Shown: positions 1 through 64,000, counted from the stretch's first letter. The stretch: DNA of 64,000 bases from Bacteriovoracia bacterium (GCA_050251055.1 JBFWNL010000004.1:1-64000), one strand, 5' to 3'. Translations and numbers: made by a program. Notes: generated by a model not told the origin, from the letters alone.

Positions 1-1051
1 AGAAGCCGTAACCGAACGCTAACCGCGCGAAGTAGTAGTTACGCGTTAACCAGAGTTCGCCGCCCACCTTCGCGCCGAGCAAAGTCCCGCTGCCGCTCAT
101 GTTCACGCCGCTCGTGGTATTGCTGTATTGCCGAGAAAACGAGCCAGTCCACGTCCCTCCGGAAACCCAACCCAGGCGAGGGGGCTGGAGCGCGTTCGCT
201 TTTTCTTCCCCGGCGGGATCGGGCAACGCCGGATCGACCTCGGGCGGCTTAGGTAGGACTTTGAGTACTTTTTGATAGCGCGTGATCTGGTGTCCCGGCT
301 CCTCGGCCTGGACCTTACCGAACGCGATCTTTTCCTCGACCTTATCGACCACCAGCCGACCGGTTTCAATCGTCTTCCACTCCACCAGCTGCTCGAGCAA
401 CGGATGCGTCTTCACTTCCTCGAGACTACCGATCACCAGCGTATCGCCCGCGCGGATTCCTTCGAGGGAACCGGCGTTCACCGTCACCCAGGTATCGTCC
501 CGGCCGGTCACGTGGGCCAGAAACGGCACCTTCTTGAAAAGCGCGTCGAGCGATTTCTTGATCTCATTCTTGATGATGTCTTTATTGAGGGGTTTCGTTT
601 CGCGCGTTTCTTCGAGCTTGAAGGTTTCGGTCGCGAGCAGATTCACGTAAGGCATATGAACCCAGTCGATCACGAAGCGATAATACGGGCCTTCCTTGTA
701 AATCTTGGTGCGCAGGAGCGAGTTCACTCGGAAAGTGCGTGAAACTTGCTTCAGGATCTTTTCGTCCTCGATGAGCTTGCGATACTGGATTTTCGAATTT
801 TCGAGCGCCTCGTACGCGCGCGAAATATCCTGCCATCGAAACCGGCTCTGCTGGGCGAAATACTCTTCGTAGGCCGCGGCCACGTAGTCGGAAAAAATAC
901 CGTCGACGTTGTCCCAAGACTTTAGGTAGCCGATCGTTTCCAGGGAATAGCGATTATCCAGCTCGAACGAAGCGCGCGCGCCCGACGGGGCGAGCACGGC
1001 CAATAGGATCCAACCGAAAAGCGCCGACTTAATTCTCGATTTGGCGCTCAA
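1..1051 (-). CDS. Exported protein (partial, runs off the left edge) with FlgT-C-like domain and probable C-terminal outer-membrane beta-barrel
   Basis: Absent from the ORF track. Manual translation from TTG at 1051 is open to the window edge: MSAKSRIKSALFGWILLAVLAPSGARA (signal peptide) ... HVTGRDDTWVTVNAGSLEGIRAGDTLVIG ... LGAKVGGELWLTRNYYFARLAFGYGF. Confidence 0.7.
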   Translation of the reverse strand, partial: MSAKSRIKSALFGWILLAVLAPSGARASFELDNRYSLETIGYLKSWDNVDGIFSDYVAAAYEEYFAQQSRFRWQDISRAYEALENSKIQYRKLIEDEKILKQVSRTFRVNSLLRTKIYKEGPYYRFVIDWVHMPYVNLLATETFKLEETRETKPLNKDIIKNEIKKSLDALFKKVPFLAHVTGRDDTWVTVNAGSLEGIRAGDTLVIGSLEEVKTHPLLEQLVEWKTIETGRLVVDKVEEKIAFGKVQAEEPGHQITRYQKVLKVLPKPPEVDPALPDPAGEEKANALQPPRLGWVSGGTWTGSFSRQYSNTTSGVNMSGSGTLLGAKVGGELWLTRNYYFARLAFGYGF

Positions 1052-1388
1052 ATGAAGGTTCGAGTCCTGAAAATTTTTGCGGGATCTTCTCTTCATAGAG
1101 GGCAACTAGGGTCTTCAGCTCCGCGATCTCTTGATTGGCTTTTTGGAGTTCCTTCTCCAATTGGAAGAGCTTGGCTTTCAAAGCGACGGAGTCATCGCTC
1201 GCGGTACGAGAGACGTTTACTCCGGACGCATCCGCGTCCCAGATTAAATACCGACCATCTTCCAACTTGTGCTGAATCTTATTCGCCTTGATGTAACGAC
1301 GAAGGGTCGAGAGGCTGATCCCCTGCTTAATCGAATACTCCATTAGTGGGAGCCAGGTCCCGTTCGTCTGTTCAGGCTGCATACTCAC
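1029..1388 (-). CDS. HTH DNA-binding protein (excisionase/MerR-like N-terminus plus coiled coil)
   Basis: WLPLMEYSIKQGISLSTLRRYIKANKI helix-turn-helix followed by the heptad coiled coil LKAKLFQLEKELQKANQEIAELK. Confidence 0.7.
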   Translation of the reverse strand: MSMQPEQTNGTWLPLMEYSIKQGISLSTLRRYIKANKIQHKLEDGRYLIWDADASGVNVSRTASDDSVALKAKLFQLEKELQKANQEIAELKTLVALYEEKIPQKFSGLEPSFERQIEN

Positions 1389-1439
1389 TCCCCAATTGTA
1401 TTTGCTTAACCAGGAAATTCAAGTACTCTGACTGGCGGG

Positions 1440-2666
1440 ATGCAAAAACGCATCGAAATCAGCCCAAAAAAGAAAATTGCCTTCGTTTGTAGCGGAGGGG
1501 CGACCAAAGCCGGAGCTTTTCACTTGGGTGTTGCCCTCGCCCTCAAGGAGCAGGGCTTCAAATTTCAAGGGGGGCTCGCGACTCCTGGGGGGGAAGCCCC
1601 CCTCTTAGGGCCGAAGGACATCGCGACCTACGTGGGCTCCAGCGCCGGATCGATTATCTGCTCTTACCTGGCCGCCGGCTTCTCCCTCGATAATATTTTC
1701 AACTCATTCCTGAATCGTCAACCGACGGATCCCGCCGACGCGACACCGAAAGTACTGCCGCCGCTAACCTACAGCGTGATGTTCAAGCTGCGACGCGAAC
1801 TCGCCGGCGAGCAACTCAAGCAACTGAAGCATTGGCGCGATATCGCCGGCACCCTCATGCGCGGCGATTGGCAACAGCTGGTGGAGATGCGCTGGCTGAA
1901 AACCACGGGCATTTTTTCCACCGCCGGGCTTGAGCAGTACCTGCGCGAGGACGTGCTGCCCTCGAACCGTTTCTCGGATTACCGCTCGGATTTATTCGTC
2001 GTCGGCACCCAGCTCAATCACACGCACAAAGTTGTCTTTGGGAAATACGGCTTCGAGCCGCCGCCGCACGATCCCGACTGCCTCTATAAAAACGACGTGC
2101 CGATCTCGCAGGCGTGCGCGGCGAGTACGGCACTGCCCTTCGTCTACTCCCCTTATCCGATCAAGACCGATAGCGGGCGCGTGAACTACTATATAGACGG
2201 GGAGATTCGCGACACGCTCTCCACGCACGTCGCGGCCGACGCGGGCGCCGACCTGATTTTCGCAAGCTATACCCACCAGCCGTACCACTACAACCGGGAA
2301 GTAGGATCACTCACCGAGTTGGGATTGCCCACGATCCTGATCCAGTCGATTTATCTGGTGGTCGAGCAGAAGGTGAATAACTACATCCATAGCAAGAAGG
2401 TACAGCGCAACGCGATCGATGCGGTTTCCTCGTACTGCCGGCAGCAGGGGCTTGACGACAACCACCGTCGGCGCATCTGTGAAATCCTGGAAAATGAGCT
2501 GCATCACCGGATGAACGTGGATACGATCTATATCCATCCGCGCGCCAACGACACGAAGATGTTCACGAGCGAGCATTTCAATTTGTCGGCCAAGAAAATG
2601 ACCGAAGTGGTGAGAAGCGGCTTCAAGGCCGCGATCGACGTGCTTCGCCGTTACAGATTCAACTGA
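1440..2666 (+). CDS. Patatin-like phospholipase
   Basis: SGGATKA glycine loop, GSSAG nucleophile motif, ASTALP, YIDGE catalytic Asp. Confidence 0.9.
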   Translation: MQKRIEISPKKKIAFVCSGGATKAGAFHLGVALALKEQGFKFQGGLATPGGEAPLLGPKDIATYVGSSAGSIICSYLAAGFSLDNIFNSFLNRQPTDPADATPKVLPPLTYSVMFKLRRELAGEQLKQLKHWRDIAGTLMRGDWQQLVEMRWLKTTGIFSTAGLEQYLREDVLPSNRFSDYRSDLFVVGTQLNHTHKVVFGKYGFEPPPHDPDCLYKNDVPISQACAASTALPFVYSPYPIKTDSGRVNYYIDGEIRDTLSTHVAADAGADLIFASYTHQPYHYNREVGSLTELGLPTILIQSIYLVVEQKVNNYIHSKKVQRNAIDAVSSYCRQQGLDDNHRRRICEILENELHHRMNVDTIYIHPRANDTKMFTSEHFNLSAKKMTEVVRSGFKAAIDVLRRYRFN

Positions 2667-3223
2667 ACAAGCTCGATTTCGCCCCACCAATAGCCGTTGC
2701 CGTATTCGTTCACTGGCAAGACCAACTCGGATCCATCCGCGAGCGTCAAAATCAACGCGCCATCTTCGCCGGATGCATACGACGCGACAATCTGCGAAAC
2801 ATCTCCTTCATCGGCGGATTCATCCGCCCACTGCAGGACCGCTTCGTGTAAGCCACGGTCCAGCAGAAGCTGGACTCCTTCCGCCTCGTAAATCCGATTT
2901 GCCTGTCGCAACTGCTGGATCGCGAGCTCCGGCAGGGCCGACTCGGCGCCGAAGACGCCACAGGTCGTCGCAGAGACCGCCTGGGAAATGCCGCCCGAAT
3001 TACTCAAAACGAAACTCATCGTAGCTGGATTGGCTCGTGCTTCGAGCAGCCGGGCTTTCCCACAGCCGCCGCCGCTGCCGGGCGTAGTGGGGCCCGTGCC
3101 GCTCGCGCTCGTCACCGTGTAATTTGAAGCGAGGTCCGCCCGATTCATCAAGAAGTCCTCGGAGCAGCCCGTGAGCGCGGTTGCCGCCGAAACCAAGAAG
3201 ATTGTCGTCAAAATCCGTTTCAC
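2651..3223 (-). CDS. Hypothetical lipoprotein
   Basis: Signal peptide II with lipobox LTGC, Ser/Gly/Thr-rich tether, GTG start with AAAGGTAGG RBS-like sequence. Confidence 0.75.
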   Translation of the reverse strand: MKRILTTIFLVSAATALTGCSEDFLMNRADLASNYTVTSASGTGPTTPGSGGGCGKARLLEARANPATMSFVLSNSGGISQAVSATTCGVFGAESALPELAIQQLRQANRIYEAEGVQLLLDRGLHEAVLQWADESADEGDVSQIVASYASGEDGALILTLADGSELVLPVNEYGNGYWWGEIELVQLNL

Positions 3224-3351
3224 CGCTGACGTCCTACCTTTCGCCTAAAAACCTGACCCATCCCACCCGTTTCCGGGCTTTTACCTATATTTCTATTTTC
3301 TCCGATTTTGACCCATTTTTCAAATCAGTCATTTTCAAATAAATTATTTAA

Positions 3352-3364
3352 TATCAAATACTTA
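3352..3364 (+). promoter_or_regulatory. Possible IHF-binding site in AT-rich intergenic block
   Basis: TATCAAATACTTA matches WATCAANNNNTTR. Confidence 0.35.
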
Positions 3365-3422
3365 AGCAGACACACCTCTAAAATATGAAGTCTTCTTAAT
3401 ATTTTACTTTCTTTGATTTTGA

Positions 3423-3552
3423 GGTGAACGATGCCCCCAGATCTCCGAGCGAACCTGAGGGCACCATTCGGGGTGGTATAGCCCTTAAACTTTTGGTGAA
3501 GGGTGCCCGCAGAGCGAAAGCCATCTCCGCAGGCACCATTCGGGGTGGTATA
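3423..3552. repeat. Two tandem ~72-bp REP-like hairpin units
   Basis: Exact 21-mer GGCACCATTCGGGGTGGTATA at 3460-3480 and 3532-3552, each preceded by GGTGAAnGnTGCCCnCAGA that can pair with GGCACC. Confidence 0.75.
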
Positions 3553-3562
3553 ACTCGTTCGC

Positions 3563-4165
3563 CTATTTCTCGTCCTTCGCCAGGTACGAGAACTTGATGC
3601 CCGAAATCGTGAGCGAGTCGTCTTTATCGACGTCAGCCACCAACTTGCCGCCCGCAATAAGTCCTTCGTCTTTAGATTCTTTTACTTCCAACGCCACGTC
3701 TTGGCCTGAAATTTCGAGCGCGCCCCATGCGATGGGATTATCCAGATCAACGCCCGAATACAGCGAAAAAACCGCCTTTTTCACGTCTAACTTTAAGGCG
3801 TAATAGTCGCCGTTTTTATCCATTTCCGACACGAAAAGATCTTCGTCCGCTTCCACGCGGATACGCGCGAAATCCGAGAGGCCGCCATCATTGGCGAAGC
3901 CGACGGCGCCCGCTTGGGAAGTCGCCACGCATTGCACGCCGCCACCAGCACCGATGGCTTGCACGCCACCGTCCGCCTTCATCGAAATTCCGCTGCGCTT
4001 ATTGTTGCTGCATCCGCTACCGCCGCCGCTACCGCTGGTGGCGCCTGTACCTGCGCTCGCGCGAGACGTACGGGCGCTGGACCCACTTTCGGTCCGATTC
4101 CCGCCAATGCAACCACTCGCCAATAAGCAAAGGGGCAAAATTGTAACAGCCATTAAGTTCTTCAC
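3563..4165 (-). CDS. Hypothetical lipoprotein
   Basis: Lipobox ASGC, Ser/Gly-rich tether, GTG start. Confidence 0.75.
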   Translation of the reverse strand: MKNLMAVTILPLCLLASGCIGGNRTESGSSARTSRASAGTGATSGSGGGSGCSNNKRSGISMKADGGVQAIGAGGGVQCVATSQAGAVGFANDGGLSDFARIRVEADEDLFVSEMDKNGDYYALKLDVKKAVFSLYSGVDLDNPIAWGALEISGQDVALEVKESKDEGLIAGGKLVADVDKDDSLTISGIKFSYLAKDEK

Positions 4166-4250
4166 GACGCACGTTCCACCTTTCGAACTTAGAAAACTAA
4201 ATTGTGATACCGACCCGTCCCACCCGTTTTACCGGGGTGACCTACAATCC

Positions 4251-4279
4251 ATTCTGCCGCGATCGGCCCAAAAGATCAA
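4251..4279 (-). promoter_or_regulatory. Putative sigma70 promoter for the 4165 lipoprotein
   Basis: Minus strand TTGATC-N17-CAGAAT. Confidence 0.4.
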
Positions 4280-4363
4280 GCGGCGCGTTATATAAAAATA
4301 TCAATAATTACAAATATTTAAACAAAAACTCTCACTAATATTTAAATAAATTTAACAATGTTT

Positions 4364-5590
4364 TCATTTTCCCTGAGCCTCCAGATGCCGGATATCCATT
4401 TTACGCAGGGCTGGGGCCAGCGCTGCGATAACCGTTACCGTGACTAACGTCACCGTGCCCCCCAATAAAACCGAGGGAACCGTTCCCAGAAGCTTGGCCG
4501 CTAGACCCGATTCAAAGGCGCCCAACTCATTAGATGACCCGATGAAGATGGAGTTCACCGCCGACACGCGTCCGCGCATGTGCTCGGGCGAGGAAAGCTG
4601 CACAATCGCCCCGCGCGTGACCATGCTGATGCTGTCGAGCGCCCCGCCCAGGGCCAGGAGCGCGAATGAAACCCAGAACGTGGTCGAAAGTCCGAAACCA
4701 ATCATGCAAAAGCCATAACCCGCGACCGCCACGAGCAAGATCATTCCGGCTTGGCGCTTAATCGGAAAGCGCACGAGATACAGGCTCATCACCAACGCGC
4801 CAACCGCCGAAGCCGCCCGCAGGAAGCCCAAGCCCACGGGCCCCGTGTGCAGAATCTCGGCGGCGAACACCGGGAGAATCGCCGTCACGCCCCCGAAGAG
4901 CACGGCGAACATATCTAACGCCAACGCCGAAAACAAAAGTGGATGGGAGAAAACAAACTTCAACCCGGAGGTGAAACGCTGAATGCCCTTCTCGGCGATC
5001 GCCGCCGCATTCGGCACGTGCCGATAGGCCACCCTGCCCCAAGTCGCGAGCCCCAGAATCAGTAATGCACAGTTAAGCGCGTAAGGAACAATCGCGCCTT
5101 GCCAGGCGTAGAGCAGTCCCGCCAGCGCGGGGCCGCAGATCGTTGCGATCTGAAACACCCCGGTGACCCAAGCCGATGACGTCGTCCAGGTGTCCCGCGG
5201 CACCACCCGCGGAATGACCGAATACATCGAAGGCCCCGAAAACGCGCGGCCCAACCCCGTGAGAAACGCGGCCACGTAAATCAGTCCAACCCGCGCGGGA
5301 TCCGAAAGGGCGAGCATCGGTAAAGAGGCCGCCACCAGAATCACGGCCGAGAGCAACGAGATCCTCAATACATTCTGGTAAACGCGATGGGGGTTGTGGC
5401 GATCCACGAAGTCGCCCGCAAAGAGCGCCAACCCCAACGCGGGAATCGCCTCCGTAAGTCCGATCAAACCCAAGTAGAGGGGGTCCTTGGTGAGGGAATA
5501 AACCTGCCACCCCATGAGCACGGCCTGACCCTGCACGGCGAACGTGAAGAAAAGCCGGGTCATTATAATGTTGCGGAAGCTGGGGAGCAT
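4364..5590 (-). CDS. MFS transporter (DHA3/EntS-like)
   Basis: About 12 TM helices, AGDFVDRH motif A, PEHMRGRV. Start reassigned to ATG 5590, which overlaps the recN stop (TAATG). Confidence 0.9.
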   Translation of the reverse strand: MLPSFRNIIMTRLFFTFAVQGQAVLMGWQVYSLTKDPLYLGLIGLTEAIPALGLALFAGDFVDRHNPHRVYQNVLRISLLSAVILVAASLPMLALSDPARVGLIYVAAFLTGLGRAFSGPSMYSVIPRVVPRDTWTTSSAWVTGVFQIATICGPALAGLLYAWQGAIVPYALNCALLILGLATWGRVAYRHVPNAAAIAEKGIQRFTSGLKFVFSHPLLFSALALDMFAVLFGGVTAILPVFAAEILHTGPVGLGFLRAASAVGALVMSLYLVRFPIKRQAGMILLVAVAGYGFCMIGFGLSTTFWVSFALLALGGALDSISMVTRGAIVQLSSPEHMRGRVSAVNSIFIGSSNELGAFESGLAAKLLGTVPSVLLGGTVTLVTVTVIAALAPALRKMDIRHLEAQGK

Positions 5591-7266
5591 TACACGGACG
5601 CGGACTGGATTAACTCCGCCGCGTTTTGCAGGCTGCTCTTCGTGAGCTTCGGGCCCCCGAGCATGCGCGCGATCTCTTCTTGGCGCGATTTCGTGCTGAG
5701 CTCCAGGATCTCGGTGATCGTGCGATTCTTCTCCACGCGCTTTTGCACGGTCAGGTGGCAGTCCGCGAAGGACGCCACCTGCGGCAAGTGCGTGATACAA
5801 ATGACCTGGTTGTACTTCGAAACCGACTTAAGCTTCTTACCCACTTCAAACGCGGTCTGCCCGCCGATACCGGCGTCGATTTCGTCGAAAAGGTAAACCC
5901 CGATGCCGCCTTTGTCGGCGATCACGCGACGGATGGCGAGCATCAGGCGAGAAAGCTCGCCCCCGGAGGCGATCTTGCCCAAGGGACGCTCGGCCTCGCC
6001 TTTGTTGGTACGGATGCTGAATTCGATTTCGTCGGCGCCGAAGGCGGTCGACCACTGTGAGATATCTTCCTTCATCGTGAGCGCTACCTTCAACTGGGCG
6101 TCGGTCATGCGGAGGTCTTTTAACTCCCCATTTACCGAATCCGAAAGGGTCTTCGCGACTTTGCGGCGGGCGTCCGACAACCGGTGACCATCATTATAGA
6201 GGTCAGCCTCCGACTTCACCAGAAATTCATTGAGTTCTTCGATCCGCTCATTCACCTGACCTAGCGAGGAAAATTCCGACTCGATCCGCGCGAAGGTGGC
6301 TAGCATCTCCTCGACGGTGGCGCCGTACTTGCGGCGCAGGTCCGCGATGAGCGCCAAGCGATCCTGCACTTCCTGAAGGCGATCCGGATTGAGGTCCAGA
6401 TCCTGTTGGTAGCGGGAAAGCGCGAGGCACGCCTCTTCCACTTCCGCCGCCGCGCGTTCCACGCCCTCGAGCCACGGCTGCGCCACGGGATCCATTTCGC
6501 CGAGTGCTTTCAGCTTGCCGGCGGCGGCCTGCAGGAGTGCCGTCACGCCTTGGTCGGCATCGAACATTTCGCGCGCGGCTTCAGCGAGCTTCAGGCGCTG
6601 CTCGGTAGTCTGCAGCAGGCGCTTTTCCTCACGTAGCAAATCGTCTTCACCGGGCGTGAGTGCCGCCGCCTTCAGCTCTTCCAGCTGGAACTGCAGATAA
6701 TCGGACTTGCGCACGCGCTCGGCCTCGGACGCGCGCAGCGCTTCAAGCTCGGCGCGCAACGACCGCACATGCGAAAATGCATTGGCCACGCGCTCGGCCT
6801 GCTCGCCCAGGCCCCCATAGCGATCCAGCAACTCGATCTGCGTCCGCGGCTTGATCAGCGATTGGTGCTCGTGCTGGCCGCAAAGGTCGATCAAGCCTTC
6901 GCAGAGCTCGGCCAAAATCCCCAGGGTCGCGAGCTCCCCATTCACATGGATACGGTGACGACCGCCGCGATGGAGTACCCGGCGGATCAAAAGCTCGCTC
7001 GTCTCGGACGGAAATCCGCGATGCACCAACCGATCGCGCATCCAAGACATTTCCGAAACATCGAAGAGACCTTCAATCACCGCTTCCTCGCAGCCCGTGC
7101 GAATGAACTCAGTGCTCGCGCGCCCTCCCAGCAGGAGCGAAATCGCCTCGAGCACGATGGACTTCCCCGCCCCGGTTTCGCCGGAGAGAATGTTCAAACC
7201 TTCGGTGAATTTAATTTCCGCGGAATCAATGACGGCCAGGTTTTTGATCTTGAGGACTTCGAGCAT
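5590..7266 (-). CDS. recN: DNA repair protein RecN
   Basis: GETGAGKS Walker A, GQHEHQ, ASGGELSR signature, FDEIDAG, ITHLPQVA. Confidence 0.97.
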   Translation of the reverse strand: MLEVLKIKNLAVIDSAEIKFTEGLNILSGETGAGKSIVLEAISLLLGGRASTEFIRTGCEEAVIEGLFDVSEMSWMRDRLVHRGFPSETSELLIRRVLHRGGRHRIHVNGELATLGILAELCEGLIDLCGQHEHQSLIKPRTQIELLDRYGGLGEQAERVANAFSHVRSLRAELEALRASEAERVRKSDYLQFQLEELKAAALTPGEDDLLREEKRLLQTTEQRLKLAEAAREMFDADQGVTALLQAAAGKLKALGEMDPVAQPWLEGVERAAAEVEEACLALSRYQQDLDLNPDRLQEVQDRLALIADLRRKYGATVEEMLATFARIESEFSSLGQVNERIEELNEFLVKSEADLYNDGHRLSDARRKVAKTLSDSVNGELKDLRMTDAQLKVALTMKEDISQWSTAFGADEIEFSIRTNKGEAERPLGKIASGGELSRLMLAIRRVIADKGGIGVYLFDEIDAGIGGQTAFEVGKKLKSVSKYNQVICITHLPQVASFADCHLTVQKRVEKNRTITEILELSTKSRQEEIARMLGGPKLTKSSLQNAAELIQSASV

Positions 7267-7285
7267 AATTCCCTACCCTATACCC

Positions 7286-8203
7286 CTAACGCATTCCGAA
7301 GTTCAGTTTTTCCTGTAACAGGCTGAAATAGTCCCGGTCCGGCGAATTCACGATCTGCAGCGAATGCTTTTGGAATCGCCGCACCACGACCACGTCGTCC
7401 ACCTTCATGTCCACGACATCCTGGCCATCCAAGGTGAGGAAAACCTGCCCGGGTCGATCTTTCAACGTGAGCTGAAGTTCTTTGCGATCTGATAAAACAA
7501 TAGGACGCTGCGTTAGGCTATGCGGGCAAATCGGCGATAAAACCAAGGCGTGAAGCGACGGCTCCAAGATTGGGCCCCCGGCCGCGAGGGAATAGGCAGT
7601 CGATCCCGTCGGCGTACTAATGATGACCCCGTCCGCCCGTAGGTTGTTGATTGCTCGTCCGTCCACCTTGATTTCCAATCCAATAATACGAGCGATCGCC
7701 CCTTTGGCGATGACCGCGTCGTTCACCACGGGCGCACTGAATACGGTTTTCCCTTTGCGCTTCAGCTCCACTTCCAAAAGCGCGCGCTCGCTCACCTTCA
7801 GCGCACCCTTCTCCACGATCCGCTTTAAAACCGCGAGACCCTCGTCGTAGCGGATTTCCGTGAGGAAGCCCAATCGCCCCAAATTCACGCCCATGACGGG
7901 TACGCTGCGCTCGCTCATTAAACGCGCGATACTGAGAAAAGTACCATCCCCACCGCAAACAATGATGAGATCCGTATGACTGACTAATTTGGGCTTGTCG
8001 ACGACCTGCACGCCCGCTTTCGCCTGAGCCTTTTGGCCTCCGAGAGGCTCTTTCAATTTCGACGCCAGTTCCTTCGCGATCGGCGCGCTTTCCTCGGCGA
8101 AAAAAACGGTTTTCTTTTTGGAGCGGAGGTACATTCCCAGCTGAATCGCCAGGTCGGCGGCTTCGGGTTTGTGAAACTTCACAACGATGCCAAAATTTTG
8201 CAT
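7286..8203 (-). CDS. nadK: NAD(+) kinase
   Basis: GGDGT, GVNLGRLGFLT, ND, DGVIISTPTGSTAYSLAAGGP; adjacent to recN. Confidence 0.96.
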   Translation of the reverse strand: MQNFGIVVKFHKPEAADLAIQLGMYLRSKKKTVFFAEESAPIAKELASKLKEPLGGQKAQAKAGVQVVDKPKLVSHTDLIIVCGGDGTFLSIARLMSERSVPVMGVNLGRLGFLTEIRYDEGLAVLKRIVEKGALKVSERALLEVELKRKGKTVFSAPVVNDAVIAKGAIARIIGLEIKVDGRAINNLRADGVIISTPTGSTAYSLAAGGPILEPSLHALVLSPICPHSLTQRPIVLSDRKELQLTLKDRPGQVFLTLDGQDVVDMKVDDVVVVRRFQKHSLQIVNSPDRDYFSLLQEKLNFGMR

Positions 8204-8242
8204 GGGGTACCCTTTGTGCTATATAAGCGCAAAGAGGAAGTC

Positions 8243-9586
8243 ATGTCCAGCGATTGGAACAGCGGAGCCGCACAGCCTGATCTATTTACGCGTCCTCCGT
8301 CCTTCGGACCTCTGGCGCACCGAATGCGCCCCAAGCATCTCGACGAATTCATCGGACAAGAAGCGGTACTCGGACCCGGCAAGCCGTTGCGGCTTTGGAT
8401 CGAGGCCGACCGCGTGCCCTCGCTTGTGCTCTGGGGCCCCCCCGGTTGCGGCAAAACTACGCTCGCCCGCATCATCGCCGAACGAACCCAGGCCCGTTTC
8501 GCTTCCCTGAGCGCCGTGCTCTCCGGGGTAAAGGACATTAAGGATGCGGTGGCCACCGCCGAGATGAATTTACGCGACCGTAGGCGCAAGACGATCCTAT
8601 TCGTAGACGAGATCCATCGCTTCAACAAGGCCCAGCAGGACGCCCTACTCCCCCACGTGGAAAACGGCACTGTGACCCTGATTGGCGCGACGACCGAGAA
8701 CCCGTCGTTCGAACTCAACTCCGCGCTTTTGTCCCGCGCGCGCGTGATCCGCCTGGAGACATTAACGTCCGATGCACTCGGCACGATCCTTCGCCACGCC
8801 TTGCAGGACCCGGAGCACGGGTTGGGCGGAACGCTCGCGCTCACCGACGAAGCCGTGCAGTGGCTTGCGGAAACCGCCGACGGAGACGCCCGGCGCGCGC
8901 TCACGACGCTCGAAAATGTGTCGCTTTCCCGCATGGGCGTAGGCCATGCGCTCACGCGCGAGGAAACCCAGGCCGCGCTGGAATCCGCGATGGAGCGCCA
9001 ACCGCTTCGTTACGACAAGAACGGCGAGGAACACTATAATGTTGTGTCGGCCTTCATTAAGTCGATCCGCTCGAGCGACCCGCATGCGGGCTTGTATTAC
9101 CTGGCGCGCATGCTGGAAGGCGGGGAAGACCCGCTCTTCATCTGCCGGCGGCTCGTGATCCTGGCGTCCGAAGACGTTGGCAATGCCGATCCGCGTGCGC
9201 TGCAAGTCGCGCTCGCCGTGAAAGACGCGGTGGACTTCGTCGGCATGCCCGAAGCGCGCATCAACTTGGCCCAAGCCGTGACCTATCTCGCGCTCGCGCC
9301 CAAGAGCAACGCGAGCTACGTCGGCATCGGCGAAGCGCTCGAGGAAGTTCGCAAATCGGGCTCGCTGCCCGTACCCTTGCACCTCCGAAACGCCGTCACC
9401 GGCCTGATGAAATCAGAAGGCTACGGCAAGGGCTATCAATACGCCCACAGCGACGCGCAGGCGATCGTGAAGCAAAAGCATTTGCCCGACGCGATCACTG
9501 GCCGCCACTTCTACCGCCCAAAGGACGTCGGGCTTGAGAAGCAGCTCAAGGAAAAGCTCGATCAGCTGAATCCGAACTTCTCCTGA
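8243..9586 (+). CDS. rarA: Replication-associated recombination protein A (MgsA/RarA AAA+ ATPase)
   Basis: PLAHRMRP, WGPPGCGKT, DEIHRFNKAQQD, ATTENPSF, SEDVGNADP. Start set to ATG 8243 after AAGAGG. Confidence 0.95.
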   Translation: MSSDWNSGAAQPDLFTRPPSFGPLAHRMRPKHLDEFIGQEAVLGPGKPLRLWIEADRVPSLVLWGPPGCGKTTLARIIAERTQARFASLSAVLSGVKDIKDAVATAEMNLRDRRRKTILFVDEIHRFNKAQQDALLPHVENGTVTLIGATTENPSFELNSALLSRARVIRLETLTSDALGTILRHALQDPEHGLGGTLALTDEAVQWLAETADGDARRALTTLENVSLSRMGVGHALTREETQAALESAMERQPLRYDKNGEEHYNVVSAFIKSIRSSDPHAGLYYLARMLEGGEDPLFICRRLVILASEDVGNADPRALQVALAVKDAVDFVGMPEARINLAQAVTYLALAPKSNASYVGIGEALEEVRKSGSLPVPLHLRNAVTGLMKSEGYGKGYQYAHSDAQAIVKQKHLPDAITGRHFYRPKDVGLEKQLKEKLDQLNPNFS

Positions 9587-9621
9587 CTTGGTTTCCCCAA
9601 TTTCATCCCAAAAAAACTAAT

Positions 9622-9650
9622 TTGACACGTAGCGTTGGTGTTGCTATCGT
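9622..9650 (+). promoter_or_regulatory. Sigma70-type promoter for the 9714 gene
   Basis: TTGACA-N17-TATCGT with TG extension; IHF-like AATCAATTACTTA on the minus strand at 9667-9679. Confidence 0.5.
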
Positions 9651-9713
9651 GCGCGACGCTTTATGTTAAGTAATTGATTTTACTTGAGTAATTAAGACAA
9701 GAGAGATGAGAGC

Positions 9714-11681
9714 ATGAGCCTTCTAAACCGTCCAGTCGTGGTGATCCTTTCAGGATTGAGTTTAATCGTACAGAGCGCGGTAGCGGAGCCGCCGAAGCGC
9801 GGAAATCCTCCCGGCGGTGGCGGAGGTTCGGGAAAGCCCAACTCCAGCGACGACAACCGCCGCCGTCCGCCCGCTGCGCCGCGCGCGAATCCGGCCACCC
9901 CGCCGGCGGGCGCAAAGCCACCGACTTCCACGAGACCGAATCAGCCCGCACAACCCGACGATCGTCGGCGCGGTCCCGGTAATCCCACGCGCAAGCCGAA
10001 TCCTCCCACGACTTCTCCCGATCCGCGCCGAGGAAATCCGGGCACGCCACCGGCTGGCCCTCGTCCCGGAGACCGCCGTGGTCCAGGCCAACCGACGCCC
10101 CCGAATCCGAGCTCGAACGCGCCTGGGCGAGATAACGACCGTCGGCGCACGCCCGGCCCGAATCCTCCGGTCGCGACTCCCGACCCTCGCCGAGGAAATC
10201 CTCCGGTCGTCGTACATCGCCCACCGGCCGGCCACCATCGCGTGACCAATGGCGCCGGGCGCCCCGTGGTGATCCGCAAATCTCCGTGGGTGATCGAAGC
10301 GGAAAACCGCTCGCGCAACCACGTCGATTTCATGCGGCGCGACCCGGTTTGCTCGGATCGGATCAGCAACATTCGCCGTATCTACGTCGGCACGCACTAC
10401 ACGGCCGCCAGCTACCAGGCACGCACCCGGCACTATTTCGACCACTGGTCGAGCTGGCATAACCGCTGGAACACGGGCTGCGGATCGTACTACCGCCATG
10501 GCTTTTACGGCGGGTTTTACTACCCATTTTACGAATGCCGCGTACACGACTATTTCCACTACCCGCTCGTGAACTGGATGTGGGTCTCCACCTGGGACGA
10601 CGGCCTGTGGGTAAGCTGGTACGGCGTCGGCTACCGCGTACGCCCGTTCCGCTACGCCGGCTGGTACTACCCGACGGTCGTCATGAAGGATGTCGCCGTG
10701 ACCTACAGCTCGTACTCCGTCACGAAGCAAAGCCTTTTCCGCGACGCGATGGAATACATGACGTTGCGCTTGGAGCAGAAAGTCTCGGAAGTCGAGCAGC
10801 GCGCGGTGAGCTTGGGCGAGAACGACATCGTCATCAGCCATTCGGAAATTCTGGCGGGTGGCGATGCGCTCGTGCTCGAAGGCACGGTAAACGTCGGCGA
10901 TTACTCGCTCGCCTTCAAAGCGGTGCTCGACCTCGTGAATCCCGCCTCGACGATCGTGTTTCTGCCGGGCAGCCAGGCCGCGATGGCGCGCGCCAATGCG
11001 CCGGCCAGCGTGGACTTCACGCCCGCCGAAGTCACGGAAGTGGAACTACTCAACGCCAAGATCGCCGCCGCCGGAGGAGATCCCCTCGCGGCACCCGTGA
11101 TCAGCGCCGAGGAAACTGCCGCGGACGATTTGGATGCGACGGACGGAGACGACGACACCGACTCCACGGTCGTCGTGCCACCGCCAGCGACCGAATCGCC
11201 ACCCGTAGGGGAAGATCCCCCAGGACAGGAACCGGGTTCTCCCGCCGACGAACCGGCGCCGCCCGTCGTGGAAGCGCCCCCGACGCCGAATCGCGGTCGC
11301 CCGATTGTCATCGCCGGCCCGAACACGATGCCTGGAGAAATACACCTCGAACAGAACGTGAAGCACCTCGACGTAGATTGCAAGTTCGCGAATGGTCAAA
11401 CATACCGGATCACTCATCTGAAGGTTGACCACAAGGACGGCAGCCCGACCGCGCGGGTGGAGATCAAACGCGAGACAACGAAATTTTGGGATAATAAGGC
11501 TACGTACGACGTGCCCCAGCAAGCGCTCGCTAAATTTCCGATTCATTTCGCGTTTAGCCGACTGGGAATCCCCTTCATCGGTGACGGCGCATTCGCGAAG
11601 TTCATGGACGAGGCTGTCGCGCCGGCCTCGGTAAACGCCAAGGACAACTGGCGGATCTTAAGCTGCGAGGAACGGTTCTAG
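9714..11681 (+). CDS. Secreted Pro/Arg-rich repeat protein, unknown function
   Basis: Signal peptide ending AVA-E, PDPRRGNP-type repeats, Tyr/Trp/His-rich segment, acidic Pro-rich linker, C-terminal globular domain. Confidence 0.75.
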   Translation: MSLLNRPVVVILSGLSLIVQSAVAEPPKRGNPPGGGGGSGKPNSSDDNRRRPPAAPRANPATPPAGAKPPTSTRPNQPAQPDDRRRGPGNPTRKPNPPTTSPDPRRGNPGTPPAGPRPGDRRGPGQPTPPNPSSNAPGRDNDRRRTPGPNPPVATPDPRRGNPPVVVHRPPAGHHRVTNGAGRPVVIRKSPWVIEAENRSRNHVDFMRRDPVCSDRISNIRRIYVGTHYTAASYQARTRHYFDHWSSWHNRWNTGCGSYYRHGFYGGFYYPFYECRVHDYFHYPLVNWMWVSTWDDGLWVSWYGVGYRVRPFRYAGWYYPTVVMKDVAVTYSSYSVTKQSLFRDAMEYMTLRLEQKVSEVEQRAVSLGENDIVISHSEILAGGDALVLEGTVNVGDYSLAFKAVLDLVNPASTIVFLPGSQAAMARANAPASVDFTPAEVTEVELLNAKIAAAGGDPLAAPVISAEETAADDLDATDGDDDTDSTVVVPPPATESPPVGEDPPGQEPGSPADEPAPPVVEAPPTPNRGRPIVIAGPNTMPGEIHLEQNVKHLDVDCKFANGQTYRITHLKVDHKDGSPTARVEIKRETTKFWDNKATYDVPQQALAKFPIHFAFSRLGIPFIGDGAFAKFMDEAVAPASVNAKDNWRILSCEERF

Positions 11682-12298
11682 GGTGTAGTTTTCGCCTGGG
11701 CTTTGATCAAAGCCGGGATGCCTTGATCTTTCCATTCCTGAAGATTCGTCGGCAGGTGGTTGGCCAAGAGATCGCGCAGAAAGTCATTCTGCTTTTGCTC
11801 GTAGAAAGCCAACAGATCTTTCAAGATTGAGTGCAAGTCTGCCTCGAGCAGATTAATGGATTGATCCAAGCCCGCGCGGGATACCGTCTTCACGGTGGCG
11901 AAAGTTTGCACGGTCGTCTCTAGCCCATTGGCCAAACCATTGAACCGGGCATGAAAGTCCGCGTTGCCGATCTCCTGACTCAGAGACTGACTGAGCCGGA
12001 TCAAATGATCCATGAAATCCATCAACACGGTAAGAGTTTCCGAAGCAACCTGTTGGGGGGTGGAGGTGAGGACTTCGATCGAGTTGATCTGCTGGAGATT
12101 CAGGCCCGCTAGCTGCTTTTCGTTCGCGTCGGTAAGCTCGATGCCGTCCACGAGCACGGAGGCGACCAGCTCATGCTCGTTCGAATACTTTCGGTAGATC
12201 TGCTGGACGTATTCGCCCAAGTTTTGGATGCTCGGCGCGCCCGACGCGCCAACCCAACCCGAATCTTCCTTGCGCCCATTCACGATAAAATCTTTCAT
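11678..12298 (-). CDS. Hypothetical protein, last gene of the fliD-fliS block
   Basis: Start overlaps the upstream stop; helical protein with normal composition. Confidence 0.75.
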   Translation of the reverse strand: MKDFIVNGRKEDSGWVGASGAPSIQNLGEYVQQIYRKYSNEHELVASVLVDGIELTDANEKQLAGLNLQQINSIEVLTSTPQQVASETLTVLMDFMDHLIRLSQSLSQEIGNADFHARFNGLANGLETTVQTFATVKTVSRAGLDQSINLLEADLHSILKDLLAFYEQKQNDFLRDLLANHLPTNLQEWKDQGIPALIKAQAKTTP

Positions 12299-14103
12299 AC
12301 TTCCTCCTCTATTTCCGATCGGCGGGACGCGACCTTAGCGCCGCGAACCACGGCCATCGGCTTCGCGAGCTTAATGGTGTGTTTCAGCCAGTCCCGGAAA
12401 ATTTTCACGCCTTCGCCGAGCTTTCGGTAAGCGTCCGCGCTCTCCTTGCCCAGCTCGGCGACCCGGCTGCCGTTCAGGTTGTGCATCATTACTTTGGACA
12501 TTTGCGAAAACGCCTTCAATGGGGCCTGGGTGTTCGCCAGGCGCTCGATGAGCGCATCCAGCTCCTTGAGCTTCCCGCCCAGCTCGTTGAGCACTCGTTT
12601 GTCCTCGAGATTCATCAGGCGCTCTGACTTTAGCTTCGCACTGCGCTCGGCGAGCAGCATGGCCGTTCCCATCGCTTCGTCGCAGACCTTGGATAGAATC
12701 TGGGAACCCTCGTCCAATCCACGCAGCTGCGCGATTAGATCCGAATCGATGCGATCGCGCGACAGCTCTTGGCCCACCGGCGCCAGCCACCCGCAATACC
12801 AGGCGCGGGCGATCTGCCCCATGACGATGGAGGACCAGTCGTCCACACGGAATGCACGTTTAATCAACGGCTCAAACAGCACGCCGCCACCTTCGGTCGT
12901 CGGACGGATGCGCGAACGGAAGATCCGGCAGCTTTTCAGGTGGGCCGACCAACCCAGCTGGTCGAAATGCGCTTCCAGGCTCTTCGATCGCTGATGTGAC
13001 CATTCGCTCGCGGCGTAAGACCAACCGGCGTACGCGGCCTCCGCGGTGATACCACGATCAGTGGGCGCGATCACGTAATGTCCGTTGCCGTAGGGGCCGG
13101 TCTCGACCCAGCGCACGGGGCCAATCGAAAGATTGAAAACGCGGGTGCCCAGCACGCTCGCCAGATGAATCACTGCGGTGTCGCCGGCCACGACCCACTG
13201 GCAACGGCTCACGACCGAGGCCCAAAGATCGAAGCTGGTTTTCCCAACCAGAGAGACGATACGATCGGTGTTCGGGTAAGCCTGCTGCACGCGCTTCAGG
13301 AAGCGCGTCGCCCGGCCTTGATCTTCCTTGCCACCCAAGATGACGAGGCTGTAGTCGGGGTGCCGCTTGAGCAGCTGAACGGCAAACGCCGCCCACCGCC
13401 GCATCGGCCAGATTTTTTTCTGCGCGCCGGCGCCCAGCTGTATAGCCAGCCACTTGCGCGAGCTGTACTTCCAGTTCCATTCGAATTCGGAAGTGGTGGG
13501 CTCGAGATTGAAGAAGCCCTTGGAGGTCACGGGTTCGTTGCCGCGATCGAGCGGATCGCCGAAATGGATCTGTAGCGCGGTCAGAAGCTGCGTCGTAAGT
13601 ATGTCCGTGAGGTGGATGTTCTGATCGATCTTGCCTTGCACGATGGCCTGCACGTAATGGCTCCAGTCGTCGGCGCACTGAAAAGAGGTGTCACGGCGGC
13701 GGGAGTACCCAAGCTTTACGTTCGCCGGAATAAGTGCGGTGAGATAGCTGCTCGCTTCGGAGTAGGACCAGTTCACGACGAAATCCCAAGGCGAGCGCAC
13801 CAAAGGCCCCAACCACTGGGCGAGCATCTGCACTCCTTCGGCGGGCGCCCGCTTTTGCTCCAAGATCGGACCCAGCAAAGCCTCGGTGTCGAGCTCGACC
13901 ACGCTCTCAATCCAGGGGACGCGCCTGACGGCGGCCGCGAACTTGCCGCGGGCGATGAAGTGAATTTCGAGTTCGGGATAAAGCTGCTTGGCCGCGCGCA
14001 GAGCCATCAGGCTCTGTAACGTATCGCCCAGCCTAGCCAACTGAATGACCAGACAGCGAATCGGTTTTTTACCCTCTACGGGCGTCTTGTTCGAGGCGAT
14101 CAA
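12295..14103 (-). CDS. Glycosyltransferase family 9 (heptosyltransferase-like) with helical C-terminal extension
   Basis: LVIQLARLGD, IQLGAGAQKKIWP, LVGKTS, VAGDTAVIHLASVLG. Confidence 0.9.
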   Translation of the reverse strand: MIASNKTPVEGKKPIRCLVIQLARLGDTLQSLMALRAAKQLYPELEIHFIARGKFAAAVRRVPWIESVVELDTEALLGPILEQKRAPAEGVQMLAQWLGPLVRSPWDFVVNWSYSEASSYLTALIPANVKLGYSRRRDTSFQCADDWSHYVQAIVQGKIDQNIHLTDILTTQLLTALQIHFGDPLDRGNEPVTSKGFFNLEPTTSEFEWNWKYSSRKWLAIQLGAGAQKKIWPMRRWAAFAVQLLKRHPDYSLVILGGKEDQGRATRFLKRVQQAYPNTDRIVSLVGKTSFDLWASVVSRCQWVVAGDTAVIHLASVLGTRVFNLSIGPVRWVETGPYGNGHYVIAPTDRGITAEAAYAGWSYAASEWSHQRSKSLEAHFDQLGWSAHLKSCRIFRSRIRPTTEGGGVLFEPLIKRAFRVDDWSSIVMGQIARAWYCGWLAPVGQELSRDRIDSDLIAQLRGLDEGSQILSKVCDEAMGTAMLLAERSAKLKSERLMNLEDKRVLNELGGKLKELDALIERLANTQAPLKAFSQMSKVMMHNLNGSRVAELGKESADAYRKLGEGVKIFRDWLKHTIKLAKPMAVVRGAKVASRRSEIEEEV

Positions 14104-14206
14104 GCTCCGGCTCCCTTCCCTGGATCGGCGTTTGCTCCTCCATTAAAGCCCGCAGAAAGCCATAAAGCAACTGCTCGACCTGCATTTCCTCGTGCGAATC
14201 CTGCAT
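14069..14206 (-). CDS. Putative 45-aa small protein
   Basis: MQDSHEEMQVEQLLYGFLRALMEEQTPIQGREPELDRLEQDARRG; GGAGG upstream; fills the gap between the TPR and GT9 genes. Confidence 0.4.
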   Translation of the reverse strand: MQDSHEEMQVEQLLYGFLRALMEEQTPIQGREPELDRLEQDARRG

Positions 14207-14236
14207 TTCCGTCCTCCATGACAGAAACCCGGGTGC

Positions 14237-15415
14237 TTACGTCAGCAATGATTGCAGCGCGCGCGCTCCCTGGTGATCGGGCCTCATACCCAAAAGCTGT
14301 TGCACCGTAGCCGTGGCGTCATCCATGAGGCCTAAGTGGTACTGCATGCCGGCTAGGCTATAGAGCAGGTTCGCGTTAACGGGCGAAACCTGGATGTAAT
14401 CCCGCACCAATCGTTCGGCGGGCTGGTAAACCTTCAGTTCGTAAGCGCATTTCACGAGATAGTAGATGGCCGTGGAGTTCCGAATGTCCGCCTCCAACGC
14501 CTTCACGAACGCGTCGAGCGCTTCGCGCTTTTTACCTTCGGTGATGAAGCAGCAGCCGACCCCCACCCACGCACGGTCGTTGGCGGGATTAGCCGACGCC
14601 GCATCCTGGTAAGCACGCTTCGCGTTAAGCATATCGCCGCAATTTAAATAGAGCGTACCTAAGTTGGACTGGATCTCATCGGCGGCGGGATTTACACCCA
14701 GGGCCGCCTTATAATGTTGTTCCGCCGGCTCGCGTTTACCCACCCGCACCCAGCAGTTGCCCGCCAGCTTATGCAGCTCGAAGCGTGTCGGATCCGGCAC
14801 CGACTTCATGCGTAGGGCCCGGTCGATGACCTCCGCCGCGTATTGGTCCTTCTCGCGCTTGAGCAGCACCTGCACCAATCGCTCGTAACATTCTAACGTC
14901 GGATGAAAGGCAATCGATTCCTCATAGAGCGACTCCGCCTGGGCGAGGTTGCCCTCCATTTCATGGGTCTTGCCCAAGCCGTACAAGGCCTGTGCGGAAT
15001 GCTCGCCCGACTGGTAAATGGATTGATAGACATTGCGAGCGAGCAGGTACTCGCCGGAATGCAAGAGCACGTCGGCGTTTTTCAACAAGTACTCGACGTT
15101 CAGCTGGCCGTCGGTTTTATAGATTTCCTGGTTTTGCCGGACTTCCGACTGGGAGGGAGCCATGGTCTCAACCCAGGGACTCGGCTCGGTGTCCGACGCA
15201 TCGACCCCTGCATTCACGCGCGGACGTACGCGCACGAGGTAACTCACCGTCTCCTGCGCGCTCGAAACATCGTCAAAAGAATTCAGGGCCTCTTCGAGGG
15301 TCCGAACCTGCACCATGCGGTTGCTGGTTCGCGGGACTTCGATCAGGTCTACCAGCTCGAACCCGGCCGGAATGATGGTGCCGTTCAAGGCTTCACGGAT
15401 GGTGACGTCTTTCAT
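14237..15415 (-). CDS. Tetratricopeptide-repeat protein
   Basis: Multiple TPR units such as ALYGLGKTHEMEGNLAQAESLYEESIAFHP. Confidence 0.9.
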   Translation of the reverse strand: MKDVTIREALNGTIIPAGFELVDLIEVPRTSNRMVQVRTLEEALNSFDDVSSAQETVSYLVRVRPRVNAGVDASDTEPSPWVETMAPSQSEVRQNQEIYKTDGQLNVEYLLKNADVLLHSGEYLLARNVYQSIYQSGEHSAQALYGLGKTHEMEGNLAQAESLYEESIAFHPTLECYERLVQVLLKREKDQYAAEVIDRALRMKSVPDPTRFELHKLAGNCWVRVGKREPAEQHYKAALGVNPAADEIQSNLGTLYLNCGDMLNAKRAYQDAASANPANDRAWVGVGCCFITEGKKREALDAFVKALEADIRNSTAIYYLVKCAYELKVYQPAERLVRDYIQVSPVNANLLYSLAGMQYHLGLMDDATATVQQLLGMRPDHQGARALQSLLT

Positions 15416-15846
15416 AACTTCTCGTCCAGCTCCTCGCCACCCTCTTGGATCCAGCTGCTCTTGAACTTGGCAATCGATTCCTTGGCTTTTTGGTTCGCCG
15501 TTATTTCGGTGCGAATCTTCGCCTGCTCGGCTTCGATACGCTCGATGATCTTGGCGTCGGTTTCTAGGATCTGCAAAACCAAAATTTCCTTTTGGGCGAG
15601 CAGCATCTTCACGTTTTCAATCACGATCGGATCCTTGTCTTCCGGCGTTAGGCCGACGGCGATCTCGCCGATTTTCCGATCATAGAGATCCAACGCCTTG
15701 AGGATCGCTTCGCGCTTCTCGTGGAACGCTTCCAGTCCGCTCAGGTCGCCCGCGTCGGCCTGCTTCAGGAAGTCGATCGACCAATCCAGGAACCGCATCA
15801 GGCAACGATTCTTCGTCCGCAGGATCGTAGTGACTTCCGATTTCAT
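15412..15846 (-). CDS. FliT/FlgN-like flagellar chaperone
   Basis: Helical 144-aa protein directly after fliS; LEAFHEKREAILKAL pattern. Confidence 0.55.
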   Translation of the reverse strand: MKSEVTTILRTKNRCLMRFLDWSIDFLKQADAGDLSGLEAFHEKREAILKALDLYDRKIGEIAVGLTPEDKDPIVIENVKMLLAQKEILVLQILETDAKIIERIEAEQAKIRTEITANQKAKESIAKFKSSWIQEGGEELDEKL

Positions 15847-16229
15847 TTGCTGACTCCTTTATTCACTTGCTCAACGGCGCCGCGCCACCCTTCGAGCAGG
15901 TTTTCCATGACCTTGATCACGGAAATCAACGGTTCCTTTTGATTTTCGACATTAGCCTTCAGGAGCTGTCCGATGCAGTAGTTGTAAAGGCCCTCGAGCT
16001 GCTTGGCGACCTCGCCACCGACCTCGAAGTTCAATGAGTTGTTAAGCTCGTTCAAGATGTCGTGGCTCTTCCCGATGGCGACGCCTTTTCCGTTCAGATC
16101 GTTCGCCTCGATGCACGCCACCGCGCGGCGCAGATGCCGAATCGCGGCCTCGTAGAGCATGATCAGGATCTGCCCCGGAGTCGCGGTTTTAACGGCGGTA
16201 CGCTTATATTGATTCGCTCCGTATGTCAT
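15843..16229 (-). CDS. fliS: Flagellin chaperone FliS
   Basis: VKTATPGQILIMLYEAAI, LNFEVGGEVAKQLEGLYNY, LLEGW. Confidence 0.96.
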   Translation of the reverse strand: MTYGANQYKRTAVKTATPGQILIMLYEAAIRHLRRAVACIEANDLNGKGVAIGKSHDILNELNNSLNFEVGGEVAKQLEGLYNYCIGQLLKANVENQKEPLISVIKVMENLLEGWRGAVEQVNKGVSK

Positions 16230-16237
16230 AGCCTACA

Positions 16238-17638
16238 TCACCCACCCAATAGTTGTTGCACCATACCACCCCCGCCGCCCGCGGCGCCCAGGGTCGCCTG
16301 CATGTAAGCCTGCTGCTGCTGCATGGCCCCCAAGGTCGCTTGCAAACGGGAAAACCGATCCACTAGATTCTGCGTCTTACGCTCGATGAGGCGCTCCTTG
16401 TTCGCGATCTGCGTGTCGATCTGATCGATCCGGGTGCGCAGCCCTTTTTCGCGCAACGCGAGCAGGCCGTCGTTCGGGCGACCATACACGTTGAGCACCT
16501 CGGCGAACTGGTTCACGAAGCCCATCTCGCCCGACACCGCTTCGGCGACGCCGTTGAAATCCACCTCGAGGGCCTTCGTGAATTTATCCTCGTTGAACTT
16601 CACGGTGCCTTCGCGGGTCATCTCGATGCCCATCTCGTTAAGATGCATGATGCGAAAATTATCTTCGCCGGGAACGCCAACACCGAAGCCCTCGTGCATG
16701 AGGTTGCGAAACCGGTATTCCACGCCCTGCAGGCCCGTGTCGCCCGTGAAGTTTTGCGACGTATCGGACTTTTCGTCGACCTTGTTTTGCGCGTTGATGA
16801 ACCCCAAAACGTTGTTGATGTTGTCGACCATTCCTTTCACTTTTCCGGAAACCTTCTGGTTGTCGACGGAAATGGTCATGGTGAAGGGCCGACCGGGCTT
16901 GGCTTCCTTCAAATGAATGTTCACGCCTTGAAGGAAATCCGGCACGTCGTTGCTGCCGGCCTCGATCTCGTAGTCGTCGACCTTCAGCTGGGCGTTGCGG
17001 GAATCGCGCGTTTCATTGATATAGAAATCGTCGTCGCCACCCAGGAAGTAGAACTCCGGGAAGTCGACTTGATTATCGTAGCCGTCTTTCTTGGCCTTCA
17101 CGATCAGCTTCCAGCCATTTTCTTCGTAGGCGTCGCGAATAACCGAGGCTTGCACAGGGGAGTCCTTTTGCGCATTGATCAGGTCGGCCACGCCGCGCAG
17201 GCTGGAGTGTTCCTCGTCAACGAAGATATCGAACTTTCCTTCGGGCCCGTAAGCGACGACGAATCCCATGCCGAGCACTTTCTCGTCAGGGTCGGCGAAG
17301 CCATTGGAGATCATCGATGCGCGACCGGCGAGCTCGTTGATCTCTATCGTGTAGTTACCCGGCTTGGCTTTGTCTTTGTCGACGGTGACGCTCATTAAAT
17401 TCTCGCCGTCACCCAGATCAACTTTCAATTCGGTCAACTTCTTGAAGGAAGAAATTTCATCGAGGGATTTTTTCAGGTCGGCAAACTTCGATTTGAATTC
17501 ACCGAAGAGCTTGATGCGGTTTTGTTCCTTGGCTTTGCGCGCCTCAAGCGCCTTGACGGGCTGCTTCTCAGCCTCGATCATCTGATTAACCAATTGCTTG
17601 AATTGACCCCCGCCTATGGGATCGAAACGTAAGCCCAT
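16238..17638 (-). CDS. fliD: Flagellar filament cap FliD
   Basis: LVNQMIEAEKQPV, NYTIEINELA, LQGVNIHLKE, LVDRFSRLQATLGAMQQQ; upstream of fliS. Confidence 0.93.
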   Translation of the reverse strand: MGLRFDPIGGGQFKQLVNQMIEAEKQPVKALEARKAKEQNRIKLFGEFKSKFADLKKSLDEISSFKKLTELKVDLGDGENLMSVTVDKDKAKPGNYTIEINELAGRASMISNGFADPDEKVLGMGFVVAYGPEGKFDIFVDEEHSSLRGVADLINAQKDSPVQASVIRDAYEENGWKLIVKAKKDGYDNQVDFPEFYFLGGDDDFYINETRDSRNAQLKVDDYEIEAGSNDVPDFLQGVNIHLKEAKPGRPFTMTISVDNQKVSGKVKGMVDNINNVLGFINAQNKVDEKSDTSQNFTGDTGLQGVEYRFRNLMHEGFGVGVPGEDNFRIMHLNEMGIEMTREGTVKFNEDKFTKALEVDFNGVAEAVSGEMGFVNQFAEVLNVYGRPNDGLLALREKGLRTRIDQIDTQIANKERLIERKTQNLVDRFSRLQATLGAMQQQQAYMQATLGAAGGGGGMVQQLLGG

Positions 17639-17753
17639 CGGATTAATTATGAATTTTATTTGGGGAACTCACAACCGGCAGAATCTTCCGGCCATCAAAA
17701 TCGAACGAGTCCAAGCCGGATACGCCAAGGCTTTGACGAATTTACGGATGCGG

Positions 17754-18491
17754 CTAGAAAGCCGTTCGGCGAAACCGGGATTCACCGGCGTCGAGCCGGA
17801 GATAAGTACCGTGCACTTTAGGATAACCCATATTGATGTACTGACCGCCGGAGCTAGGATCGATCCACTCGTCGGCATCGTGACAATGCCCGAGCACCAC
17901 GCATTGGAATCCGTCGCGAAGCCTTCGCTCCGCGTAGGCCCGGTAGATTCCACGCAGCCGCGAAAGCGCATCGGGCGCCATGGTTTTGGCGGCGTCCGCG
18001 TGCGCGCGACGGCTGAGCGAGGAGAGGATACGGCCAATCCATTTCATCGCGACGCCAGGACTCAGACGAGCGAAAGCTCGGAATCCGTCTCCCCGGAAAA
18101 ACGCCCGTAGTCGCAAATACCCGCGGTCGGATTCGTCCGCGAGATCGCCGTGCGCGACGAAGATCCGCCGGCCATCAAAATCGAGCGCGACTTCGCTCGC
18201 GTGCACGCGCACCGCCGGGATCTCCGCGTACTCGCCGCGCAGATGAAAATCATGATTGCCTTCGATGTAGTGAACGACCACGCCGCGGCTCTCGAGCTCC
18301 CAGAGAACCATCATGAATTCCGCATATTCTCGGGCGAAGACCGGGTTGCCACCCACGAAGACGTCGAAGATATCTCCGGCTAGCACGACGGAATCGCCAG
18401 CGGCGGTCGAACGCAACGCCTGCAATAGCCGCGCGTAGATCGGATCGATCGCGCTCTCGACGTGGAGATCGGAAAATACCAAGACACTCAT
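17754..18491 (-). CDS. lpxH: UDP-2,3-diacylglucosamine hydrolase (calcineurin-like)
   Basis: SDLH, GDIFD, GNHDF, AHGD, LGHCH. Confidence 0.85.
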   Translation of the reverse strand: MSVLVFSDLHVESAIDPIYARLLQALRSTAAGDSVVLAGDIFDVFVGGNPVFAREYAEFMMVLWELESRGVVVHYIEGNHDFHLRGEYAEIPAVRVHASEVALDFDGRRIFVAHGDLADESDRGYLRLRAFFRGDGFRAFARLSPGVAMKWIGRILSSLSRRAHADAAKTMAPDALSRLRGIYRAYAERRLRDGFQCVVLGHCHDADEWIDPSSGGQYINMGYPKVHGTYLRLDAGESRFRRTAF

Positions 18492-18560
18492 GTAAATTTG
18501 GAAGTATCGGGGCTTAAGCGAGCCGTCAATTCTAGTTTTTTTCGGTCTAGATTTTTTGGT

Positions 18561-18944
18561 CTAGAGTTTTTGATCCAGTATCTTTCCGGCGCCCTTGCCG
18601 GACTTCGCGACGGATTCGCGTAACTTCAGGAACTCCTCGCCTGTCATCTGACGCACGACCTTGCCGCTACCGTCCTTCAGCGTGACCTGTAGACCAGGGC
18701 CGGTGCCCGATGCCGTTGCGGTCAATCCGTTGTGCCGAGTTTGATTGTCCTGGGTGAAAGCATCCATGGCGGCCGTGACCTTTTCATCGTTCACGGCGAT
18801 GGCTTCGTCGTCGTCGCGACGGCGCTCGTCGCCCGCTTGCTGCTGAGACTGTTGCTGAAAAGAGCCCGAATCGGCTTTTTCGTGCACCTGCTCGGCGATC
18901 TTCGGGAACGGCTGAAATGTCTGGCTCGTGGCTTTGACTCGCAA
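18561..18944 (-). CDS. FlaG-like flagellar protein
   Basis: QVTLKDGSGKVVRQMTGEEFLKL...GKILDQKL resembles the FlaG C-terminus; lies between flagellin and fliD. Confidence 0.65.
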   Translation of the reverse strand: MRVKATSQTFQPFPKIAEQVHEKADSGSFQQQSQQQAGDERRRDDDEAIAVNDEKVTAAMDAFTQDNQTRHNGLTATASGTGPGLQVTLKDGSGKVVRQMTGEEFLKLRESVAKSGKGAGKILDQKL

Positions 18945-18973
18945 CGAATTTACCCCGCTTTCTCTCCTCTTAC

Positions 18974-19001
18974 GGGTCGGCGGGAATGCCCCAAAACCTT
19001 A
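18974..19001 (-). promoter_or_regulatory. Possible sigma28 (FliA) promoter for the flaG-like gene
   Basis: Minus strand TAAG-N16-GCCGACCC (spacer one base longer than consensus). Confidence 0.35.
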
Positions 19002-19130
19002 GGTCGGGCCCGACCCAGGTATGCCAGTAATTTGACGCACAAAGTCTCACAGATGACACTTTTCCTAGGTTTTCGTCACCAGATGCGGTGGTGGAGTCTG
19101 GCGGAATCGAAGAATCATCCCTATTAGCTC

Positions 19131-19739
19131 ATGAAAACGCACGCGCAAGGCGCCCTCACCAAATCCGAGAAGATGATCCACGTCGCCCAGTGCACTTTGA
19201 GCATCATCCAGGTGCACGGCACGGAGGGAGTGAACCACTCGCGACTGGCCCGTTCGGCGGGAGTCTCGCGCGCGTGGCTCTATAAATATTTCGGGTCGTC
19301 GAGGGAAGCCCTGATCGAATTCGCCATCGACTATTTTGGAAAGCTCTTCGCAGAGATGGAACATGAACGCGGCCTTCGGGGGGCACGCGAATGGGTAGCG
19401 GAAACCAAACAGGGGCTGGATCGAATGCTGAGGGACACCGCCCGCTATCCGTGGCTGATCCCGATCTATTTCCGATACAAGGGAACATCCAGTCCGATGG
19501 GTCGCTGCATCGCCCGACTGGAAAAACTCTACTTCGAAAAACACTCGCGCGAGCTCATGAGTGTATTCAAGTCCGATCGCGAAAAAGCGTATCTACTCTC
19601 GCAGGTCCTGACGTCTTTTCGTATGGGCCTCGCTCAAGCCTGGCAAACCGGCGGGTTCGGTACGAAGAACGACCCCGAACAAATCCTGGAGTATGTTGGT
19701 CAGTGGATGAACGCGGTCGTGGACGCGCGGAAACTCTAA
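19131..19739 (+). CDS. TetR/AcrR family regulator
   Basis: HGTEGVNHSRLARSAGVSRAWLYKYFGSS N-terminal HTH. Confidence 0.9.
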   Translation: MKTHAQGALTKSEKMIHVAQCTLSIIQVHGTEGVNHSRLARSAGVSRAWLYKYFGSSREALIEFAIDYFGKLFAEMEHERGLRGAREWVAETKQGLDRMLRDTARYPWLIPIYFRYKGTSSPMGRCIARLEKLYFEKHSRELMSVFKSDREKAYLLSQVLTSFRMGLAQAWQTGGFGTKNDPEQILEYVGQWMNAVVDARKL

Positions 19740-19749
19740 TCAGCTCCGC

Positions 19750-20688
19750 CTAACTCGTTCCCAATCGACGAATTAGATTCTCCCACTCCTCCCGCCGGAT
19801 GGTGAGCCGACGCGAAGACCGCTCGGACGGAGAAAGCGCGTCGATGTCGCGGAAATAACGGTAGGCCCGGGGAAAGTCGATAAAAAATCCGCCTGGAATA
19901 GGAATTACTGGAGGCACCACCCGCGTAAAAAAATAATCAAACGCCCGCGTTAGCGTGGGGTCGATCTGAGAATCGCGCTGGAACATCAGGACATTTTTAA
20001 AGTGCACGAATGCGTCGGCGCGAACCGGCGGCACCGTCCCGGCCGGATGCAAGAAAAAATCGAAATTCAAAACTACCGGCATCGTCTCTCCCTCGAGACC
20101 GCTTGAAAACTCCGCGGGGGCGGCCCACGCGTGCTCCGGCAGGGGTGAGCGGAGCGCATGAATAGTCGATGCCAGCACAAACGCGTTCAACATCGGTTCG
20201 GCCCCGTCGACTCGATAAATCTCACCCGTAAACTCGCCCCGGCGATTCACGCCGATTTGCAACTTCACGTTCCCCCGAATGCGTAAATTAATGAAGTCAT
20301 CCGGATAAGTCATCACCCCATTCACGCGCTGCCAGAGCTTCTCAAAGAATGGATAAAGGCGGCCTTCCCGCACGAGACTCATGCTTTCAGCCACGCCGTA
20401 ACCATCGCGCGAAGGGCCGTCGCCCAGGCCAGCCCCGCGATCGGAAGTAAACGGGCCGAAATCCAGCCCAAGCCCACGCAACGGAGCCGCCGACCCGCGG
20501 CCCATCCGACGCGCGGACGACACCTTCGTTTTGGCTGATTTGCCTACGGAGTGGGGCTGGCCGATTTCAACAAGCAAAGTTTTAGGGGAGGAGGCAGGGG
20601 AAGGAGCGGACGGCGGAGTCCGCTTGAAAAAGCTTGCGCCCAGAAGCGCGAAGTGAAGGGCGAGGGAGTAAAGCAGGAACCGGGGCAT
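19750..20688 (-). CDS. TonB-family energy transducer
   Basis: N-terminal TM with SxxxH (SLALH), Pro/Ser linker, TonB_C-like YPDDFINLRIRGNVKLQIGVNRRGE. Confidence 0.75.
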   Translation of the reverse strand: MPRFLLYSLALHFALLGASFFKRTPPSAPSPASSPKTLLVEIGQPHSVGKSAKTKVSSARRMGRGSAAPLRGLGLDFGPFTSDRGAGLGDGPSRDGYGVAESMSLVREGRLYPFFEKLWQRVNGVMTYPDDFINLRIRGNVKLQIGVNRRGEFTGEIYRVDGAEPMLNAFVLASTIHALRSPLPEHAWAAPAEFSSGLEGETMPVVLNFDFFLHPAGTVPPVRADAFVHFKNVLMFQRDSQIDPTLTRAFDYFFTRVVPPVIPIPGGFFIDFPRAYRYFRDIDALSPSERSSRRLTIRREEWENLIRRLGTS

Positions 20689-20702
20689 GAAGGCTGAGTA
20701 TA

Positions 20703-20846
20703 CCCGGTTCGGTGAAACCGCTACCGGGATTATTGCTTGCGCCCCGCCTTAACGCCGTTTGATATACCCCCAGAGCCCTCGGCAAGCTCTGGGGGTGGGC
20801 TTAAGGCACCCGGTCTACACAATTGCAAACCGGGTATTGGGCGCAA
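20703..20846 (-). other. Multi-hairpin structured region downstream of flagellin (3' UTR or terminator)
   Basis: Nested inverted repeats TTGCGCCC/GGGCGCAA, GCCTTAA/TTAAGGC, ACCCCCAGAGC/GCTCTGGGGGT, ACCCGGT/ACCGGGT. Confidence 0.6.
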
Positions 20847-20850
20847 ACAA

Positions 20851-21684
20851 TTAGACTAACTTGAGAGCTTGAGTCGGAGCGTTGTTGGCTTGGGCCAAGA
20901 TCGAAACGCCCGCGGTCTGGAGAATGTTCTCGCGGACCAGTTCGGAAGTTTCCTCGGCGAGCTCCGTATCCGTCACGCGCGACCGGGCTTGCGCCAGGTT
21001 TTCACGAGTCACGCCCAGGTTATTCACCGTGGCTTGGAGCTTGTTCTGCATCGCGCCCATGCGAGCGCGAGCTCCGTTCACGCGAGCCAAGGCCTCGTCG
21101 ATGGAGTTGAGGCCGCCGCGGGCGTCTTCGATGCTCGCGGTGCTCAAACCTTCGATGCCCAGGCTGCTGGCCCGAACGTCGGCTTCGGTCGTGTCGAAGG
21201 TAATACGGTCCGCTTCGTCGCTACGCGTACCGACTTGGAACTCAAGCGAGGATTTCTCGGCTTGGGCGTTCAACAGCGGGGTGCCGTTGAAGTTGGTCAC
21301 GTTCGCGATGCGGTCCACTTCCTTGGTCAAGCTTTGGAATTCTTGGTCGATGAAGCCGCGCTCGCGATCACCGATGGTGTCGGAAGCCGCTTGGATCGAC
21401 AATTCGCGCAGACGGATGAGGATGTTGGAGATTTCCGACATCCCGCCTTCCGCGACCTGGACGAAGGAAATGCCGTCGTTCGCATTCCGTTCCGCCTGGC
21501 GCATCGAGCGAATCTGCCCGCGCAGGTTTTCCGCAATCGAGAGACCTGCGGCGTCGTCGGCCGCGGTCGCGATACGGTTACCAGACGCAATACGCGTATA
21601 GTGTCTGGCCTGTTGTTGGCTGGTATTATTGAGTACGCGTTGCGCCGAAATCGACGCAACGTTCGTTGCTATTCTTAAGCCCAT
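20851..21684 (-). CDS. fliC: Flagellin (short, 277 aa)
   Basis: MGLRIATNVASI, SGNRIATAADDAAGL, AERNANDGIS, LAQANNAP. Confidence 0.98.
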   Translation of the reverse strand: MGLRIATNVASISAQRVLNNTSQQQARHYTRIASGNRIATAADDAAGLSIAENLRGQIRSMRQAERNANDGISFVQVAEGGMSEISNILIRLRELSIQAASDTIGDRERGFIDQEFQSLTKEVDRIANVTNFNGTPLLNAQAEKSSLEFQVGTRSDEADRITFDTTEADVRASSLGIEGLSTASIEDARGGLNSIDEALARVNGARARMGAMQNKLQATVNNLGVTRENLAQARSRVTDTELAEETSELVRENILQTAGVSILAQANNAPTQALKLV

Positions 21685-21949
21685 GATGAAACTCCCTCAG
21701 ATGGAGATCTCCGACCCCCGCCCTTCGGGCATGCTTTCGCCTGCGCGAACGAGGTAAGTTCGTGCAGAGCCCGCGCCGTAAGCGAGTCCGGAAATTTATG
21801 TTGTGACGTCTGAGTTGGGAGAGGCTACCGCAGGGAAGAGGAATCCCACCCCCTCCAACAGCGGGGCAGATTCCAAGAGAGAACTTCAGATACAACAGTC
21901 GCCAGACGTATTCGTCATCAGAAGGCCCATCCTTCCGCTGACACTATAC

Positions 21950-21976
21950 CTATCGACGACCGTCAAAAATACTTGA
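21950..21976 (-). promoter_or_regulatory. Sigma28 (FliA) promoter of flagellin 1
   Basis: Minus strand TCAA-N15-GTCGATAG. Confidence 0.65.
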
Positions 21977-22173
21977 GTACAAAATACAACTATTCGTACT
22001 TTTTTTCCACACTGTTAAGACCCACCCAGGTTTCACCCCAGAGGGGACTCAGTCAAACGATCCCAGTTCAGCGATGGGCGGGGTTAGGGGGGACCGCCCC
22101 CAAGCGGTGTCTCTGCCGCCAGGAAACGATCCCCCGATAACTCACCCTCAGCAATCGGGAAGTTCTCTAAAAA

Positions 22174-23004
22174 TTAGAGAAGCTTCAGAGCCGATTCGCT
22201 GTTGTGGTTCGCTTGACTGAGGACTGCGACACCTGCCGTGGACAGGATGTTGGACTTGGTCAACTCGCTGACTTCCGTCGCCATATCCACGTCGTAGATC
22301 TGGCTGCGCGCCGCCGAGAGATTCTCGTCGTAGATGCGCAAGTTGTTGACCGTCGCTTGCAGTCGGTTCTGAAGCGCACCCATTTCGGCGCGATTCTCAG
22401 TCAGGACCTTGATGCCCATGTCGATCTTCTCGAGGTTGTTCTGGGCGGATTCTTTCGAAGCCACCGTCATACCTTGGACCCCAAGGCGATCGGACGTGGT
22501 GTTGATTTTGGCCGTGTCGTAGACGAAGCGGTCTTCGCCCGGAATGTTGTTCAGACCCACTTGGACTTCCAACGGGGAACCTTCCCCAGTCAAGAGCTTG
22601 CGCCCGTTGAATTCCGTGGACCGAGAGATCCGGTCGATTTCACCGGTCATCGCTTGCACTTCTTTGTCGATGAAGCCGCGCTCCGTATCACCGATGGTGT
22701 CGGAAGCCGCTTGAATCGACAATTCGCGCAGGCGAATCATGATGTTCCCGATTTCATTCATGCCGCCTTCGGCCGTCTGAATGAGCGAGATACCGTCGTT
22801 AGCGTTGCGAACGTCCTGCCGCATGGAGCGGATTTGCGCGCGCATGCCTTCGGAGATCGCCAAGCCCGCGGCGTCATCGGCCGCGCGGGTAATGCGAGAA
22901 CCCGAAGCCAACTTTTCCTGCGAGCGCTTTACAGAGTCATTCGATTGATTCAAATGACGTTGAGCACCTAACGATTGAACGTTAGTAGATACACGTAGAC
23001 CCAT
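22174..23004 (-). CDS. fliC: Flagellin (short, 276 aa)
   Basis: MGLRVSTNVQSL, SGSRITRAADDAAGL, IQTAEGG; start moved to 23004 to match the paralog. Confidence 0.98.
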   Translation of the reverse strand: MGLRVSTNVQSLGAQRHLNQSNDSVKRSQEKLASGSRITRAADDAAGLAISEGMRAQIRSMRQDVRNANDGISLIQTAEGGMNEIGNIMIRLRELSIQAASDTIGDTERGFIDKEVQAMTGEIDRISRSTEFNGRKLLTGEGSPLEVQVGLNNIPGEDRFVYDTAKINTTSDRLGVQGMTVASKESAQNNLEKIDMGIKVLTENRAEMGALQNRLQATVNNLRIYDENLSAARSQIYDVDMATEVSELTKSNILSTAGVAVLSQANHNSESALKLL

Positions 23005-23208
23005 ACATACACCCCCATCATGAGCCCGACGGTCAGCGCACGAACGAGCCGCGCCCTCTGCGGTCATCCGCGGAAAGCGTACAGTTTCGCCCGAGCGCCT
23101 AGGCCGCGCCCCGATAGTTACTATTCAGTTGTGACGGGATTTGCTGTACCCCGTCGGAAGTTTGACGAAGCGAGACCCATTCTCACTCCTGCACCCTTCC
23201 TACTGACT

Positions 23209-23235
23209 AGATCGGTCGGATATTGATTTACTTTA
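23209..23235 (-). promoter_or_regulatory. Sigma28 (FliA) promoter of flagellin 2
   Basis: Minus strand TAAA-N15-ACCGATCT. Confidence 0.6.
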
Positions 23236-23290
23236 GACTTTTTTACTCAGGTATTACGGCCTATCTACCACAAATGGGCACATATCTAAT

Positions 23291-24346
23291 TCATTGTTTT
23301 ATCTTAGATATTTTATTGGCCGCCTCATAGGGGTCGATCTTTCGCTGGACAAGCCGAGTCACCAGCTTTTTACCCGGCGCACCAGCAAATGTGTTTTCGA
23401 CCTTTTTTTGAAGTTTTTCAGTCAGGATATCTAGGGTCTCATTTTTTAGGAACTCTTCGAGCCGGCGGGTTCGTAGCCCGCTCCGGGTAAGGTAGGCCTG
23501 GTGCTGGTCGACAGCCCCGAGGAGGTCATCTATCCCCTCGTTTTCGACCGCCTTGGTCTTTTGAACCGGAATCTCCCAATGGGAGGACTGGCGGCCCGCC
23601 CCTTCCGTGTCCACCCCGGCATCCGTCGGGGCGTCTGCTAGGGTGTCTGCCATAGAGTCCGTTAGAGCGACCATGTTCTTGAGCTCTTTCACGAGCTTCT
23701 CGGCCTCAGGTCGGTCACTTTTATTCACGACGAAGACATCGGCGATCTCCATCAAACCCGCCTTCATCACCTGGATCGAGTCACCGCTCTCGGGCACGAG
23801 CGTGACGATCACCGTCTGCGCGAGCCTCAAAATATCGAGCTCGGTCTGCCCCACGCCCGCGGTTTCCACGAGCACGACATCGAAGCCAGCCGCATCCAAT
23901 AAAAGCACCACTTCCTTCGTCGCATGGGAAAGCCCGCCATGTTTGCCGCGCGTGCCGAGCGAGCGAATATACACGCCCCTATCGCCGTAGTGCTGCTGCA
24001 TGCGGATGCGGTCACCTAAAATGGCGCCGCCCGAAAATGGGCTCGAGGGATCCACGGCGACGATCGCGACGCGCTTACCTTGCTTGCGCAGACGCACGGT
24101 CAGCTTATCGACCAAGGTGGACTTACCCGCGCCCGGCGGCCCCGTGATTCCCCAGACCTGCGCGCGGCCGGTTTTGGAAAACAGCATGCGAATGATTTCC
24201 GGCAGATCCTGGTCGCGGTTCTCGATCTTGGAAATGAGACGCGCTAGCGAAAGCCGATGACCGTCCATCATCTTCGAAACCAGCTCCGAGACGGCCGGCT
24301 TCTTCCGAATTTTCTGGGTTTTACCTGGACGAGCCATTACCCCCAA
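23291..24346 (-). CDS. meaB: Methylmalonyl-CoA mutase-associated GTPase MeaB
   Basis: GITGPPGAGKST, AVDPSSPFSGGAILGDRIRM, ETAGVGQ, GDSIQVMKAGLMEIAD, NKSD. Confidence 0.93.
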   Translation of the reverse strand: MGVMARPGKTQKIRKKPAVSELVSKMMDGHRLSLARLISKIENRDQDLPEIIRMLFSKTGRAQVWGITGPPGAGKSTLVDKLTVRLRKQGKRVAIVAVDPSSPFSGGAILGDRIRMQQHYGDRGVYIRSLGTRGKHGGLSHATKEVVLLLDAAGFDVVLVETAGVGQTELDILRLAQTVIVTLVPESGDSIQVMKAGLMEIADVFVVNKSDRPEAEKLVKELKNMVALTDSMADTLADAPTDAGVDTEGAGRQSSHWEIPVQKTKAVENEGIDDLLGAVDQHQAYLTRSGLRTRRLEEFLKNETLDILTEKLQKKVENTFAGAPGKKLVTRLVQRKIDPYEAANKISKIKQ

Positions 24347-24426
24347 TTTCTAGGGTGTTTCGGCCGAAAAGGCAAACTTATGGATAACCGCGCGCACTTT
24401 CAGGCAGCTAACTCCATCTCACAAAA

Positions 24427-25446
24427 CTAAAAAACCTGCTGAAACGTCGGCTCGGCGGGAGCCGCCTCTTTATTTGATTTTACTGGGGGTTTCGCGCCGG
24501 CCGGAGCGCGCGACGGGGCCGGGGGCACGATGGCGGCGGCCTTTTCACCCACGCCTAGGCTTTTCTCCGCCTCGCCACCCGGGGGCGGGGGGAGCGCGGG
24601 GGCGGCTGGGGTCTCGGCCGTGTTCATGGCGGCGTTAGCCGGACCAGACGTGGGAACGCCCGGGGCGGGAGTCGATTCGGGCGGCGCCGGCGCATCGAAA
24701 TCCATCGCGAACGCTTTTTCCTTCTCTTCCTTCGCCTTGGCTTCCGCTTCTTTTTTCTTGGCGAGCTCAATTTCCGCCAGGCGCTTCGGTTCCATGATCG
24801 CGTACTTATCCAAAACGGAACCTTGCTCCTCGTCCCGGCGCGCGAGCGAGAACGGATTCTGAACCTCTTCGACCAGCTCCTTGGACATGGCCGGGCCGAC
24901 GAGCACGCGGCGGTAGAAAACATACTCGCTGATCATGCGATACTGCTTGATCGCCCAGCGTAGGTAGCGGGGGTCTTTGTATTCCGCGCGAAAAGCGCGG
25001 GAAATCGGCGTGAGGAAATCGAACGTCTCGAGCACGGCTTTCTGGCGCTCTTCGACATAAAATGATTGTGAAAGACGCTCCTGCAGCTTGCGAATTTTAT
25101 GGAAGAAGCACCAGTGATACTTCACCGCATCCTGCTGCACGAGCTCGCGCGCGCCCTTGAAAACTTCTTCCTTGCTGTTCGTCGCCGTCTGCAGCTTCTT
25201 AAAATTTTCGTCGCAGTTCTCGAGATCCTTGGCCACCGGCGCTTCCTTCCGAATGAAGAGCGCGTTCAAATCACCGATGTCGTAGGTCTCGGGATAGGGG
25301 ACCTGCACAAAGCCGGGAACTTCCGGTAGCGGCTCCATCGGGCGCACTTCCTGCGTGCCGCAACCCGCGGTCAAACCGAGCGCGACGGCGCCGAGGCCAA
25401 TGAGCCCGAGCCGAAGGTGGGTGGAAGTTTGACGCTTCATAGACAC
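24427..25446 (-). CDS. Hypothetical lipoprotein with Pro/Ala-rich tail
   Basis: Lipobox TAGC, helical domain, disordered C-terminus; divergent from the mot operon. Confidence 0.75.
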   Translation of the reverse strand: MSMKRQTSTHLRLGLIGLGAVALGLTAGCGTQEVRPMEPLPEVPGFVQVPYPETYDIGDLNALFIRKEAPVAKDLENCDENFKKLQTATNSKEEVFKGARELVQQDAVKYHWCFFHKIRKLQERLSQSFYVEERQKAVLETFDFLTPISRAFRAEYKDPRYLRWAIKQYRMISEYVFYRRVLVGPAMSKELVEEVQNPFSLARRDEEQGSVLDKYAIMEPKRLAEIELAKKKEAEAKAKEEKEKAFAMDFDAPAPPESTPAPGVPTSGPANAAMNTAETPAAPALPPPPGGEAEKSLGVGEKAAAIVPPAPSRAPAGAKPPVKSNKEAAPAEPTFQQVF

Positions 25447-25643
25447 TGTCTCCAGTAGTCCTATCGGAAACCTGACTAGGCGAGTAAACTACCTTAATAA
25501 TTTTTTGACGCTATAAAAGCTCTATTAAGTCCACGCATTAGCCGCTCGACGGCGAAAATCGCCAGTTCTACACCAGCGTCAAAGCTCGGCAATCATTCAG
25601 GAATCAAGAAGATCAGCGGGCTTACCGAAAAAGAAAATGAGGA

Positions 25644-26879
25644 ATGGTGCCCATGAAGGCCTGGTTCGTACTACTCACGATCATTAATACAGGTTCCGCG
25701 TTCGCGGCGGATCCTCCTACGTCAGCCGCGCCCGCGCCTTCCGCCTCTTCGCCGGCCGCCGCGACCACGCCGCCCCCGGCTTCCGGCACTACCCAAGCGA
25801 CGACGGCGAATCCCACGGGAAATCCGAATCAAGGCAAGCCGACGCAATCGACGTTCGCGCCGGCCGCCGACAAAGATCAAAAGACGCGCAACTTCTATCA
25901 GGTGCTCGAAGACGTGATGGGCGATTTCGAATACGACCTAAAAAATGGACAGGTACGCGGCGTAAAAGATGTTTCCATCCGCGCTATCGCCACGAGCGAG
26001 AACGTGCCGCCTTCATTCAAACGCCAGCTCGAGATCTTGCTCACCGAGCGCGTGATCAAGAATACGCAAAGCCGCGTGATCCAGTGCCTGCCTTGCCAAT
26101 CGAAAAAAGCCACCTTGAGCGGCGACAACGTCGTGATCTCTTCCAACGAGCACAACGCGGTCGAGCTCGCGCGCCTGGCGAAAATCCACGGCATCGCTAG
26201 CTATATGGACGTGGCGTTCTCGTACCAGCCCACGGGGCTGTTGCTCTCGATCGCCATCATGGACGCCGAGAATAGCGCCATCCTGTGGTCGCGCAGCTAC
26301 AATTCGGAAACCTCACGCGCCGAGGCCTTCCGCCGTGGCGTGGACTACACGCAGGTCGACGAGGCCCGCCGCAAGGAAAGTTACGAGCCCACCACGCAAT
26401 ACCGCCCGACTTTGTATTATCTCTTCGAGAAGGACATCAGCTCTTACAGCGGGATGCTCGGGCTCGGTTTCCGCATGGTGGAGCGCTATGACAATCGGAA
26501 AAAAGAAGTCGGCTTCGAAATCAACTACCTGCTCAGTACGTCGACGCTCACCGGCGGCTCCGCCACTGCCACCACTACCCCGAGCGTGTACGGGGGGTTT
26601 AATGTCACGATGCTCTTCGTGCACGCATGGAACTTCATCGGGGATCTGGAAAACTACAACAAACCGCGCGGAAGCATCTCGGTCGGCCTGGGCGGCACTT
26701 ATTCGTCGGGTTTTTTGGGAGCGCTGCTTCGCACGGGTTACGAGTGGCGTTTGGGCAAGCATTGGGCGGTTACGGCGATCCTAGGTTACCGACCGCCGTC
26801 CACCGCGTTTATTTCAGGAAGTGAAGCTGGCTCCGTTTCGGGGCTGGAGTTTGGAGTGGGGATTAGTGCGTTACTTTAA
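25644..26879 (+). CDS. Exported protein: CsgG/FlgO/TolB-N-like domain plus C-terminal outer-membrane beta-barrel
   Basis: Signal peptide (AFA-A), Pro/Ala/Thr linker, LSIAIMDAENSAILWSRSY, amphipathic strands ending GLEFGVGISALL. Confidence 0.65.
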   Translation: MVPMKAWFVLLTIINTGSAFAADPPTSAAPAPSASSPAAATTPPPASGTTQATTANPTGNPNQGKPTQSTFAPAADKDQKTRNFYQVLEDVMGDFEYDLKNGQVRGVKDVSIRAIATSENVPPSFKRQLEILLTERVIKNTQSRVIQCLPCQSKKATLSGDNVVISSNEHNAVELARLAKIHGIASYMDVAFSYQPTGLLLSIAIMDAENSAILWSRSYNSETSRAEAFRRGVDYTQVDEARRKESYEPTTQYRPTLYYLFEKDISSYSGMLGLGFRMVERYDNRKKEVGFEINYLLSTSTLTGGSATATTTPSVYGGFNVTMLFVHAWNFIGDLENYNKPRGSISVGLGGTYSSGFLGALLRTGYEWRLGKHWAVTAILGYRPPSTAFISGSEAGSVSGLEFGVGISALL

Positions 26880-27675
26880 GGAAGCGATACACACCACCCG
26901 GGCAAGCCGGGCCGTACGAGGCGCAGCGCTCACGCTGCTGGCCGTCGTGTGTGCCGCGTTTCCCCAAGGCTGCGCCTCCATGAAGAACGCTCTAGGCTTA
27001 AACAACAATCAGCAGGAACCTTCGAAACCCATCGAAGACCCGTTTGGAAACTTCTACGAAGCGGCCAAGCACCGCAACGAAAATGTGATTTTACGCACGA
27101 AAAAAGGTGACCGCTCCATTGAGGTGGAGATGCCTTCGCGCGGTGAAGAGCAGCTCGCCGATCTGGTGGTCCCGATGTCGCCCCAGTTCGCCGACACCGG
27201 CTCCGGCCGCGGCCCCGCCTCAACGGGGGACGGCTACGGCCTGGACGCGAAGTACCAGGAGCAACGGCCTGGCCTTACGGACCGCGAAATCGCCCAGAGC
27301 ATGCCCCAAGGCAGCCCGGAAATGGCCGGGAAACGCAGCGAAATCGAAGAGGGTTTGGGCCTGGTGGGCGCCGACGATTCCGCCCCCGAAAACGATAAGA
27401 GTTATCTGGCCGCGATCGACTACATTAAGCAGCTCTATAAGAGCCGGCGTTACGAGGCGGCGCTCATCGAGATCGATCGCATGCTCCCTCGCTATCCGAC
27501 GGACGCGAAGCTCTATGAGATGCGCGGGACCCTGCTCGCGAAGCTGGGCTACGAAGATCTAGCGATGAAGTCGTGGGAGCAAGCCCTGTCCCTGAACCCG
27601 CGTAACAAGTCGTTAGCCAAGTTTCTGCAAGCCCGGAAGGATCCATTGAGAAGGGGGACGGCGTCATCGCCCTAA
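26866..27675 (+). CDS. TPR-containing lipoprotein
   Basis: Hydrophobic leader then QGC, C-terminal TPRs (YEAALIEIDRML, LYEMRGTLLAKLG, WEQALSLNP); start codon uncertain. Confidence 0.75.
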   Translation: MRYFKEAIHTTRASRAVRGAALTLLAVVCAAFPQGCASMKNALGLNNNQQEPSKPIEDPFGNFYEAAKHRNENVILRTKKGDRSIEVEMPSRGEEQLADLVVPMSPQFADTGSGRGPASTGDGYGLDAKYQEQRPGLTDREIAQSMPQGSPEMAGKRSEIEEGLGLVGADDSAPENDKSYLAAIDYIKQLYKSRRYEAALIEIDRMLPRYPTDAKLYEMRGTLLAKLGYEDLAMKSWEQALSLNPRNKSLAKFLQARKDPLRRGTASSP

Positions 27676-30098
27676 TGAATATGGTGAAGCATTCCTTCAA
27701 CTACCGCCAAATCATTCTCTGGGGGCTGACCCTTTATCTCACGCTCGCCACGCCGTTCGCCTTCGGCAGCAGCTATCAGGACTACGAGCGCGTGAAACGC
27801 GCTTCCGAAACCCAAGTGCGCAACATCGTGCAGCCGCTCGTTTCTAAATACTGCCAAGACCAATGCGAGCTCTTGAACGTCGAGGCGGAAGTAAAGACGG
27901 ATGATCCGGCGGCGATCGCCCCGGGGTTCGAGGACACGGACACCGCTGGCGGCTTACGCCTGGTGCCGGCGGTCGTGCGGGTGAAGCTCTTGATCGACGA
28001 GATGGTCGGCCCCAACCTGCGCCGTAACCTCATTGACCTCATCCATAAGCACCTCAACGCGATGGAATATCCGGTGGCGATCGACACTACGCTCACGCGC
28101 TTCCCGCAACCCTTGAACTCCGCACGCAAGGTCGCTGAGCTGCGGGACAAGGTCACGAAACAATTCAAAGAAACGCTGGGCCAGCTTTTCAACCAATTCT
28201 GTCCTGAGCAATGCCTCCTGGCCGACTATGACATTAAGGTCGAACCGGTTAACTTAGAGGAAACGCAGTACGGTTCCTCGGGCGAATACGTGCAGGACGG
28301 CGACACCGCGATCCGCGTGAAGAAAGTGACCGGCACGGTGCTCCTCGACACGACGCTCACGCCCGACGAGCAAAACAACATCATTGAAATGACGAAGCTC
28401 AAGACGAGCTACCTCAAGAACGTCGAGCTCATGGCCCAAACCATGACGTTTCCGCATCCACTACCGTTCGAAGGCGACGGAAAGCTGGGCGTGGGTCGCG
28501 GAGGGCTGGCGGGCCGCGGGGGCAAGAGCCTCTCGGAATCGCGCTCGCTCGCCTCCAACAGCGACTCCAAGTCGACCTTAAGCAAGCTCGATAAGCAAAA
28601 TTCCACCAGCAACAGCACGAATAGCAACAACAGCACCAACAGCAGCTCGAACAACGTCAACAGCAAGGACGCGATCGAGAAAAATGAAAACGCCACGAAG
28701 AACGAAAAGTTCGAGCGCTACGAGAAGATCGAGCGCGTGGAAGACGGCGATGCCGTTCAAGAACAGCTCAAACGATACGGCCTAATCGCCCTGGTTTTCG
28801 GCTGTTCCGTGGTGGCGCTCATGGTGCTCATGTGGATCGCGCTGGCGCGTCGCAACGACCGCGGTCGCGCGGGCGGACTGCCGCGCTTTATCCAGGGGAT
28901 CACCCCCGAGTTCCTGCAGCCCAAGGCGCCCGCCGCCGGCGATGGCGGCGTCGGATCCGGTCGTGGCGAGCTCATCGCCAAGCGGTACGAGATCGAGCAG
29001 CTTTGCGAAGAGCTTACCAAGGTGTTTGCCGAGCAGCCCAAGGTGGCCAAACACGTCTTTACCCGCATCCTGACCGAAGAGGGCGTCGAAATCACCGCCG
29101 ACTACCTCGCGATCTTTGGCGAAACGATCGTCATGGACATGTTGCGCGATCCGAACCTACAGCGTGACTTGACCGAACTGATGGAGTTCTTCGCGAAGAA
29201 TCAGATTGAGCTCAACGACGACGAGAAACTCGATCGCTTAAAACGGTTGCACAACCGCACGGTCGCTTCGAAGCTGATCGTGATGGGCAAACGTACGTCC
29301 AACTCGTTCGAGTTCCTGTTCGACATGGACAGCCTGCAGGTGTTGGAGCTGATCAAGAACGAATCCGTCACCGTGAAGGCGATCGTCATCACGCAATGCG
29401 ACCCGCAGAAGCGCACGGCTATCTTCAACCATCTGGACGAGCCGACGCGCATGAAGCTCCTGAACGAACTCTCGCGTATCGACTACCTGCCGCGCGACTA
29501 CATCTTCAACGTGGCCAACGCTCTCAAGCGCAAGCGTCAGGACAACCCGAAGCTCAACACGGAAGCCCTGCCGGGATCCGACGTGCTGGTCGGATTGCTC
29601 GAACGCACGCCCTTCGATATTCAACGCAATGTCGTGCAACAGCTCGAAGCCACCAACCCCGACAACGCCCGGGCGGTCAAGAGCAAGCTCGTCAGCATCG
29701 ACACGCTCACGTATCTACGCGATGCCCAGCTGCTCGAGATGGTCATGGGCCTGAAGCATGACGAGCTCCTGCAGTTCCTGAAAGGCGCGCCGAAGCATAT
29801 CTGCGACACGATCTACCGCAAGGCTCCGAAGGAGCTCGTCGAAGAACTCAACGAAGAGTTGGGATCGGTGTCCGAAGTGGGACGCGATGCCTACCAGACC
29901 ATCGAGCGTAAGCTCATCAATCGCATCAAAGTCATGGCCAACGAGGGCCACATCAACCTCGTGGAAACCAACGAGCGGATGTTCACCGATCGGCAAAGCA
30001 ACGTCGAGGCGATCACCCGCGGCGGCCAGGGCGGCGACGGCAACACCGGTGGCATGACGGGCACGGGCGGGCAGTTCAAGAAAGTGGCGGGTTGGTGA
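27675..30098 (+). CDS. FliF-like/FliG-like fusion membrane protein
   Basis: Signal peptide, two repeated CxxxC periplasmic domains resembling FliF ring-building motif 3, one TM, then FliG middle (FEFLFDMDSLQVLELIKNESVTVKAIVI) and C-terminal (LKGAP...NEEL...EGHINL) domains. Confidence 0.75.
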   Translation: MNMVKHSFNYRQIILWGLTLYLTLATPFAFGSSYQDYERVKRASETQVRNIVQPLVSKYCQDQCELLNVEAEVKTDDPAAIAPGFEDTDTAGGLRLVPAVVRVKLLIDEMVGPNLRRNLIDLIHKHLNAMEYPVAIDTTLTRFPQPLNSARKVAELRDKVTKQFKETLGQLFNQFCPEQCLLADYDIKVEPVNLEETQYGSSGEYVQDGDTAIRVKKVTGTVLLDTTLTPDEQNNIIEMTKLKTSYLKNVELMAQTMTFPHPLPFEGDGKLGVGRGGLAGRGGKSLSESRSLASNSDSKSTLSKLDKQNSTSNSTNSNNSTNSSSNNVNSKDAIEKNENATKNEKFERYEKIERVEDGDAVQEQLKRYGLIALVFGCSVVALMVLMWIALARRNDRGRAGGLPRFIQGITPEFLQPKAPAAGDGGVGSGRGELIAKRYEIEQLCEELTKVFAEQPKVAKHVFTRILTEEGVEITADYLAIFGETIVMDMLRDPNLQRDLTELMEFFAKNQIELNDDEKLDRLKRLHNRTVASKLIVMGKRTSNSFEFLFDMDSLQVLELIKNESVTVKAIVITQCDPQKRTAIFNHLDEPTRMKLLNELSRIDYLPRDYIFNVANALKRKRQDNPKLNTEALPGSDVLVGLLERTPFDIQRNVVQQLEATNPDNARAVKSKLVSIDTLTYLRDAQLLEMVMGLKHDELLQFLKGAPKHICDTIYRKAPKELVEELNEELGSVSEVGRDAYQTIERKLINRIKVMANEGHINLVETNERMFTDRQSNVEAITRGGQGGDGNTGGMTGTGGQFKKVAGW

Positions 30099-30613
30099 TG
30101 ATCGAAATAACGCCTACCGTCGAGTTATTGAAAGAGATCAATCTGTTCGCCTCGTTCAATGAGCACGAGCTGAACGAGATCTTGCGTACCGGTGAATCAA
30201 AGGTATTCGAGGCCTATAGCAACGTGGTCATCGAAGGCGAGCTGAGCTGGGGGCTTTACATTATTTTGGAAGGCACGGTCGGCATCTTCAAGAATAGCGC
30301 GACCGCGAAGGATATTACCTACGATATCGGCCAGCTAAAGAAAGGCAGCTTCTTCGGGGAGATGTCGCTCGTCGACGAGAATCCGCGCTCGGCCACCGTT
30401 CGCGCGCTTACCGAATGTCAGCTTTTTTTCATCTCCAAGGAAAGCTTCTCCGCCTTCCTGGACCGGTCCGGCGACGGAAAAAACCGGTTTTACGAACGAT
30501 GCGTGAAAATCCTGGTTGGCCGTTTGCGCGAGCTGAACGACAACTACGTCATCAGCCAGTACCAGCTGTGGAAGACCGCGCTGGAGAAAGATAAAGAAGA
30601 GGAAGTAGCCTAA
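30098..30613 (+). CDS. Stand-alone cyclic-nucleotide-binding domain protein
   Basis: LYIILEGTVGI, GSFFGEMSLVDENPRSATVRAL; no CRP HTH; TGATG overlap with the upstream gene. Confidence 0.9.
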   Translation: MIEITPTVELLKEINLFASFNEHELNEILRTGESKVFEAYSNVVIEGELSWGLYIILEGTVGIFKNSATAKDITYDIGQLKKGSFFGEMSLVDENPRSATVRALTECQLFFISKESFSAFLDRSGDGKNRFYERCVKILVGRLRELNDNYVISQYQLWKTALEKDKEEEVA

Positions 30614-31398
30614 TGAATATCTCATCTTTATTCGGCGTATTGTTGGGTATCGGGGTCGTCTACTCATCGCTCCACGAGAGCGGCATGGACATGATCTTCT
30701 TCCTGAACTTTCACGGGGTGGTCATCGTTTGCGGCGGCACCCTTGCCGCTGCCAGCATCAGCTTTCCCATGACGAAGATCGTCTCGCTATTGAAAGTATT
30801 TTTCCTGCGCGTGCTGGGCCGCAACCGGATTGACTACCAAGGCACGATCGAACAGATCTTGGATTTGAATAAAAAAGTTAGCATCGGTAGTGCCGCGTTG
30901 AAGGACGTAATTCAGACCATCAAGCACCCTTTCTTAAAGGAAGCCGTGGGCCTGGTCGCCACCGGCGTGCTCACCGAGCGCGAAATTCGCACCGTGCTCG
31001 AGCAGCGCATTAAAACGATGGAATCGCGCTACTTGCACGAAGCCAACATGTTCAAGGCCATCGGCAAGTTTCCGCCGGCCTTCGGGCTGCTCGCCACCAC
31101 GCTCGGCATGATCGCGCTTTTGCAGCAGATGGGAAAACCGGGCAGCGAAAAGCTCATCGGACCGGCCATGTCCATCGGGTTGATCGGCACCCTATACGGG
31201 ATCGCGCTCACGAACCTAGTCTTTCTCCCGATCGCGGAAAACCTCACCGAACGCACCGAGGAAGAAATGGTGCTGCGCCGGATGATCGTCGAAGGGGCCG
31301 TGCTGCTCAAAGCCCAAACCAATCCGTTGGCCCTGCGCGAAAACCTCAACTCGTTCCTGGCTCCAAAGGACCGGGTTACCCGCAAGTCAGCGGCCTAA
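30613..31398 (+). CDS. motA: MotA-family stator subunit
   Basis: IVCGGT, HPFLKEAV, PPAFGLLATTLGMI, GPAMSIGLIGTLYG, FLPIAENL. Confidence 0.92.
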   Translation: MNISSLFGVLLGIGVVYSSLHESGMDMIFFLNFHGVVIVCGGTLAAASISFPMTKIVSLLKVFFLRVLGRNRIDYQGTIEQILDLNKKVSIGSAALKDVIQTIKHPFLKEAVGLVATGVLTEREIRTVLEQRIKTMESRYLHEANMFKAIGKFPPAFGLLATTLGMIALLQQMGKPGSEKLIGPAMSIGLIGTLYGIALTNLVFLPIAENLTERTEEEMVLRRMIVEGAVLLKAQTNPLALRENLNSFLAPKDRVTRKSAA

Positions 31399-31416
31399 GG
31401 GGCATAAGGAGCAGCG

Positions 31417-32232
31417 ATGGCCGTTAACGATTTCCTGAAAGCCGCCAAGCAGATTCAGGAAGAAGAAAAAAAGAAACAAGATCCGCCCAAAAAAGGGGGC
31501 CACGACGACGAGTCGAACTGGCTGATTTCCTACGCGGACATGATGACCTTGCTTTGCGGATTCTTCATCATGCTTTTCAGCATGTCTAGCCTAAGCAAAC
31601 CGAAATACGAGGCCGCCGCGAAGGAGATTTCGGAGCACTTCGGCGCGGTGAAGCAGGACGAAGTGCCGAATCCAGAGCTCGTGAACGAGATGAAAAAAGT
31701 CATCCACGAATCCCATCTAGACAAGGAGGTGAAAGTCACCTCCACCCAAGAGGGGGTCACGATCGTATTCGCTTCTACCGTGCTCTTTAACTCGATGAGC
31801 TCTTACATCCGCGAGGACGGGCGCACGGTGCTGAATCAGCTCATCGGCACGATCAAAGGGCAGCAAGAAAAGGGCGATGAACGTTTTAAGATCGTAGTGG
31901 AAGGCCATACCGACGCGCAACCCATCTTGAGCGGAATCTATCCGTCTAACTGGGAGCTTTCTAGCGCACGCGCCACGAAGGTGGTCCGCATGTTTCATGA
32001 CGAAGGCTTCGATCCCGCTCGCCTCATGGCGATCGGCTACGCCGACTCGCGTCCCGAAGCTAAGAACCGCACGCTGGCGGGCGCCTGGGACGAAGAAGCT
32101 CTGAAAAAAAACCGCCGCGTCGTCATCCACGTTTTCGATCCCAGCGTCGACTCCATTCCTTGGCGCGAAAAAACCGCCGCCCCGCCGCCGCGCGCCGCTG
32201 CATCTTCTGGCCCGGCAGAATCTGCCCATTGA
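31417..32232 (+). CDS. motB: MotB-family stator subunit
   Basis: WLISYADMMTLLCGFFIMLFSMS with the conserved Asp; OmpA-like domain VEGHTD, NWELSSARA, GYADSRP, NRRV. Confidence 0.93.
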   Translation: MAVNDFLKAAKQIQEEEKKKQDPPKKGGHDDESNWLISYADMMTLLCGFFIMLFSMSSLSKPKYEAAAKEISEHFGAVKQDEVPNPELVNEMKKVIHESHLDKEVKVTSTQEGVTIVFASTVLFNSMSSYIREDGRTVLNQLIGTIKGQQEKGDERFKIVVEGHTDAQPILSGIYPSNWELSSARATKVVRMFHDEGFDPARLMAIGYADSRPEAKNRTLAGAWDEEALKKNRRVVIHVFDPSVDSIPWREKTAAPPPRAAASSGPAESAH

Positions 32233-32279
32233 ACTAACCCAGTCCCCCTGGAAATCTAGACAGTGGGAGACTGAAAAAT

Positions 32280-33314
32280 ATGCGTTGGAATTGCCCTCAC
32301 TGTGGAACCACGTTGACCGTATCGGACGATAAGGTAGGCGAGAACTGGTCGTTTTCACGTTGCTACTCTTGCCAAGGCTTCGCGCTGGTGAGGAAATCGC
32401 AGGTCAGCATCATTAAAGTTCATCAACCTCCCTCCGGCGAGCAGTACATCGTCACCACTCATCAGCAGGAGCAGGCTTCCGCGACCCACTCCCAAACGCA
32501 TCACGACGCACGCCCCGCCGCCCGCCCCGTCGTGCGACCCGTGGTTCGCCAACCGGCGGCCCTGCCCCCGCCGATCGAAGTCGCGCCCGTCATGCACCAG
32601 GCTCCTTCTATGCATATGGCCGTTCCCCTGGCGGCCCCGACTGCTCCCAGCCCTACGAAAACGCAGATGTTCACCATATCCGATGGCACGGGCGCCGAGA
32701 CGATCACCGTCGCCGCGACTACCTCTAGTCCACGCCGAAAAATGCCGGCCGCGCTCGTACCCATTGGTATCGGGCTTGCGGGCGCTATCGCCATATCGTC
32801 GGGAGTTTATCTCTATCAGCAAGGCCAGGCCTTGTTTCAACTGGCGCAAAAACCGATCGCAGCGGAATCCCCCACGGAAATGCAGGTGGCGCGATTGCAA
32901 GCCCCCCCCTCGCTCGATCGCATCCCGCAAAGCGCGATGGCGCCCGAGCGCGTGACCGAAATCCGCAGCCTGCCTAAAATCGAGCGCATCGATCCTCCCG
33001 AAGTCCGTCCGGCGGCCCCGATCGCGATCACCAAGCGCGTAGAAGAAAAGCGAGAGGAGTCGGACGACACCCCGGCCATCGAGCCGCGCCCCACCGCGGT
33101 GCAGGTCAAAAACAGTTACGCGAATCTCCGCGCCGGCCCTAGCCTCGAGCATCCCATCGTGGGCGTGGCCGAACCCGGCACGATCTACCTGATCAAGACC
33201 TGGGAGGGGCGCTGGTTCAACATCGTGCCCGAAGATCCCGCGCAGGCGGCGCTTCAAAAGAAATCGATGTGGGTGCGTAATGACCTGGTGGAGACCCTCG
33301 TCTCCACGAATTAA
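32280..33314 (+). CDS. Zinc-ribbon / single TM / SH3b protein
   Basis: CPHC...CYSC N-terminus, Pro-rich linker, TM LVPIGIGLAGAIAISSGVYLY, ANLRAGPSLEHPIVG SH3b. Confidence 0.75.
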   Translation: MRWNCPHCGTTLTVSDDKVGENWSFSRCYSCQGFALVRKSQVSIIKVHQPPSGEQYIVTTHQQEQASATHSQTHHDARPAARPVVRPVVRQPAALPPPIEVAPVMHQAPSMHMAVPLAAPTAPSPTKTQMFTISDGTGAETITVAATTSSPRRKMPAALVPIGIGLAGAIAISSGVYLYQQGQALFQLAQKPIAAESPTEMQVARLQAPPSLDRIPQSAMAPERVTEIRSLPKIERIDPPEVRPAAPIAITKRVEEKREESDDTPAIEPRPTAVQVKNSYANLRAGPSLEHPIVGVAEPGTIYLIKTWEGRWFNIVPEDPAQAALQKKSMWVRNDLVETLVSTN

Positions 33315-33319
33315 GTCGC

Positions 33320-34798
33320 CTAGCGATCCAACCCGATGGGTTCGCAACGCCAAAGGGTCAGCGTTTTCGCCGGAAAGTTTAAACGCCGAAACTCACGCGC
33401 CAGCCGCGGCTGGCAATTTGCCTCGAGAAACCGGGGCGGCTCCGCGTAACGATTGTCCGCCACATAATAAACCGGCTTCAATAGCTTCGGCCATTCGGGG
33501 CCCCATCCGCTCACGGCTTCCGTTTCCGGCCACTCGTCACGCTCGCGAGCGGGGCGCGGAACGCGGGCGACGCCTTCCACGCGCTTGAGCGCGAAGGCCG
33601 CTTGGGCGGCCGTTTGGTACCGGCTCGCTAAGACCACCGGCTCCGTTTCGTCCGGCGCGGCTTCCGCCAGCATCTCGCCAAAGCCCGCCCAACCGACGAG
33701 ATCGTTACTGACGTCCCATTTCGGTTCCAGCTCCTTGCCACTGAAAGTGCGCGAACTCCAAGCCATGAGTGGCAGCTGACAGGAAAGCAAGATAACGACG
33801 ACCCAGCCCAAACCGTAAGCGGCCTGCAGCCGCGGCCACAGGCCATCGACTTCTGACTTTTCAGTCATGCGGCCAATGGCTTCCAAGGCGAGCGGCAGCC
33901 ACGCCGCAAAGATCCAATGCGGTTTAAAATCCGAAAAAAGCGGCTGAATCGCGTAGGCGAGCAGGGGCGGCAAGGCCCAAGCCCACGCGAAGCGCGAGAC
34001 GCGCTCACCCGCGCGTGCGCGGCGCAGGCCGCGCAAAAAAAACCAGACCAACGCCGGTCCGAGCAGCACGAGCTGCAGGATCCAAAAACGCCCGAAGCGC
34101 GCCCAGGAAAGCCCCGTCCCACCATGTCGCTCTTTCATTTGATAAGCGAGCGCGGCCCAGTCGTGGGCGGAATTCCAAAGCACCGTGGGCAAAAGGCCGA
34201 TCGCCGTAGCCACGAGCATTACTCCCAGCCCTGGCGCGCGGGAGCCGGGACGGGAAAAAATCAGGGCGCAAAGCACCGCCGACGCGGCCACCGCCCCCCC
34301 GGAAAGCTTCGCCCACATCGCGATCACGATCCCCGTCGCCAGCCACCCAAAATGCCACCGAGACGACGATCCCGCGGCGATTTCCCAAGCTCCGTTCATC
34401 GCCAGCAGGACGCCCGCGAAGAGCGGCAGATCCGGCACCGCCATCCAGGCAAATCCGTAGAGAAAAGTCGTCCCCAGCCACGCGGCCACCAGCCAGCCCG
34501 GCGACACCGGCACGAACGCGCGCAAAATCCAACGCAACCCCAGGAAGAAAATCAGCGCCGCGTAGACCGCCGACACCAGCCGCACGGAGATTTCGGCCGA
34601 AACCAACCGCTCCGCCAACCAAATCGACCAGACGATGGCGGGCGGGTGGTAGGCGAACCCCCAGTCGGGCCGCTGCGCGAGCACCCAGTAATAAGCTTCG
34701 TCGTCTGAGAGCCCGAACGAATTCCCGAAGATGAGGTAGAAACCAAAGACCCCAAGCGTGGACCAGGCCAGCCAACGCGGCAGAGGGGCGATGCGCAT
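33320..34798 (-). CDS. ArnT/PMT-like membrane glycosyltransferase (GT-C)
   Basis: DDEAYYW, YHPP, PDLP, multiple TMs, WNSAHDW. Confidence 0.85.
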   Translation of the reverse strand: MRIAPLPRWLAWSTLGVFGFYLIFGNSFGLSDDEAYYWVLAQRPDWGFAYHPPAIVWSIWLAERLVSAEISVRLVSAVYAALIFFLGLRWILRAFVPVSPGWLVAAWLGTTFLYGFAWMAVPDLPLFAGVLLAMNGAWEIAAGSSSRWHFGWLATGIVIAMWAKLSGGAVAASAVLCALIFSRPGSRAPGLGVMLVATAIGLLPTVLWNSAHDWAALAYQMKERHGGTGLSWARFGRFWILQLVLLGPALVWFFLRGLRRARAGERVSRFAWAWALPPLLAYAIQPLFSDFKPHWIFAAWLPLALEAIGRMTEKSEVDGLWPRLQAAYGLGWVVVILLSCQLPLMAWSSRTFSGKELEPKWDVSNDLVGWAGFGEMLAEAAPDETEPVVLASRYQTAAQAAFALKRVEGVARVPRPARERDEWPETEAVSGWGPEWPKLLKPVYYVADNRYAEPPRFLEANCQPRLAREFRRLNFPAKTLTLWRCEPIGLDR

Positions 34799-35722
34799 TT
34801 AACTTCTACCGGCCACCGGATCCGGCGTCTTCACTTGCGGATCCGGAACGCGGAACTGAATAACGGTCTCGATGCCGGAGAGGAAGTGATTCCAGTACTC
34901 TTCGGCCCGCTGCGGATTGGTCGACGGGAGCTCCAGGGTAAGCGTGGGAATGCCGCGCTCTTGGCCGGTGTAATTTCCGAGCGAACCTGGATAAAAACCG
35001 CCCGAGTGGGCGTTCACGTGCTGCCGCAGCTGCAGGCACTTCGTTACGTACTCGGAAGGGAACTTCGCGAGCGCAAGCACGTCGGGGCCGTCATAGTCCA
35101 TGAAATTCAGTGGCGAATGCACGGAGATGATCTTATTGGGCTTGTACTCGGAAATCAGCTTCGCCTGGAACTGCGTTTCCGGCTCTGACTCGGCTTGCTT
35201 GCCGGGAAAATAACGGGGATCCGCGCGATACTTCTTCTTCCACATCCTGGTCGCATCCTTCGCCCAGTCCGCGGTATTGAAATTACGGTTCACATCCACT
35301 TTGTTCGCATTCGTGCGCGTCCGCGGGTGGCGATAAAAGCCGTCCGGATTCACCAGCGGGGCGATCACGATGCGCGTTCCCGGGTATTTGGAAGTGTTCG
35401 CCTCCAGCCAATCCATCAGGCGCAGACCCAGGAAGAGCGGAGTGGTTTCGTCGCCGTGGACCATCGAAAATACGAGCGTGGTGTTCTTCGCGTTCGGATC
35501 GCCGAACTCACGGAAAACCAACGGGCGCCCCTTCACCGAACGCCCTCCCACGCGCATGTCCTTAAATTGGCAGGCGTCGAGCTTCCACTTGAATTTCTTG
35601 AGCTCCGGGTTCAGCTCCTGGCACCACTTCTTCAGATCCTCGTCGGCCCCGATCATCGCGGAACCCGTGAGGGAAACCAGCATGGCCACGGCCAGCGCGG
35701 CGCCCGGCAGTCGCCGCTTCAT
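34799..35722 (-). CDS. M14 zinc carboxypeptidase (murein peptide amidase MpaA-like), exported
   Basis: GRSVKGRPL, HGDE, NPDG, VDVNRNF, SEPET, SVHS, TLELP; ATGA overlap with dedA. Confidence 0.88.
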   Translation of the reverse strand: MKRRLPGAALAVAMLVSLTGSAMIGADEDLKKWCQELNPELKKFKWKLDACQFKDMRVGGRSVKGRPLVFREFGDPNAKNTTLVFSMVHGDETTPLFLGLRLMDWLEANTSKYPGTRIVIAPLVNPDGFYRHPRTRTNANKVDVNRNFNTADWAKDATRMWKKKYRADPRYFPGKQAESEPETQFQAKLISEYKPNKIISVHSPLNFMDYDGPDVLALAKFPSEYVTKCLQLRQHVNAHSGGFYPGSLGNYTGQERGIPTLTLELPSTNPQRAEEYWNHFLSGIETVIQFRVPDPQVKTPDPVAGRS

Positions 35723-36348
35723 GGCTTCACCACCCGTTGGCTGCGGGAATTGAGGTACCATTTCAAGGTGAGGATCAACGCCACCGAGATGATCACGAAG
35801 ATGATCCCGTGCTCGACCCGGCGGATCACTTTAATAATGTGATCGACTTCGTCGCCAAAATAATAAACGGAGTAGACGATGGCGGGCACGCTGATCAGCG
35901 AAGCCAAACCATCGTAGAAGAAAAAGATCCGGAACGGCAGGTGCAGGGTGCCGGCGGAGAAAAAGATCGGCATGCGCAACCCCGGCATGAAACGCGCGGC
36001 GAAGATCACCTTGTTGCCCTGGTTGTGGAGTTTCTTCTGGACCATGTCCAAGCGCTCCGGAGGCAGCAGCTTCCGGAAGAGCCAAAACCGGTTCACCAGC
36101 TTGCGGCCGTGTTTGTGCCCTAGGTAAAAAATCGCGCTATCGCCCAGCAGCACACCCACCAAAGAGATGAGAACCATTACAAAAACATTCGACTCTTCCG
36201 GGAACAAATGGGCGTAGTAACCCGCGCCGAACAACACGATGTCCTCGGGAACGGGCAAGCCAAAACCGCAAGCCAGGAGCGTCCCGAATAGAAGCAGGTA
36301 CGCGTTCGTCCCGGAGATGTTGAACATGAAGTCGACTAGCTTATCCAT
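35719..36348 (-). CDS. dedA: DedA family membrane protein
   Basis: GFGLPVPED, LLGDSAIFYLG, ARFMPGLR. Confidence 0.9.
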   Translation of the reverse strand: MDKLVDFMFNISGTNAYLLLFGTLLACGFGLPVPEDIVLFGAGYYAHLFPEESNVFVMVLISLVGVLLGDSAIFYLGHKHGRKLVNRFWLFRKLLPPERLDMVQKKLHNQGNKVIFAARFMPGLRMPIFFSAGTLHLPFRIFFFYDGLASLISVPAIVYSVYYFGDEVDHIIKVIRRVEHGIIFVIISVALILTLKWYLNSRSQRVVKP

Positions 36349-36439
36349 ATAGAAAACGTCCGCAAAAGACGGCGGAAATCAGTATTCCACTAGGCGCGAA
36401 AATCGGGGAGGAAAAAAGCGAACGAATCAATATACTCGG

Positions 36440-37303
36440 TCATTTTACGCGCGCTCTTTGGTTGAGCGGGTGGGACTTCATATACTCGTCCGTGAGCGTC
36501 CCCAGATCCAGGTGCGTGTATTTCTGCGTGGTGGAAAGACGCGCGTGCCCCAGCAGCTCTTGAATGCTTCTTAAATCGGCGCCGGCCACCAAGAGATGGG
36601 TGGCAAAACTATGACGTAAGACGTGCGGTGAAGCCTCCGTGTGCGAAAGCGCGCGGATCAGGTGCCGTGACAATATTCTCGCTACGCTTCTCGCCGACAA
36701 GCGCGTGCCCCGGAAATTCACGAACAGCGGACCGCGGGCGAGACCCCGAGCCCGCAAGGCCTCGACATAGATCGTGAGCGCCTCCCGGGCCGGACGCCCG
36801 AAGGGCACGCTCCGTTGCTTGTTTCCCTTGCCCAAAACCCGTAGCCATTCCCGGGAAAGATCGACATCTGCTAGGTCCAACCCCACCGCTTCGCTCACGC
36901 GCAGCCCACAGCCGTAAAGCACTTCCAAAAGCGCGCGGTCACGCTGGCCCAGAAAACCCGAATCATCCGGCTGCTTCATGGAATCCAGCAGCTGCGCTAA
37001 GTCCTCGAGCTTCAGGAACTTTGGCAGGGGCTTTTCCCCCTTAGGGCTGGGGATCAACGCCCCGACATCGCGCTCGATCTCCCCCCGTTGACGCAAGAAG
37101 CGCAGGAAGGCTCGAATGGCGGCGAGCTTGCGGTTGATGGAAGATCTCTCATGCGTTTCAAACAGGGCCGCGAGATAGGACCTAAGGTGCTTCGCGTTAT
37201 ATCTTTTGGAGAAATCCGCTAAACTCCGAATATTATTTAACTTAAGGCTCTCAAACCACTGCCTAAGGTCGGCCTCGTAGGCGCGCCGGGTGTGGACGCT
37301 CAT
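36440..37303 (-). CDS. xerC: Tyrosine recombinase XerC-like (frame is open upstream to 37372)
   Basis: RDRALLEVLYGCGLRVSE, VLGKGNKQR, PHVLRHSFATH, QELLGH, STTQKYTH. Confidence 0.88.
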   Translation of the reverse strand: MSVHTRRAYEADLRQWFESLKLNNIRSLADFSKRYNAKHLRSYLAALFETHERSSINRKLAAIRAFLRFLRQRGEIERDVGALIPSPKGEKPLPKFLKLEDLAQLLDSMKQPDDSGFLGQRDRALLEVLYGCGLRVSEAVGLDLADVDLSREWLRVLGKGNKQRSVPFGRPAREALTIYVEALRARGLARGPLFVNFRGTRLSARSVARILSRHLIRALSHTEASPHVLRHSFATHLLVAGADLRSIQELLGHARLSTTQKYTHLDLGTLTDEYMKSHPLNQRARVK

Positions 37304-37391
37304 CCCGCGCTGCTCGCAGCTTTCGATATACCGTTGGATGTACCGCTGAATCCAGTCTTCGATTGAGTCAGTCTATGGTATGCCGCAGGGC

Positions 37392-38774
37392 ATGTCAAAA
37401 CTGGGTCCGGTCCATATTATCGGCGCGGGGCTCGCCGGCTCCGAAGCGGCCTATTTCCTGGCCCGCCACGGGGTGAAGGTCCACCTTCACGAGATGCGCC
37501 CCGTGCGCATGACCGAAGCCCATAAGACCGAAAAATTCGCCGAACTGGTTTGCAGCAATTCATTGAAATCACTCTCCCACGAGTCCGCGCCCGGCATGCT
37601 GAAGGCCGAAATGCGCGCGCTGGGCTCGCTCGTGCTCCAAGCGGGCGAGAAGGCTGCCGTGCCCGCGGGCGAAGCGCTGGGAGTCGACCGCGAGGTTTTC
37701 TCCGAGCTCATCACGGCCGTATTGAGCTCACATCCGAACATCACGATCGAACGCGGCGAGATGTCCGAACCCCCCGCGGGCGGGCCCACGCTCATCGCGA
37801 CGGGACCGCTGACCTCGCCAGCGCTGGGCAAGTGGCTCGCCACCGCGACCGGCGCCGACGACCTTTATTTTTACGACGCCATCGCACCCATTATCGACGC
37901 CACGAGCGTCGACATGAACCACGCTTTTCTGGCGAATCGCTACGACAAGGGCGAAGAACAGGCGTATTTGAATTGCCCACTCACCGAGCCGGAATACGAA
38001 AAATTCATCGACGCTTTGCTCGCCGCGGAAAAGGTCCCGCCGAAATCCTTTGAAAAAGAAATCCTCTTCCAAGGCTGCCAGCCGATCGAGTCGATTGCGG
38101 CCGGCGGGCGCGAAAGCCTGCGCTTTGGTCCCATGAAGCCGGTGGGCCTCACCGATCCCCGCACCGGACGCCGACCGTACGCCGTCGTGCAGCTTCGACC
38201 GGAAAATCGTTCGCGCACGGCCTACAATCTGGTGGGCTTTCAAACGAAGCTGAAGTACGGCGAGCAAAAGCGCGTTTTCGCGCATATCCCGGCATTAGCC
38301 AACGCCGAGTTCTTGCGTCTGGGCTCCATCCACCGCAACACGTACGTGTGCGGCCCGAAGGTTCTGCGCACTGACCTTTCGCTGAAAGGCCATCCGCTGG
38401 TATATCTTGCCGGACAGGTGACGGGCGTCGAAGGCTACGTCGAGTCGTCCGCTTGCGGGCTGCTGGCGGGACTTTTCATGCTTCAGCGCCTGGAAGGCCG
38501 GCCCCACGCGACCCCGCCGATCAACACGGCGCTGGGGGCGCTGCTGAAGCACGTCACTCAATCCGATCCGGCGAACTACCAACCGGGCAACATCCACTTC
38601 GGGCTCTTCGATCCTATTTTCTTCGAAAATCTCGTCGACAAGCGCCGCGACGATGTCCGCAAGGGCATGGCCGCGCAGGCGATCGTGAACTTCGACCGCT
38701 GGCTGGCTTCTATGCCGGGAATCCAGAAATCAAAGGGCCCGGAAGAATCATTCCCCCGGGCCCACACGAGTTAA
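37392..38774 (+). CDS. trmFO: Folate/FAD-dependent tRNA (U54) methyltransferase
   Basis: IIGAGLAGSEAA, AELVCSNS, ATGPLTS, FYDAIAP, FGPMKPVGL, HRNTY, AGQVTGVEGYVES. Confidence 0.96.
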   Translation: MSKLGPVHIIGAGLAGSEAAYFLARHGVKVHLHEMRPVRMTEAHKTEKFAELVCSNSLKSLSHESAPGMLKAEMRALGSLVLQAGEKAAVPAGEALGVDREVFSELITAVLSSHPNITIERGEMSEPPAGGPTLIATGPLTSPALGKWLATATGADDLYFYDAIAPIIDATSVDMNHAFLANRYDKGEEQAYLNCPLTEPEYEKFIDALLAAEKVPPKSFEKEILFQGCQPIESIAAGGRESLRFGPMKPVGLTDPRTGRRPYAVVQLRPENRSRTAYNLVGFQTKLKYGEQKRVFAHIPALANAEFLRLGSIHRNTYVCGPKVLRTDLSLKGHPLVYLAGQVTGVEGYVESSACGLLAGLFMLQRLEGRPHATPPINTALGALLKHVTQSDPANYQPGNIHFGLFDPIFFENLVDKRRDDVRKGMAAQAIVNFDRWLASMPGIQKSKGPEESFPRAHTS

Positions 38775-38804
38775 GACAGTAACGATTACAAGAACGACTA
38801 GAGA

Positions 38805-39596
38805 CTAGTTCACCGTCAAGCGCGCGCGCTTGCGGTTCAAGTCATACATATGCTTTTGGAACTTGGCGTATGCCTTCTTGTCGGTCGGCATCACGTCGGT
38901 CCAGGCGATCGAAGCCGACTGCACCGAGCGTACGCGAGCGCCGGCCAGGGCTGGACCCATCGCCGGGTTGAGCGCTTGGCTTGCGTCCACGAAGAACGCA
39001 ATCCCGCTCGTGCCCGGAGCGACGCCGGTATAGATGCCGGCCACGCCCTGAACGCCGTTGCCAAAGTTAAAGCTCGGGAAGAAGTTGATCGGCACGCCGA
39101 TGCCCGTGTTGAGCTGATCGATTCCGATCGCGACCCCGGCGACCGCCACTCCTTGGCCCAAGGCCAGGTAGACGCGGCTATTCGTGCTACCGCCCAGCGG
39201 GAAGACGAACACGGGGTTATTGCCGAGGCTGACTGGCAGCATCGTGCCGTTCGGTAAGAGCGCGTCGCCGACCTGAGCACCCGAAGCTTCGGTCACGTTG
39301 ATCGAAGCGACGAGCTCGGTTCCGCCCCCGCCACCAAGGACGGGACGAAGCGCGACGCTTCCATAAACGTGGTTCGGGTCATTGCGGTCCAAGATCGGAA
39401 TTTCGATCGTGGGAAGCATCAAGGCTCCCGTGCCCATCGTAGCCACGAACGAAACATAGGTATCGCCGTTCATCTGCGAGGTGTTCAGCTGGACATTGCG
39501 GATGAATCCGCCACCCTGGCCGCCTCCACCGCAGCCCATGAGCGCGACGCTCAAGGCAAACACCGATCCCACTAAGGACTTTTGAATCCCTCTCAT
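38805..39596 (-). CDS. Hypothetical lipoprotein
   Basis: Lipobox LMGC, Gly-rich beta-type sequence, AGGAGG RBS; possible sigma28-like TAAA-N16-CCCGAAGG at about 39693-39720. Confidence 0.8.
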   Translation of the reverse strand: MRGIQKSLVGSVFALSVALMGCGGGGQGGGFIRNVQLNTSQMNGDTYVSFVATMGTGALMLPTIEIPILDRNDPNHVYGSVALRPVLGGGGGTELVASINVTEASGAQVGDALLPNGTMLPVSLGNNPVFVFPLGGSTNSRVYLALGQGVAVAGVAIGIDQLNTGIGVPINFFPSFNFGNGVQGVAGIYTGVAPGTSGIAFFVDASQALNPAMGPALAGARVRSVQSASIAWTDVMPTDKKAYAKFQKHMYDLNRKRARLTVN

Positions 39597-39739
39597 ATAC
39601 CACCCTCCTGTTGTAGATATTGTTAAATTAGATTAACAATAATTGGATAATTTAACTGAACCGATTTTATCAGTCAATTAAAATGTATAGATCCTTCGGG
39701 ATGGCTATTGAAATACTTTACTCAAATATTCTTGATGAA

Positions 39740-40231
39740 CTAAACTAGTTGAGATGAAGAGGCTTTTTCTTTTTTTCGGATATAGACCGTATTCGCGACC
39801 TCAGCCACGACACGGCCGCGCTTATCTTTAAACGAGTAGAAAAACGTATGAGTGGAAGACCCCTTCGACTGGAGTGCAGTTTTGATCTGACTCACGTCAT
39901 CCTCAGAGATCGTCACAATCAGGTCCAGCCTTCCTTTACCGGGCTTCAGGAACTCGACCTTCTGTGATTTCGTCCAAACCTGCGTCCCAGGGATAATCCG
40001 CGCCAATAGAAGCACCGGCAAAGGGTCCGACACGGCGCAGATAAAACCCCCAAAAATCGTCCCGTGCATATTGCCGCTGTACCAGCGCTGGGGGAGCTGC
40101 AGGTGGAGCTTACGGTAATCCTTCGCCACGCTCTTCACGGTCACCCCCATGAAAAAGAAAGGCGGGTAGAGTTCGAGCAGCTTTTTTTCCGGGAGAAGTT
40201 TCAGCCCGCTGAGGAAGTTCACGAAGTTCAT
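39740..40231 (-). CDS. Hot-dog fold thioesterase-like protein (PaaI/DUF4442)
   Basis: YPPFFFMGV, NMHGTIFGG, SDP, VWTKSQKVEFLKPG; start moved to MNFVN. Confidence 0.8.
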   Translation of the reverse strand: MNFVNFLSGLKLLPEKKLLELYPPFFFMGVTVKSVAKDYRKLHLQLPQRWYSGNMHGTIFGGFICAVSDPLPVLLLARIIPGTQVWTKSQKVEFLKPGKGRLDLIVTISEDDVSQIKTALQSKGSSTHTFFYSFKDKRGRVVAEVANTVYIRKKEKASSSQLV

Positions 40232-40280
40232 GGCTGCCCTCATTATTGCACGATTCCGGTAGATGGGATAGCAATCCCAA

Positions 40281-41231
40281 ATGCGAAAAAGAGACTGGAT
40301 CGTGCTGTCTGGCAACTCCAACCCGGGACTTGCCCAAGCCGTCTGCCAAACGCTCGACAAGCCGCTCGCGAAGGCCGAAGTGAAGCGCTTCAGTGACGGC
40401 GAAGTCTTCATCGAGATCGGCGAAAACGTACGCGGCCGGGATGCGTACATCATTCAGAGCACGTGCCCACCCACGAACGATAACCTGATGGAACTCCTGA
40501 TCATGATCGACGCGCTCAAGCGCGCCAGCGCGAAGGAGATCACCGCGATCCTCCCATACTTCGGTTATGCGCGCCAAGACCGCAAGGTCGCGCCGCGCAC
40601 GCCGATCACGGCGCGTCTCGTGGCCGATCTGATCGCCAAAGCCGGCGCCACCCGCGTGGTCGCCGTCGACCTGCACGCGGGACAGATCCAAGGCTTCTTC
40701 GACATTCCTTCCGACAACCTGTTCGCGATGCCCGTGCTGCTCGACTACATCAAGAACGAGCTCACGAAGCATGCTCCGCTCGTGATGGTCAGCCCCGACG
40801 CCGGAGGCGTGGAGCGCGCGCGCGCCTACGCCAAACGCATCGATGCCACTGTCGCCATGATCGATAAGCGCCGCCTGCGCGCCAACGAAGCCAAGGCCAT
40901 GAACGTGGTCGGTGACGTAAAGGACATGACGGCCGTGCTGATCGACGACATGATCGACACCGCCGGCACCCTCACCGAGGCCGCCCACGCCGTGATGAAA
41001 AACGGGGCTAAAGCCGTTTACGCGGTGGCCACCCACGGCGTGCTCTCGGGCCCCGCCGTGAAGCGCATCCAGGAATCCATCATCCAACAGGTGATCGTCA
41101 CCGATACGATCCCGCTCAGCCCGGAAGCCGCGGCCTGCGGAAAGATCAAGCAGATCTCCATGGCGAAGGTACTGGCCCAGGCGATCGAGCGCATCCGCAA
41201 CTACGACAGCTTGAGCAACCTGTTCGTCTAA
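40281..41231 (+). CDS. prs: Ribose-phosphate pyrophosphokinase
   Basis: FSDGE, PYFGYARQDRK, DLHAGQIQGFF, VSPDAGG, DDMIDTAGTL. Confidence 0.98.
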   Translation: MRKRDWIVLSGNSNPGLAQAVCQTLDKPLAKAEVKRFSDGEVFIEIGENVRGRDAYIIQSTCPPTNDNLMELLIMIDALKRASAKEITAILPYFGYARQDRKVAPRTPITARLVADLIAKAGATRVVAVDLHAGQIQGFFDIPSDNLFAMPVLLDYIKNELTKHAPLVMVSPDAGGVERARAYAKRIDATVAMIDKRRLRANEAKAMNVVGDVKDMTAVLIDDMIDTAGTLTEAAHAVMKNGAKAVYAVATHGVLSGPAVKRIQESIIQQVIVTDTIPLSPEAAACGKIKQISMAKVLAQAIERIRNYDSLSNLFV

Positions 41232-41241
41232 AGGTGAGCGC

Positions 41242-41826
41242 GTGAAGTTGGTAGTCGGCCTTGGCAATCCCGGTCCCCGTTATGAAACCACCCGTCACAA
41301 TGCGGGTTTTTTGGCCGTGGATTCGCTCGTCGACCGTTGGCGGGCGCAAGGCCCCGTCACCAAATTCCAAGGCGAGGTCTACCAGGCTGAGCACAAAGGC
41401 GAAAAAGTGATCATTGCTAAGCCGCAAACGTTTATGAATGTTTCGGGCGCTTGCGTGGCCGAGCTTTTTAATTTCTATAAGTGCCGGCCGGAAGACCTCA
41501 TCGTGATTTACGACGAGCTCGACCTGCCGCCGCTCACCCTGCGCCTGAAAACCGGGGGGGGCGCCGGCGGGCATAATGGCATCAAATCCATCGATTCCCG
41601 CCTAGGCGATGCGAACAATAAATACCATCGCGTGCGCATCGGCATCGGCAAGCCCACACGCCCTTCGCAGGGCGACGGCGCTGACTACGTGCTCGCACCC
41701 TTCACGGACGACGAATTGGTAAAACTGAACGAGATCCTGGATCCCATCGGGGCGGCCGTCGAGCTGCTGATCGAGGGAAAGGCGGCGGAAGCCATGAACC
41801 GTTACAACCGGAAAGAGGAAGCATAA
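41242..41826 (+). CDS. pth: Peptidyl-tRNA hydrolase
   Basis: VGLGNPG, TRHNAGF, KPQTFMN, GGHNG. Confidence 0.97.
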
Positions 41827-42926
41827 TGGGTTTTCAATGCGGCATCGTAGGTCTGCCTAACGTGGGAAAATCCACGATCTTCAACGCGCTTACATCGGCT
41901 AAGGCCGAAGCGGCGAACTTTCCCTTCTGTACGATCGACCCGAACACGGGCATCGTGAAGGTTCCGGATCCCCGGCTCGATAACATCTCCCAGTACATCA
42001 AACCGAAGTCGCTCGTGCCTACCTCCATGACGTTCGTCGACATCGCGGGCCTGGTAAAGGGCGCATCCAAGGGGGAGGGTCTGGGCAACCAGTTCCTGGC
42101 CCACATCCGTGAGACCCAGGCTACCGCCCACGTCGTGCGCTGCTTCGCCGACCCGAACGTGATCCATGTCGAGGGCTCCGTGAACCCGCTGCGCGACATC
42201 GAAGTGATCGACACCGAGCTCATGCTCGCCGACCTCGAAACCGTCAGCAAGAAATTCGAAGCCACGAAAAAAGCCGCGCGCACCGGCAACAAGGACGCCG
42301 CCGCTATCTTCGGCGTCCTGGAGCCGGTGAAGAACGCGCTGGAGGCCGGCAAGCCCGTGCGCTCGCTGAAGCTGTCTCCGGAAGAACTCGCGCGCATCGC
42401 CGATTTCCATCTCATCACGGCGAAGAAAGTCATGTACGTCGCCAACGTCGACGATTCCGACCTTGAAAACCCCGACGCCAATCCGCACGTGAAAACGCTG
42501 CAGGAATACGCGAAGAAAGAAGGCTCCCCCGTGGTCGTGATCTGCGGGAAAATCGAGTCGGAAATATCCGAGCTTGGCGCCGAAGAGAAGAAGCAGTTCT
42601 TGCAAGAGCTCGGGCTGAAGGAGCCGGGACTCAACCGCGTTATCCGCGCGGGGTATGAGCTACTGGGGCTGAAAACCTATTTTACCGCCGGAGAAAAGGA
42701 AGTCCGCGCCTGGACCTTCCCCGAAGGCTTCAAGGCGCCCCAATGCGCGGGCGTGATCCACTCGGATTTCGAGCGCGGATTCATCAAGGCCGAGGTCTAC
42801 CATTACGAGGATCTGATGAAGCACAAGAGCGAAGCGGCGATCCGCGACGCGGGCGCCCTACGCCTCGAAGGCAAAGAATACGTCGTGAAAGACGGCGACG
42901 TCATGCACTTCCGTTTCGCGGTCTAG
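41826..42926 (+). CDS. ychF: Ribosome-binding ATPase YchF
   Basis: [52 protein letters not shown]. Confidence 0.98.
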
Positions 42927-42938
42927 GGCCCAGCGAGC

Positions 42939-43466
42939 TTAATTGTTCTCGAATTGGTCGAGGGCGGCGTTCAGCGCCTGATCGACGAAGGGCTGACTGC
43001 AGCTGCCGCCACCGGCAGAAATCAGGACCGTTCCTGGGGAAACGCTCACGCGCTCGTCCACCGCATAGACTTCCACCCCGTTCGCGCTTTGATAAACCGA
43101 ACCGCGCGCGTCCACGCAAAGCGTGGGCGAATCCAGCTTAACGCTGTCCCGCAAGCCGATCGTATCGACTAGGCAGAAGTCGTTCGCTTGAACGACGTCC
43201 TCCCGGTATACCCCGATCACTCCCAGACTGATCCCTTGGTTACTGGATTCAACGCTCGTACCGGCGAATGATTTGCATCGCCCATCCTGGTCGGACGAGC
43301 CCGTGGGGTTCGGACGCGGATTTTGCACGGCTTGGCGGTACACGCCCAGGTCGCTGCGCATAAGCAAATCCGAACAACCATTAAAAAGAAAGAGCGCGGG
43401 AATAACCGCTAGGCGCGCAATTTGCGCGATCGGGAGAACGTGCGAAGAAACGCGTTGTTTTTCCAT
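42939..43466 (-). CDS. Hypothetical lipoprotein
   Basis: FNGC lipobox-like; several Cys; N-terminus resembles that of 2651..3223. Confidence 0.65.
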   Translation of the reverse strand: MEKQRVSSHVLPIAQIARLAVIPALFLFNGCSDLLMRSDLGVYRQAVQNPRPNPTGSSDQDGRCKSFAGTSVESSNQGISLGVIGVYREDVVQANDFCLVDTIGLRDSVKLDSPTLCVDARGSVYQSANGVEVYAVDERVSVSPGTVLISAGGGSCSQPFVDQALNAALDQFENN

Positions 43467-43553
43467 AACCCTTGAATCCTCATCCTTGCCCCCAATAACT
43501 CCTCTATTTTATCGCACCGACGGATAAAGAAAAGTAGGTCATCCGGGACACGC

Positions 43554-45911
43554 CTAAAGATAGGACGTATCGGTCTTAGGGAGGTCATTCGAGGTCGGGA
43601 ACGGTCCGCTCATGCCCCAAAAGTAATCCAGGGACTCGAGCCGTACTCCGTTCAGGCGGTAGCTGTACCAGAAATAATTTCGGATGATCGACGCGACGTA
43701 TTCGCGCGTTTCCGTGAAAGGGATGGACTCCACGAACTCGAGCAGTCCCCATTTCGGCTTCGCGGCCTGCAACCACTTCTTCGCCCGGTGTGGGCCAGCA
43801 TTATAGCCGGCCAGCGAGAGCGCGATGTTGCCTTTGAACTGACTCAACAGGGAAGCGAAGTATTTGCAGCCAACCCGCACGTTGACCTCTGGCTGCACGA
43901 CTTCCGTCTGAAAAACCGTATCGTCGGTTTCGACGGCCGTGAATGGCATGAGCTGCATGAGTCCCAGCGCGCCCGACGACGAAATCGCATCGGCTTCAAA
44001 CGCCGACTCTTGCTTGATGAGGCTCAGGACCAGCAAGGGATCCAAGCGCGCGTCCAGCGCCTGCTTCTGGATAACGTCTCGGTAGGCGAGCGGAAAGATC
44101 GAACGAAGGCCATAAGTGGAAACCAGCTCGCGGGATCCGCGCTGCAACAGCTCGCCGATGATTCGGAACGACTGCAGGTAATTCATCTGCGCGTCGTTCT
44201 GGGCCACGAGATACATCAGGTAAGGCGCCGGCAAGGCGGAGCGCGCGGACAGCTGCTGCATCTCGGTGGACGCGGCCTCGTGGGCATTCTCGGCGAAAAA
44301 CATCTCCGCCCGATCCAGGGCTTGCAGCTCCTTGGCCTCCAGGAAAGGCGCGCGCGGCTGCACCTTGGGCAGCGAGGCGTCGATGTAAGACTCCAAACGA
44401 ATGCCCGAGGCATAAGACGCCAGAATTCCGTAATAACTCAAGGGCGAGCCTTCGATCACGCTTTGGTAAGCCTTCTTGGCGTCTTCCCCCCGGCCTTTTC
44501 CCTCGAAGATCTTCCCCACCCAGAACAGGGCACGGAACTTCATCTGCGACTGCGGGAAGTCCGCCAGGAACTGTTGGAACTTATCGAGTGCGTCCGAAGC
44601 ATCGCCTTCCAGATAGGCGCCCATCGCCTCGTCGAACGCCAGGCGGTCCTTGTCGCCGGACTTGTAATCAACGAACTTCCTCCCGTAGTAAGGCGCCTTC
44701 GGCAGCTGCGTAATCTCGGGGGATAGCTTCGCCAGCTCCTTGAACTCCCGCGAAGCGTGCGGATAGATCTGCGCGATCTTCGGCACCCAGGCCGAGCAGA
44801 GGCTCGCTTCCTTCTTTTTGCAGACTTGAAAATAAGCAAGCACCGCCGGAAACGGCACCTTTACCATGAACCGCTTGGTCGGAATCCGGGAAAAGGCGCT
44901 TTCGAACTGGCGCAGGGATCCATTCCAGTCCTTTGCCCCAACCGCGGCCTGTGCCAACACGAGCTCCGCTCCCGCCACGAGCTCCGGCACGCGATCCAAA
45001 AGCGGTGAGGTCGCGTTCGCCAGCGCGATGCGCGAGGCCGACTCCATCGCGGCGCGGGCCAAACCCGAGGGTGACTTCGCCTCCGTCTTCCCTTTCTTAC
45101 CGCGCGAAGCCAACGCCGCCTGGGCTTCCCCCAGGTGGATGCTCGCTTCCAGGAAATGGGCGTAATCCGCGAACCACGGATCCGCGGTCAGGTCTTGAAC
45201 TTGCTCTCGCACGGTGCCGTATTTTTTTTTGGCCAACGCCTTAAACGCCGCGGCCAGCCGTCGCGCTGATTTATGACGCCGGTTCTTACCGATGGCATCG
45301 AGCACCTGATCGACAAACTGAGGCGTGGACAAATCGAGCTCGACGCTTAACTTCGTCGGCGCCACGGTCTCCGCCCCCTTGGCGGGCTTCGAAGCCGCTT
45401 TGCGGTTGGAAGGGGAGGCGTGGGCTTCGAGATATCCGCCCGCCAACATCAAACTCCCGGCCAATCCCACCACCGCCGTCCAAGATTTCAAGCTCGTCAC
45501 GGAAAATTCCTTCTTCACGTTCGTTAAAGCCGTTTTGCAATAACCCAGTTTCTTCCAGCCGCAAGGCGCGCATACCCGCTCATGGGCCTCGAAAGTCATT
45601 CGCTCCGCCAACCGCCGCTTCGCCTCGCGCCAGGTGTAAGTCTCGCCCGGACGCACGCCCAGGACCTCCGCATGTCCCCGATCCAACGTCTGGATCTTCT
45701 CCTCGGTTTCACATAAGCGTCCGCGGCGGTTGGGACAGGGCTCACAAATCGAATCGGTCGCCGCCTCGACCTCGATCTCGATGGCGTCACCTTGCGGCCG
45801 CTCACGCAACCGATCCACAATATCCTGGAAATTTCGGGTGAATACTTCCGAGTAACCCTTGCCTTGGAACCCCAACGCACAAAAAAAATGATGGGGCCGG
45901 AACTTCAACAT
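43554..45911 (-). CDS. DUF1284-like domain fused to TPR-containing soluble lytic transglycosylase (Slt family)
   Basis: N-terminal RPHHFFCALGFQGKGYS, DSICEPCP, CAPCGW; internal signal peptide; C-terminal IKQES, ALGLMQLMP, AGYNAG, ETREYV. Confidence 0.85.
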   Translation of the reverse strand: MLKFRPHHFFCALGFQGKGYSEVFTRNFQDIVDRLRERPQGDAIEIEVEAATDSICEPCPNRRGRLCETEEKIQTLDRGHAEVLGVRPGETYTWREAKRRLAERMTFEAHERVCAPCGWKKLGYCKTALTNVKKEFSVTSLKSWTAVVGLAGSLMLAGGYLEAHASPSNRKAASKPAKGAETVAPTKLSVELDLSTPQFVDQVLDAIGKNRRHKSARRLAAAFKALAKKKYGTVREQVQDLTADPWFADYAHFLEASIHLGEAQAALASRGKKGKTEAKSPSGLARAAMESASRIALANATSPLLDRVPELVAGAELVLAQAAVGAKDWNGSLRQFESAFSRIPTKRFMVKVPFPAVLAYFQVCKKKEASLCSAWVPKIAQIYPHASREFKELAKLSPEITQLPKAPYYGRKFVDYKSGDKDRLAFDEAMGAYLEGDASDALDKFQQFLADFPQSQMKFRALFWVGKIFEGKGRGEDAKKAYQSVIEGSPLSYYGILASYASGIRLESYIDASLPKVQPRAPFLEAKELQALDRAEMFFAENAHEAASTEMQQLSARSALPAPYLMYLVAQNDAQMNYLQSFRIIGELLQRGSRELVSTYGLRSIFPLAYRDVIQKQALDARLDPLLVLSLIKQESAFEADAISSSGALGLMQLMPFTAVETDDTVFQTEVVQPEVNVRVGCKYFASLLSQFKGNIALSLAGYNAGPHRAKKWLQAAKPKWGLLEFVESIPFTETREYVASIIRNYFWYSYRLNGVRLESLDYFWGMSGPFPTSNDLPKTDTSYL

Positions 45912-45937
45912 AAAACCCTTACGACTTTTACCGGCGC

Positions 45938-46501
45938 CTAAACCGCGAGGTTTTGGCGCAACTCCTTCAAATCCTTCACGACGGCCTCGAGCTCGGCCTG
46001 CCCGGACTTGTCGACGCCCTTCATCGCGTTCTCGATGCGCGCGATCGCGGTCGACACGGTTTCCACCTTCTTGTTCATCGACTGATCAATGCCGTCAATC
46101 AGCACATTGTAACCGTCGGCGAGCTCCTGAAAGTGGTCGTACTTGCGGAACTTGAGATTGCGGCGGATCTGCCCACCCTGCGCCGAAAGAAAAAACTGCT
46201 GCAGCTTATAAATAGGGCCGGCGATTTTATGGGAGATGAAGATGCTGATCAGGAAAGTTACGGCAAGGAAGGCGACCTCGAGCCAAATCAAAAGATTCAT
46301 CACTTCGGCTTGGTACGGCGCGATCGAGTTCACCAACTGCGAATCGCCCTGATACTTGGCGAGCTTCACGAAGCTCTCGAACAGATTCGTGATCAACAAG
46401 GGATAGACCAAGCTCAGAACCAAGAGCCAGGAGCAGACGTAGAACGAAAAACGCAGCTGGAACTTCTTGTTGATCAGAAATATGTTGCGGCGAGTCTTCA
46501 T
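45938..46501 (-). CDS. Two-TM HAMP-like membrane protein
   Basis: RRNIFLINKKFQLRF, 2 TMs, SHKIAGPIYKL, FRKYDHFQELADGYN. Confidence 0.75.
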   Translation of the reverse strand: MKTRRNIFLINKKFQLRFSFYVCSWLLVLSLVYPLLITNLFESFVKLAKYQGDSQLVNSIAPYQAEVMNLLIWLEVAFLAVTFLISIFISHKIAGPIYKLQQFFLSAQGGQIRRNLKFRKYDHFQELADGYNVLIDGIDQSMNKKVETVSTAIARIENAMKGVDKSGQAELEAVVKDLKELRQNLAV

Positions 46502-46558
46502 GGCCTAGATTTTACCTTAGCACCGCGTTGGAATGCACCACCAAAATAGGCGCCTAAA

Positions 46559-46897
46559 TCACTTACCGGGAATTCGCAGACGATCAACGGGCTGGCCACC
46601 CACGATGTGCTTTTCGACAATTTCCGCGACGTCATTAGGCGTCACGAACCCGTACCAGACGCCGTCGGGGTAGACGACGACGGAAGGGCCCGCCTCACAA
46701 ACCTCCAAGCAGCCGGCTTTTTGCGCGCGCACGACGTCACCTTTTACGCCCCGCTTGGCCAACTCCTCCTTGAAAGTTTTCAATAACGCCTCGGCGCCCT
46801 TCTCCTTACAGCAACCCCGCGGATGCCCCGGCGGCCGCTCGTTCATACAAACGAAAACATGGGCTTTGTACTGGGAATAGGCGGGGAGATTGGCCAT
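46559..46897 (-). CDS. Thioredoxin-like [2Fe-2S] ferredoxin
   Basis: HVFVCMNERPPGHPRGCC, GCLEVCEAGPSVVVYPDGVWY. Confidence 0.92.
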   Translation of the reverse strand: MANLPAYSQYKAHVFVCMNERPPGHPRGCCKEKGAEALLKTFKEELAKRGVKGDVVRAQKAGCLEVCEAGPSVVVYPDGVWYGFVTPNDVAEIVEKHIVGGQPVDRLRIPGK

Positions 46898-46906
46898 ACG
46901 GCCACC

Positions 46907-47185
46907 TTACCGTCCGATTTGGACTTCGTCCACGACGGCGATCACGACGAGCTGGGCGGCCATGGGCGCCGACGGATCGGGCAGCGCGGCCTGGCGAGCG
47001 CCGGTGCCTTCTTCTAACAGCAGCACGGTATCGCCCGGACCGGCGGAAACGGTATCGATCGCGATCAGCGGCTTCTTCACGTCCCCGAAACCTTCCACGG
47101 GCAAGACTTCTAAAAGCTGGCGAGCCGGAATGGAGTCGAGCTTGGCGGTCGAAACGACGCGGCCGGTGACCTTAGCTAATATCAT
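46907..47185 (-). CDS. BMC vertex pentamer (BMC-P, EutN/CcmL family)
   Basis: MILAKVTGRVVSTAK, AIDTVSAGPGDTVL, IAVVD. Confidence 0.92.
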   Translation of the reverse strand: MILAKVTGRVVSTAKLDSIPARQLLEVLPVEGFGDVKKPLIAIDTVSAGPGDTVLLLEEGTGARQAALPDPSAPMAAQLVVIAVVDEVQIGR

Positions 47186-47456
47186 CGATAATCCCCGTCA
47201 CGGCGGCATCCACCGGATACATATTCGCGACCGGCGCGCCCGAAAGCGCCATGGAGGCCTCGCGCTTGCCGACCCACATCACTAAATCGCCCTCGCGCGC
47301 GCCGACGCCGTCAATCGCAACAATCGGATCGCCGCTGGCGCCGCCGAGGGCTTCGCGCTTGCGGTCACAAGGCACGAGCACCTTGAGGGCCACGCCTTTC
47401 AGCGTATCCACTTTCTGGGTAGCAACCACGGTTCCTCGGACGACGGCGTACTGCAT
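47172..47456 (-). CDS. BMC vertex pentamer (BMC-P, EutN/CcmL family)
   Basis: VRGTVVATQK, AIDGVGAREGD, PVDAAVTGIID. Confidence 0.92.
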   Translation of the reverse strand: MQYAVVRGTVVATQKVDTLKGVALKVLVPCDRKREALGGASGDPIVAIDGVGAREGDLVMWVGKREASMALSGAPVANMYPVDAAVTGIIDDIS

Positions 47457-47475
47457 GCGCTCCTAATACTCCCGG

Positions 47476-48102
47476 CTAAAAATGCACCAAGGCTTCTTCT
47501 TGCGGCCGCGCGATGAAATCCACGCGGGTGAAGCTTTCAAGTTCTTTGAGCGTGGTGGCCGCGGCTTCCAAGCCCGCTTCCACCTCTTCCTGCTTGCCCG
47601 TTAACACGTAATAAGCCTTGCCCCCGATGCCCTGGCCCAGGCGGAAGCGGCAGAGCGAGACTTTTGCGGTCTTCAGCGCGCGGTCGGCCGAGAGAATCGC
47701 CGCGGCGAGCGTGTGGGATTCCACGATGCCGATGGAGTCGTCTACCTGCGTTTGGTCCGTATGCCCGTCGTCCGTCCAGATCGAATCCAGAAACGGCACG
47801 AGGTCCTCGTGAACGGAGGGGATGAAGACATTGCGCAGGATGCAGCCGTCGCCGGATTCCTGCACGGCCTTATAGGATTCTTCCACCGAAGCGACGTCAC
47901 CGAAGAAAAGCAGGCAGTGCTTGCCCGAAGAAATCGGCTGTGAAGCGATCACCCGCACCGGCGCTTTTTTCAAAGCGACGTCGGTAAGGAAAAGCCCGCG
48001 AGAAATGCTATTGAGCTCGACGAACCCGAGCGCGGGGATCTCATGGGTCGCCAGACCCTTGATCCATTGGCGCGCTAGCGTGGGTTTAATCGTCGCTGCC
48101 AT
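47476..48102 (-). CDS. BMC trimer shell protein (tandem domain, H. ochraceum T1/PduT-like)
   Basis: ALGFVELNSISRG...SSGK...GDVASVE and a second domain SIGIVESHTLAAAILSADRALK...GIGGKA. Confidence 0.9.
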   Translation of the reverse strand: MAATIKPTLARQWIKGLATHEIPALGFVELNSISRGLFLTDVALKKAPVRVIASQPISSGKHCLLFFGDVASVEESYKAVQESGDGCILRNVFIPSVHEDLVPFLDSIWTDDGHTDQTQVDDSIGIVESHTLAAAILSADRALKTAKVSLCRFRLGQGIGGKAYYVLTGKQEEVEAGLEAAATTLKELESFTRVDFIARPQEEALVHF

Positions 48103-48123
48103 TTAAGCTCCTGAGGTCCCTTT

Positions 48124-49746
48124 CTAAACAATCCGAAAATGATCTTTCAACGTGCATCGGCGGATGCGCGAAAAAGTCCGGCAAGTCGTCAACCCTTCGC
48201 CAGTGGGCGAAGCGATCGTGAACGACGTAAACCCTTCCCCACCCAGGCCCAATCCCGCATAGCTTGGGGCGTTCTTGATAAAAATCGAGGTATTGATCTC
48301 GCGGGCCATACGATGAAGATTGTCGATGTTCTTGCTGTACATGATGGCCGTGTGGCCATTGCCGTGTTCCACGCGTTTGGCCATGTCGATGGCATCATCC
48401 ACGTTCTTCACGCGCACGAGCGGAATCACCGGCATCAGAAGCTCGGCCTGCACGAAGGGGTGGTTTTCTTCCACTTCGCAGAACACGATGCGGACTTCTG
48501 AACCCACCGTCACGCCGATCTTCGAGAGAATGACGGAAGCGTCCTTGCCGACAAAAGCCTTGGCTGGATACTTCCCGCCCGACTCCTTATCGAGGATGAT
48601 CTGCTCGAGCTGGCGGACCTGATACGGGCTGATGAGGTAACCACCCGCTTTTTGCAGCTTCTTCTTGAGCTCGTCGGCGATGGAGGCCACCGCGATGATT
48701 TCTTTTTCCGCGATGCAGACGATATTGTTGTCGAGCGAGGCGCCCTTTACGATCCCGTCGGCGGCCTGATCCAGATCCGCGGTTTCATCGACGACAACCG
48801 GGGGATTCCCTGGGCCCGCGGCGATGACTTTCTTGCCCGAGGCCATAGCGGCCTTCACGACGGCGGGGCCGCCCGTTACGACGAGGAGACGGATACCCGG
48901 ATGCTTCATCAAAGCGCCCGCGGTTTCGATCGTCGGTTCTTCCACCATCGTAAGCGTGCCGCGCGGGCCGCCCGAGGCGACGATCACGTGGTCCATAATC
49001 TCCATCGTACGGATCGAGACGCGCTTGGCGCTCGGATGCGGGTTAAACACGACCGCGTTACCCGCGGAAAGCATCGAAATTCCATTGTTAATGATGGTCT
49101 CGCTAGGATTGGTCGTGGGCGTGATCGCGCCCAGCACGCCGAACGGCGCATACTCGACGAGGGCTAACCCATCGTCGCCCGTGAAGGCGCCCGAGTCCAG
49201 GTATTCCGGGCCGGGAGTCTTGTTGATCACGAGCAGGTTCTTCGAAATTTTGTCTTCGTAGCGGCCCAGGCCGGTTTCGTCCACGGCGAGGCGCGAGAGC
49301 TCGTCGACGTGGCGGCGCAGGGTCGCGCGCATCTCGTTGATGATCTCCTTGCGGCGGGTGAGCGAGAGCGCCACCCACTGCGTCTGCGCGCGCTTGGCGG
49401 CGGCGACCGCTTCGTCAAGCGTGCGATAAGCGACGAGCGACTTGCGTTCGGTTTGATCGATACGCTGGGAAACCGAGCGGTTCTCCATGCGCGACGCCGG
49501 CACCTCGGCCGAGCACGGCACCGCGTACTTGCGGGAAGTCGGGCTCGCCGGCGTATTTTCTTGGTTAAAGTTTTCACGATCAAAATTCTTAAGGGCGGCA
49601 GCCGGAGAAATCTCGGCGCGCGCCGAAAACCCGCTGACCGCGCCCGTGCTCCCGGGATTCGGGGAGCCCGCCGACACGTTCTTCCGACCCAGCAGCTTTT
49701 CCGCCACTCGGTCCGCCAATATAGAAACTTGATCCGGACTGAACAT
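48124..49746 (-). CDS. CoA-acylating aldehyde dehydrogenase (EutE/PduP family) with N-terminal extension
   Basis: APFGVLGAITPTTNPSET, VTGGPAVV, AGPGNPPVVVDETAD, NIVCIAEKE, ELLMP, TIASPTGEG. Confidence 0.95.
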   Translation of the reverse strand: MFSPDQVSILADRVAEKLLGRKNVSAGSPNPGSTGAVSGFSARAEISPAAALKNFDRENFNQENTPASPTSRKYAVPCSAEVPASRMENRSVSQRIDQTERKSLVAYRTLDEAVAAAKRAQTQWVALSLTRRKEIINEMRATLRRHVDELSRLAVDETGLGRYEDKISKNLLVINKTPGPEYLDSGAFTGDDGLALVEYAPFGVLGAITPTTNPSETIINNGISMLSAGNAVVFNPHPSAKRVSIRTMEIMDHVIVASGGPRGTLTMVEEPTIETAGALMKHPGIRLLVVTGGPAVVKAAMASGKKVIAAGPGNPPVVVDETADLDQAADGIVKGASLDNNIVCIAEKEIIAVASIADELKKKLQKAGGYLISPYQVRQLEQIILDKESGGKYPAKAFVGKDASVILSKIGVTVGSEVRIVFCEVEENHPFVQAELLMPVIPLVRVKNVDDAIDMAKRVEHGNGHTAIMYSKNIDNLHRMAREINTSIFIKNAPSYAGLGLGGEGFTSFTIASPTGEGLTTCRTFSRIRRCTLKDHFRIV

Positions 49747-49760
49747 AAAACTCCTTCAGT

Positions 49761-50048
49761 CTATTTACGAAAAGTGGTTTCTCCGCCGGCATCGACTTGG
49801 TCGACGATCGCCATGATTACGGCGTCCACCGGCTTATTCTGGGTGACTTCGGTTTGGCGCGCGCTGGAACCCGCGCAGTAAAGCACAACTTCGCCCACGC
49901 CGGCGCCGACCGAGTCCACCGCCACGACCTGGGCGCCCTTGGCGCCGCCCGTCAGATCGGACTGCTGCACGACCAAGAGCTTCAAACCTTCTAACTTTGG
50001 ATCCTTGCGGGAGGCGACGACCGTCCCGACGACACGACCTAAATTCAC
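49761..50048 (-). CDS. BMC vertex pentamer (BMC-P)
   Basis: [39 protein letters not shown]; GTG start at 50048 after GGGAGG. Confidence 0.93.
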
Positions 50049-50074
50049 GCGATCCTCCCTTCGCCAGGGGTCAA

Positions 50075-50113
50075 CGGCCGCGGGCATCCCGAAAACCTGG
50101 GAACCCGCGGCCG
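50075..50113 (-). other. Strong stem-loop between the BMC-H and BMC-P genes
   Basis: CGGCCGCGGG (50075-50084) and CCCGCGGCCG (50104-50113) form a perfect 10-bp inverted repeat. Confidence 0.65.
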
Positions 50114-50138
50114 CCCTTGCCCCTTTTAAAAACGCGAA

Positions 50139-50489
50139 TTACTGATTCAGCTCGGTGCCACGGCGCGAGGACTTCGAGCTGGTCGAAGTAGCGGCCGAAG
50201 TCGTGTTGCCACGGCCGAGCGGCAAGGCCGCGTCGACGTTGGCGTGCGGGCGCGGGATGACGTGCACGCTGACGAGCTCGCCGACTTTTTCGGCGGCGCG
50301 GGCGCCGGCTTCCACGGCGGCCTTCACGGCCGCGACGTCGCCACGAACCACGGCGGTGACGTAACCGCCACCGATGCGCTCATAGCCCACGAGGTCGACG
50401 CGCGCGGCTTTCACCATCGCGTCGGACGCTTCCACGAGCCCCACGAAACCCTTCGTCTCAATCATTCCCAATGCGTCTGACATACTCAC
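50139..50489 (-). CDS. BMC hexamer shell protein (BMC-H, EutM/PduA-like)
   Basis: [34 protein letters not shown]. Confidence 0.96.
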
Positions 50490-50587
50490 TACTTTCCTTT
50501 CATTGAACTACGGTACTTCTTACTGGCCGCCGGATGACTTGCCCCCCTAAATGGCCCCTCACCCGGAAACCAAAAACTTCCTACTGA

Positions 50588-51220
50588 CTAACGACCGGAT
50601 GGTGCTTCGACCCCCGTCAAAGCATTCACCGCGGCCATGGCAGCCTTGGCTGCCTCATCGATATCCGCTTCTTTTCCTACCAACGTTAAACGTCCAAAGG
50701 CACCGAACGCGCGCACGTCCACCAACGTTACGTCGGCGGCTTTTTCGGCTTCGTTGGCGGCATACACGATGTAGCCGGCCGGTTCGGTTTCCAAGATAAA
50801 CATGCTCATGCCGGGAAGGATCATGGATCCCTTGCGGCCCTGGCGGTTGATCACGACCGCATGATCGGGCGTGATCGAACGGATGGTTTCGTTCCAGGCG
50901 ATCTTGCACTTCTGGCGCGAATCGACGGTCGCTTCCAAAACGTTCAGTACGCTTTGTCCGGCCTGCAGCACTTCGCCTTGATCTTGATGGTGGACTTCGA
51001 GGCTACCGAACGCGCGCTCGACCACCTGCTGTCCCAGGCGAGCTTCGGTGGCCTTAAGCGCCACGTCGGTCAGGCGGTGAATCGCCATACCCGGCGCGAC
51101 TTCGATCCATAAACACGCGTCGCCAGGAATAGGCAGGAACCCTTGCGCGGTCGTGCCCAGGTACTCGGCCAGCTGCGGCTGAAGCGAGTCCATAAATACA
51201 TAAGTTCTGAGTTTGATCAT
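50588..51220 (-). CDS. Double-stacking permuted BMC trimer (BMC-Tdp, CsoS1D/CcmP/H. ochraceum T2-like)
   Basis: [52 protein letters not shown]. Confidence 0.93.
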
Positions 51221-51380
51221 GAACTTCCCCCTCTGAAATTCGGACTGCTGGCGAGATAACGCGCTTGAAACAGGGAGTCAAGCACACCGCGTTTTTTTCC
51301 TTTGATAACGCATAGCTTCATAAAACGAATCACACATTTGACTCACTGCAGCGTTTGGAATCATGCGATAATCAGAGCCA

Positions 51381-52961
51381 GTGAAGACCAAGCGCGTTAT
51401 CACATCATCTATACTGGCGGTCCTGAGCCTTAGCTTGGGCGTATCCATCCCCATGGAAACCCGAGCCGAGCCCCCCATCCTGCGGGTTTCCATTGAAAAT
51501 GAACCCTCGACTCTCGACTGGCAGGAAGCACGCTCCGCGACCGATCGCTTTCTGGTTTCGTTCATCATGCGCGGGCTCTTGAAATACGATGCCGCCGGAA
51601 AGCCCGTTTGCGACCTTTGCCGGGAGTATTCGGTATCCAAAGATGCTCGCACTTACACCTTTCAGCTCGACCCGAAAGCGAAGTGGTCCGACGACGCCGC
51701 GGTCGAAGCCCAGCAGTTCGTGGATTCGTTTCGGCGCCTGCTCGATCCGGCCAACTCGTTTGCCTCGGCGGAGCCGTTTCGTATCATCAATGGCGCAGGT
51801 AATGGCGTGGGTGCGGCGGGTGGCGCGCGCGCGAAGTTCGTCGCGGCGAACCTGCAGGTGAAAGCGATTTCGAAATCGACGCTCGAGATCGGGCTGAGCC
51901 AGCCGTCCAACGAGTTCACCCACCTGCTCACGCAGCCGGCGGCCTATCCCGTTCGCAAGGAGTTCACCCCATCGGCAGAAAAAGATTCGGGCGTCGCGAT
52001 GGCGACGCAAGCGACGCTCGGGCCTTATTTCCTAGGGGCATGGGAACACGGCAAGCGGCTGGTGATCGAAGGCAATCCCGCGTTTCCCATCGGAAGGCCG
52101 GTGTACCGGGTGGAATTCATCCTGGGCACCCACGCGGATTTGATCGCGCAATTCGAAAAGGAACGCATCGACATTCTCTCGAATCCCACCACGGAAGACA
52201 TGCTGAAATTCCGTACCCGTAAAATCCAGGTGAGCCCATACTGGGCGACCCGGAACCTCGTCTTCAATTTCCAGCGGCCCGCGAGCGCCGATGCGAGCGT
52301 GCGTAAGGCGATCTTGCACGCGCTCGACCGGGACAGTCTCCCGGGCTTCCTGAAAAACGGCGACCGCCGCGCCACCGGCGTCATCCCGCCGGGCATGGCG
52401 GGGCACCGCAAACTCCCGCTCGTGACGGCCGACGCGGGTATCGCGAAAAGCGAGCGGGATCGCGCCTCGGCGACGGGAAAAAAACAAATCGAGTTGGAGC
52501 TTCTGATTCGCGACACCGACGTAGACAAGAAAGTTGCCGAATGGTTGTCCCAGACCCTCGGAAAGGTTTCGATCAAGGTGGTGCCCAAACCGCGAAAGGT
52601 GAAAGCCTACTACCAGGATCTCGAGCGCGGCCAATTCGACCTGGCGCTCATGGTCTGGATGTTCAACGCCGCGACCCCGACGGATCTCCTGCGCTCCTTC
52701 CGCACGGGCGACCCCCAAAATATCGGCGGCTGGACAAACGTGGCGTTTGACGCGCTGCTAGGCCAACTCCAGGCGGAGAATCTTCCTCTCCAGCGCGAAA
52801 AAATCCTCGATCAGCTCACCCAAATCCTGGAAGTCCAGCAAGTCGCGGCGATCCCTTTGGGCTACCCGACTAATCCATTCTTACTGGGCCGCCGGGTCAA
52901 TAGCTTCGCCATGACTCCCTTCGGGGATCCCGACCTCGTTAAAACCGAGCTGAAAAAATAG
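51381..52961 (+). CDS. ABC transporter peptide-binding protein (SBP family 5, OppA-like)
   Basis: Signal peptide, EPSTLD, VSKDARTYTFQL...AKWSD, GPY, VRKAILHALDR. Confidence 0.88.
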   Translation: MKTKRVITSSILAVLSLSLGVSIPMETRAEPPILRVSIENEPSTLDWQEARSATDRFLVSFIMRGLLKYDAAGKPVCDLCREYSVSKDARTYTFQLDPKAKWSDDAAVEAQQFVDSFRRLLDPANSFASAEPFRIINGAGNGVGAAGGARAKFVAANLQVKAISKSTLEIGLSQPSNEFTHLLTQPAAYPVRKEFTPSAEKDSGVAMATQATLGPYFLGAWEHGKRLVIEGNPAFPIGRPVYRVEFILGTHADLIAQFEKERIDILSNPTTEDMLKFRTRKIQVSPYWATRNLVFNFQRPASADASVRKAILHALDRDSLPGFLKNGDRRATGVIPPGMAGHRKLPLVTADAGIAKSERDRASATGKKQIELELLIRDTDVDKKVAEWLSQTLGKVSIKVVPKPRKVKAYYQDLERGQFDLALMVWMFNAATPTDLLRSFRTGDPQNIGGWTNVAFDALLGQLQAENLPLQREKILDQLTQILEVQQVAAIPLGYPTNPFLLGRRVNSFAMTPFGDPDLVKTELKK

Positions 52962-53023
52962 CGCACCGTGGACAAAGCGAACCCTTTCGGCTAAAAACTA
53001 ATTCACCATTGAATTCTTAGTGT

Positions 53024-53098
53024 TCAGGAGTAGCTCAGTGGTAGAGCAGCCGGCTGTTAACCGGCTGGTCGGGGGTTCAAATCCCTCCTCCTGAGCCA
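53024..53098 (+). tRNA. tRNA-Asn (GTT)
   Basis: TCAGGAG/CTCCTGA acceptor stem, TAGCTCAGTGGTAGAGC D-arm, GCCGG-CTGTTAA-CCGGC anticodon arm, GGTTCAAATCC T-arm, encoded CCA. Confidence 0.97.
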
Positions 53099-53202
53099 TA
53101 TTTTTCCCCTCTTTTAAATCCAAGCCAGATCAGGGACGCCCATCCATGGGCTTGACCCTTTTTTCCCTTCCGAGGCCGGGACACCCTGACCTGGCCCATA
53201 GC

Positions 53203-56200
53203 TCAGAATGGGACCTTATCGGAATCTTTTTGCCGTTTTTCTTCAGAAAGCCGACCTCTTCCTTTTGGTTGAAGTCCCTTCACTTTCATCCATTTCAGGG
53301 TCTTAAACAGATCTTCTTTCGAAAACTTTTTCTTGCCCTTATCCCACTGATAAAATCGCCTGACGATCTCTTCGTCTGTCGGAGACCGCTTCAAAAGCAA
53401 AATATCGTTCCAACAAGCATACAAAGTTGCGACGGCCTCTGAATGTTCGGTTGTCAACGGCCTAAATAGCTTTATTAACCTTTCAATCGCAGAGATTCGC
53501 CTTCCGAAAGCAATCGGAGCTCGCTTCGCCCAATCATTGGTTTTCTCAGAAGGGGTAATTCGCATAAAGCGAAAATGCTTCCCATTACGCTTAAAAACTA
53601 TTTCCGTAATTTTACCTAAATCGCTACTTTTTCCGTTTGGGAAGAGACCAATTTTGGAATTGTAAAGGAGCTTAGAATCTACGGGACCGGCCACGTCTTT
53701 TACGTAATTCGCATTAAGCCCCAGATCGCAATCTTGGTCGGCAATATATATTATTTTTGCTAGTTTTACTGCGCCGAGGTTTTCATCGTTTGAAAGCTTC
53801 GATACTACTAAGCCTGTGAGCGACTTCCGCTTTTCCAGCACCCGTTCAAACCAAGTCTGTTTGCCTGGTTTCCATTCGATAGTTTTGACGGATTGCTTCT
53901 TTTGCTCGAAATAGTTGAGACCATTCTTAGCGACAAGGAAGGCGAGGAATTCCGACTTTACAACCCTTAAATAGGCCGCTAGCTTTTCAAGGAGCCCAAG
54001 AAGTTCAGTATCATTTGTTTCTTCCGCATGCTCCCTGATTTGAACTAGACCTGCCCCAACCGTCAGCTTTGAGTTTTCTGAAAGTAAATATGGCCTAGAG
54101 TAGTTTGGGGTAATCGCTTTCTTTGGATTAAAGCGGGCCTTCCAAGTTGCAAAGATTTTATTCGTTACTTTTATCAAATCCTTGACTGAAGGAGATGCAT
54201 CTCCACCAAAGTGGGGTGCAAGGTGCTTACTCCAGAAGGTGTCCTTATCGAGAGGAGACATCTGATTCTTCGATACAACCTCCGGAGCCCCCCTTACAGG
54301 ATTATTGAGAGGAAAAGTAACCTGAAGACAGTCATTTTCGGCAAAAGCGATCGAATAGATGTATTGGGATACAATTGCGCGATACTTTTCCGGAATCTCC
54401 GGAACCCACATCTCCTCCATATTTGCCCACATTGGGTAACCAAGCGCTCCAAAGGTACGACTCATCGAATACCAAAGAAACAATGAGAAGGCTATTTCTG
54501 GAGAGCTGGCGCAATATCCTCTATCGGGTATGCCAGACATGCAACGAGCCGTCCGAGTTTTCATAAAGCGGCTATCAAGATGAAACCAAATCTTATCTTT
54601 TTCGGTATCTTTTAAGAACGTGCGGCATGGAGTGAGGTTCAGCATAAAAGCAACATCCGTTCCCTTGCTATAACCAAAAGTGGTCTTCATTTTGTGACGT
54701 AAATCGCCGCTTGGAAGCCCCAGGTGAGTTGTACTGGTATCCTTCTTTTCGTCGTCTGACAGTGTCCGATACAAGTTACGCCTCGAGGTTCCAGCCCATT
54801 TGCCTGAAAATTTCGTGTTAGTTAGACCTAGAAGTTGCGTCGGCCCAGCCTTCAATATCGCGTCGCATTGGTTATTTAAAATATCTGGGTTTTCCCAGTT
54901 AATGGTGGCTAAATCCTTTTGTTTAAGATTGCAGAGATCAACTAGTGAAATCGGACGATCAGGGTTTAACCCGGCTGCCTTACCTTTATACCGCCACATT
55001 GTAAACGCGATTGGAAATTTACCAACACCTTCGAAAAACTCCGCACCGTTAATGAGGAACCCTCCGATATCTTCAAATGATCCGAAGAGCTCCTGGCGGA
55101 TCTTTTGAACAAGAGGCCGTTGAGTGAGCCAAGAGGTCTGGGTAAAAAGCAAGAGAAGCGAGTCCTCAGGAAGGCCACTATCGCCGGCGTAATCGCAAAT
55201 TAGCTTCATTTGGGCGAGGAAGCACAAGTATCTGTCAGAGCTCGCATCCTTTCCAACTACCTCGGTTATGTTTGCATCGACCTCATAGCTAATAGATTCA
55301 GCTGCCTGATCATCATCACTTCGGTAAGGCGGGTTGCAAAGAAAAGCGAGCGGCTTATCTGGTTTTTGATCTTTCTCAGCCAGATAGCTCTTAAGAATTT
55401 CAAGGTATTCTTCAGCTGAGTATTCGAGAAAATTCAGGCCCTTGTTTTCAGATACTTTTGGTACAACTGTAAATTTCCCTTCATGCCATTGATCTCCCTT
55501 CATTCGTTGTTCAATTGCAAAAAGGAGCTCTGGTTCTATTTCACTCACCACCTTATGTCGAATCTCAAGAGGAGAGCGCCAGTTTGTGACTAGATTCCCG
55601 CTTCCGCATGCAGGATCAATAACTAGGTAATTTTTTCCGAGATTGGGAATATTCTTTTTAACCAACCACATGGCAAACTTAGATAGGTCAAGATCAGTAA
55701 AAAAGATGCCGTTTTTAACCCGAAAATCCTTATCCACTGCATCAAGTGCTTCGTCATACTTAGCAAAGAAATCGTCTATGTTCTCCTGGTCCCTTTTAAG
55801 TTGGACAGAGTGGTTTTCAACAAAATCTTTGAATTTGGAAATTTTGCTAGGGATAAGATCCGTAATCTCAGCAGAGCCTAGGGTAGCTCGGTCGTCGTAA
55901 CGCTGGCTTGGCCGCAAGACAGAGGAATCGTCCCATGGGCCATAAATCATACTGTAAAATGCTCTAACTGTTTTGATTGGGGCGGAAGAGGGGAAAAACT
56001 GCCGCATGTCCTTTAATATTTTGGTGAAATTTTTTGTATTAATAGATTGGCGGACTTTTTTCTTCGCTTGTAAACCCTTTTCAAAAACATCTATCGCGGT
56101 TGCGAAGTATCGAACATCAGAAGCAAATAGCTCAGTGAAAATCTCTGGCTTGTGCCAAACCGCATTCTCCAATATATATTTCTGCTTGCTTGCATATTTC

Positions 56201-56580
56201 TTAGCGAGCTTTTTTCCGATGGCATTTGGTGCGCCACTGCTTTTGTCGACTTCGTCGAGGAAGTATTGCGGAAGAGAATCCACTCGCCAGAAAGCAAGGA
56301 AGTGTTTTGCTGCGACGACAACTATTGAAAACGACAACCCTTTTGTGCGGTAAGCCAGCGCTTGAAATAGTCCAGCGTACCAATCCGATGTATCTCCCTT
56401 TAGCTCCAGCAAAAAGTGACCCGGAACATACCCGTCAGCATTTGCGGCGTCACTCTGCCGCACAAATGCGGGATCATAAAGCTCGCGAAAATAAGAAATA
56501 GCCAAATCTTCATTGCGTTCACTCGGCTGCATCAAATATTCGCGCAACTTATTTACGTGAGGTTTTAGTCCTTTAGCCAT
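53203..56580 (-). CDS. Type IIG-like restriction-modification fusion (nuclease + amino-MTase + TRD) with extra C-terminal domain
   Basis: ADGYVPGHFLLELKG (D..ExK-like), GIFFT, IDPACGSGNL motif I, CNPPY motif IV; start set to MAKGLKP after GGAGG. Confidence 0.75.
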   Translation of the reverse strand: MAKGLKPHVNKLREYLMQPSERNEDLAISYFRELYDPAFVRQSDAANADGYVPGHFLLELKGDTSDWYAGLFQALAYRTKGLSFSIVVVAAKHFLAFWRVDSLPQYFLDEVDKSSGAPNAIGKKLAKKYASKQKYILENAVWHKPEIFTELFASDVRYFATAIDVFEKGLQAKKKVRQSINTKNFTKILKDMRQFFPSSAPIKTVRAFYSMIYGPWDDSSVLRPSQRYDDRATLGSAEITDLIPSKISKFKDFVENHSVQLKRDQENIDDFFAKYDEALDAVDKDFRVKNGIFFTDLDLSKFAMWLVKKNIPNLGKNYLVIDPACGSGNLVTNWRSPLEIRHKVVSEIEPELLFAIEQRMKGDQWHEGKFTVVPKVSENKGLNFLEYSAEEYLEILKSYLAEKDQKPDKPLAFLCNPPYRSDDDQAAESISYEVDANITEVVGKDASSDRYLCFLAQMKLICDYAGDSGLPEDSLLLLFTQTSWLTQRPLVQKIRQELFGSFEDIGGFLINGAEFFEGVGKFPIAFTMWRYKGKAAGLNPDRPISLVDLCNLKQKDLATINWENPDILNNQCDAILKAGPTQLLGLTNTKFSGKWAGTSRRNLYRTLSDDEKKDTSTTHLGLPSGDLRHKMKTTFGYSKGTDVAFMLNLTPCRTFLKDTEKDKIWFHLDSRFMKTRTARCMSGIPDRGYCASSPEIAFSLFLWYSMSRTFGALGYPMWANMEEMWVPEIPEKYRAIVSQYIYSIAFAENDCLQVTFPLNNPVRGAPEVVSKNQMSPLDKDTFWSKHLAPHFGGDASPSVKDLIKVTNKIFATWKARFNPKKAITPNYSRPYLLSENSKLTVGAGLVQIREHAEETNDTELLGLLEKLAAYLRVVKSEFLAFLVAKNGLNYFEQKKQSVKTIEWKPGKQTWFERVLEKRKSLTGLVVSKLSNDENLGAVKLAKIIYIADQDCDLGLNANYVKDVAGPVDSKLLYNSKIGLFPNGKSSDLGKITEIVFKRNGKHFRFMRITPSEKTNDWAKRAPIAFGRRISAIERLIKLFRPLTTEHSEAVATLYACWNDILLLKRSPTDEEIVRRFYQWDKGKKKFSKEDLFKTLKWMKVKGLQPKGRGRLSEEKRQKDSDKVPF

Positions 56581-56927
56581 TCGGCACTCCTCCATGGGCG
56601 CAAACGTTGAAAGGTGAAACAGGAAGCGAGACACTAGAATGCCAATTAATATAATTGTAGTACGTAACATGCAGCTATTTCGATAGGCATGTTTTGCCTA
56701 CGGGGATGGCAAACGGAAAAAGCGGGTGAGGCTGATCGGCATGTTTTGCACATTAGCAGGGATTAAAGGCCAGAGGCGGCGGCCTGCAGACTGCAGCACG
56801 ACCACGCGAGAACCGGAGGGCAAATTCTGACTTCCATTTCGAATACGGAAGTATCAACGAGATAAGAAATCTACTATTTTCGAAAGAATTGCCTTACTGC
56901 GACTAAGCTCAAAACCAAAGGATACCC

Positions 56928-57641
56928 ATGCTTTCAAAAATTATCGATGAAGCGAGAGAGTACACGCGGCCTATAGTAATTCTCTACCGAATGAAAGACG
57001 GAAGAGTTGAATCCAACATCGGAACATTTTTCCATATAGACGATCTAGGGCACATCTTGAGCGCAAGTCATATCTTTAAAAAAGGTTCTGAAGATCCCAT
57101 CATCGAAACTTCCCTAATCTTCGATGACCGGTATTCTGAAGCTCAATACGTCGCCGACGACCCCACAAACGACATAGTCTTAATAAAAATCAAAAACTAT
57201 AAGCCAGGCTCAATCAAAACCTTCCCAAAGTTTTTAAATAGCTTAGTTACTGAGCTGCCTCGTGGCACAACGTTAGTTCGTTTGGGATACCCGAGGGGTG
57301 AACCATACTCCCATATTCCAGCTACATGGGATGAAAAAGAGAAATGCTTTATTCTGGGGAAGAATGTTCGGGTCACCTGCTATCATAACGAAGGAACCGT
57401 GATTGACTACGTGGATCGCGAGAGCGATTTTCGCCTGATTGAGATAAGTTCTCCCGCACTAATGGGGCAGAGCGGTGGTCCTATATTAACGCACAAAGGA
57501 ATTGTAGTCGGTCTACAGTCGAGGAATACTGGATTTGGACTTCCCACAAAATCGGTTCTCGAGACAGGCCTAGCAATCTCGCATATTGCTATTGCTCGAT
57601 TCTTAGAAAAAATTCCAACCGTCCGACCAACTTGGGCTTGA
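56928..57641 (+). CDS. Trypsin-like serine protease without signal peptide
   Basis: GTFF, LSASH (His), DIVLI (Asp), LGYP, GQSGGP (Ser). Confidence 0.88.
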   Translation: MLSKIIDEAREYTRPIVILYRMKDGRVESNIGTFFHIDDLGHILSASHIFKKGSEDPIIETSLIFDDRYSEAQYVADDPTNDIVLIKIKNYKPGSIKTFPKFLNSLVTELPRGTTLVRLGYPRGEPYSHIPATWDEKEKCFILGKNVRVTCYHNEGTVIDYVDRESDFRLIEISSPALMGQSGGPILTHKGIVVGLQSRNTGFGLPTKSVLETGLAISHIAIARFLEKIPTVRPTWA

Positions 57642-57789
57642 AATTTTTGCTAGAAGAACTCCAAGATAGCGCGACGCAGCAATTAAGCGCGCTATGTACG
57701 GTAGCAACCGTACGTCCCCCGAAGAAATCGCGTACAAAAACTTCGCGGCCACATAGACAACCCCGTTCCCACCCAGTATATCCGCGCCC

Positions 57790-58641
57790 ATGAAAATCCA
57801 GCTCGCCGCCCTGTCTTTGTTCGCGTTCCCCATCGCTTCCGCGCCCGCGGCCGACTCAATACCCGAGCTACAAACCGAGATCACAAGTCTCCTCGCCCAG
57901 CCGGCCATTGCCGCAAAGATCGCGCTCGAGAACGAAAAACTCGACCTGCAATGTGCGTCGCTTGGTGACCAAGAAGATGCGAAGCTAATCTTTCCGCTCG
58001 ACGAAAATAACTCTCTCCGCAATCACGCTGAAATCCTACCTGGCATTCGCCGTTTCGAAATGCCAACGCTCGAGGCTTTGCAACTCGCTCACGCGCAAGG
58101 CCACTGCGACGTCGCCATATCCCTCAATAAGGAATGCCTGATGGCTCAGTTTGATACGAATGGCGATGGGGCGTTCAGCCCCTCGGAAGCGGAGATCGCG
58201 AACCAAAAGCTCCTCGCTTACGGCGCTTCCCCGGAGATCATTCGGGATCTACTCGAGTTCTATGCCCGCAACGGAAAAATCTGTCTGTCACCTAGGTCGA
58301 ATCCTTGGCACCAAGTTCTTCCGGCCAAAGAACCCGAAGAAGGAATTGATCAAGTCTTTGCCGCACTCGAAATCATCATTGAATCAAAACGGGCTAAAAA
58401 AACCGTTTGCTTTCACTGTGCCTACGGTAAGCATCGCACCGGATTAGTCGCCGCGCTGATCGAACTCGCGCGGGCGCCGAACCTTGACTCGGCAACCTTC
58501 GCCACCACGTATCGCCGATATTTAAAGCATGCTTGGTTCTCCGATTGCGCAAGTCGCATACAGACGCTCGAAATCATTCCTACAATCGTGGAAAGTCGGC
58601 CGTTTCAGAACTTCAGAGCGCGAGTGATGTCCGGGATCTAG
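57790..58641 (+). CDS. Exported tyrosine/dual-specificity phosphatase-family protein with EF-hand-like loop
   Basis: Signal peptide, DTNGDGAFSPSE, HCAYGKHRTG (CX5R). Confidence 0.8.
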   Translation: MKIQLAALSLFAFPIASAPAADSIPELQTEITSLLAQPAIAAKIALENEKLDLQCASLGDQEDAKLIFPLDENNSLRNHAEILPGIRRFEMPTLEALQLAHAQGHCDVAISLNKECLMAQFDTNGDGAFSPSEAEIANQKLLAYGASPEIIRDLLEFYARNGKICLSPRSNPWHQVLPAKEPEEGIDQVFAALEIIIESKRAKKTVCFHCAYGKHRTGLVAALIELARAPNLDSATFATTYRRYLKHAWFSDCASRIQTLEIIPTIVESRPFQNFRARVMSGI

Positions 58642-58664
58642 GAAATCCGGCTTCACCTAGCGGA

Positions 58665-58685
58665 GCCCGCCCAAGACAAGCGGGC
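58665..58685. terminator. Hairpin between convergent genes
   Basis: GCCCGC-CCAAGACAA-GCGGGC; no clear U tract. Confidence 0.35.
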
Positions 58686-58713
58686 CCCAAACCCAGTTCC
58701 TCCCTCCCGTAAA

Positions 58714-60678
58714 CTACCGGGGTACGCGAAACCACCGCAGATCCCGGGCCATGCCATCAGAATCCCGATCCCGCATGGGAAGAATGTCTCCGTTCGCGGC
58801 GAAGCTCAGCTCCTTGATAAACATCGTCCGGCAAAAACGATTCGTGCAGCTCGCGGTGGAAAAGAGCGCATGAAAAACGGCGTAGTATTGATAGGTGTTT
58901 CCCACTTGGGTCTCGAAGACTTCTCCACCGCCGTAATAAATGCCGTCCGCCGCGAGACGATTCGTGCCCGCAAGTAGGAGCCGTTCTTGGGTGTCGCTCG
59001 CCTGAGTCCAATTGTAGGCACCCAGTGTTGCTCCGATCGCCGTGTCGCCTTTTTTGTAGAACATCGCGTAAGCAGCGCTATCGGCGGTATTGCGGCTGTA
59101 GACGGAGTAGTACTTTCCGTTATTGCGGTTATAGAACATCGCACCGCCTTCGGCCACCGCCGCTCCTTGACCCCAGGCCGCGCCACCGATGGTCATACGC
59201 CCTTCGGGCACGTTCGAACCTTCGACGACCAAGTTTGTGTTCTTGTGATAGGCGACGGGGTAGGGTTCCGGATGCGGGGACTGGCCGTCGAAGAAAGCGC
59301 CTCGCATCGGGTGCATGGCGGTGTGATTGCCACGCAAGATATCGCTCGCCGGGGTTGAACCCCACGACACCCAGTTGTAAAGCATCCAGGTCAACCCTCC
59401 CGGCGCGGGATCACGGAACACGGAAGGCCCCAGCGCGGCGGCCGTTTGATCGATGTGCCCGGCGCCGACGTCGTTGCGATTGTGCCCCATGCGCAAGTAG
59501 CTACGCTGGGCGTAGTGGGGGGCCACGAAGAGCTCGGGGCTCACGAAGCTCGGGATGAACCGGGCCGCCAGCGGCGCGCTCACCGCGCGACCGCCGTCTA
59601 AGCGAAGGTTACCGGCGCCGTCATCATAGCCCAGCCAGCTTGGCTCGTGCGCACGCGATGGCGCGGCGGCGAAAGTGCTGGTGGCGTTTTCGAGATCGCT
59701 CGTCGGAATCGTCACGAACTGGATTCCCTGGAAAAAGTGCGAATAGTCCTCGGCATTGTAGGGCGCGGGCAACCCGTTGCCGTTGCAGTACATCCCGGCC
59801 CGGCACTCCGTAGTGGTAAAATACAACCGCACTACGCCCGGATTGGCGGGATCGTAATCCAAATGCGCGTCCCAAATGTGACGAAACGATCGCCGTCCCC
59901 CCGGAAAACCGGGACGATTATAGAGAGTGAGTAATCCATCGTCGCCGTCCTGATCCGCCGGAAACGCATACATGTGAAAATTCCAGTTCACGAGGTCCGA
60001 CGACCGCCAGATGTGAATGTTGCTGGTGGGCTCGGACGTGCCAGTCAAGTAGTACCAGCTTCCGATTTTTTTGACTTGGGGATCCGCGAGAATCCGAGGA
60101 TCTGTCATTTCAGAGTTGGACGCGAAGTTGTACCGGGTCACGTTACCGACGGTGCGTCGATTCGGAATCAGGCAATACTCGCCTGCGTCGCTAGCCGCGT
60201 AGCTGGCATCGACGGCGTAGCTTCCGAGTAATTGTTTTTTTGGGCACGGGCTGAAGTTGAACGCCCGGCTGGACTGCGTCGACAACCCGTCGCGGTTGAC
60301 TTGCCGGACGCTGACCGTACGGCTACCGGGATTGCCCGTAAAAGCTAAACTGAAAGAAACAGTACCGTTTGGGCATCCTAATGCAGCCGGCGAGCTCTGT
60401 CCCGCAACGGGGGTCACCGTCACCGTGCCACCTTGGCGATCGCAAGTCACGCTAAAGGAAAAACTTACCCCCTCGGTGCGCGAATTCGCGGCCGGCGTCG
60501 CGAAAGCCACGGCAACGGCGCCCGTAGAACTGGTTTGAATAGGATTGACGGCGGGCTGAGGCATGCGGCCGACGGATCCGGTCCGCGACGAATCGGTTTC
60601 TTCCTTCACGCAACCCGCAAAGGAAAGCGAAAATAAAATGGGAATCCAGACGGTGGTCCACGTGGCTTTTCGATACAT
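58714..60678 (-). CDS. Lipoprotein with Ig-like domain and GH43-like beta-propeller
   Basis: Lipobox FAGC; ADPQVKKIGSWYYLTGT, SSDLVNW, VAEGG, YYSVYS, YAVFHA. Confidence 0.75.
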   Translation of the reverse strand: MYRKATWTTVWIPILFSLSFAGCVKEETDSSRTGSVGRMPQPAVNPIQTSSTGAVAVAFATPAANSRTEGVSFSFSVTCDRQGGTVTVTPVAGQSSPAALGCPNGTVSFSLAFTGNPGSRTVSVRQVNRDGLSTQSSRAFNFSPCPKKQLLGSYAVDASYAASDAGEYCLIPNRRTVGNVTRYNFASNSEMTDPRILADPQVKKIGSWYYLTGTSEPTSNIHIWRSSDLVNWNFHMYAFPADQDGDDGLLTLYNRPGFPGGRRSFRHIWDAHLDYDPANPGVVRLYFTTTECRAGMYCNGNGLPAPYNAEDYSHFFQGIQFVTIPTSDLENATSTFAAAPSRAHEPSWLGYDDGAGNLRLDGGRAVSAPLAARFIPSFVSPELFVAPHYAQRSYLRMGHNRNDVGAGHIDQTAAALGPSVFRDPAPGGLTWMLYNWVSWGSTPASDILRGNHTAMHPMRGAFFDGQSPHPEPYPVAYHKNTNLVVEGSNVPEGRMTIGGAAWGQGAAVAEGGAMFYNRNNGKYYSVYSRNTADSAAYAMFYKKGDTAIGATLGAYNWTQASDTQERLLLAGTNRLAADGIYYGGGEVFETQVGNTYQYYAVFHALFSTASCTNRFCRTMFIKELSFAANGDILPMRDRDSDGMARDLRWFRVPR

Positions 60679-60912
60679 AAAAAACCTCTCTCGTTCTTTA
60701 ACGAAACTGGCTTAATTGCACCGAATACCCCGTACGCACTCTGAGAGTGCAACGCGCGGACCAAGCGATTGCAGCCGTGAATGGCTTGAATTTATTGATG
60801 AGTTTCCTAAAAAAACCGTCAAACAACCAGACAGGGGTGACTACCTGTTTTAAGTGTCCGCGCCGACACAGGGAGGAGGGTAAATCCGTGCGCCGTTTTA
60901 TAAAGACACGCG

Positions 60913-61782
60913 CTACTTGGCGCCTACGATCTTTAGGAACTTCTCGATTGCGGGCTGCATCTCGCCCGCGCTCACCCGGCGCTCCATCTCGTCGCGCTCG
61001 GACTCGACGGCCTTGGCTTCGTAGCCCGCGAGCACGGCATCGGGGATGATTCCGCTGCCCGGATCGAAATAAGACGATGAAATGATCACGGTGCCCCCAT
61101 CGAAAGGCCGGAACCAGATCGTGCCCGCGTTTTCCTTGAAACGATCCGACTCGGTCATCTCGAACTCGAGCCGGTAATTGGGCGCGCCGAACGGCCGGTA
61201 GTCGATGCGGTACTTCGCGCGGCCGAAGGCGAGAATTTCCGCCACGTAATCGACCGATATCTTGGGCTTGGCGCCGGAAGCGCGGGTCGGCTTCGCCGAA
61301 CGGATGCCGGGCACGACACCGACGGCGGAATCGAAGTCCGACCAAACGGCGATCGCCTGTAGCGGCGTGACCTTGGCCTTTTGCAAAATGGTGATCGTGC
61401 TACGAGGTTTGCCTTCGACGGGCGAGCGGAACTTTAGTGATTTACCGGCCTTCAGATCCCGCATCGAATCCTCGGGCAGGTTATCGAGGCTCACCGGAAT
61501 TTCCTGCCCGTCGTCCTTGATCTCGATCAGGTCGGGCGCGAGCGAATCACGCAGCGAGCGGGCGATGCCGGAAATTTCGCGCAGCGATTGCGCGAGCGAG
61601 CGCATCTCGTCGACCATGGCGCGGATATACTCGCGATCCCGTTCCAGTTCTTCCGCCATGCGCTTGGTGCTTTGATCCATGGACTCGACATGAGTGTAGA
61701 GCTTCCCGCAGCCAAACTGCGTGGAGACCGATAGTCCGAACAAAAAGATGCCTAAAACTGCCAAAACCGAGGTGCGTTTCAT
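60913..61782 (-). CDS. Lipoprotein with coiled coil and START/SRPBCC-like domain
   Basis: QFGC lipobox-like, coiled coil, AVWSDFD...VPGI...GTIWFRPFDGGT. Confidence 0.6.
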   Translation of the reverse strand: MKRTSVLAVLGIFLFGLSVSTQFGCGKLYTHVESMDQSTKRMAEELERDREYIRAMVDEMRSLAQSLREISGIARSLRDSLAPDLIEIKDDGQEIPVSLDNLPEDSMRDLKAGKSLKFRSPVEGKPRSTITILQKAKVTPLQAIAVWSDFDSAVGVVPGIRSAKPTRASGAKPKISVDYVAEILAFGRAKYRIDYRPFGAPNYRLEFEMTESDRFKENAGTIWFRPFDGGTVIISSSYFDPGSGIIPDAVLAGYEAKAVESERDEMERRVSAGEMQPAIEKFLKIVGAK

Positions 61783-61839
61783 GTCCCGCGGGTTTTAGTA
61801 TAAATGACGAAAGGGGTCAATCTTAGGGATTACGTAGAA

Positions 61840-62586
61840 TTAGAGCTGAAAGAGGCGAACCACGAGCGGCCAAGTTACCGTATGTGTGGCTGAATTCCCC
61901 CAAGCGCGCCGGATCGCCTCGGCCGCCGGGGGAAGGGGGTCCTGGCCCTGTCTTTGGATATAAGTAGCGAGCGCCGACCACGTACCCAGGTAGCCCACCA
62001 TCTGCTCACAGGTCCACTCGGCAGCCATCTCAAAAGTCGGCGCAGAGATGGCAGGAAACGGAACCTCAATGCTGCGATAACCCTCTTCCACCCAACGCCG
62101 CTCGGGCTCCCAGTAGCTCCCCAGGACACCGCTATAGAAAGCGCCGACGGCGGCGTCGACTTCGGGCGTGACCCGGGCGTTGGCGTACGACCAGATCGCC
62201 AAGTGCGCGCCCGGTCGCGCGACTCGACGCACTTCTGTGTAAAACTCCGCATGCCGAAACCAATGAAACGCTTGGGCGACCGTAACGAGATCCACGCTGC
62301 CCGCCACTAGCGAGGTGCGCTCGGCGGGCTCCACCCGGTACTCCACGCGCGGATGAGCGGGCGCCGAGCGGATCTGCTTCTCGCTCGGATCGGTGGCGAT
62401 GACCCGGGAAAAATCCTGCGCCAGTTCGATCGCGGCTTGCCCATTGCCCGTTCCGCAATCCCAGACCAGCGCGCGCTCGCGAGCAGTCCGAGCCAGAAAC
62501 TGGAACAGCGCTTTCGGATAAGTCGGTCGATACCTCGCGTAGTCCGAGGCCTGGGTCGAGAACAGGTCTTTAAACGGCTTTTTCAA
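61840..62586 (-). CDS. Class I SAM-dependent methyltransferase
   Basis: YARYRPTYP, WDCGTGNGQ, TDPS, VTVAQAFHWF. Confidence 0.92.
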   Translation of the reverse strand: MKKPFKDLFSTQASDYARYRPTYPKALFQFLARTARERALVWDCGTGNGQAAIELAQDFSRVIATDPSEKQIRSAPAHPRVEYRVEPAERTSLVAGSVDLVTVAQAFHWFRHAEFYTEVRRVARPGAHLAIWSYANARVTPEVDAAVGAFYSGVLGSYWEPERRWVEEGYRSIEVPFPAISAPTFEMAAEWTCEQMVGYLGTWSALATYIQRQGQDPLPPAAEAIRRAWGNSATHTVTWPLVVRLFQL

Positions 62587-64000
62587 GGAGGATCTCTTTC
62601 CACTGGGTTTCGCGTTCGACCCAGAGTCGATCCATCGCTTCTAACATCTGCCGCCACGCTTGACTATCGGGTTCATCGGGGCCGAAGCGGAGCCGTTCGT
62701 CGAGCGCGTACCAATCACGCCAAGCCGCATGCCCGCGGGTCGCCTGCTCGTCCGCCTTCCCACACTTTTCCCGCAGTCGCGCCAACCGCGCCCGGCGCTT
62801 GCGGAGTTCGCGGAGATCGCCGCGATCCACCGATCGGGTCCGACGAAACCCCCGTCCTCTCGGAGTCCACCGGCGAAAATTCCGCACCAGGATCACCCCT
62901 AGGCCAATCAGGCAAACGACTACGAGAGCGAGCTCAAAAGACAACGAATGGTCTTTGTCATCGAATGCAGGAGGCTCTGATGCCTCCGACGGGCTCCCTT
63001 TGGACCCAAACGGGGAAAGATCCTGGATACCGCCCCACAGAACGCTCCACGCCATCTCGCCCGCCTGCTTCTGCTCGCCGGCATCGAAGCTCACGACGTA
63101 CTTGTTCCAATACGCAGCCAAGTATTCTTGGGTTTCCTGCACGAGATCCCACGCGTTGCGCTGAAAGTCGACCCGCTGGGGCGTGGGATCGTAGGGACGC
63201 CACCCGGTTTCGCGATCCCAGTACTCGACCCAGGCATGGCCGTCGCCGGTGCGATAGACGATCACGTCGCCCAGAGGGGGCCGACCGCTGCGAAATCCCG
63301 CCACCAAGCGTGTCGGCACGCCCGCTAGACGTAGGAGCAGGGTCGAAGCGGAAGCGAACATCTCGCAGTGACCGGCCTTCTTTCGAAGGAGAAATTCTTC
63401 CAGATTGGCGACTCCCCGGTTGTTCTCCGCCGTCGTAAGATTCGACTGATCGCCGCTTCCCACGAACTTTTCTCGGATGAAATACTCCCGAAGCAACGAG
63501 ATCTTCTCAGCGGTGCCAGTCGCACCCCCGAAGATCCGCTTGGCCAACTTCGGCCAAACCGAGCCAGGGGCGCGGAGCGCCTCGGGAACGGAAAGATCCA
63601 CCTCGGACACCGTCGTGTTTTCCCGGATCGTGGTGGATACGTGCACTTGGTACTGCAAGCGTTTACGCGCGCTCCCTGGGCTGAACCAGCTGCCGTCGTG
63701 GTGACGGGAGAGCACTTGGAAGTTCGAGTTGTAATTCATCTCGAGATAACGCGATCCATAAGGCGCCGGGATCACGGGATTGTCGATCGGCTCGCGGATG
63801 AATTCCAGCGACCATCCCGCCGCGACCGGGCCGGCGATATTGCGGCCCTTCCAAAAATTTTTCCGATTGTATTTGGATGACCAGCGGTTCCCGTCGAAGT
63901 GATTGAGCGTTTTCCCGCGCAAGTACCGGGTAGCTAGCCAGATGCGCGAAGTATCGGCAGCGTAACGGGAAGGAATGAATAGCCTAACCGCGGCCACGCC
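62570..64000 (-). CDS. TgpA-like transglutaminase-domain membrane protein (5' end outside the window)
   Basis: YLRGKTLNHFDGNRW, GHCEMFASA, HAWVEYW, YDPTP triad motifs, C-terminal TM. Confidence 0.88.
   Translation of the reverse strand, partial: GVAAVRLFIPSRYAADTSRIWLATRYLRGKTLNHFDGNRWSSKYNRKNFWKGRNIAGPVAAGWSLEFIREPIDNPVIPAPYGSRYLEMNYNSNFQVLSRHHDGSWFSPGSARKRLQYQVHVSTTIRENTTVSEVDLSVPEALRAPGSVWPKLAKRIFGGATGTAEKISLLREYFIREKFVGSGDQSNLTTAENNRGVANLEEFLLRKKAGHCEMFASASTLLLRLAGVPTRLVAGFRSGRPPLGDVIVYRTGDGHAWVEYWDRETGWRPYDPTPQRVDFQRNAWDLVQETQEYLAAYWNKYVVSFDAGEQKQAGEMAWSVLWGGIQDLSPFGSKGSPSEASEPPAFDDKDHSLSFELALVVVCLIGLGVILVRNFRRWTPRGRGFRRTRSVDRGDLRELRKRRARLARLREKCGKADEQATRGHAAWRDWYALDERLRFGPDEPDSQAWRQMLEAMDRLWVERETQWKEILLEKAV

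What the first reader, a model, noticed from the sequence alone, without database searches (positions are those of the whole stretch)
25644..33314. Candidate novel envelope-spanning rotary machine: OM barrel + TPR lipoprotein + FliF-FliG fusion + cNMP sensor + MotAB
Seen: six co-directional genes with tight junctions (TAATG at 27675 and 30613, TGATG at 30098) and a Zn-ribbon/SH3b gene just downstream. The set supplies a stator, a FliG-type rotor joined to a membrane/periplasmic ring-like protein, an OM component and a regulator. It contains no FliM/FliN, export gate, rod or hook genes. Known: MotA5B2 stators drive FliG rings, related 5:2 motors power Ton, Tol, gliding and Zorya without FliG, and B. 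bacteriovorus has three motAB pairs. Inference: a self-contained minimal rotor-stator module repurposed for a non-flagellar job such as surface motility, prey attachment or penetration, secretion or mechanosensing.
Basis: partly seen in the sequence, partly recalled or inferred. Interest (0 to 1): 0.92.

Follow-up and report, generated by a model that had tools for sequence, protein, structure and literature searches.

The report
Ring-FliG fusion with its own stator
Besides its ordinary flagellar genes, an uncultured Bdellovibrionota lineage carries a conserved gene set that fuses a ring-forming membrane protein to the flagellar rotor protein FliG and pairs it with its own MotAB ion motor and outer-membrane partners; it looks like a small, undescribed motor whose job is unknown.

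Summary
Six co-directional, tightly joined genes (25644-32232) encode:
- a signal-peptide protein with a TolB-N/LpoB-like domain and an 8-stranded OM barrel;
- a TPR lipoprotein;
- an 807-aa membrane protein with two periplasmic ring-building-motif (RBM)-like domains, a TM helix and a full FliG N/M/C array;
- a cNMP-binding protein;
- a flagellar-type MotA and MotB.

Canonical fliF-fliG and two canonical flagellar MotAs lie elsewhere in the genome.

The OM protein, the TPR lipoprotein, the fusion and MotA share one presence/absence pattern: all four occur in the same 23 of 40 same-order genomes. They are syntenic in 20 of 20 loci examined. A paralogous module with the same parts list occurs in some relatives.

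Three FliG motifs used for FliM binding and switching are lost, while an acidic torque helix and the MotB Asp, plug and OmpA domain are kept. Four copies of the periplasmic part are predicted to pack head-to-tail.

"FliF" holds only at fold level; no sequence or profile homology was found. Every carrier genome is flagellated, so independence from the flagellum is not shown. My searches found no description in print.

Best reading (about 0.5): a dedicated, switchless rotor-stator module coupled to the outer membrane. Its output is unknown.

The parts
24427..25446 (-). Divergently transcribed lipoprotein (339 aa) of unknown fold; a possible accessory part.
   Evidence: No Pfam hit. A homologue sits divergent from the module in 17 of 20 loci. 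Lipobox Cys in the family. The ESM Atlas gave nothing above chance level.
25644..26879 (+). Outer-membrane protein (411 aa): signal peptide, disordered Pro/Ala/Thr-rich stretch (residues 22-79), TolB-N/LpoB-like alpha/beta domain (84-245) and 8-stranded beta-barrel (250-409).
   Evidence: AF2 model from a 21-sequence alignment, pLDDT 73.8. Foldseek: TolB 3e-7, OmpW 4.5e-5, OmpA, LpoB C-domain 2.4e-4. The C-terminal residue is aromatic in 20 of 21 family members. Found in the same 23 of 40 relatives as the fusion.
26821..27675 (+). TPR lipoprotein (ORF of 284 aa as listed; the true start is probably further downstream, and the lipobox Cys is at ORF residue 51).
   Evidence: TPR_2, TPR_9, TPR_14 and TPR_8 hits at residues 199-263, all below cut-off. 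Lipobox Cys in 21 of 21 family members. Full-length homologue in the same 23 of 40 relatives.
27675..30098 (+). 807-aa RBM-RBM-TM-FliG fusion, the proposed rotor subunit.
   Evidence: Pfam FliG_M and FliG_C. AF2 model pLDDT 76.9. Foldseek and VIA matches to FliG and to FliF rings. 204 homologues of about 740-840 aa.
27768..28445 (+). Two periplasmic alpha-beta-beta-alpha-beta (RBM-like) domains, residues 32-141 and 147-257, each with a conserved CxxxC.
   Evidence: pLDDT mostly above 90. VIA: residues 146-260 against FliF RBM3, Z 10.6-11.0, rmsd 2.2-2.6, 96-99 residues aligned; residues 33-260 against FliF 125-438, Z 10.4. C60, C64, C176 and C180 are invariant in 63 of 63 sequences. Four copies are predicted to bind head-to-tail: score 0.48, best control 0.00.
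28467..28724 (+). Disordered Ser/Asn/Thr-rich periplasmic linker (residues 265-350).
   Evidence: pLDDT below 50. Family length 35-103 residues, median 82; S 19%, N 13%, T 10%.
28743..28850 (+). Juxtamembrane helix plus transmembrane helix (residues 357-392).
   Evidence: Single long helix in the AF2 model. The hydrophobic stretch can be read directly in the translation.
29079..30017 (+). Cytoplasmic FliG-like N, M and C domains (residues 469-781), preceded by two helices (429-468).
   Evidence: VIA: residues 469-768 against Salmonella FliG 5-327, Z 13.4. FliG_M (541-622): Z 12.4, rmsd 1.6. FliG_C (672-760): Z 11.2, rmsd 1.9. Stator-bound FliG (8ucs_H): Z 10.6. The family HMM hits the genome's own FliG at 5.8e-19.
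30092..30613 (+). Stand-alone cNMP-binding protein (173 aa; a likely ATG start at 30098), the proposed regulator.
   Evidence: PF00027, 70.8 bits. The phosphate-binding cassette G-E...R-[ST]-A is kept in 15 of 15 family members, as is a conserved C-terminal helix. The gene is absent from 6 of 20 loci, L036-L041.
30613..31398 (+). MotA (261 aa), a flagellar-type but divergent stator A subunit.
   Evidence: PF01618, 68 bits. Best NCBIfam hits are MotP, MotA and PomA, all below cut-off. PDB MotA/PomA hits at 3e-32 to 1e-26. It groups with flagellar MotAs and not with ExbB/TolQ-like genes, support 100/100. Orthologues of at least 61% identity occur only in the 23 module-bearing relatives.
31417..32232 (+). 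MotB (271 aa): plug, TM helix with the conserved Asp, and an OmpA-like peptidoglycan-binding domain.
   Evidence: MotB_plug 66.7 bits and OmpA 50.1 bits. The Asp in the SYADMMTLL motif is kept in 20 of 20 sequences.
32280..33314 (+). Zn-ribbon / TM / SH3b-like protein (344 aa). An optional neighbour; membership of the module is doubtful.
   Evidence: MJ0042_CXXC 23.7 bits, over the cut-off. SH3_3 is below cut-off. A homologue lies near the module in 7 of 20 loci, once on the other side.

Best explanation
The locus encodes a self-contained, switchless rotor-stator module that exists alongside the flagellum.

Proposed rotor (inferred from models). The 807-aa protein oligomerises through its two periplasmic RBM-like domains into a ring or arc. 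This presents an array of FliG-like N/M/C domains at the cytoplasmic face of the inner membrane.

Proposed stator. The dedicated MotA/MotB unit carries the ion-binding Asp, a plug and a peptidoglycan anchor, all shown in sequence. It pushes on the acidic FliG_C helix as ions flow (inferred).

Output (inferred). Movement or force passes through the TM helix and the long periplasmic linker to the RBM ring. From there it reaches the co-inherited TPR lipoprotein and the OM barrel protein with its TolB-N/LpoB-like domain, so the work is done at the outer membrane. My committed guess is surface or envelope movement rather than secretion, at low confidence.

Regulation (inferred by analogy with YcgR). 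The small cNMP-binding protein gates the motor as a clutch or brake. It is dispensable in one genus.

No FliM/FliN switch, export gate, rod or hook takes part.
For: 1. Parts and junctions are confirmed.
2. The fold of the fusion: two RBM-like domains matching FliF RBM2-RBM3 (Z 10.4-11.0), plus FliG N/M/C (Z 11-13, rmsd 1.6-1.9 per domain).
3. Canonical fliF-fliG (contig 3) and two MotAs over their NCBIfam cut-offs lie elsewhere. The module's MotA is below every cut-off.
4. The OM protein, the TPR lipoprotein, the fusion and MotA (at least 61% identity) occur in the same 23 of 40 same-order genomes and were found in none of the other 17. Both states occur within families f4 and f11.
5. Gene order: OM-TPR-fusion-MotA in 20 of 20 loci; MotB in 19 of 20, the 20th being cut by its contig end.
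6. A paralogous module in other genomes (L119, L121) has the same parts list in a different order: a FliG_M/FliG_C membrane protein, MotA, MotB, a TPR lipoprotein and an OMP barrel-like protein.
7. Against the genome's own FliG, the family has lost the EHPQ motif (now NES[LV]T), the Gly-Gly linker (now PG) and MFVF (now LVS[IL]). It keeps [KR][DE]LxxELxEEL on the torque helix.
8. MotB keeps the Asp in 20 of 20 sequences. MotA keeps a basic pair and an acidic residue near the R90/E98 positions.
9. Four copies of the periplasmic part: ipSAE 0.48 (runs 0.48, 0.43, 0.57) against a best control of 0.00. In the tool's calibration the mark was reached by 20 of 30 proteins solved as pairs of one chain and 1 of 23 solved as single chains. 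Runs agree in at least 78% of contacts and partner pLDDT is at least 76. The interface is head-to-tail. My own alignment and four copies were used, so the calibration holds only roughly. RBM rings are solved, so the pass may reflect likeness to those structures.
10. The cNMP cassette is intact in 15 of 15 sequences, and the genome has 5 class III cyclase domains.
Against: - All 41 genomes searched have canonical FliG and 25 of 25 have FliF, so independence from the flagellum is untested.
- FliD and two flagellin genes lie 2.5-9 kb upstream in the window, and flagellins lie near the module in 7 of 20 loci.
- Unrelated flanking genes (XerC, VTT, M14 peptidase) are also syntenic among these relatives. 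Gene order alone is therefore weak evidence.
- There is no sequence or profile homology to FliF.
- The RBM-like fold also matches MamB/MamM C-terminal domains and OsmC at Z 8-10, so the fold is common.
- A median 82-residue disordered linker between ring and TM helix is a poor torque shaft.
- The R281-equivalent position is acidic, and the MotA charges are shifted relative to the canonical pattern. A MotA-FliG_C contact is inferred, not tested.
- No expression data were available.
- Everything rests on sequence and predicted structure.
Confidence: 0.5

Rival explanations
1. Accessory part of the flagellar motor. The MotAB pair is a third stator set for the canonical FliG ring. The TPR lipoprotein and OM protein are periplasmic scaffolds, like the TPR proteins PflA, MotC, MotK and FlcB. 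The RBM-FliG fusion parks, recruits or titrates stators at the flagellar pole.
For: - MotA lies on the flagellar side of the MotA/ExbB tree and hits MotP, MotA and PomA best.
- Every carrier genome is flagellated.
- Flagellin and FliD genes are nearby.
- TPR partners of stator scaffolds are known (PMC13023049, passages read).
- Multiple stator sets on one flagellum are well known (abstracts in the listing).
Against: - Relatives without the module keep FliF, FliG and flagellar-type MotA, so the flagellum does not need it.
- The module brings its own full FliG N/M/C array with a conserved acidic torque helix, yet without the FliM-binding and switch motifs.
- Its MotA co-occurs strictly with that FliG-like protein: 23 of 23 carriers against 0 of 17 non-carriers.
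- A second paralogous FliG-like/MotAB/TPR/OMP set exists.
Confidence: 0.22
2. A force transducer rather than a rotor. As in Ton, Tol or Agl-Glt, the MotAB unit acts on individual or small groups of fusion proteins. The FliG-like domain is only the stator-docking adaptor. Force is passed as pulling through the TM helix and the long flexible linker to an OM complex. The RBM domains make a static periplasmic or OM-proximal assembly.
For: - The long, disordered, length-variable linker (35-103 residues) resembles the extended linkers of TonB/TolA-type transducers (recalled) more than a shaft.
- The OM partner has a TolB-N-like domain.
- There is no rod or bearing genes.
Against: - MotA is of the flagellar type, not the ExbB/TolQ/AglR type.
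- The whole FliG N/M/C array, which in flagella forms a ring, is kept.
- The predicted head-to-tail homo-oligomer interface fits an open polymer or ring.
Confidence: 0.2
3. The genes are only neighbours through inherited synteny and do not work together. The FliG-like domain is a regulatory MgtE_N-type module.
For: Unrelated flanking genes are also syntenic in this order. A weak MgtE_N hit (21.9 bits, below cut-off) overlaps FliG_M.
Against: - Start and stop codons overlap at three junctions.
- Four genes show an identical presence/absence pattern, with joint absence inside two families.
- The same parts list recurs in a paralogous module.
- FliG_M and FliG_C score over their Pfam cut-offs, and the folds match FliG at rmsd 1.6-1.9.
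Confidence: 0.03

Closest known systems
Flagellar MS-ring/C-ring rotor (FliF + FliG) driven by MotA5B2 stators
   Same: - RBM-type periplasmic domains, a TM helix and FliG N/M/C folds.
- A flagellar-type MotA, and a MotB with Asp, plug and OmpA domain.
- The rotor-stator charge logic R90/E98 against R281/D288/D289 is described in PMC12505986 (passage read).
   Different: - One polypeptide instead of two.
- No sequence homology to FliF, and no counterpart of the RBM3 beta-collar: only 96-99 residues align across FliF 228-438.
- A long disordered linker.
- The EHPQ, Gly-Gly and MFxF motifs are lost.
- No FliM/FliN, export gate, rod or hook in the cluster.
- Own OM barrel protein and TPR lipoprotein.
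Chlamydiaceae natural FliF-FliG fusion (Bergeron 2016, PMC4768692; abstract and passages read)
   Same: A natural fusion of a shortened FliF-like periplasmic region with two RBMs, a TM helix and a cytoplasmic FliG-like domain, outside a complete flagellum.
   Different: - The chlamydial protein is about 330 aa and carries only the FliG M region.
- The paper names only a few flagellar genes in Chlamydia (FliF, FliL, FlhA).
- The paper suggests it may interact with the injectisome component SctQ.
- Here the full FliG N/M/C array, a dedicated MotAB and OM partners occur in a flagellated organism.
- Homology between the two was not tested.
Engineered FliF-FliG fusions of Salmonella and Vibrio (PMC4768692 passage; abstracts of PMC11481574, bioRxiv 10.1101/2023.02.06.527414 and PMC6079021 in the search listings)
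   Same: They show that a covalent FliF-FliG chain can still form rings. In Salmonella it supports flagellum assembly and rotation.
   Different: They are laboratory constructs of canonical proteins inside a complete flagellum.
Non-flagellar 5:2 motors that energise the outer membrane (ExbBD-TonB, TolQR-TolA, AglRQS-Glt, GldLM, ZorAB; grouping from PMC12505986 passages, otherwise recalled)
   Same: An inner-membrane ion motor is coupled through the periplasm to OM components. The OM partner here has a TolB-N-like domain.
   Different: - Those systems use ExbB/TolQ-type A subunits and no FliG.
- Here MotA is of the flagellar type and the coupling protein carries FliG.
- No ZorA hit for MotA; only the generic MotB-ZorB likeness appears.
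Periplasmic stator scaffolds of polar flagella (TPR proteins PflA, MotC, MotK, FlcB; E-ring proteins FlgY, FlbB, MotE) - PMC13023049, passages read
   Same: TPR proteins are genetically and physically tied to MotAB function. ARM/FliG-like folds are reused.
   Different: Those act on the canonical motor, and their FliG-like heads are periplasmic. Here the FliG array is cytoplasmic and membrane-tethered, with its own ring-forming domains.
YcgR-type second-messenger brakes (PMC12713396, abstract in the listing)
   Same: A small nucleotide-binding protein encoded with, or acting on, a rotor-stator pair.
   Different: A cNMP (CAP-type) domain instead of PilZ with c-di-GMP. The target was not tested.

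Membership tests
FliG (Pfam FliG_M PF14841, FliG_C PF01706; NCBIfam TIGR00207) | FliG_C domain over the Pfam cut-off, with the FliG_C fold | tested here: met
   44.5 bits against a cut-off of 23.3. VIA Z 11.2, rmsd 1.9 over 89 residues against T. maritima FliG_C.
FliG (Pfam FliG_M PF14841, FliG_C PF01706; NCBIfam TIGR00207) | FliG_M domain over the Pfam cut-off | tested here: met
   35.0 bits against a cut-off of 25. VIA Z 12.4, rmsd 1.6 over 80 residues.
FliG (Pfam FliG_M PF14841, FliG_C PF01706; NCBIfam TIGR00207) | Equivalog score (TIGR00207) and the usual size of a roughly 340-aa soluble protein | tested here: not met
   50.7 bits against a cut-off of 226.7. The protein is an 807-aa membrane protein, whereas the genome's own canonical FliG is 337 aa.
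FliG (Pfam FliG_M PF14841, FliG_C PF01706; NCBIfam TIGR00207) | FliM-binding and switch motifs: EHPQR, the Gly-Gly linker and MFxF (the first two names appear in abstracts of the listing; MFxF is recalled) | tested here: not met
   Aligned with the genome's own FliG: EHPQ becomes ES[LV]T, GG becomes PG, and MFVF becomes LVS[IL], in the 21 family members aligned.
FliG (Pfam FliG_M PF14841, FliG_C PF01706; NCBIfam TIGR00207) | Charged torque helix (R281, D288, D289 equivalents) | tested here: inconclusive
   The acidic pair is kept. The R281-equivalent is D/E, and the residue before it is basic in 14 of 21 sequences.
FliF / YscJ_FliF (PF01514) | Sequence match to the family model or to FliF profiles | tested here: not met
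   No Pfam hit at E up to 0.01. The family HMM does not hit the genome's own FliF. hhalign against 22 FliFs: probability 2.4%. The weaker hits of the 1.84-billion-protein search that were scanned (6 of 540-620 aa) show FliG_C or MgtE_N in 5, nothing in 1, and YscJ_FliF in none.
FliF / YscJ_FliF (PF01514) | Ring-building-motif (alpha-beta-beta-alpha-beta) periplasmic domains | tested here: met
   Two such domains with pLDDT above 90. FliF RBM3: Z 10.6-11.0. FliF RBM2+3: Z 10.4. Unrelated alpha/beta domains (MamB/MamM, OsmC) also reach Z 8-10.
FliF / YscJ_FliF (PF01514) | RBM3 beta-collar and a third RBM (RBM1) | tested here: not met
   Only two domains are modelled. The second, of 111 residues, aligns to FliF 228-438 over 96-99 residues, leaving the collar without a counterpart.
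Flagellar stator MotAB | MotA_ExbB domain, and placement with flagellar MotA rather than ExbB/TolQ | tested here: met
   68 bits. A clade with the genome's two canonical MotAs has support 100/100, apart from 7 ExbB/TolQ-like genes. Only own-genome references were used.
Flagellar stator MotAB | NCBIfam equivalog cut-offs for MotA, MotP, PomA, MotB, MotS and MotD | tested here: not met
   Best MotA hit 149.2 bits against 394. Best MotB hit 168.2 against 283.
Flagellar stator MotAB | MotB plug, conserved TM Asp and OmpA-like domain | tested here: met
   Pfam hits. The Asp is kept in 20 of 20 sequences.
Flagellar stator MotAB | It drives the flagellar FliG ring | not testable with these tools
   This needs genetics or imaging.
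Zorya (ZorAB + ZorC/D/E) | ZorA-type A subunit and Zor effector genes | tested here: not met
   PADLOC gives no hit for MotA or for the other genes. Only the generic MotB-ZorB likeness appears.
cNMP-binding domain (PF00027) | Domain over the cut-off with an intact phosphate-binding cassette | tested here: met
   70.8 bits against 27.5. G-E...R-[ST]-A is kept in 15 of 15 sequences. The ligand was not tested.

The most novel reading that the evidence does not exclude
This is a free-standing FliG/MotAB rotary motor with no type III export apparatus, rod, hook or switch. A ring of RBM-FliG fusion subunits is turned by its own stators and coupled to an outer-membrane barrel/TPR complex. It would be one of at least two paralogous such machines in Bdellovibrionota. 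That would make it a non-flagellar use of the flagellar rotor-stator pair, either a relic of a pre-flagellar 'motor first' stage or a secondary spin-off.
Probability: 0.35. Interest if true: 0.92.

Novelty: new variant of a known kind. Interest (0 to 1): 0.8.

Why it matters
As far as my searches reach, FliG-MotAB torque generation is known only inside flagella. Every other 5:2 motor (Ton, Tol, Agl, Gld, Zor) works without FliG.

This is a natural, conserved module that keeps only the rotor-stator core, fuses it to ring-building domains and wires it to outer-membrane proteins. If it works as proposed, it would show that the core can work, and evolve, apart from the export apparatus and axial structures.

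It would give a small, tractable system of five or six genes for studying torque generation without a switch. It would also bear on models of flagellar origin.

It would add a cyclic-nucleotide input to a Mot-type motor. The existence of a second paralogous set suggests a family of such machines.

The carriers are almost all uncultured, so the first tests would be heterologous.

Tried and rejected
- RNA evidence: no RNA holder was listed for 25644-33314.
- An ESM Atlas search of the upstream 339-aa lipoprotein gave only sub-threshold hits (best 0.76; TM at most 0.26).
- The promoter and terminator scan of 25300-33500 was at chance level: 3 promoter-like sites against 2.4 expected, and 6 terminator-like sites against 10.5.
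- Charge-swap idea. I first read the MotA E98-equivalent as Lys and the FliG R281-equivalent as Glu, a compensating swap. The family alignments do not bear this out. The MotA position is variable (K, N, A, S, Q, H, D) with a conserved D/E one residue later, and no covariation with the FliG position was seen. Dropped.
- Sequence-level FliF ancestry was rejected for lack of signal. The 540-620-aa hits, which I took for FliF at first, are a shorter FliG-bearing paralogue family.
- Zorya and other defence systems were rejected.
- Literature. Five searches found no description of a natural RBM-FliG fusion with a dedicated MotAB in Bdellovibrionota. The nearest is the chlamydial fusion.
The homologue and gene-neighbourhood tables of PMC12505986 could list this MotAB class, and I could not see them.
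- Not tried: MotA-FliG_C or cNMP-protein docking (the single complex job went to the ring question), and a FliG tree with outgroups from other phyla.

Full report
**What is there**

The stretch 25644-32232 holds six co-directional ORFs, and a seventh runs to 33314. Three junctions overlap stop and start codons: TAATG at 27673-27677 and 30611-30615, and TGATG at 30096-30100.

Pfam gives:
- FliG_M (35.0 bits, residues 555-624) and FliG_C (44.5 bits, residues 656-762) in the 807-aa protein;
- cNMP_binding (70.8 bits) in the 173-aa protein;
- MotA_ExbB (68 bits);
- MotB_plug (66.7 bits) and OmpA (50.1 bits).

The 284-aa ORF has only sub-threshold TPR hits, but it and its 20 orthologues carry a lipobox Cys.

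The 411-aa protein matches no family. Its AF2 model (21-sequence alignment, pLDDT 73.8) has four parts: a signal helix, a disordered stretch, an alpha/beta domain (residues 84-245) and an 8-stranded barrel (residues 250-409). Foldseek matches the alpha/beta domain to TolB (3e-7) and the LpoB C-domain (2.4e-4), and the barrel to OmpW, OmpA and OmpX.

**The 807-aa protein**

The AF2 model used a 63-sequence alignment and has pLDDT 76.9. In order it shows:
- an N-terminal hydrophobic helix;
- two alpha-beta-beta-alpha-beta domains (residues 32-141 and 147-257, mostly pLDDT above 90);
- a disordered linker (residues 265-350);
- one long helix that includes the TM segment (residues 357-392);
- a second disordered stretch;
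- an all-helical cytoplasmic part (residues 429-781).

Foldseek puts full-length FliG first (3hjl, 6e-8) and FliF MS-ring chains next (7bk0_B at 1.7e-4, then 8t8p and 6scn).

VIA-align gives these ranges:

| Model residues | Target | Z | rmsd | Aligned residues |
|---|---|---|---|---|
| 469-768 | Salmonella FliG 5-327 | 13.4 | 20.6 | 282 |
| 541-622 | FliG_M | 12.4 | 1.6 | 80 |
| 672-760 | FliG_C | 11.2 | 1.9 | 89 |
| 674-761 | FliG bound to MotAB (8ucs_H) | 10.6 | 2.1 | 88 |
| 146-260 | FliF RBM3 | 10.6-11.0 | 2.2-2.6 | 96-99 |
| 33-260 | FliF 125-438 | 10.4 | 12.6 | 175 |

The same alpha/beta fold also matches MamB/MamM C-terminal domains and OsmC at Z 8-10, so the fold by itself is common.

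At sequence level the FliF likeness fails:
- no YscJ_FliF Pfam hit;
- the family HMM of the periplasmic part finds nothing else in the genome, while the cytoplasmic HMM finds the genome's own FliG at 5.8e-19;
- hhalign of the periplasmic profile against 22 FliFs of relatives gives probability 2.4%.

I therefore call it an RBM-RBM-TM-FliG fusion with FliF-like architecture, not a shown FliF homologue.

**Canonical flagellar genes**

The genome (21 contigs, 93.5% complete) has one FliF (565-aa frame) next to one canonical FliG (337 aa) on contig 3.

It has ten MotA/ExbB-family genes. Two of them exceed NCBIfam flagellar MotA cut-offs: 279 bits against 237, and 349.6 against 303.8. The module's MotA is below every cut-off, its best being 149.2 against 394.

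A tree of 34 MotA/ExbB sequences places three groups in one clade, supported 100/100, apart from seven ExbB/TolQ-like genes. The three groups are the module MotAs (20 rows, support 95/90), five paralogues and the two canonical MotAs. Relations inside that clade are unresolved, and the references come from this genome only.

**Conservation**

The fusion has 204 database homologues at E up to 1e-3 among 8000 scored candidates. The 120 listed are 740-839 aa and 47-57% identical (the window's own protein apart). They are unnamed or called FliG, and where labelled they come from Bdellovibrionota-type MAGs.

A genome-collection scan returned 73 loci. All but one are labelled as MAGs, and most are labelled Bdellovibrionota, Oligoflexia or Bacteriovoracaceae.

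Presence and absence among relatives:
- Among 40 same-order genomes, 23 hold the long form (one of them as fragments) and 17 do not. All 41 genomes, counting the window's own, hold a canonical FliG of about 340 aa.
- MotA orthologues of at least 61% identity occur in the same 23 genomes; the best match in the other 17 is at most 39%.
- The OM protein occurs in the same 23.
- The TPR lipoprotein also occurs in the same 23, with one weak TPR-only match elsewhere.
- Absences fall inside families f4 and f11 as well as in the whole of f2, so the four genes appear to be kept or lost together. Because the genomes are kin, no statistic is offered.

In 20 loci fetched from 20 of the 23 genomes, the order OM-TPR-fusion-MotA is kept in 20 of 20. 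MotB follows in 19 of 20; the last locus ends at its contig edge. The cNMP gene is present in 14 of 20 and absent from L036-L041. The divergent upstream lipoprotein is present in 17 of 20, and the Zn-ribbon/SH3 gene in 7 of 20.

Unrelated flanking genes (XerC, VTT, M14 peptidase) are also syntenic, and flagellins lie nearby in 7 of 20 loci. Gene order alone therefore carries limited weight.

Across 401 genomes of the phylum, the periplasmic part is found in 70. Of these, 69 are among the 92 genomes of the window's order. The remaining one is a single weak match among the 309 genomes outside it.

**A wider family**

A profile of the periplasmic part, searched against 1.84 billion representative proteins, finds 160 proteins at E up to 1e-3 and 96 at E up to 1e-10. 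They are long forms of 700-990 aa, short forms of 540-620 aa that match one RBM only, and fragments.

Of ten scanned, nine carry FliG_C, FliG_M or MgtE_N, one has no hit, and none carries YscJ_FliF.

In two relatives (loci L119 and L121), a short form of 627-631 aa (FliG_C 30.7 bits) sits directly before a paralogous MotA (37-38% identical) and a MotB with plug and OmpA domain. A TPR lipoprotein and a weak OMP_b-brl protein lie beside them.

The same parts list thus recurs in a different order. For me this is the strongest argument that the OM and TPR genes belong to the machine. The window's genome lacks this second set.

**Functional residues**

Against the genome's own FliG, the family changes three motifs:
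- EHPQ becomes ES[LV]T;
- the Gly-Gly linker becomes PG;
- MFVF becomes LVS[IL].

These are the motifs used for FliM binding and switching. The torque helix reads [KR][DE]LxxELxEEL. The acidic pair is kept, the R281-equivalent is acidic, and the preceding residue is basic in 14 of 21 sequences.

MotA keeps a basic pair (NK[KR]) and a D/E near the R90/E98 positions, but shifted. MotB keeps the Asp in 20 of 20.

The cNMP protein keeps the phosphate-binding cassette in 15 of 15 sequences. The genome has five class III cyclase domains.

**Oligomerisation**

Four copies of residues 29-268 (alignment A3) gave ipSAE 0.48 (runs 0.48, 0.43 and 0.57) against 0.00 for the best of three controls.

- In the tool's calibration, the mark was reached by 20 of 30 proteins solved as pairs of one chain and by 1 of 23 solved as single chains.
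- The runs agree in at least 78% of contacts, and partner pLDDT is at least 76.
- My own alignment and four copies make the calibration only roughly valid.
- RBM rings are solved, so the pass may reflect likeness to those structures.

The interface is head-to-tail, with a helix face against a strand face. That fits an open polymer or ring. The conserved CxxxC cysteines lie at or beside both faces.

**Reading**

The evidence supports a dedicated pairing of a FliG-bearing, self-associating membrane protein with its own flagellar-type stator and two outer-membrane-side partners, without a switch or export parts.

Three things are inferred rather than shown: that it rotates, that it is independent of the flagellum, and what it does. 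A median 82-residue disordered linker (range 35-103) between ring and TM helix argues against a stiff shaft. It keeps a Ton/Tol-like pulling mechanism alive as a rival.

The flagellar-accessory rival is kept alive by two facts: every carrier genome is flagellated, and flagellin genes lie nearby.

**Novelty**

Five literature searches found no description of this module. The nearest precedent is the chlamydial FliF-FliG fusion of about 330 aa with FliG_M only (PMC4768692). Engineered fusions show that such chains can form rings.

I rate the finding a new variant of a known kind. There is a substantial chance (about 0.35) that it is a truly non-flagellar FliG motor.

Noticed in passing
L119 (G035:C10:218000-234000) 4830-13415; L121 (G029:C6:406000-422000) 4653-12834: A second, paralogous module. 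It comprises a 627-631-aa membrane protein with FliG_M/FliG_C, then MotA (37-38% identical to the window's) and MotB, with a TPR lipoprotein and small OM barrel-like proteins beside them, and two secreted proteins of unknown family upstream. It was not found in the window's genome.
   Followed up: partly
G000 contig 7, 101388-101852 (-), and contig 10, 18898-19329 (+): Two small soluble proteins (154 and 143 aa) that consist of little more than a FliG_C-like domain (95.8 and 47.9 bits). The second lies next to an rpoD-like gene. They could be stator-binding decoys or regulators.
   Followed up: partly
window 27852-27866 and 28200-28214 (residues C60/C64 and C176/C180 of the fusion): Each RBM-like domain carries a CxxxC that is invariant in 63 of 63 aligned homologues. 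In the predicted tetramer these cysteines sit at or beside both subunit faces. Inter-subunit disulfides or a metal site are possible.
   Followed up: partly
window 30018-30095 (residues 782-807 of the fusion): A disordered C-terminal tail ends in a conserved [KR][KR]V[AS]GW-type motif; 31 of 63 homologues end in AG[WFY]. In the six loci without the cNMP gene, the terminal aromatic residue is missing. This is a lead only, because the genomes are kin.
   Followed up: partly
window 16238-23067 (- strand): FliD (16238-17638) and two flagellin genes (20851-21684 and 22174-23067) lie upstream. A MeaB-type GTPase (23291-24346) and the divergent lipoprotein separate them from the module.
   Followed up: partly
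window 33320-37303 (- strand): Four genes are syntenic with the module in several relatives, which shows general synteny in this order. They are a 492-aa polytopic membrane protein with no Pfam hit, an M14 carboxypeptidase-like protein, a VTT/DedA-type protein and a XerC-like recombinase.
   Followed up: partly
P0172, P0174, P0189, P0210: Forms of the fusion family with 912-986 aa carry an extra 165-200 residues before the first RBM-like domain.
   Followed up: no
loci: Several of the 73 records carry other taxon labels: Lysobacteraceae, Nitrosovibrio, Alphaproteobacteria, Deltaproteobacteria, and plain Proteobacteria, Pseudomonadota or 'bacterium'. All of these are MAGs. One record is not labelled a MAG (L079).
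   Followed up: no
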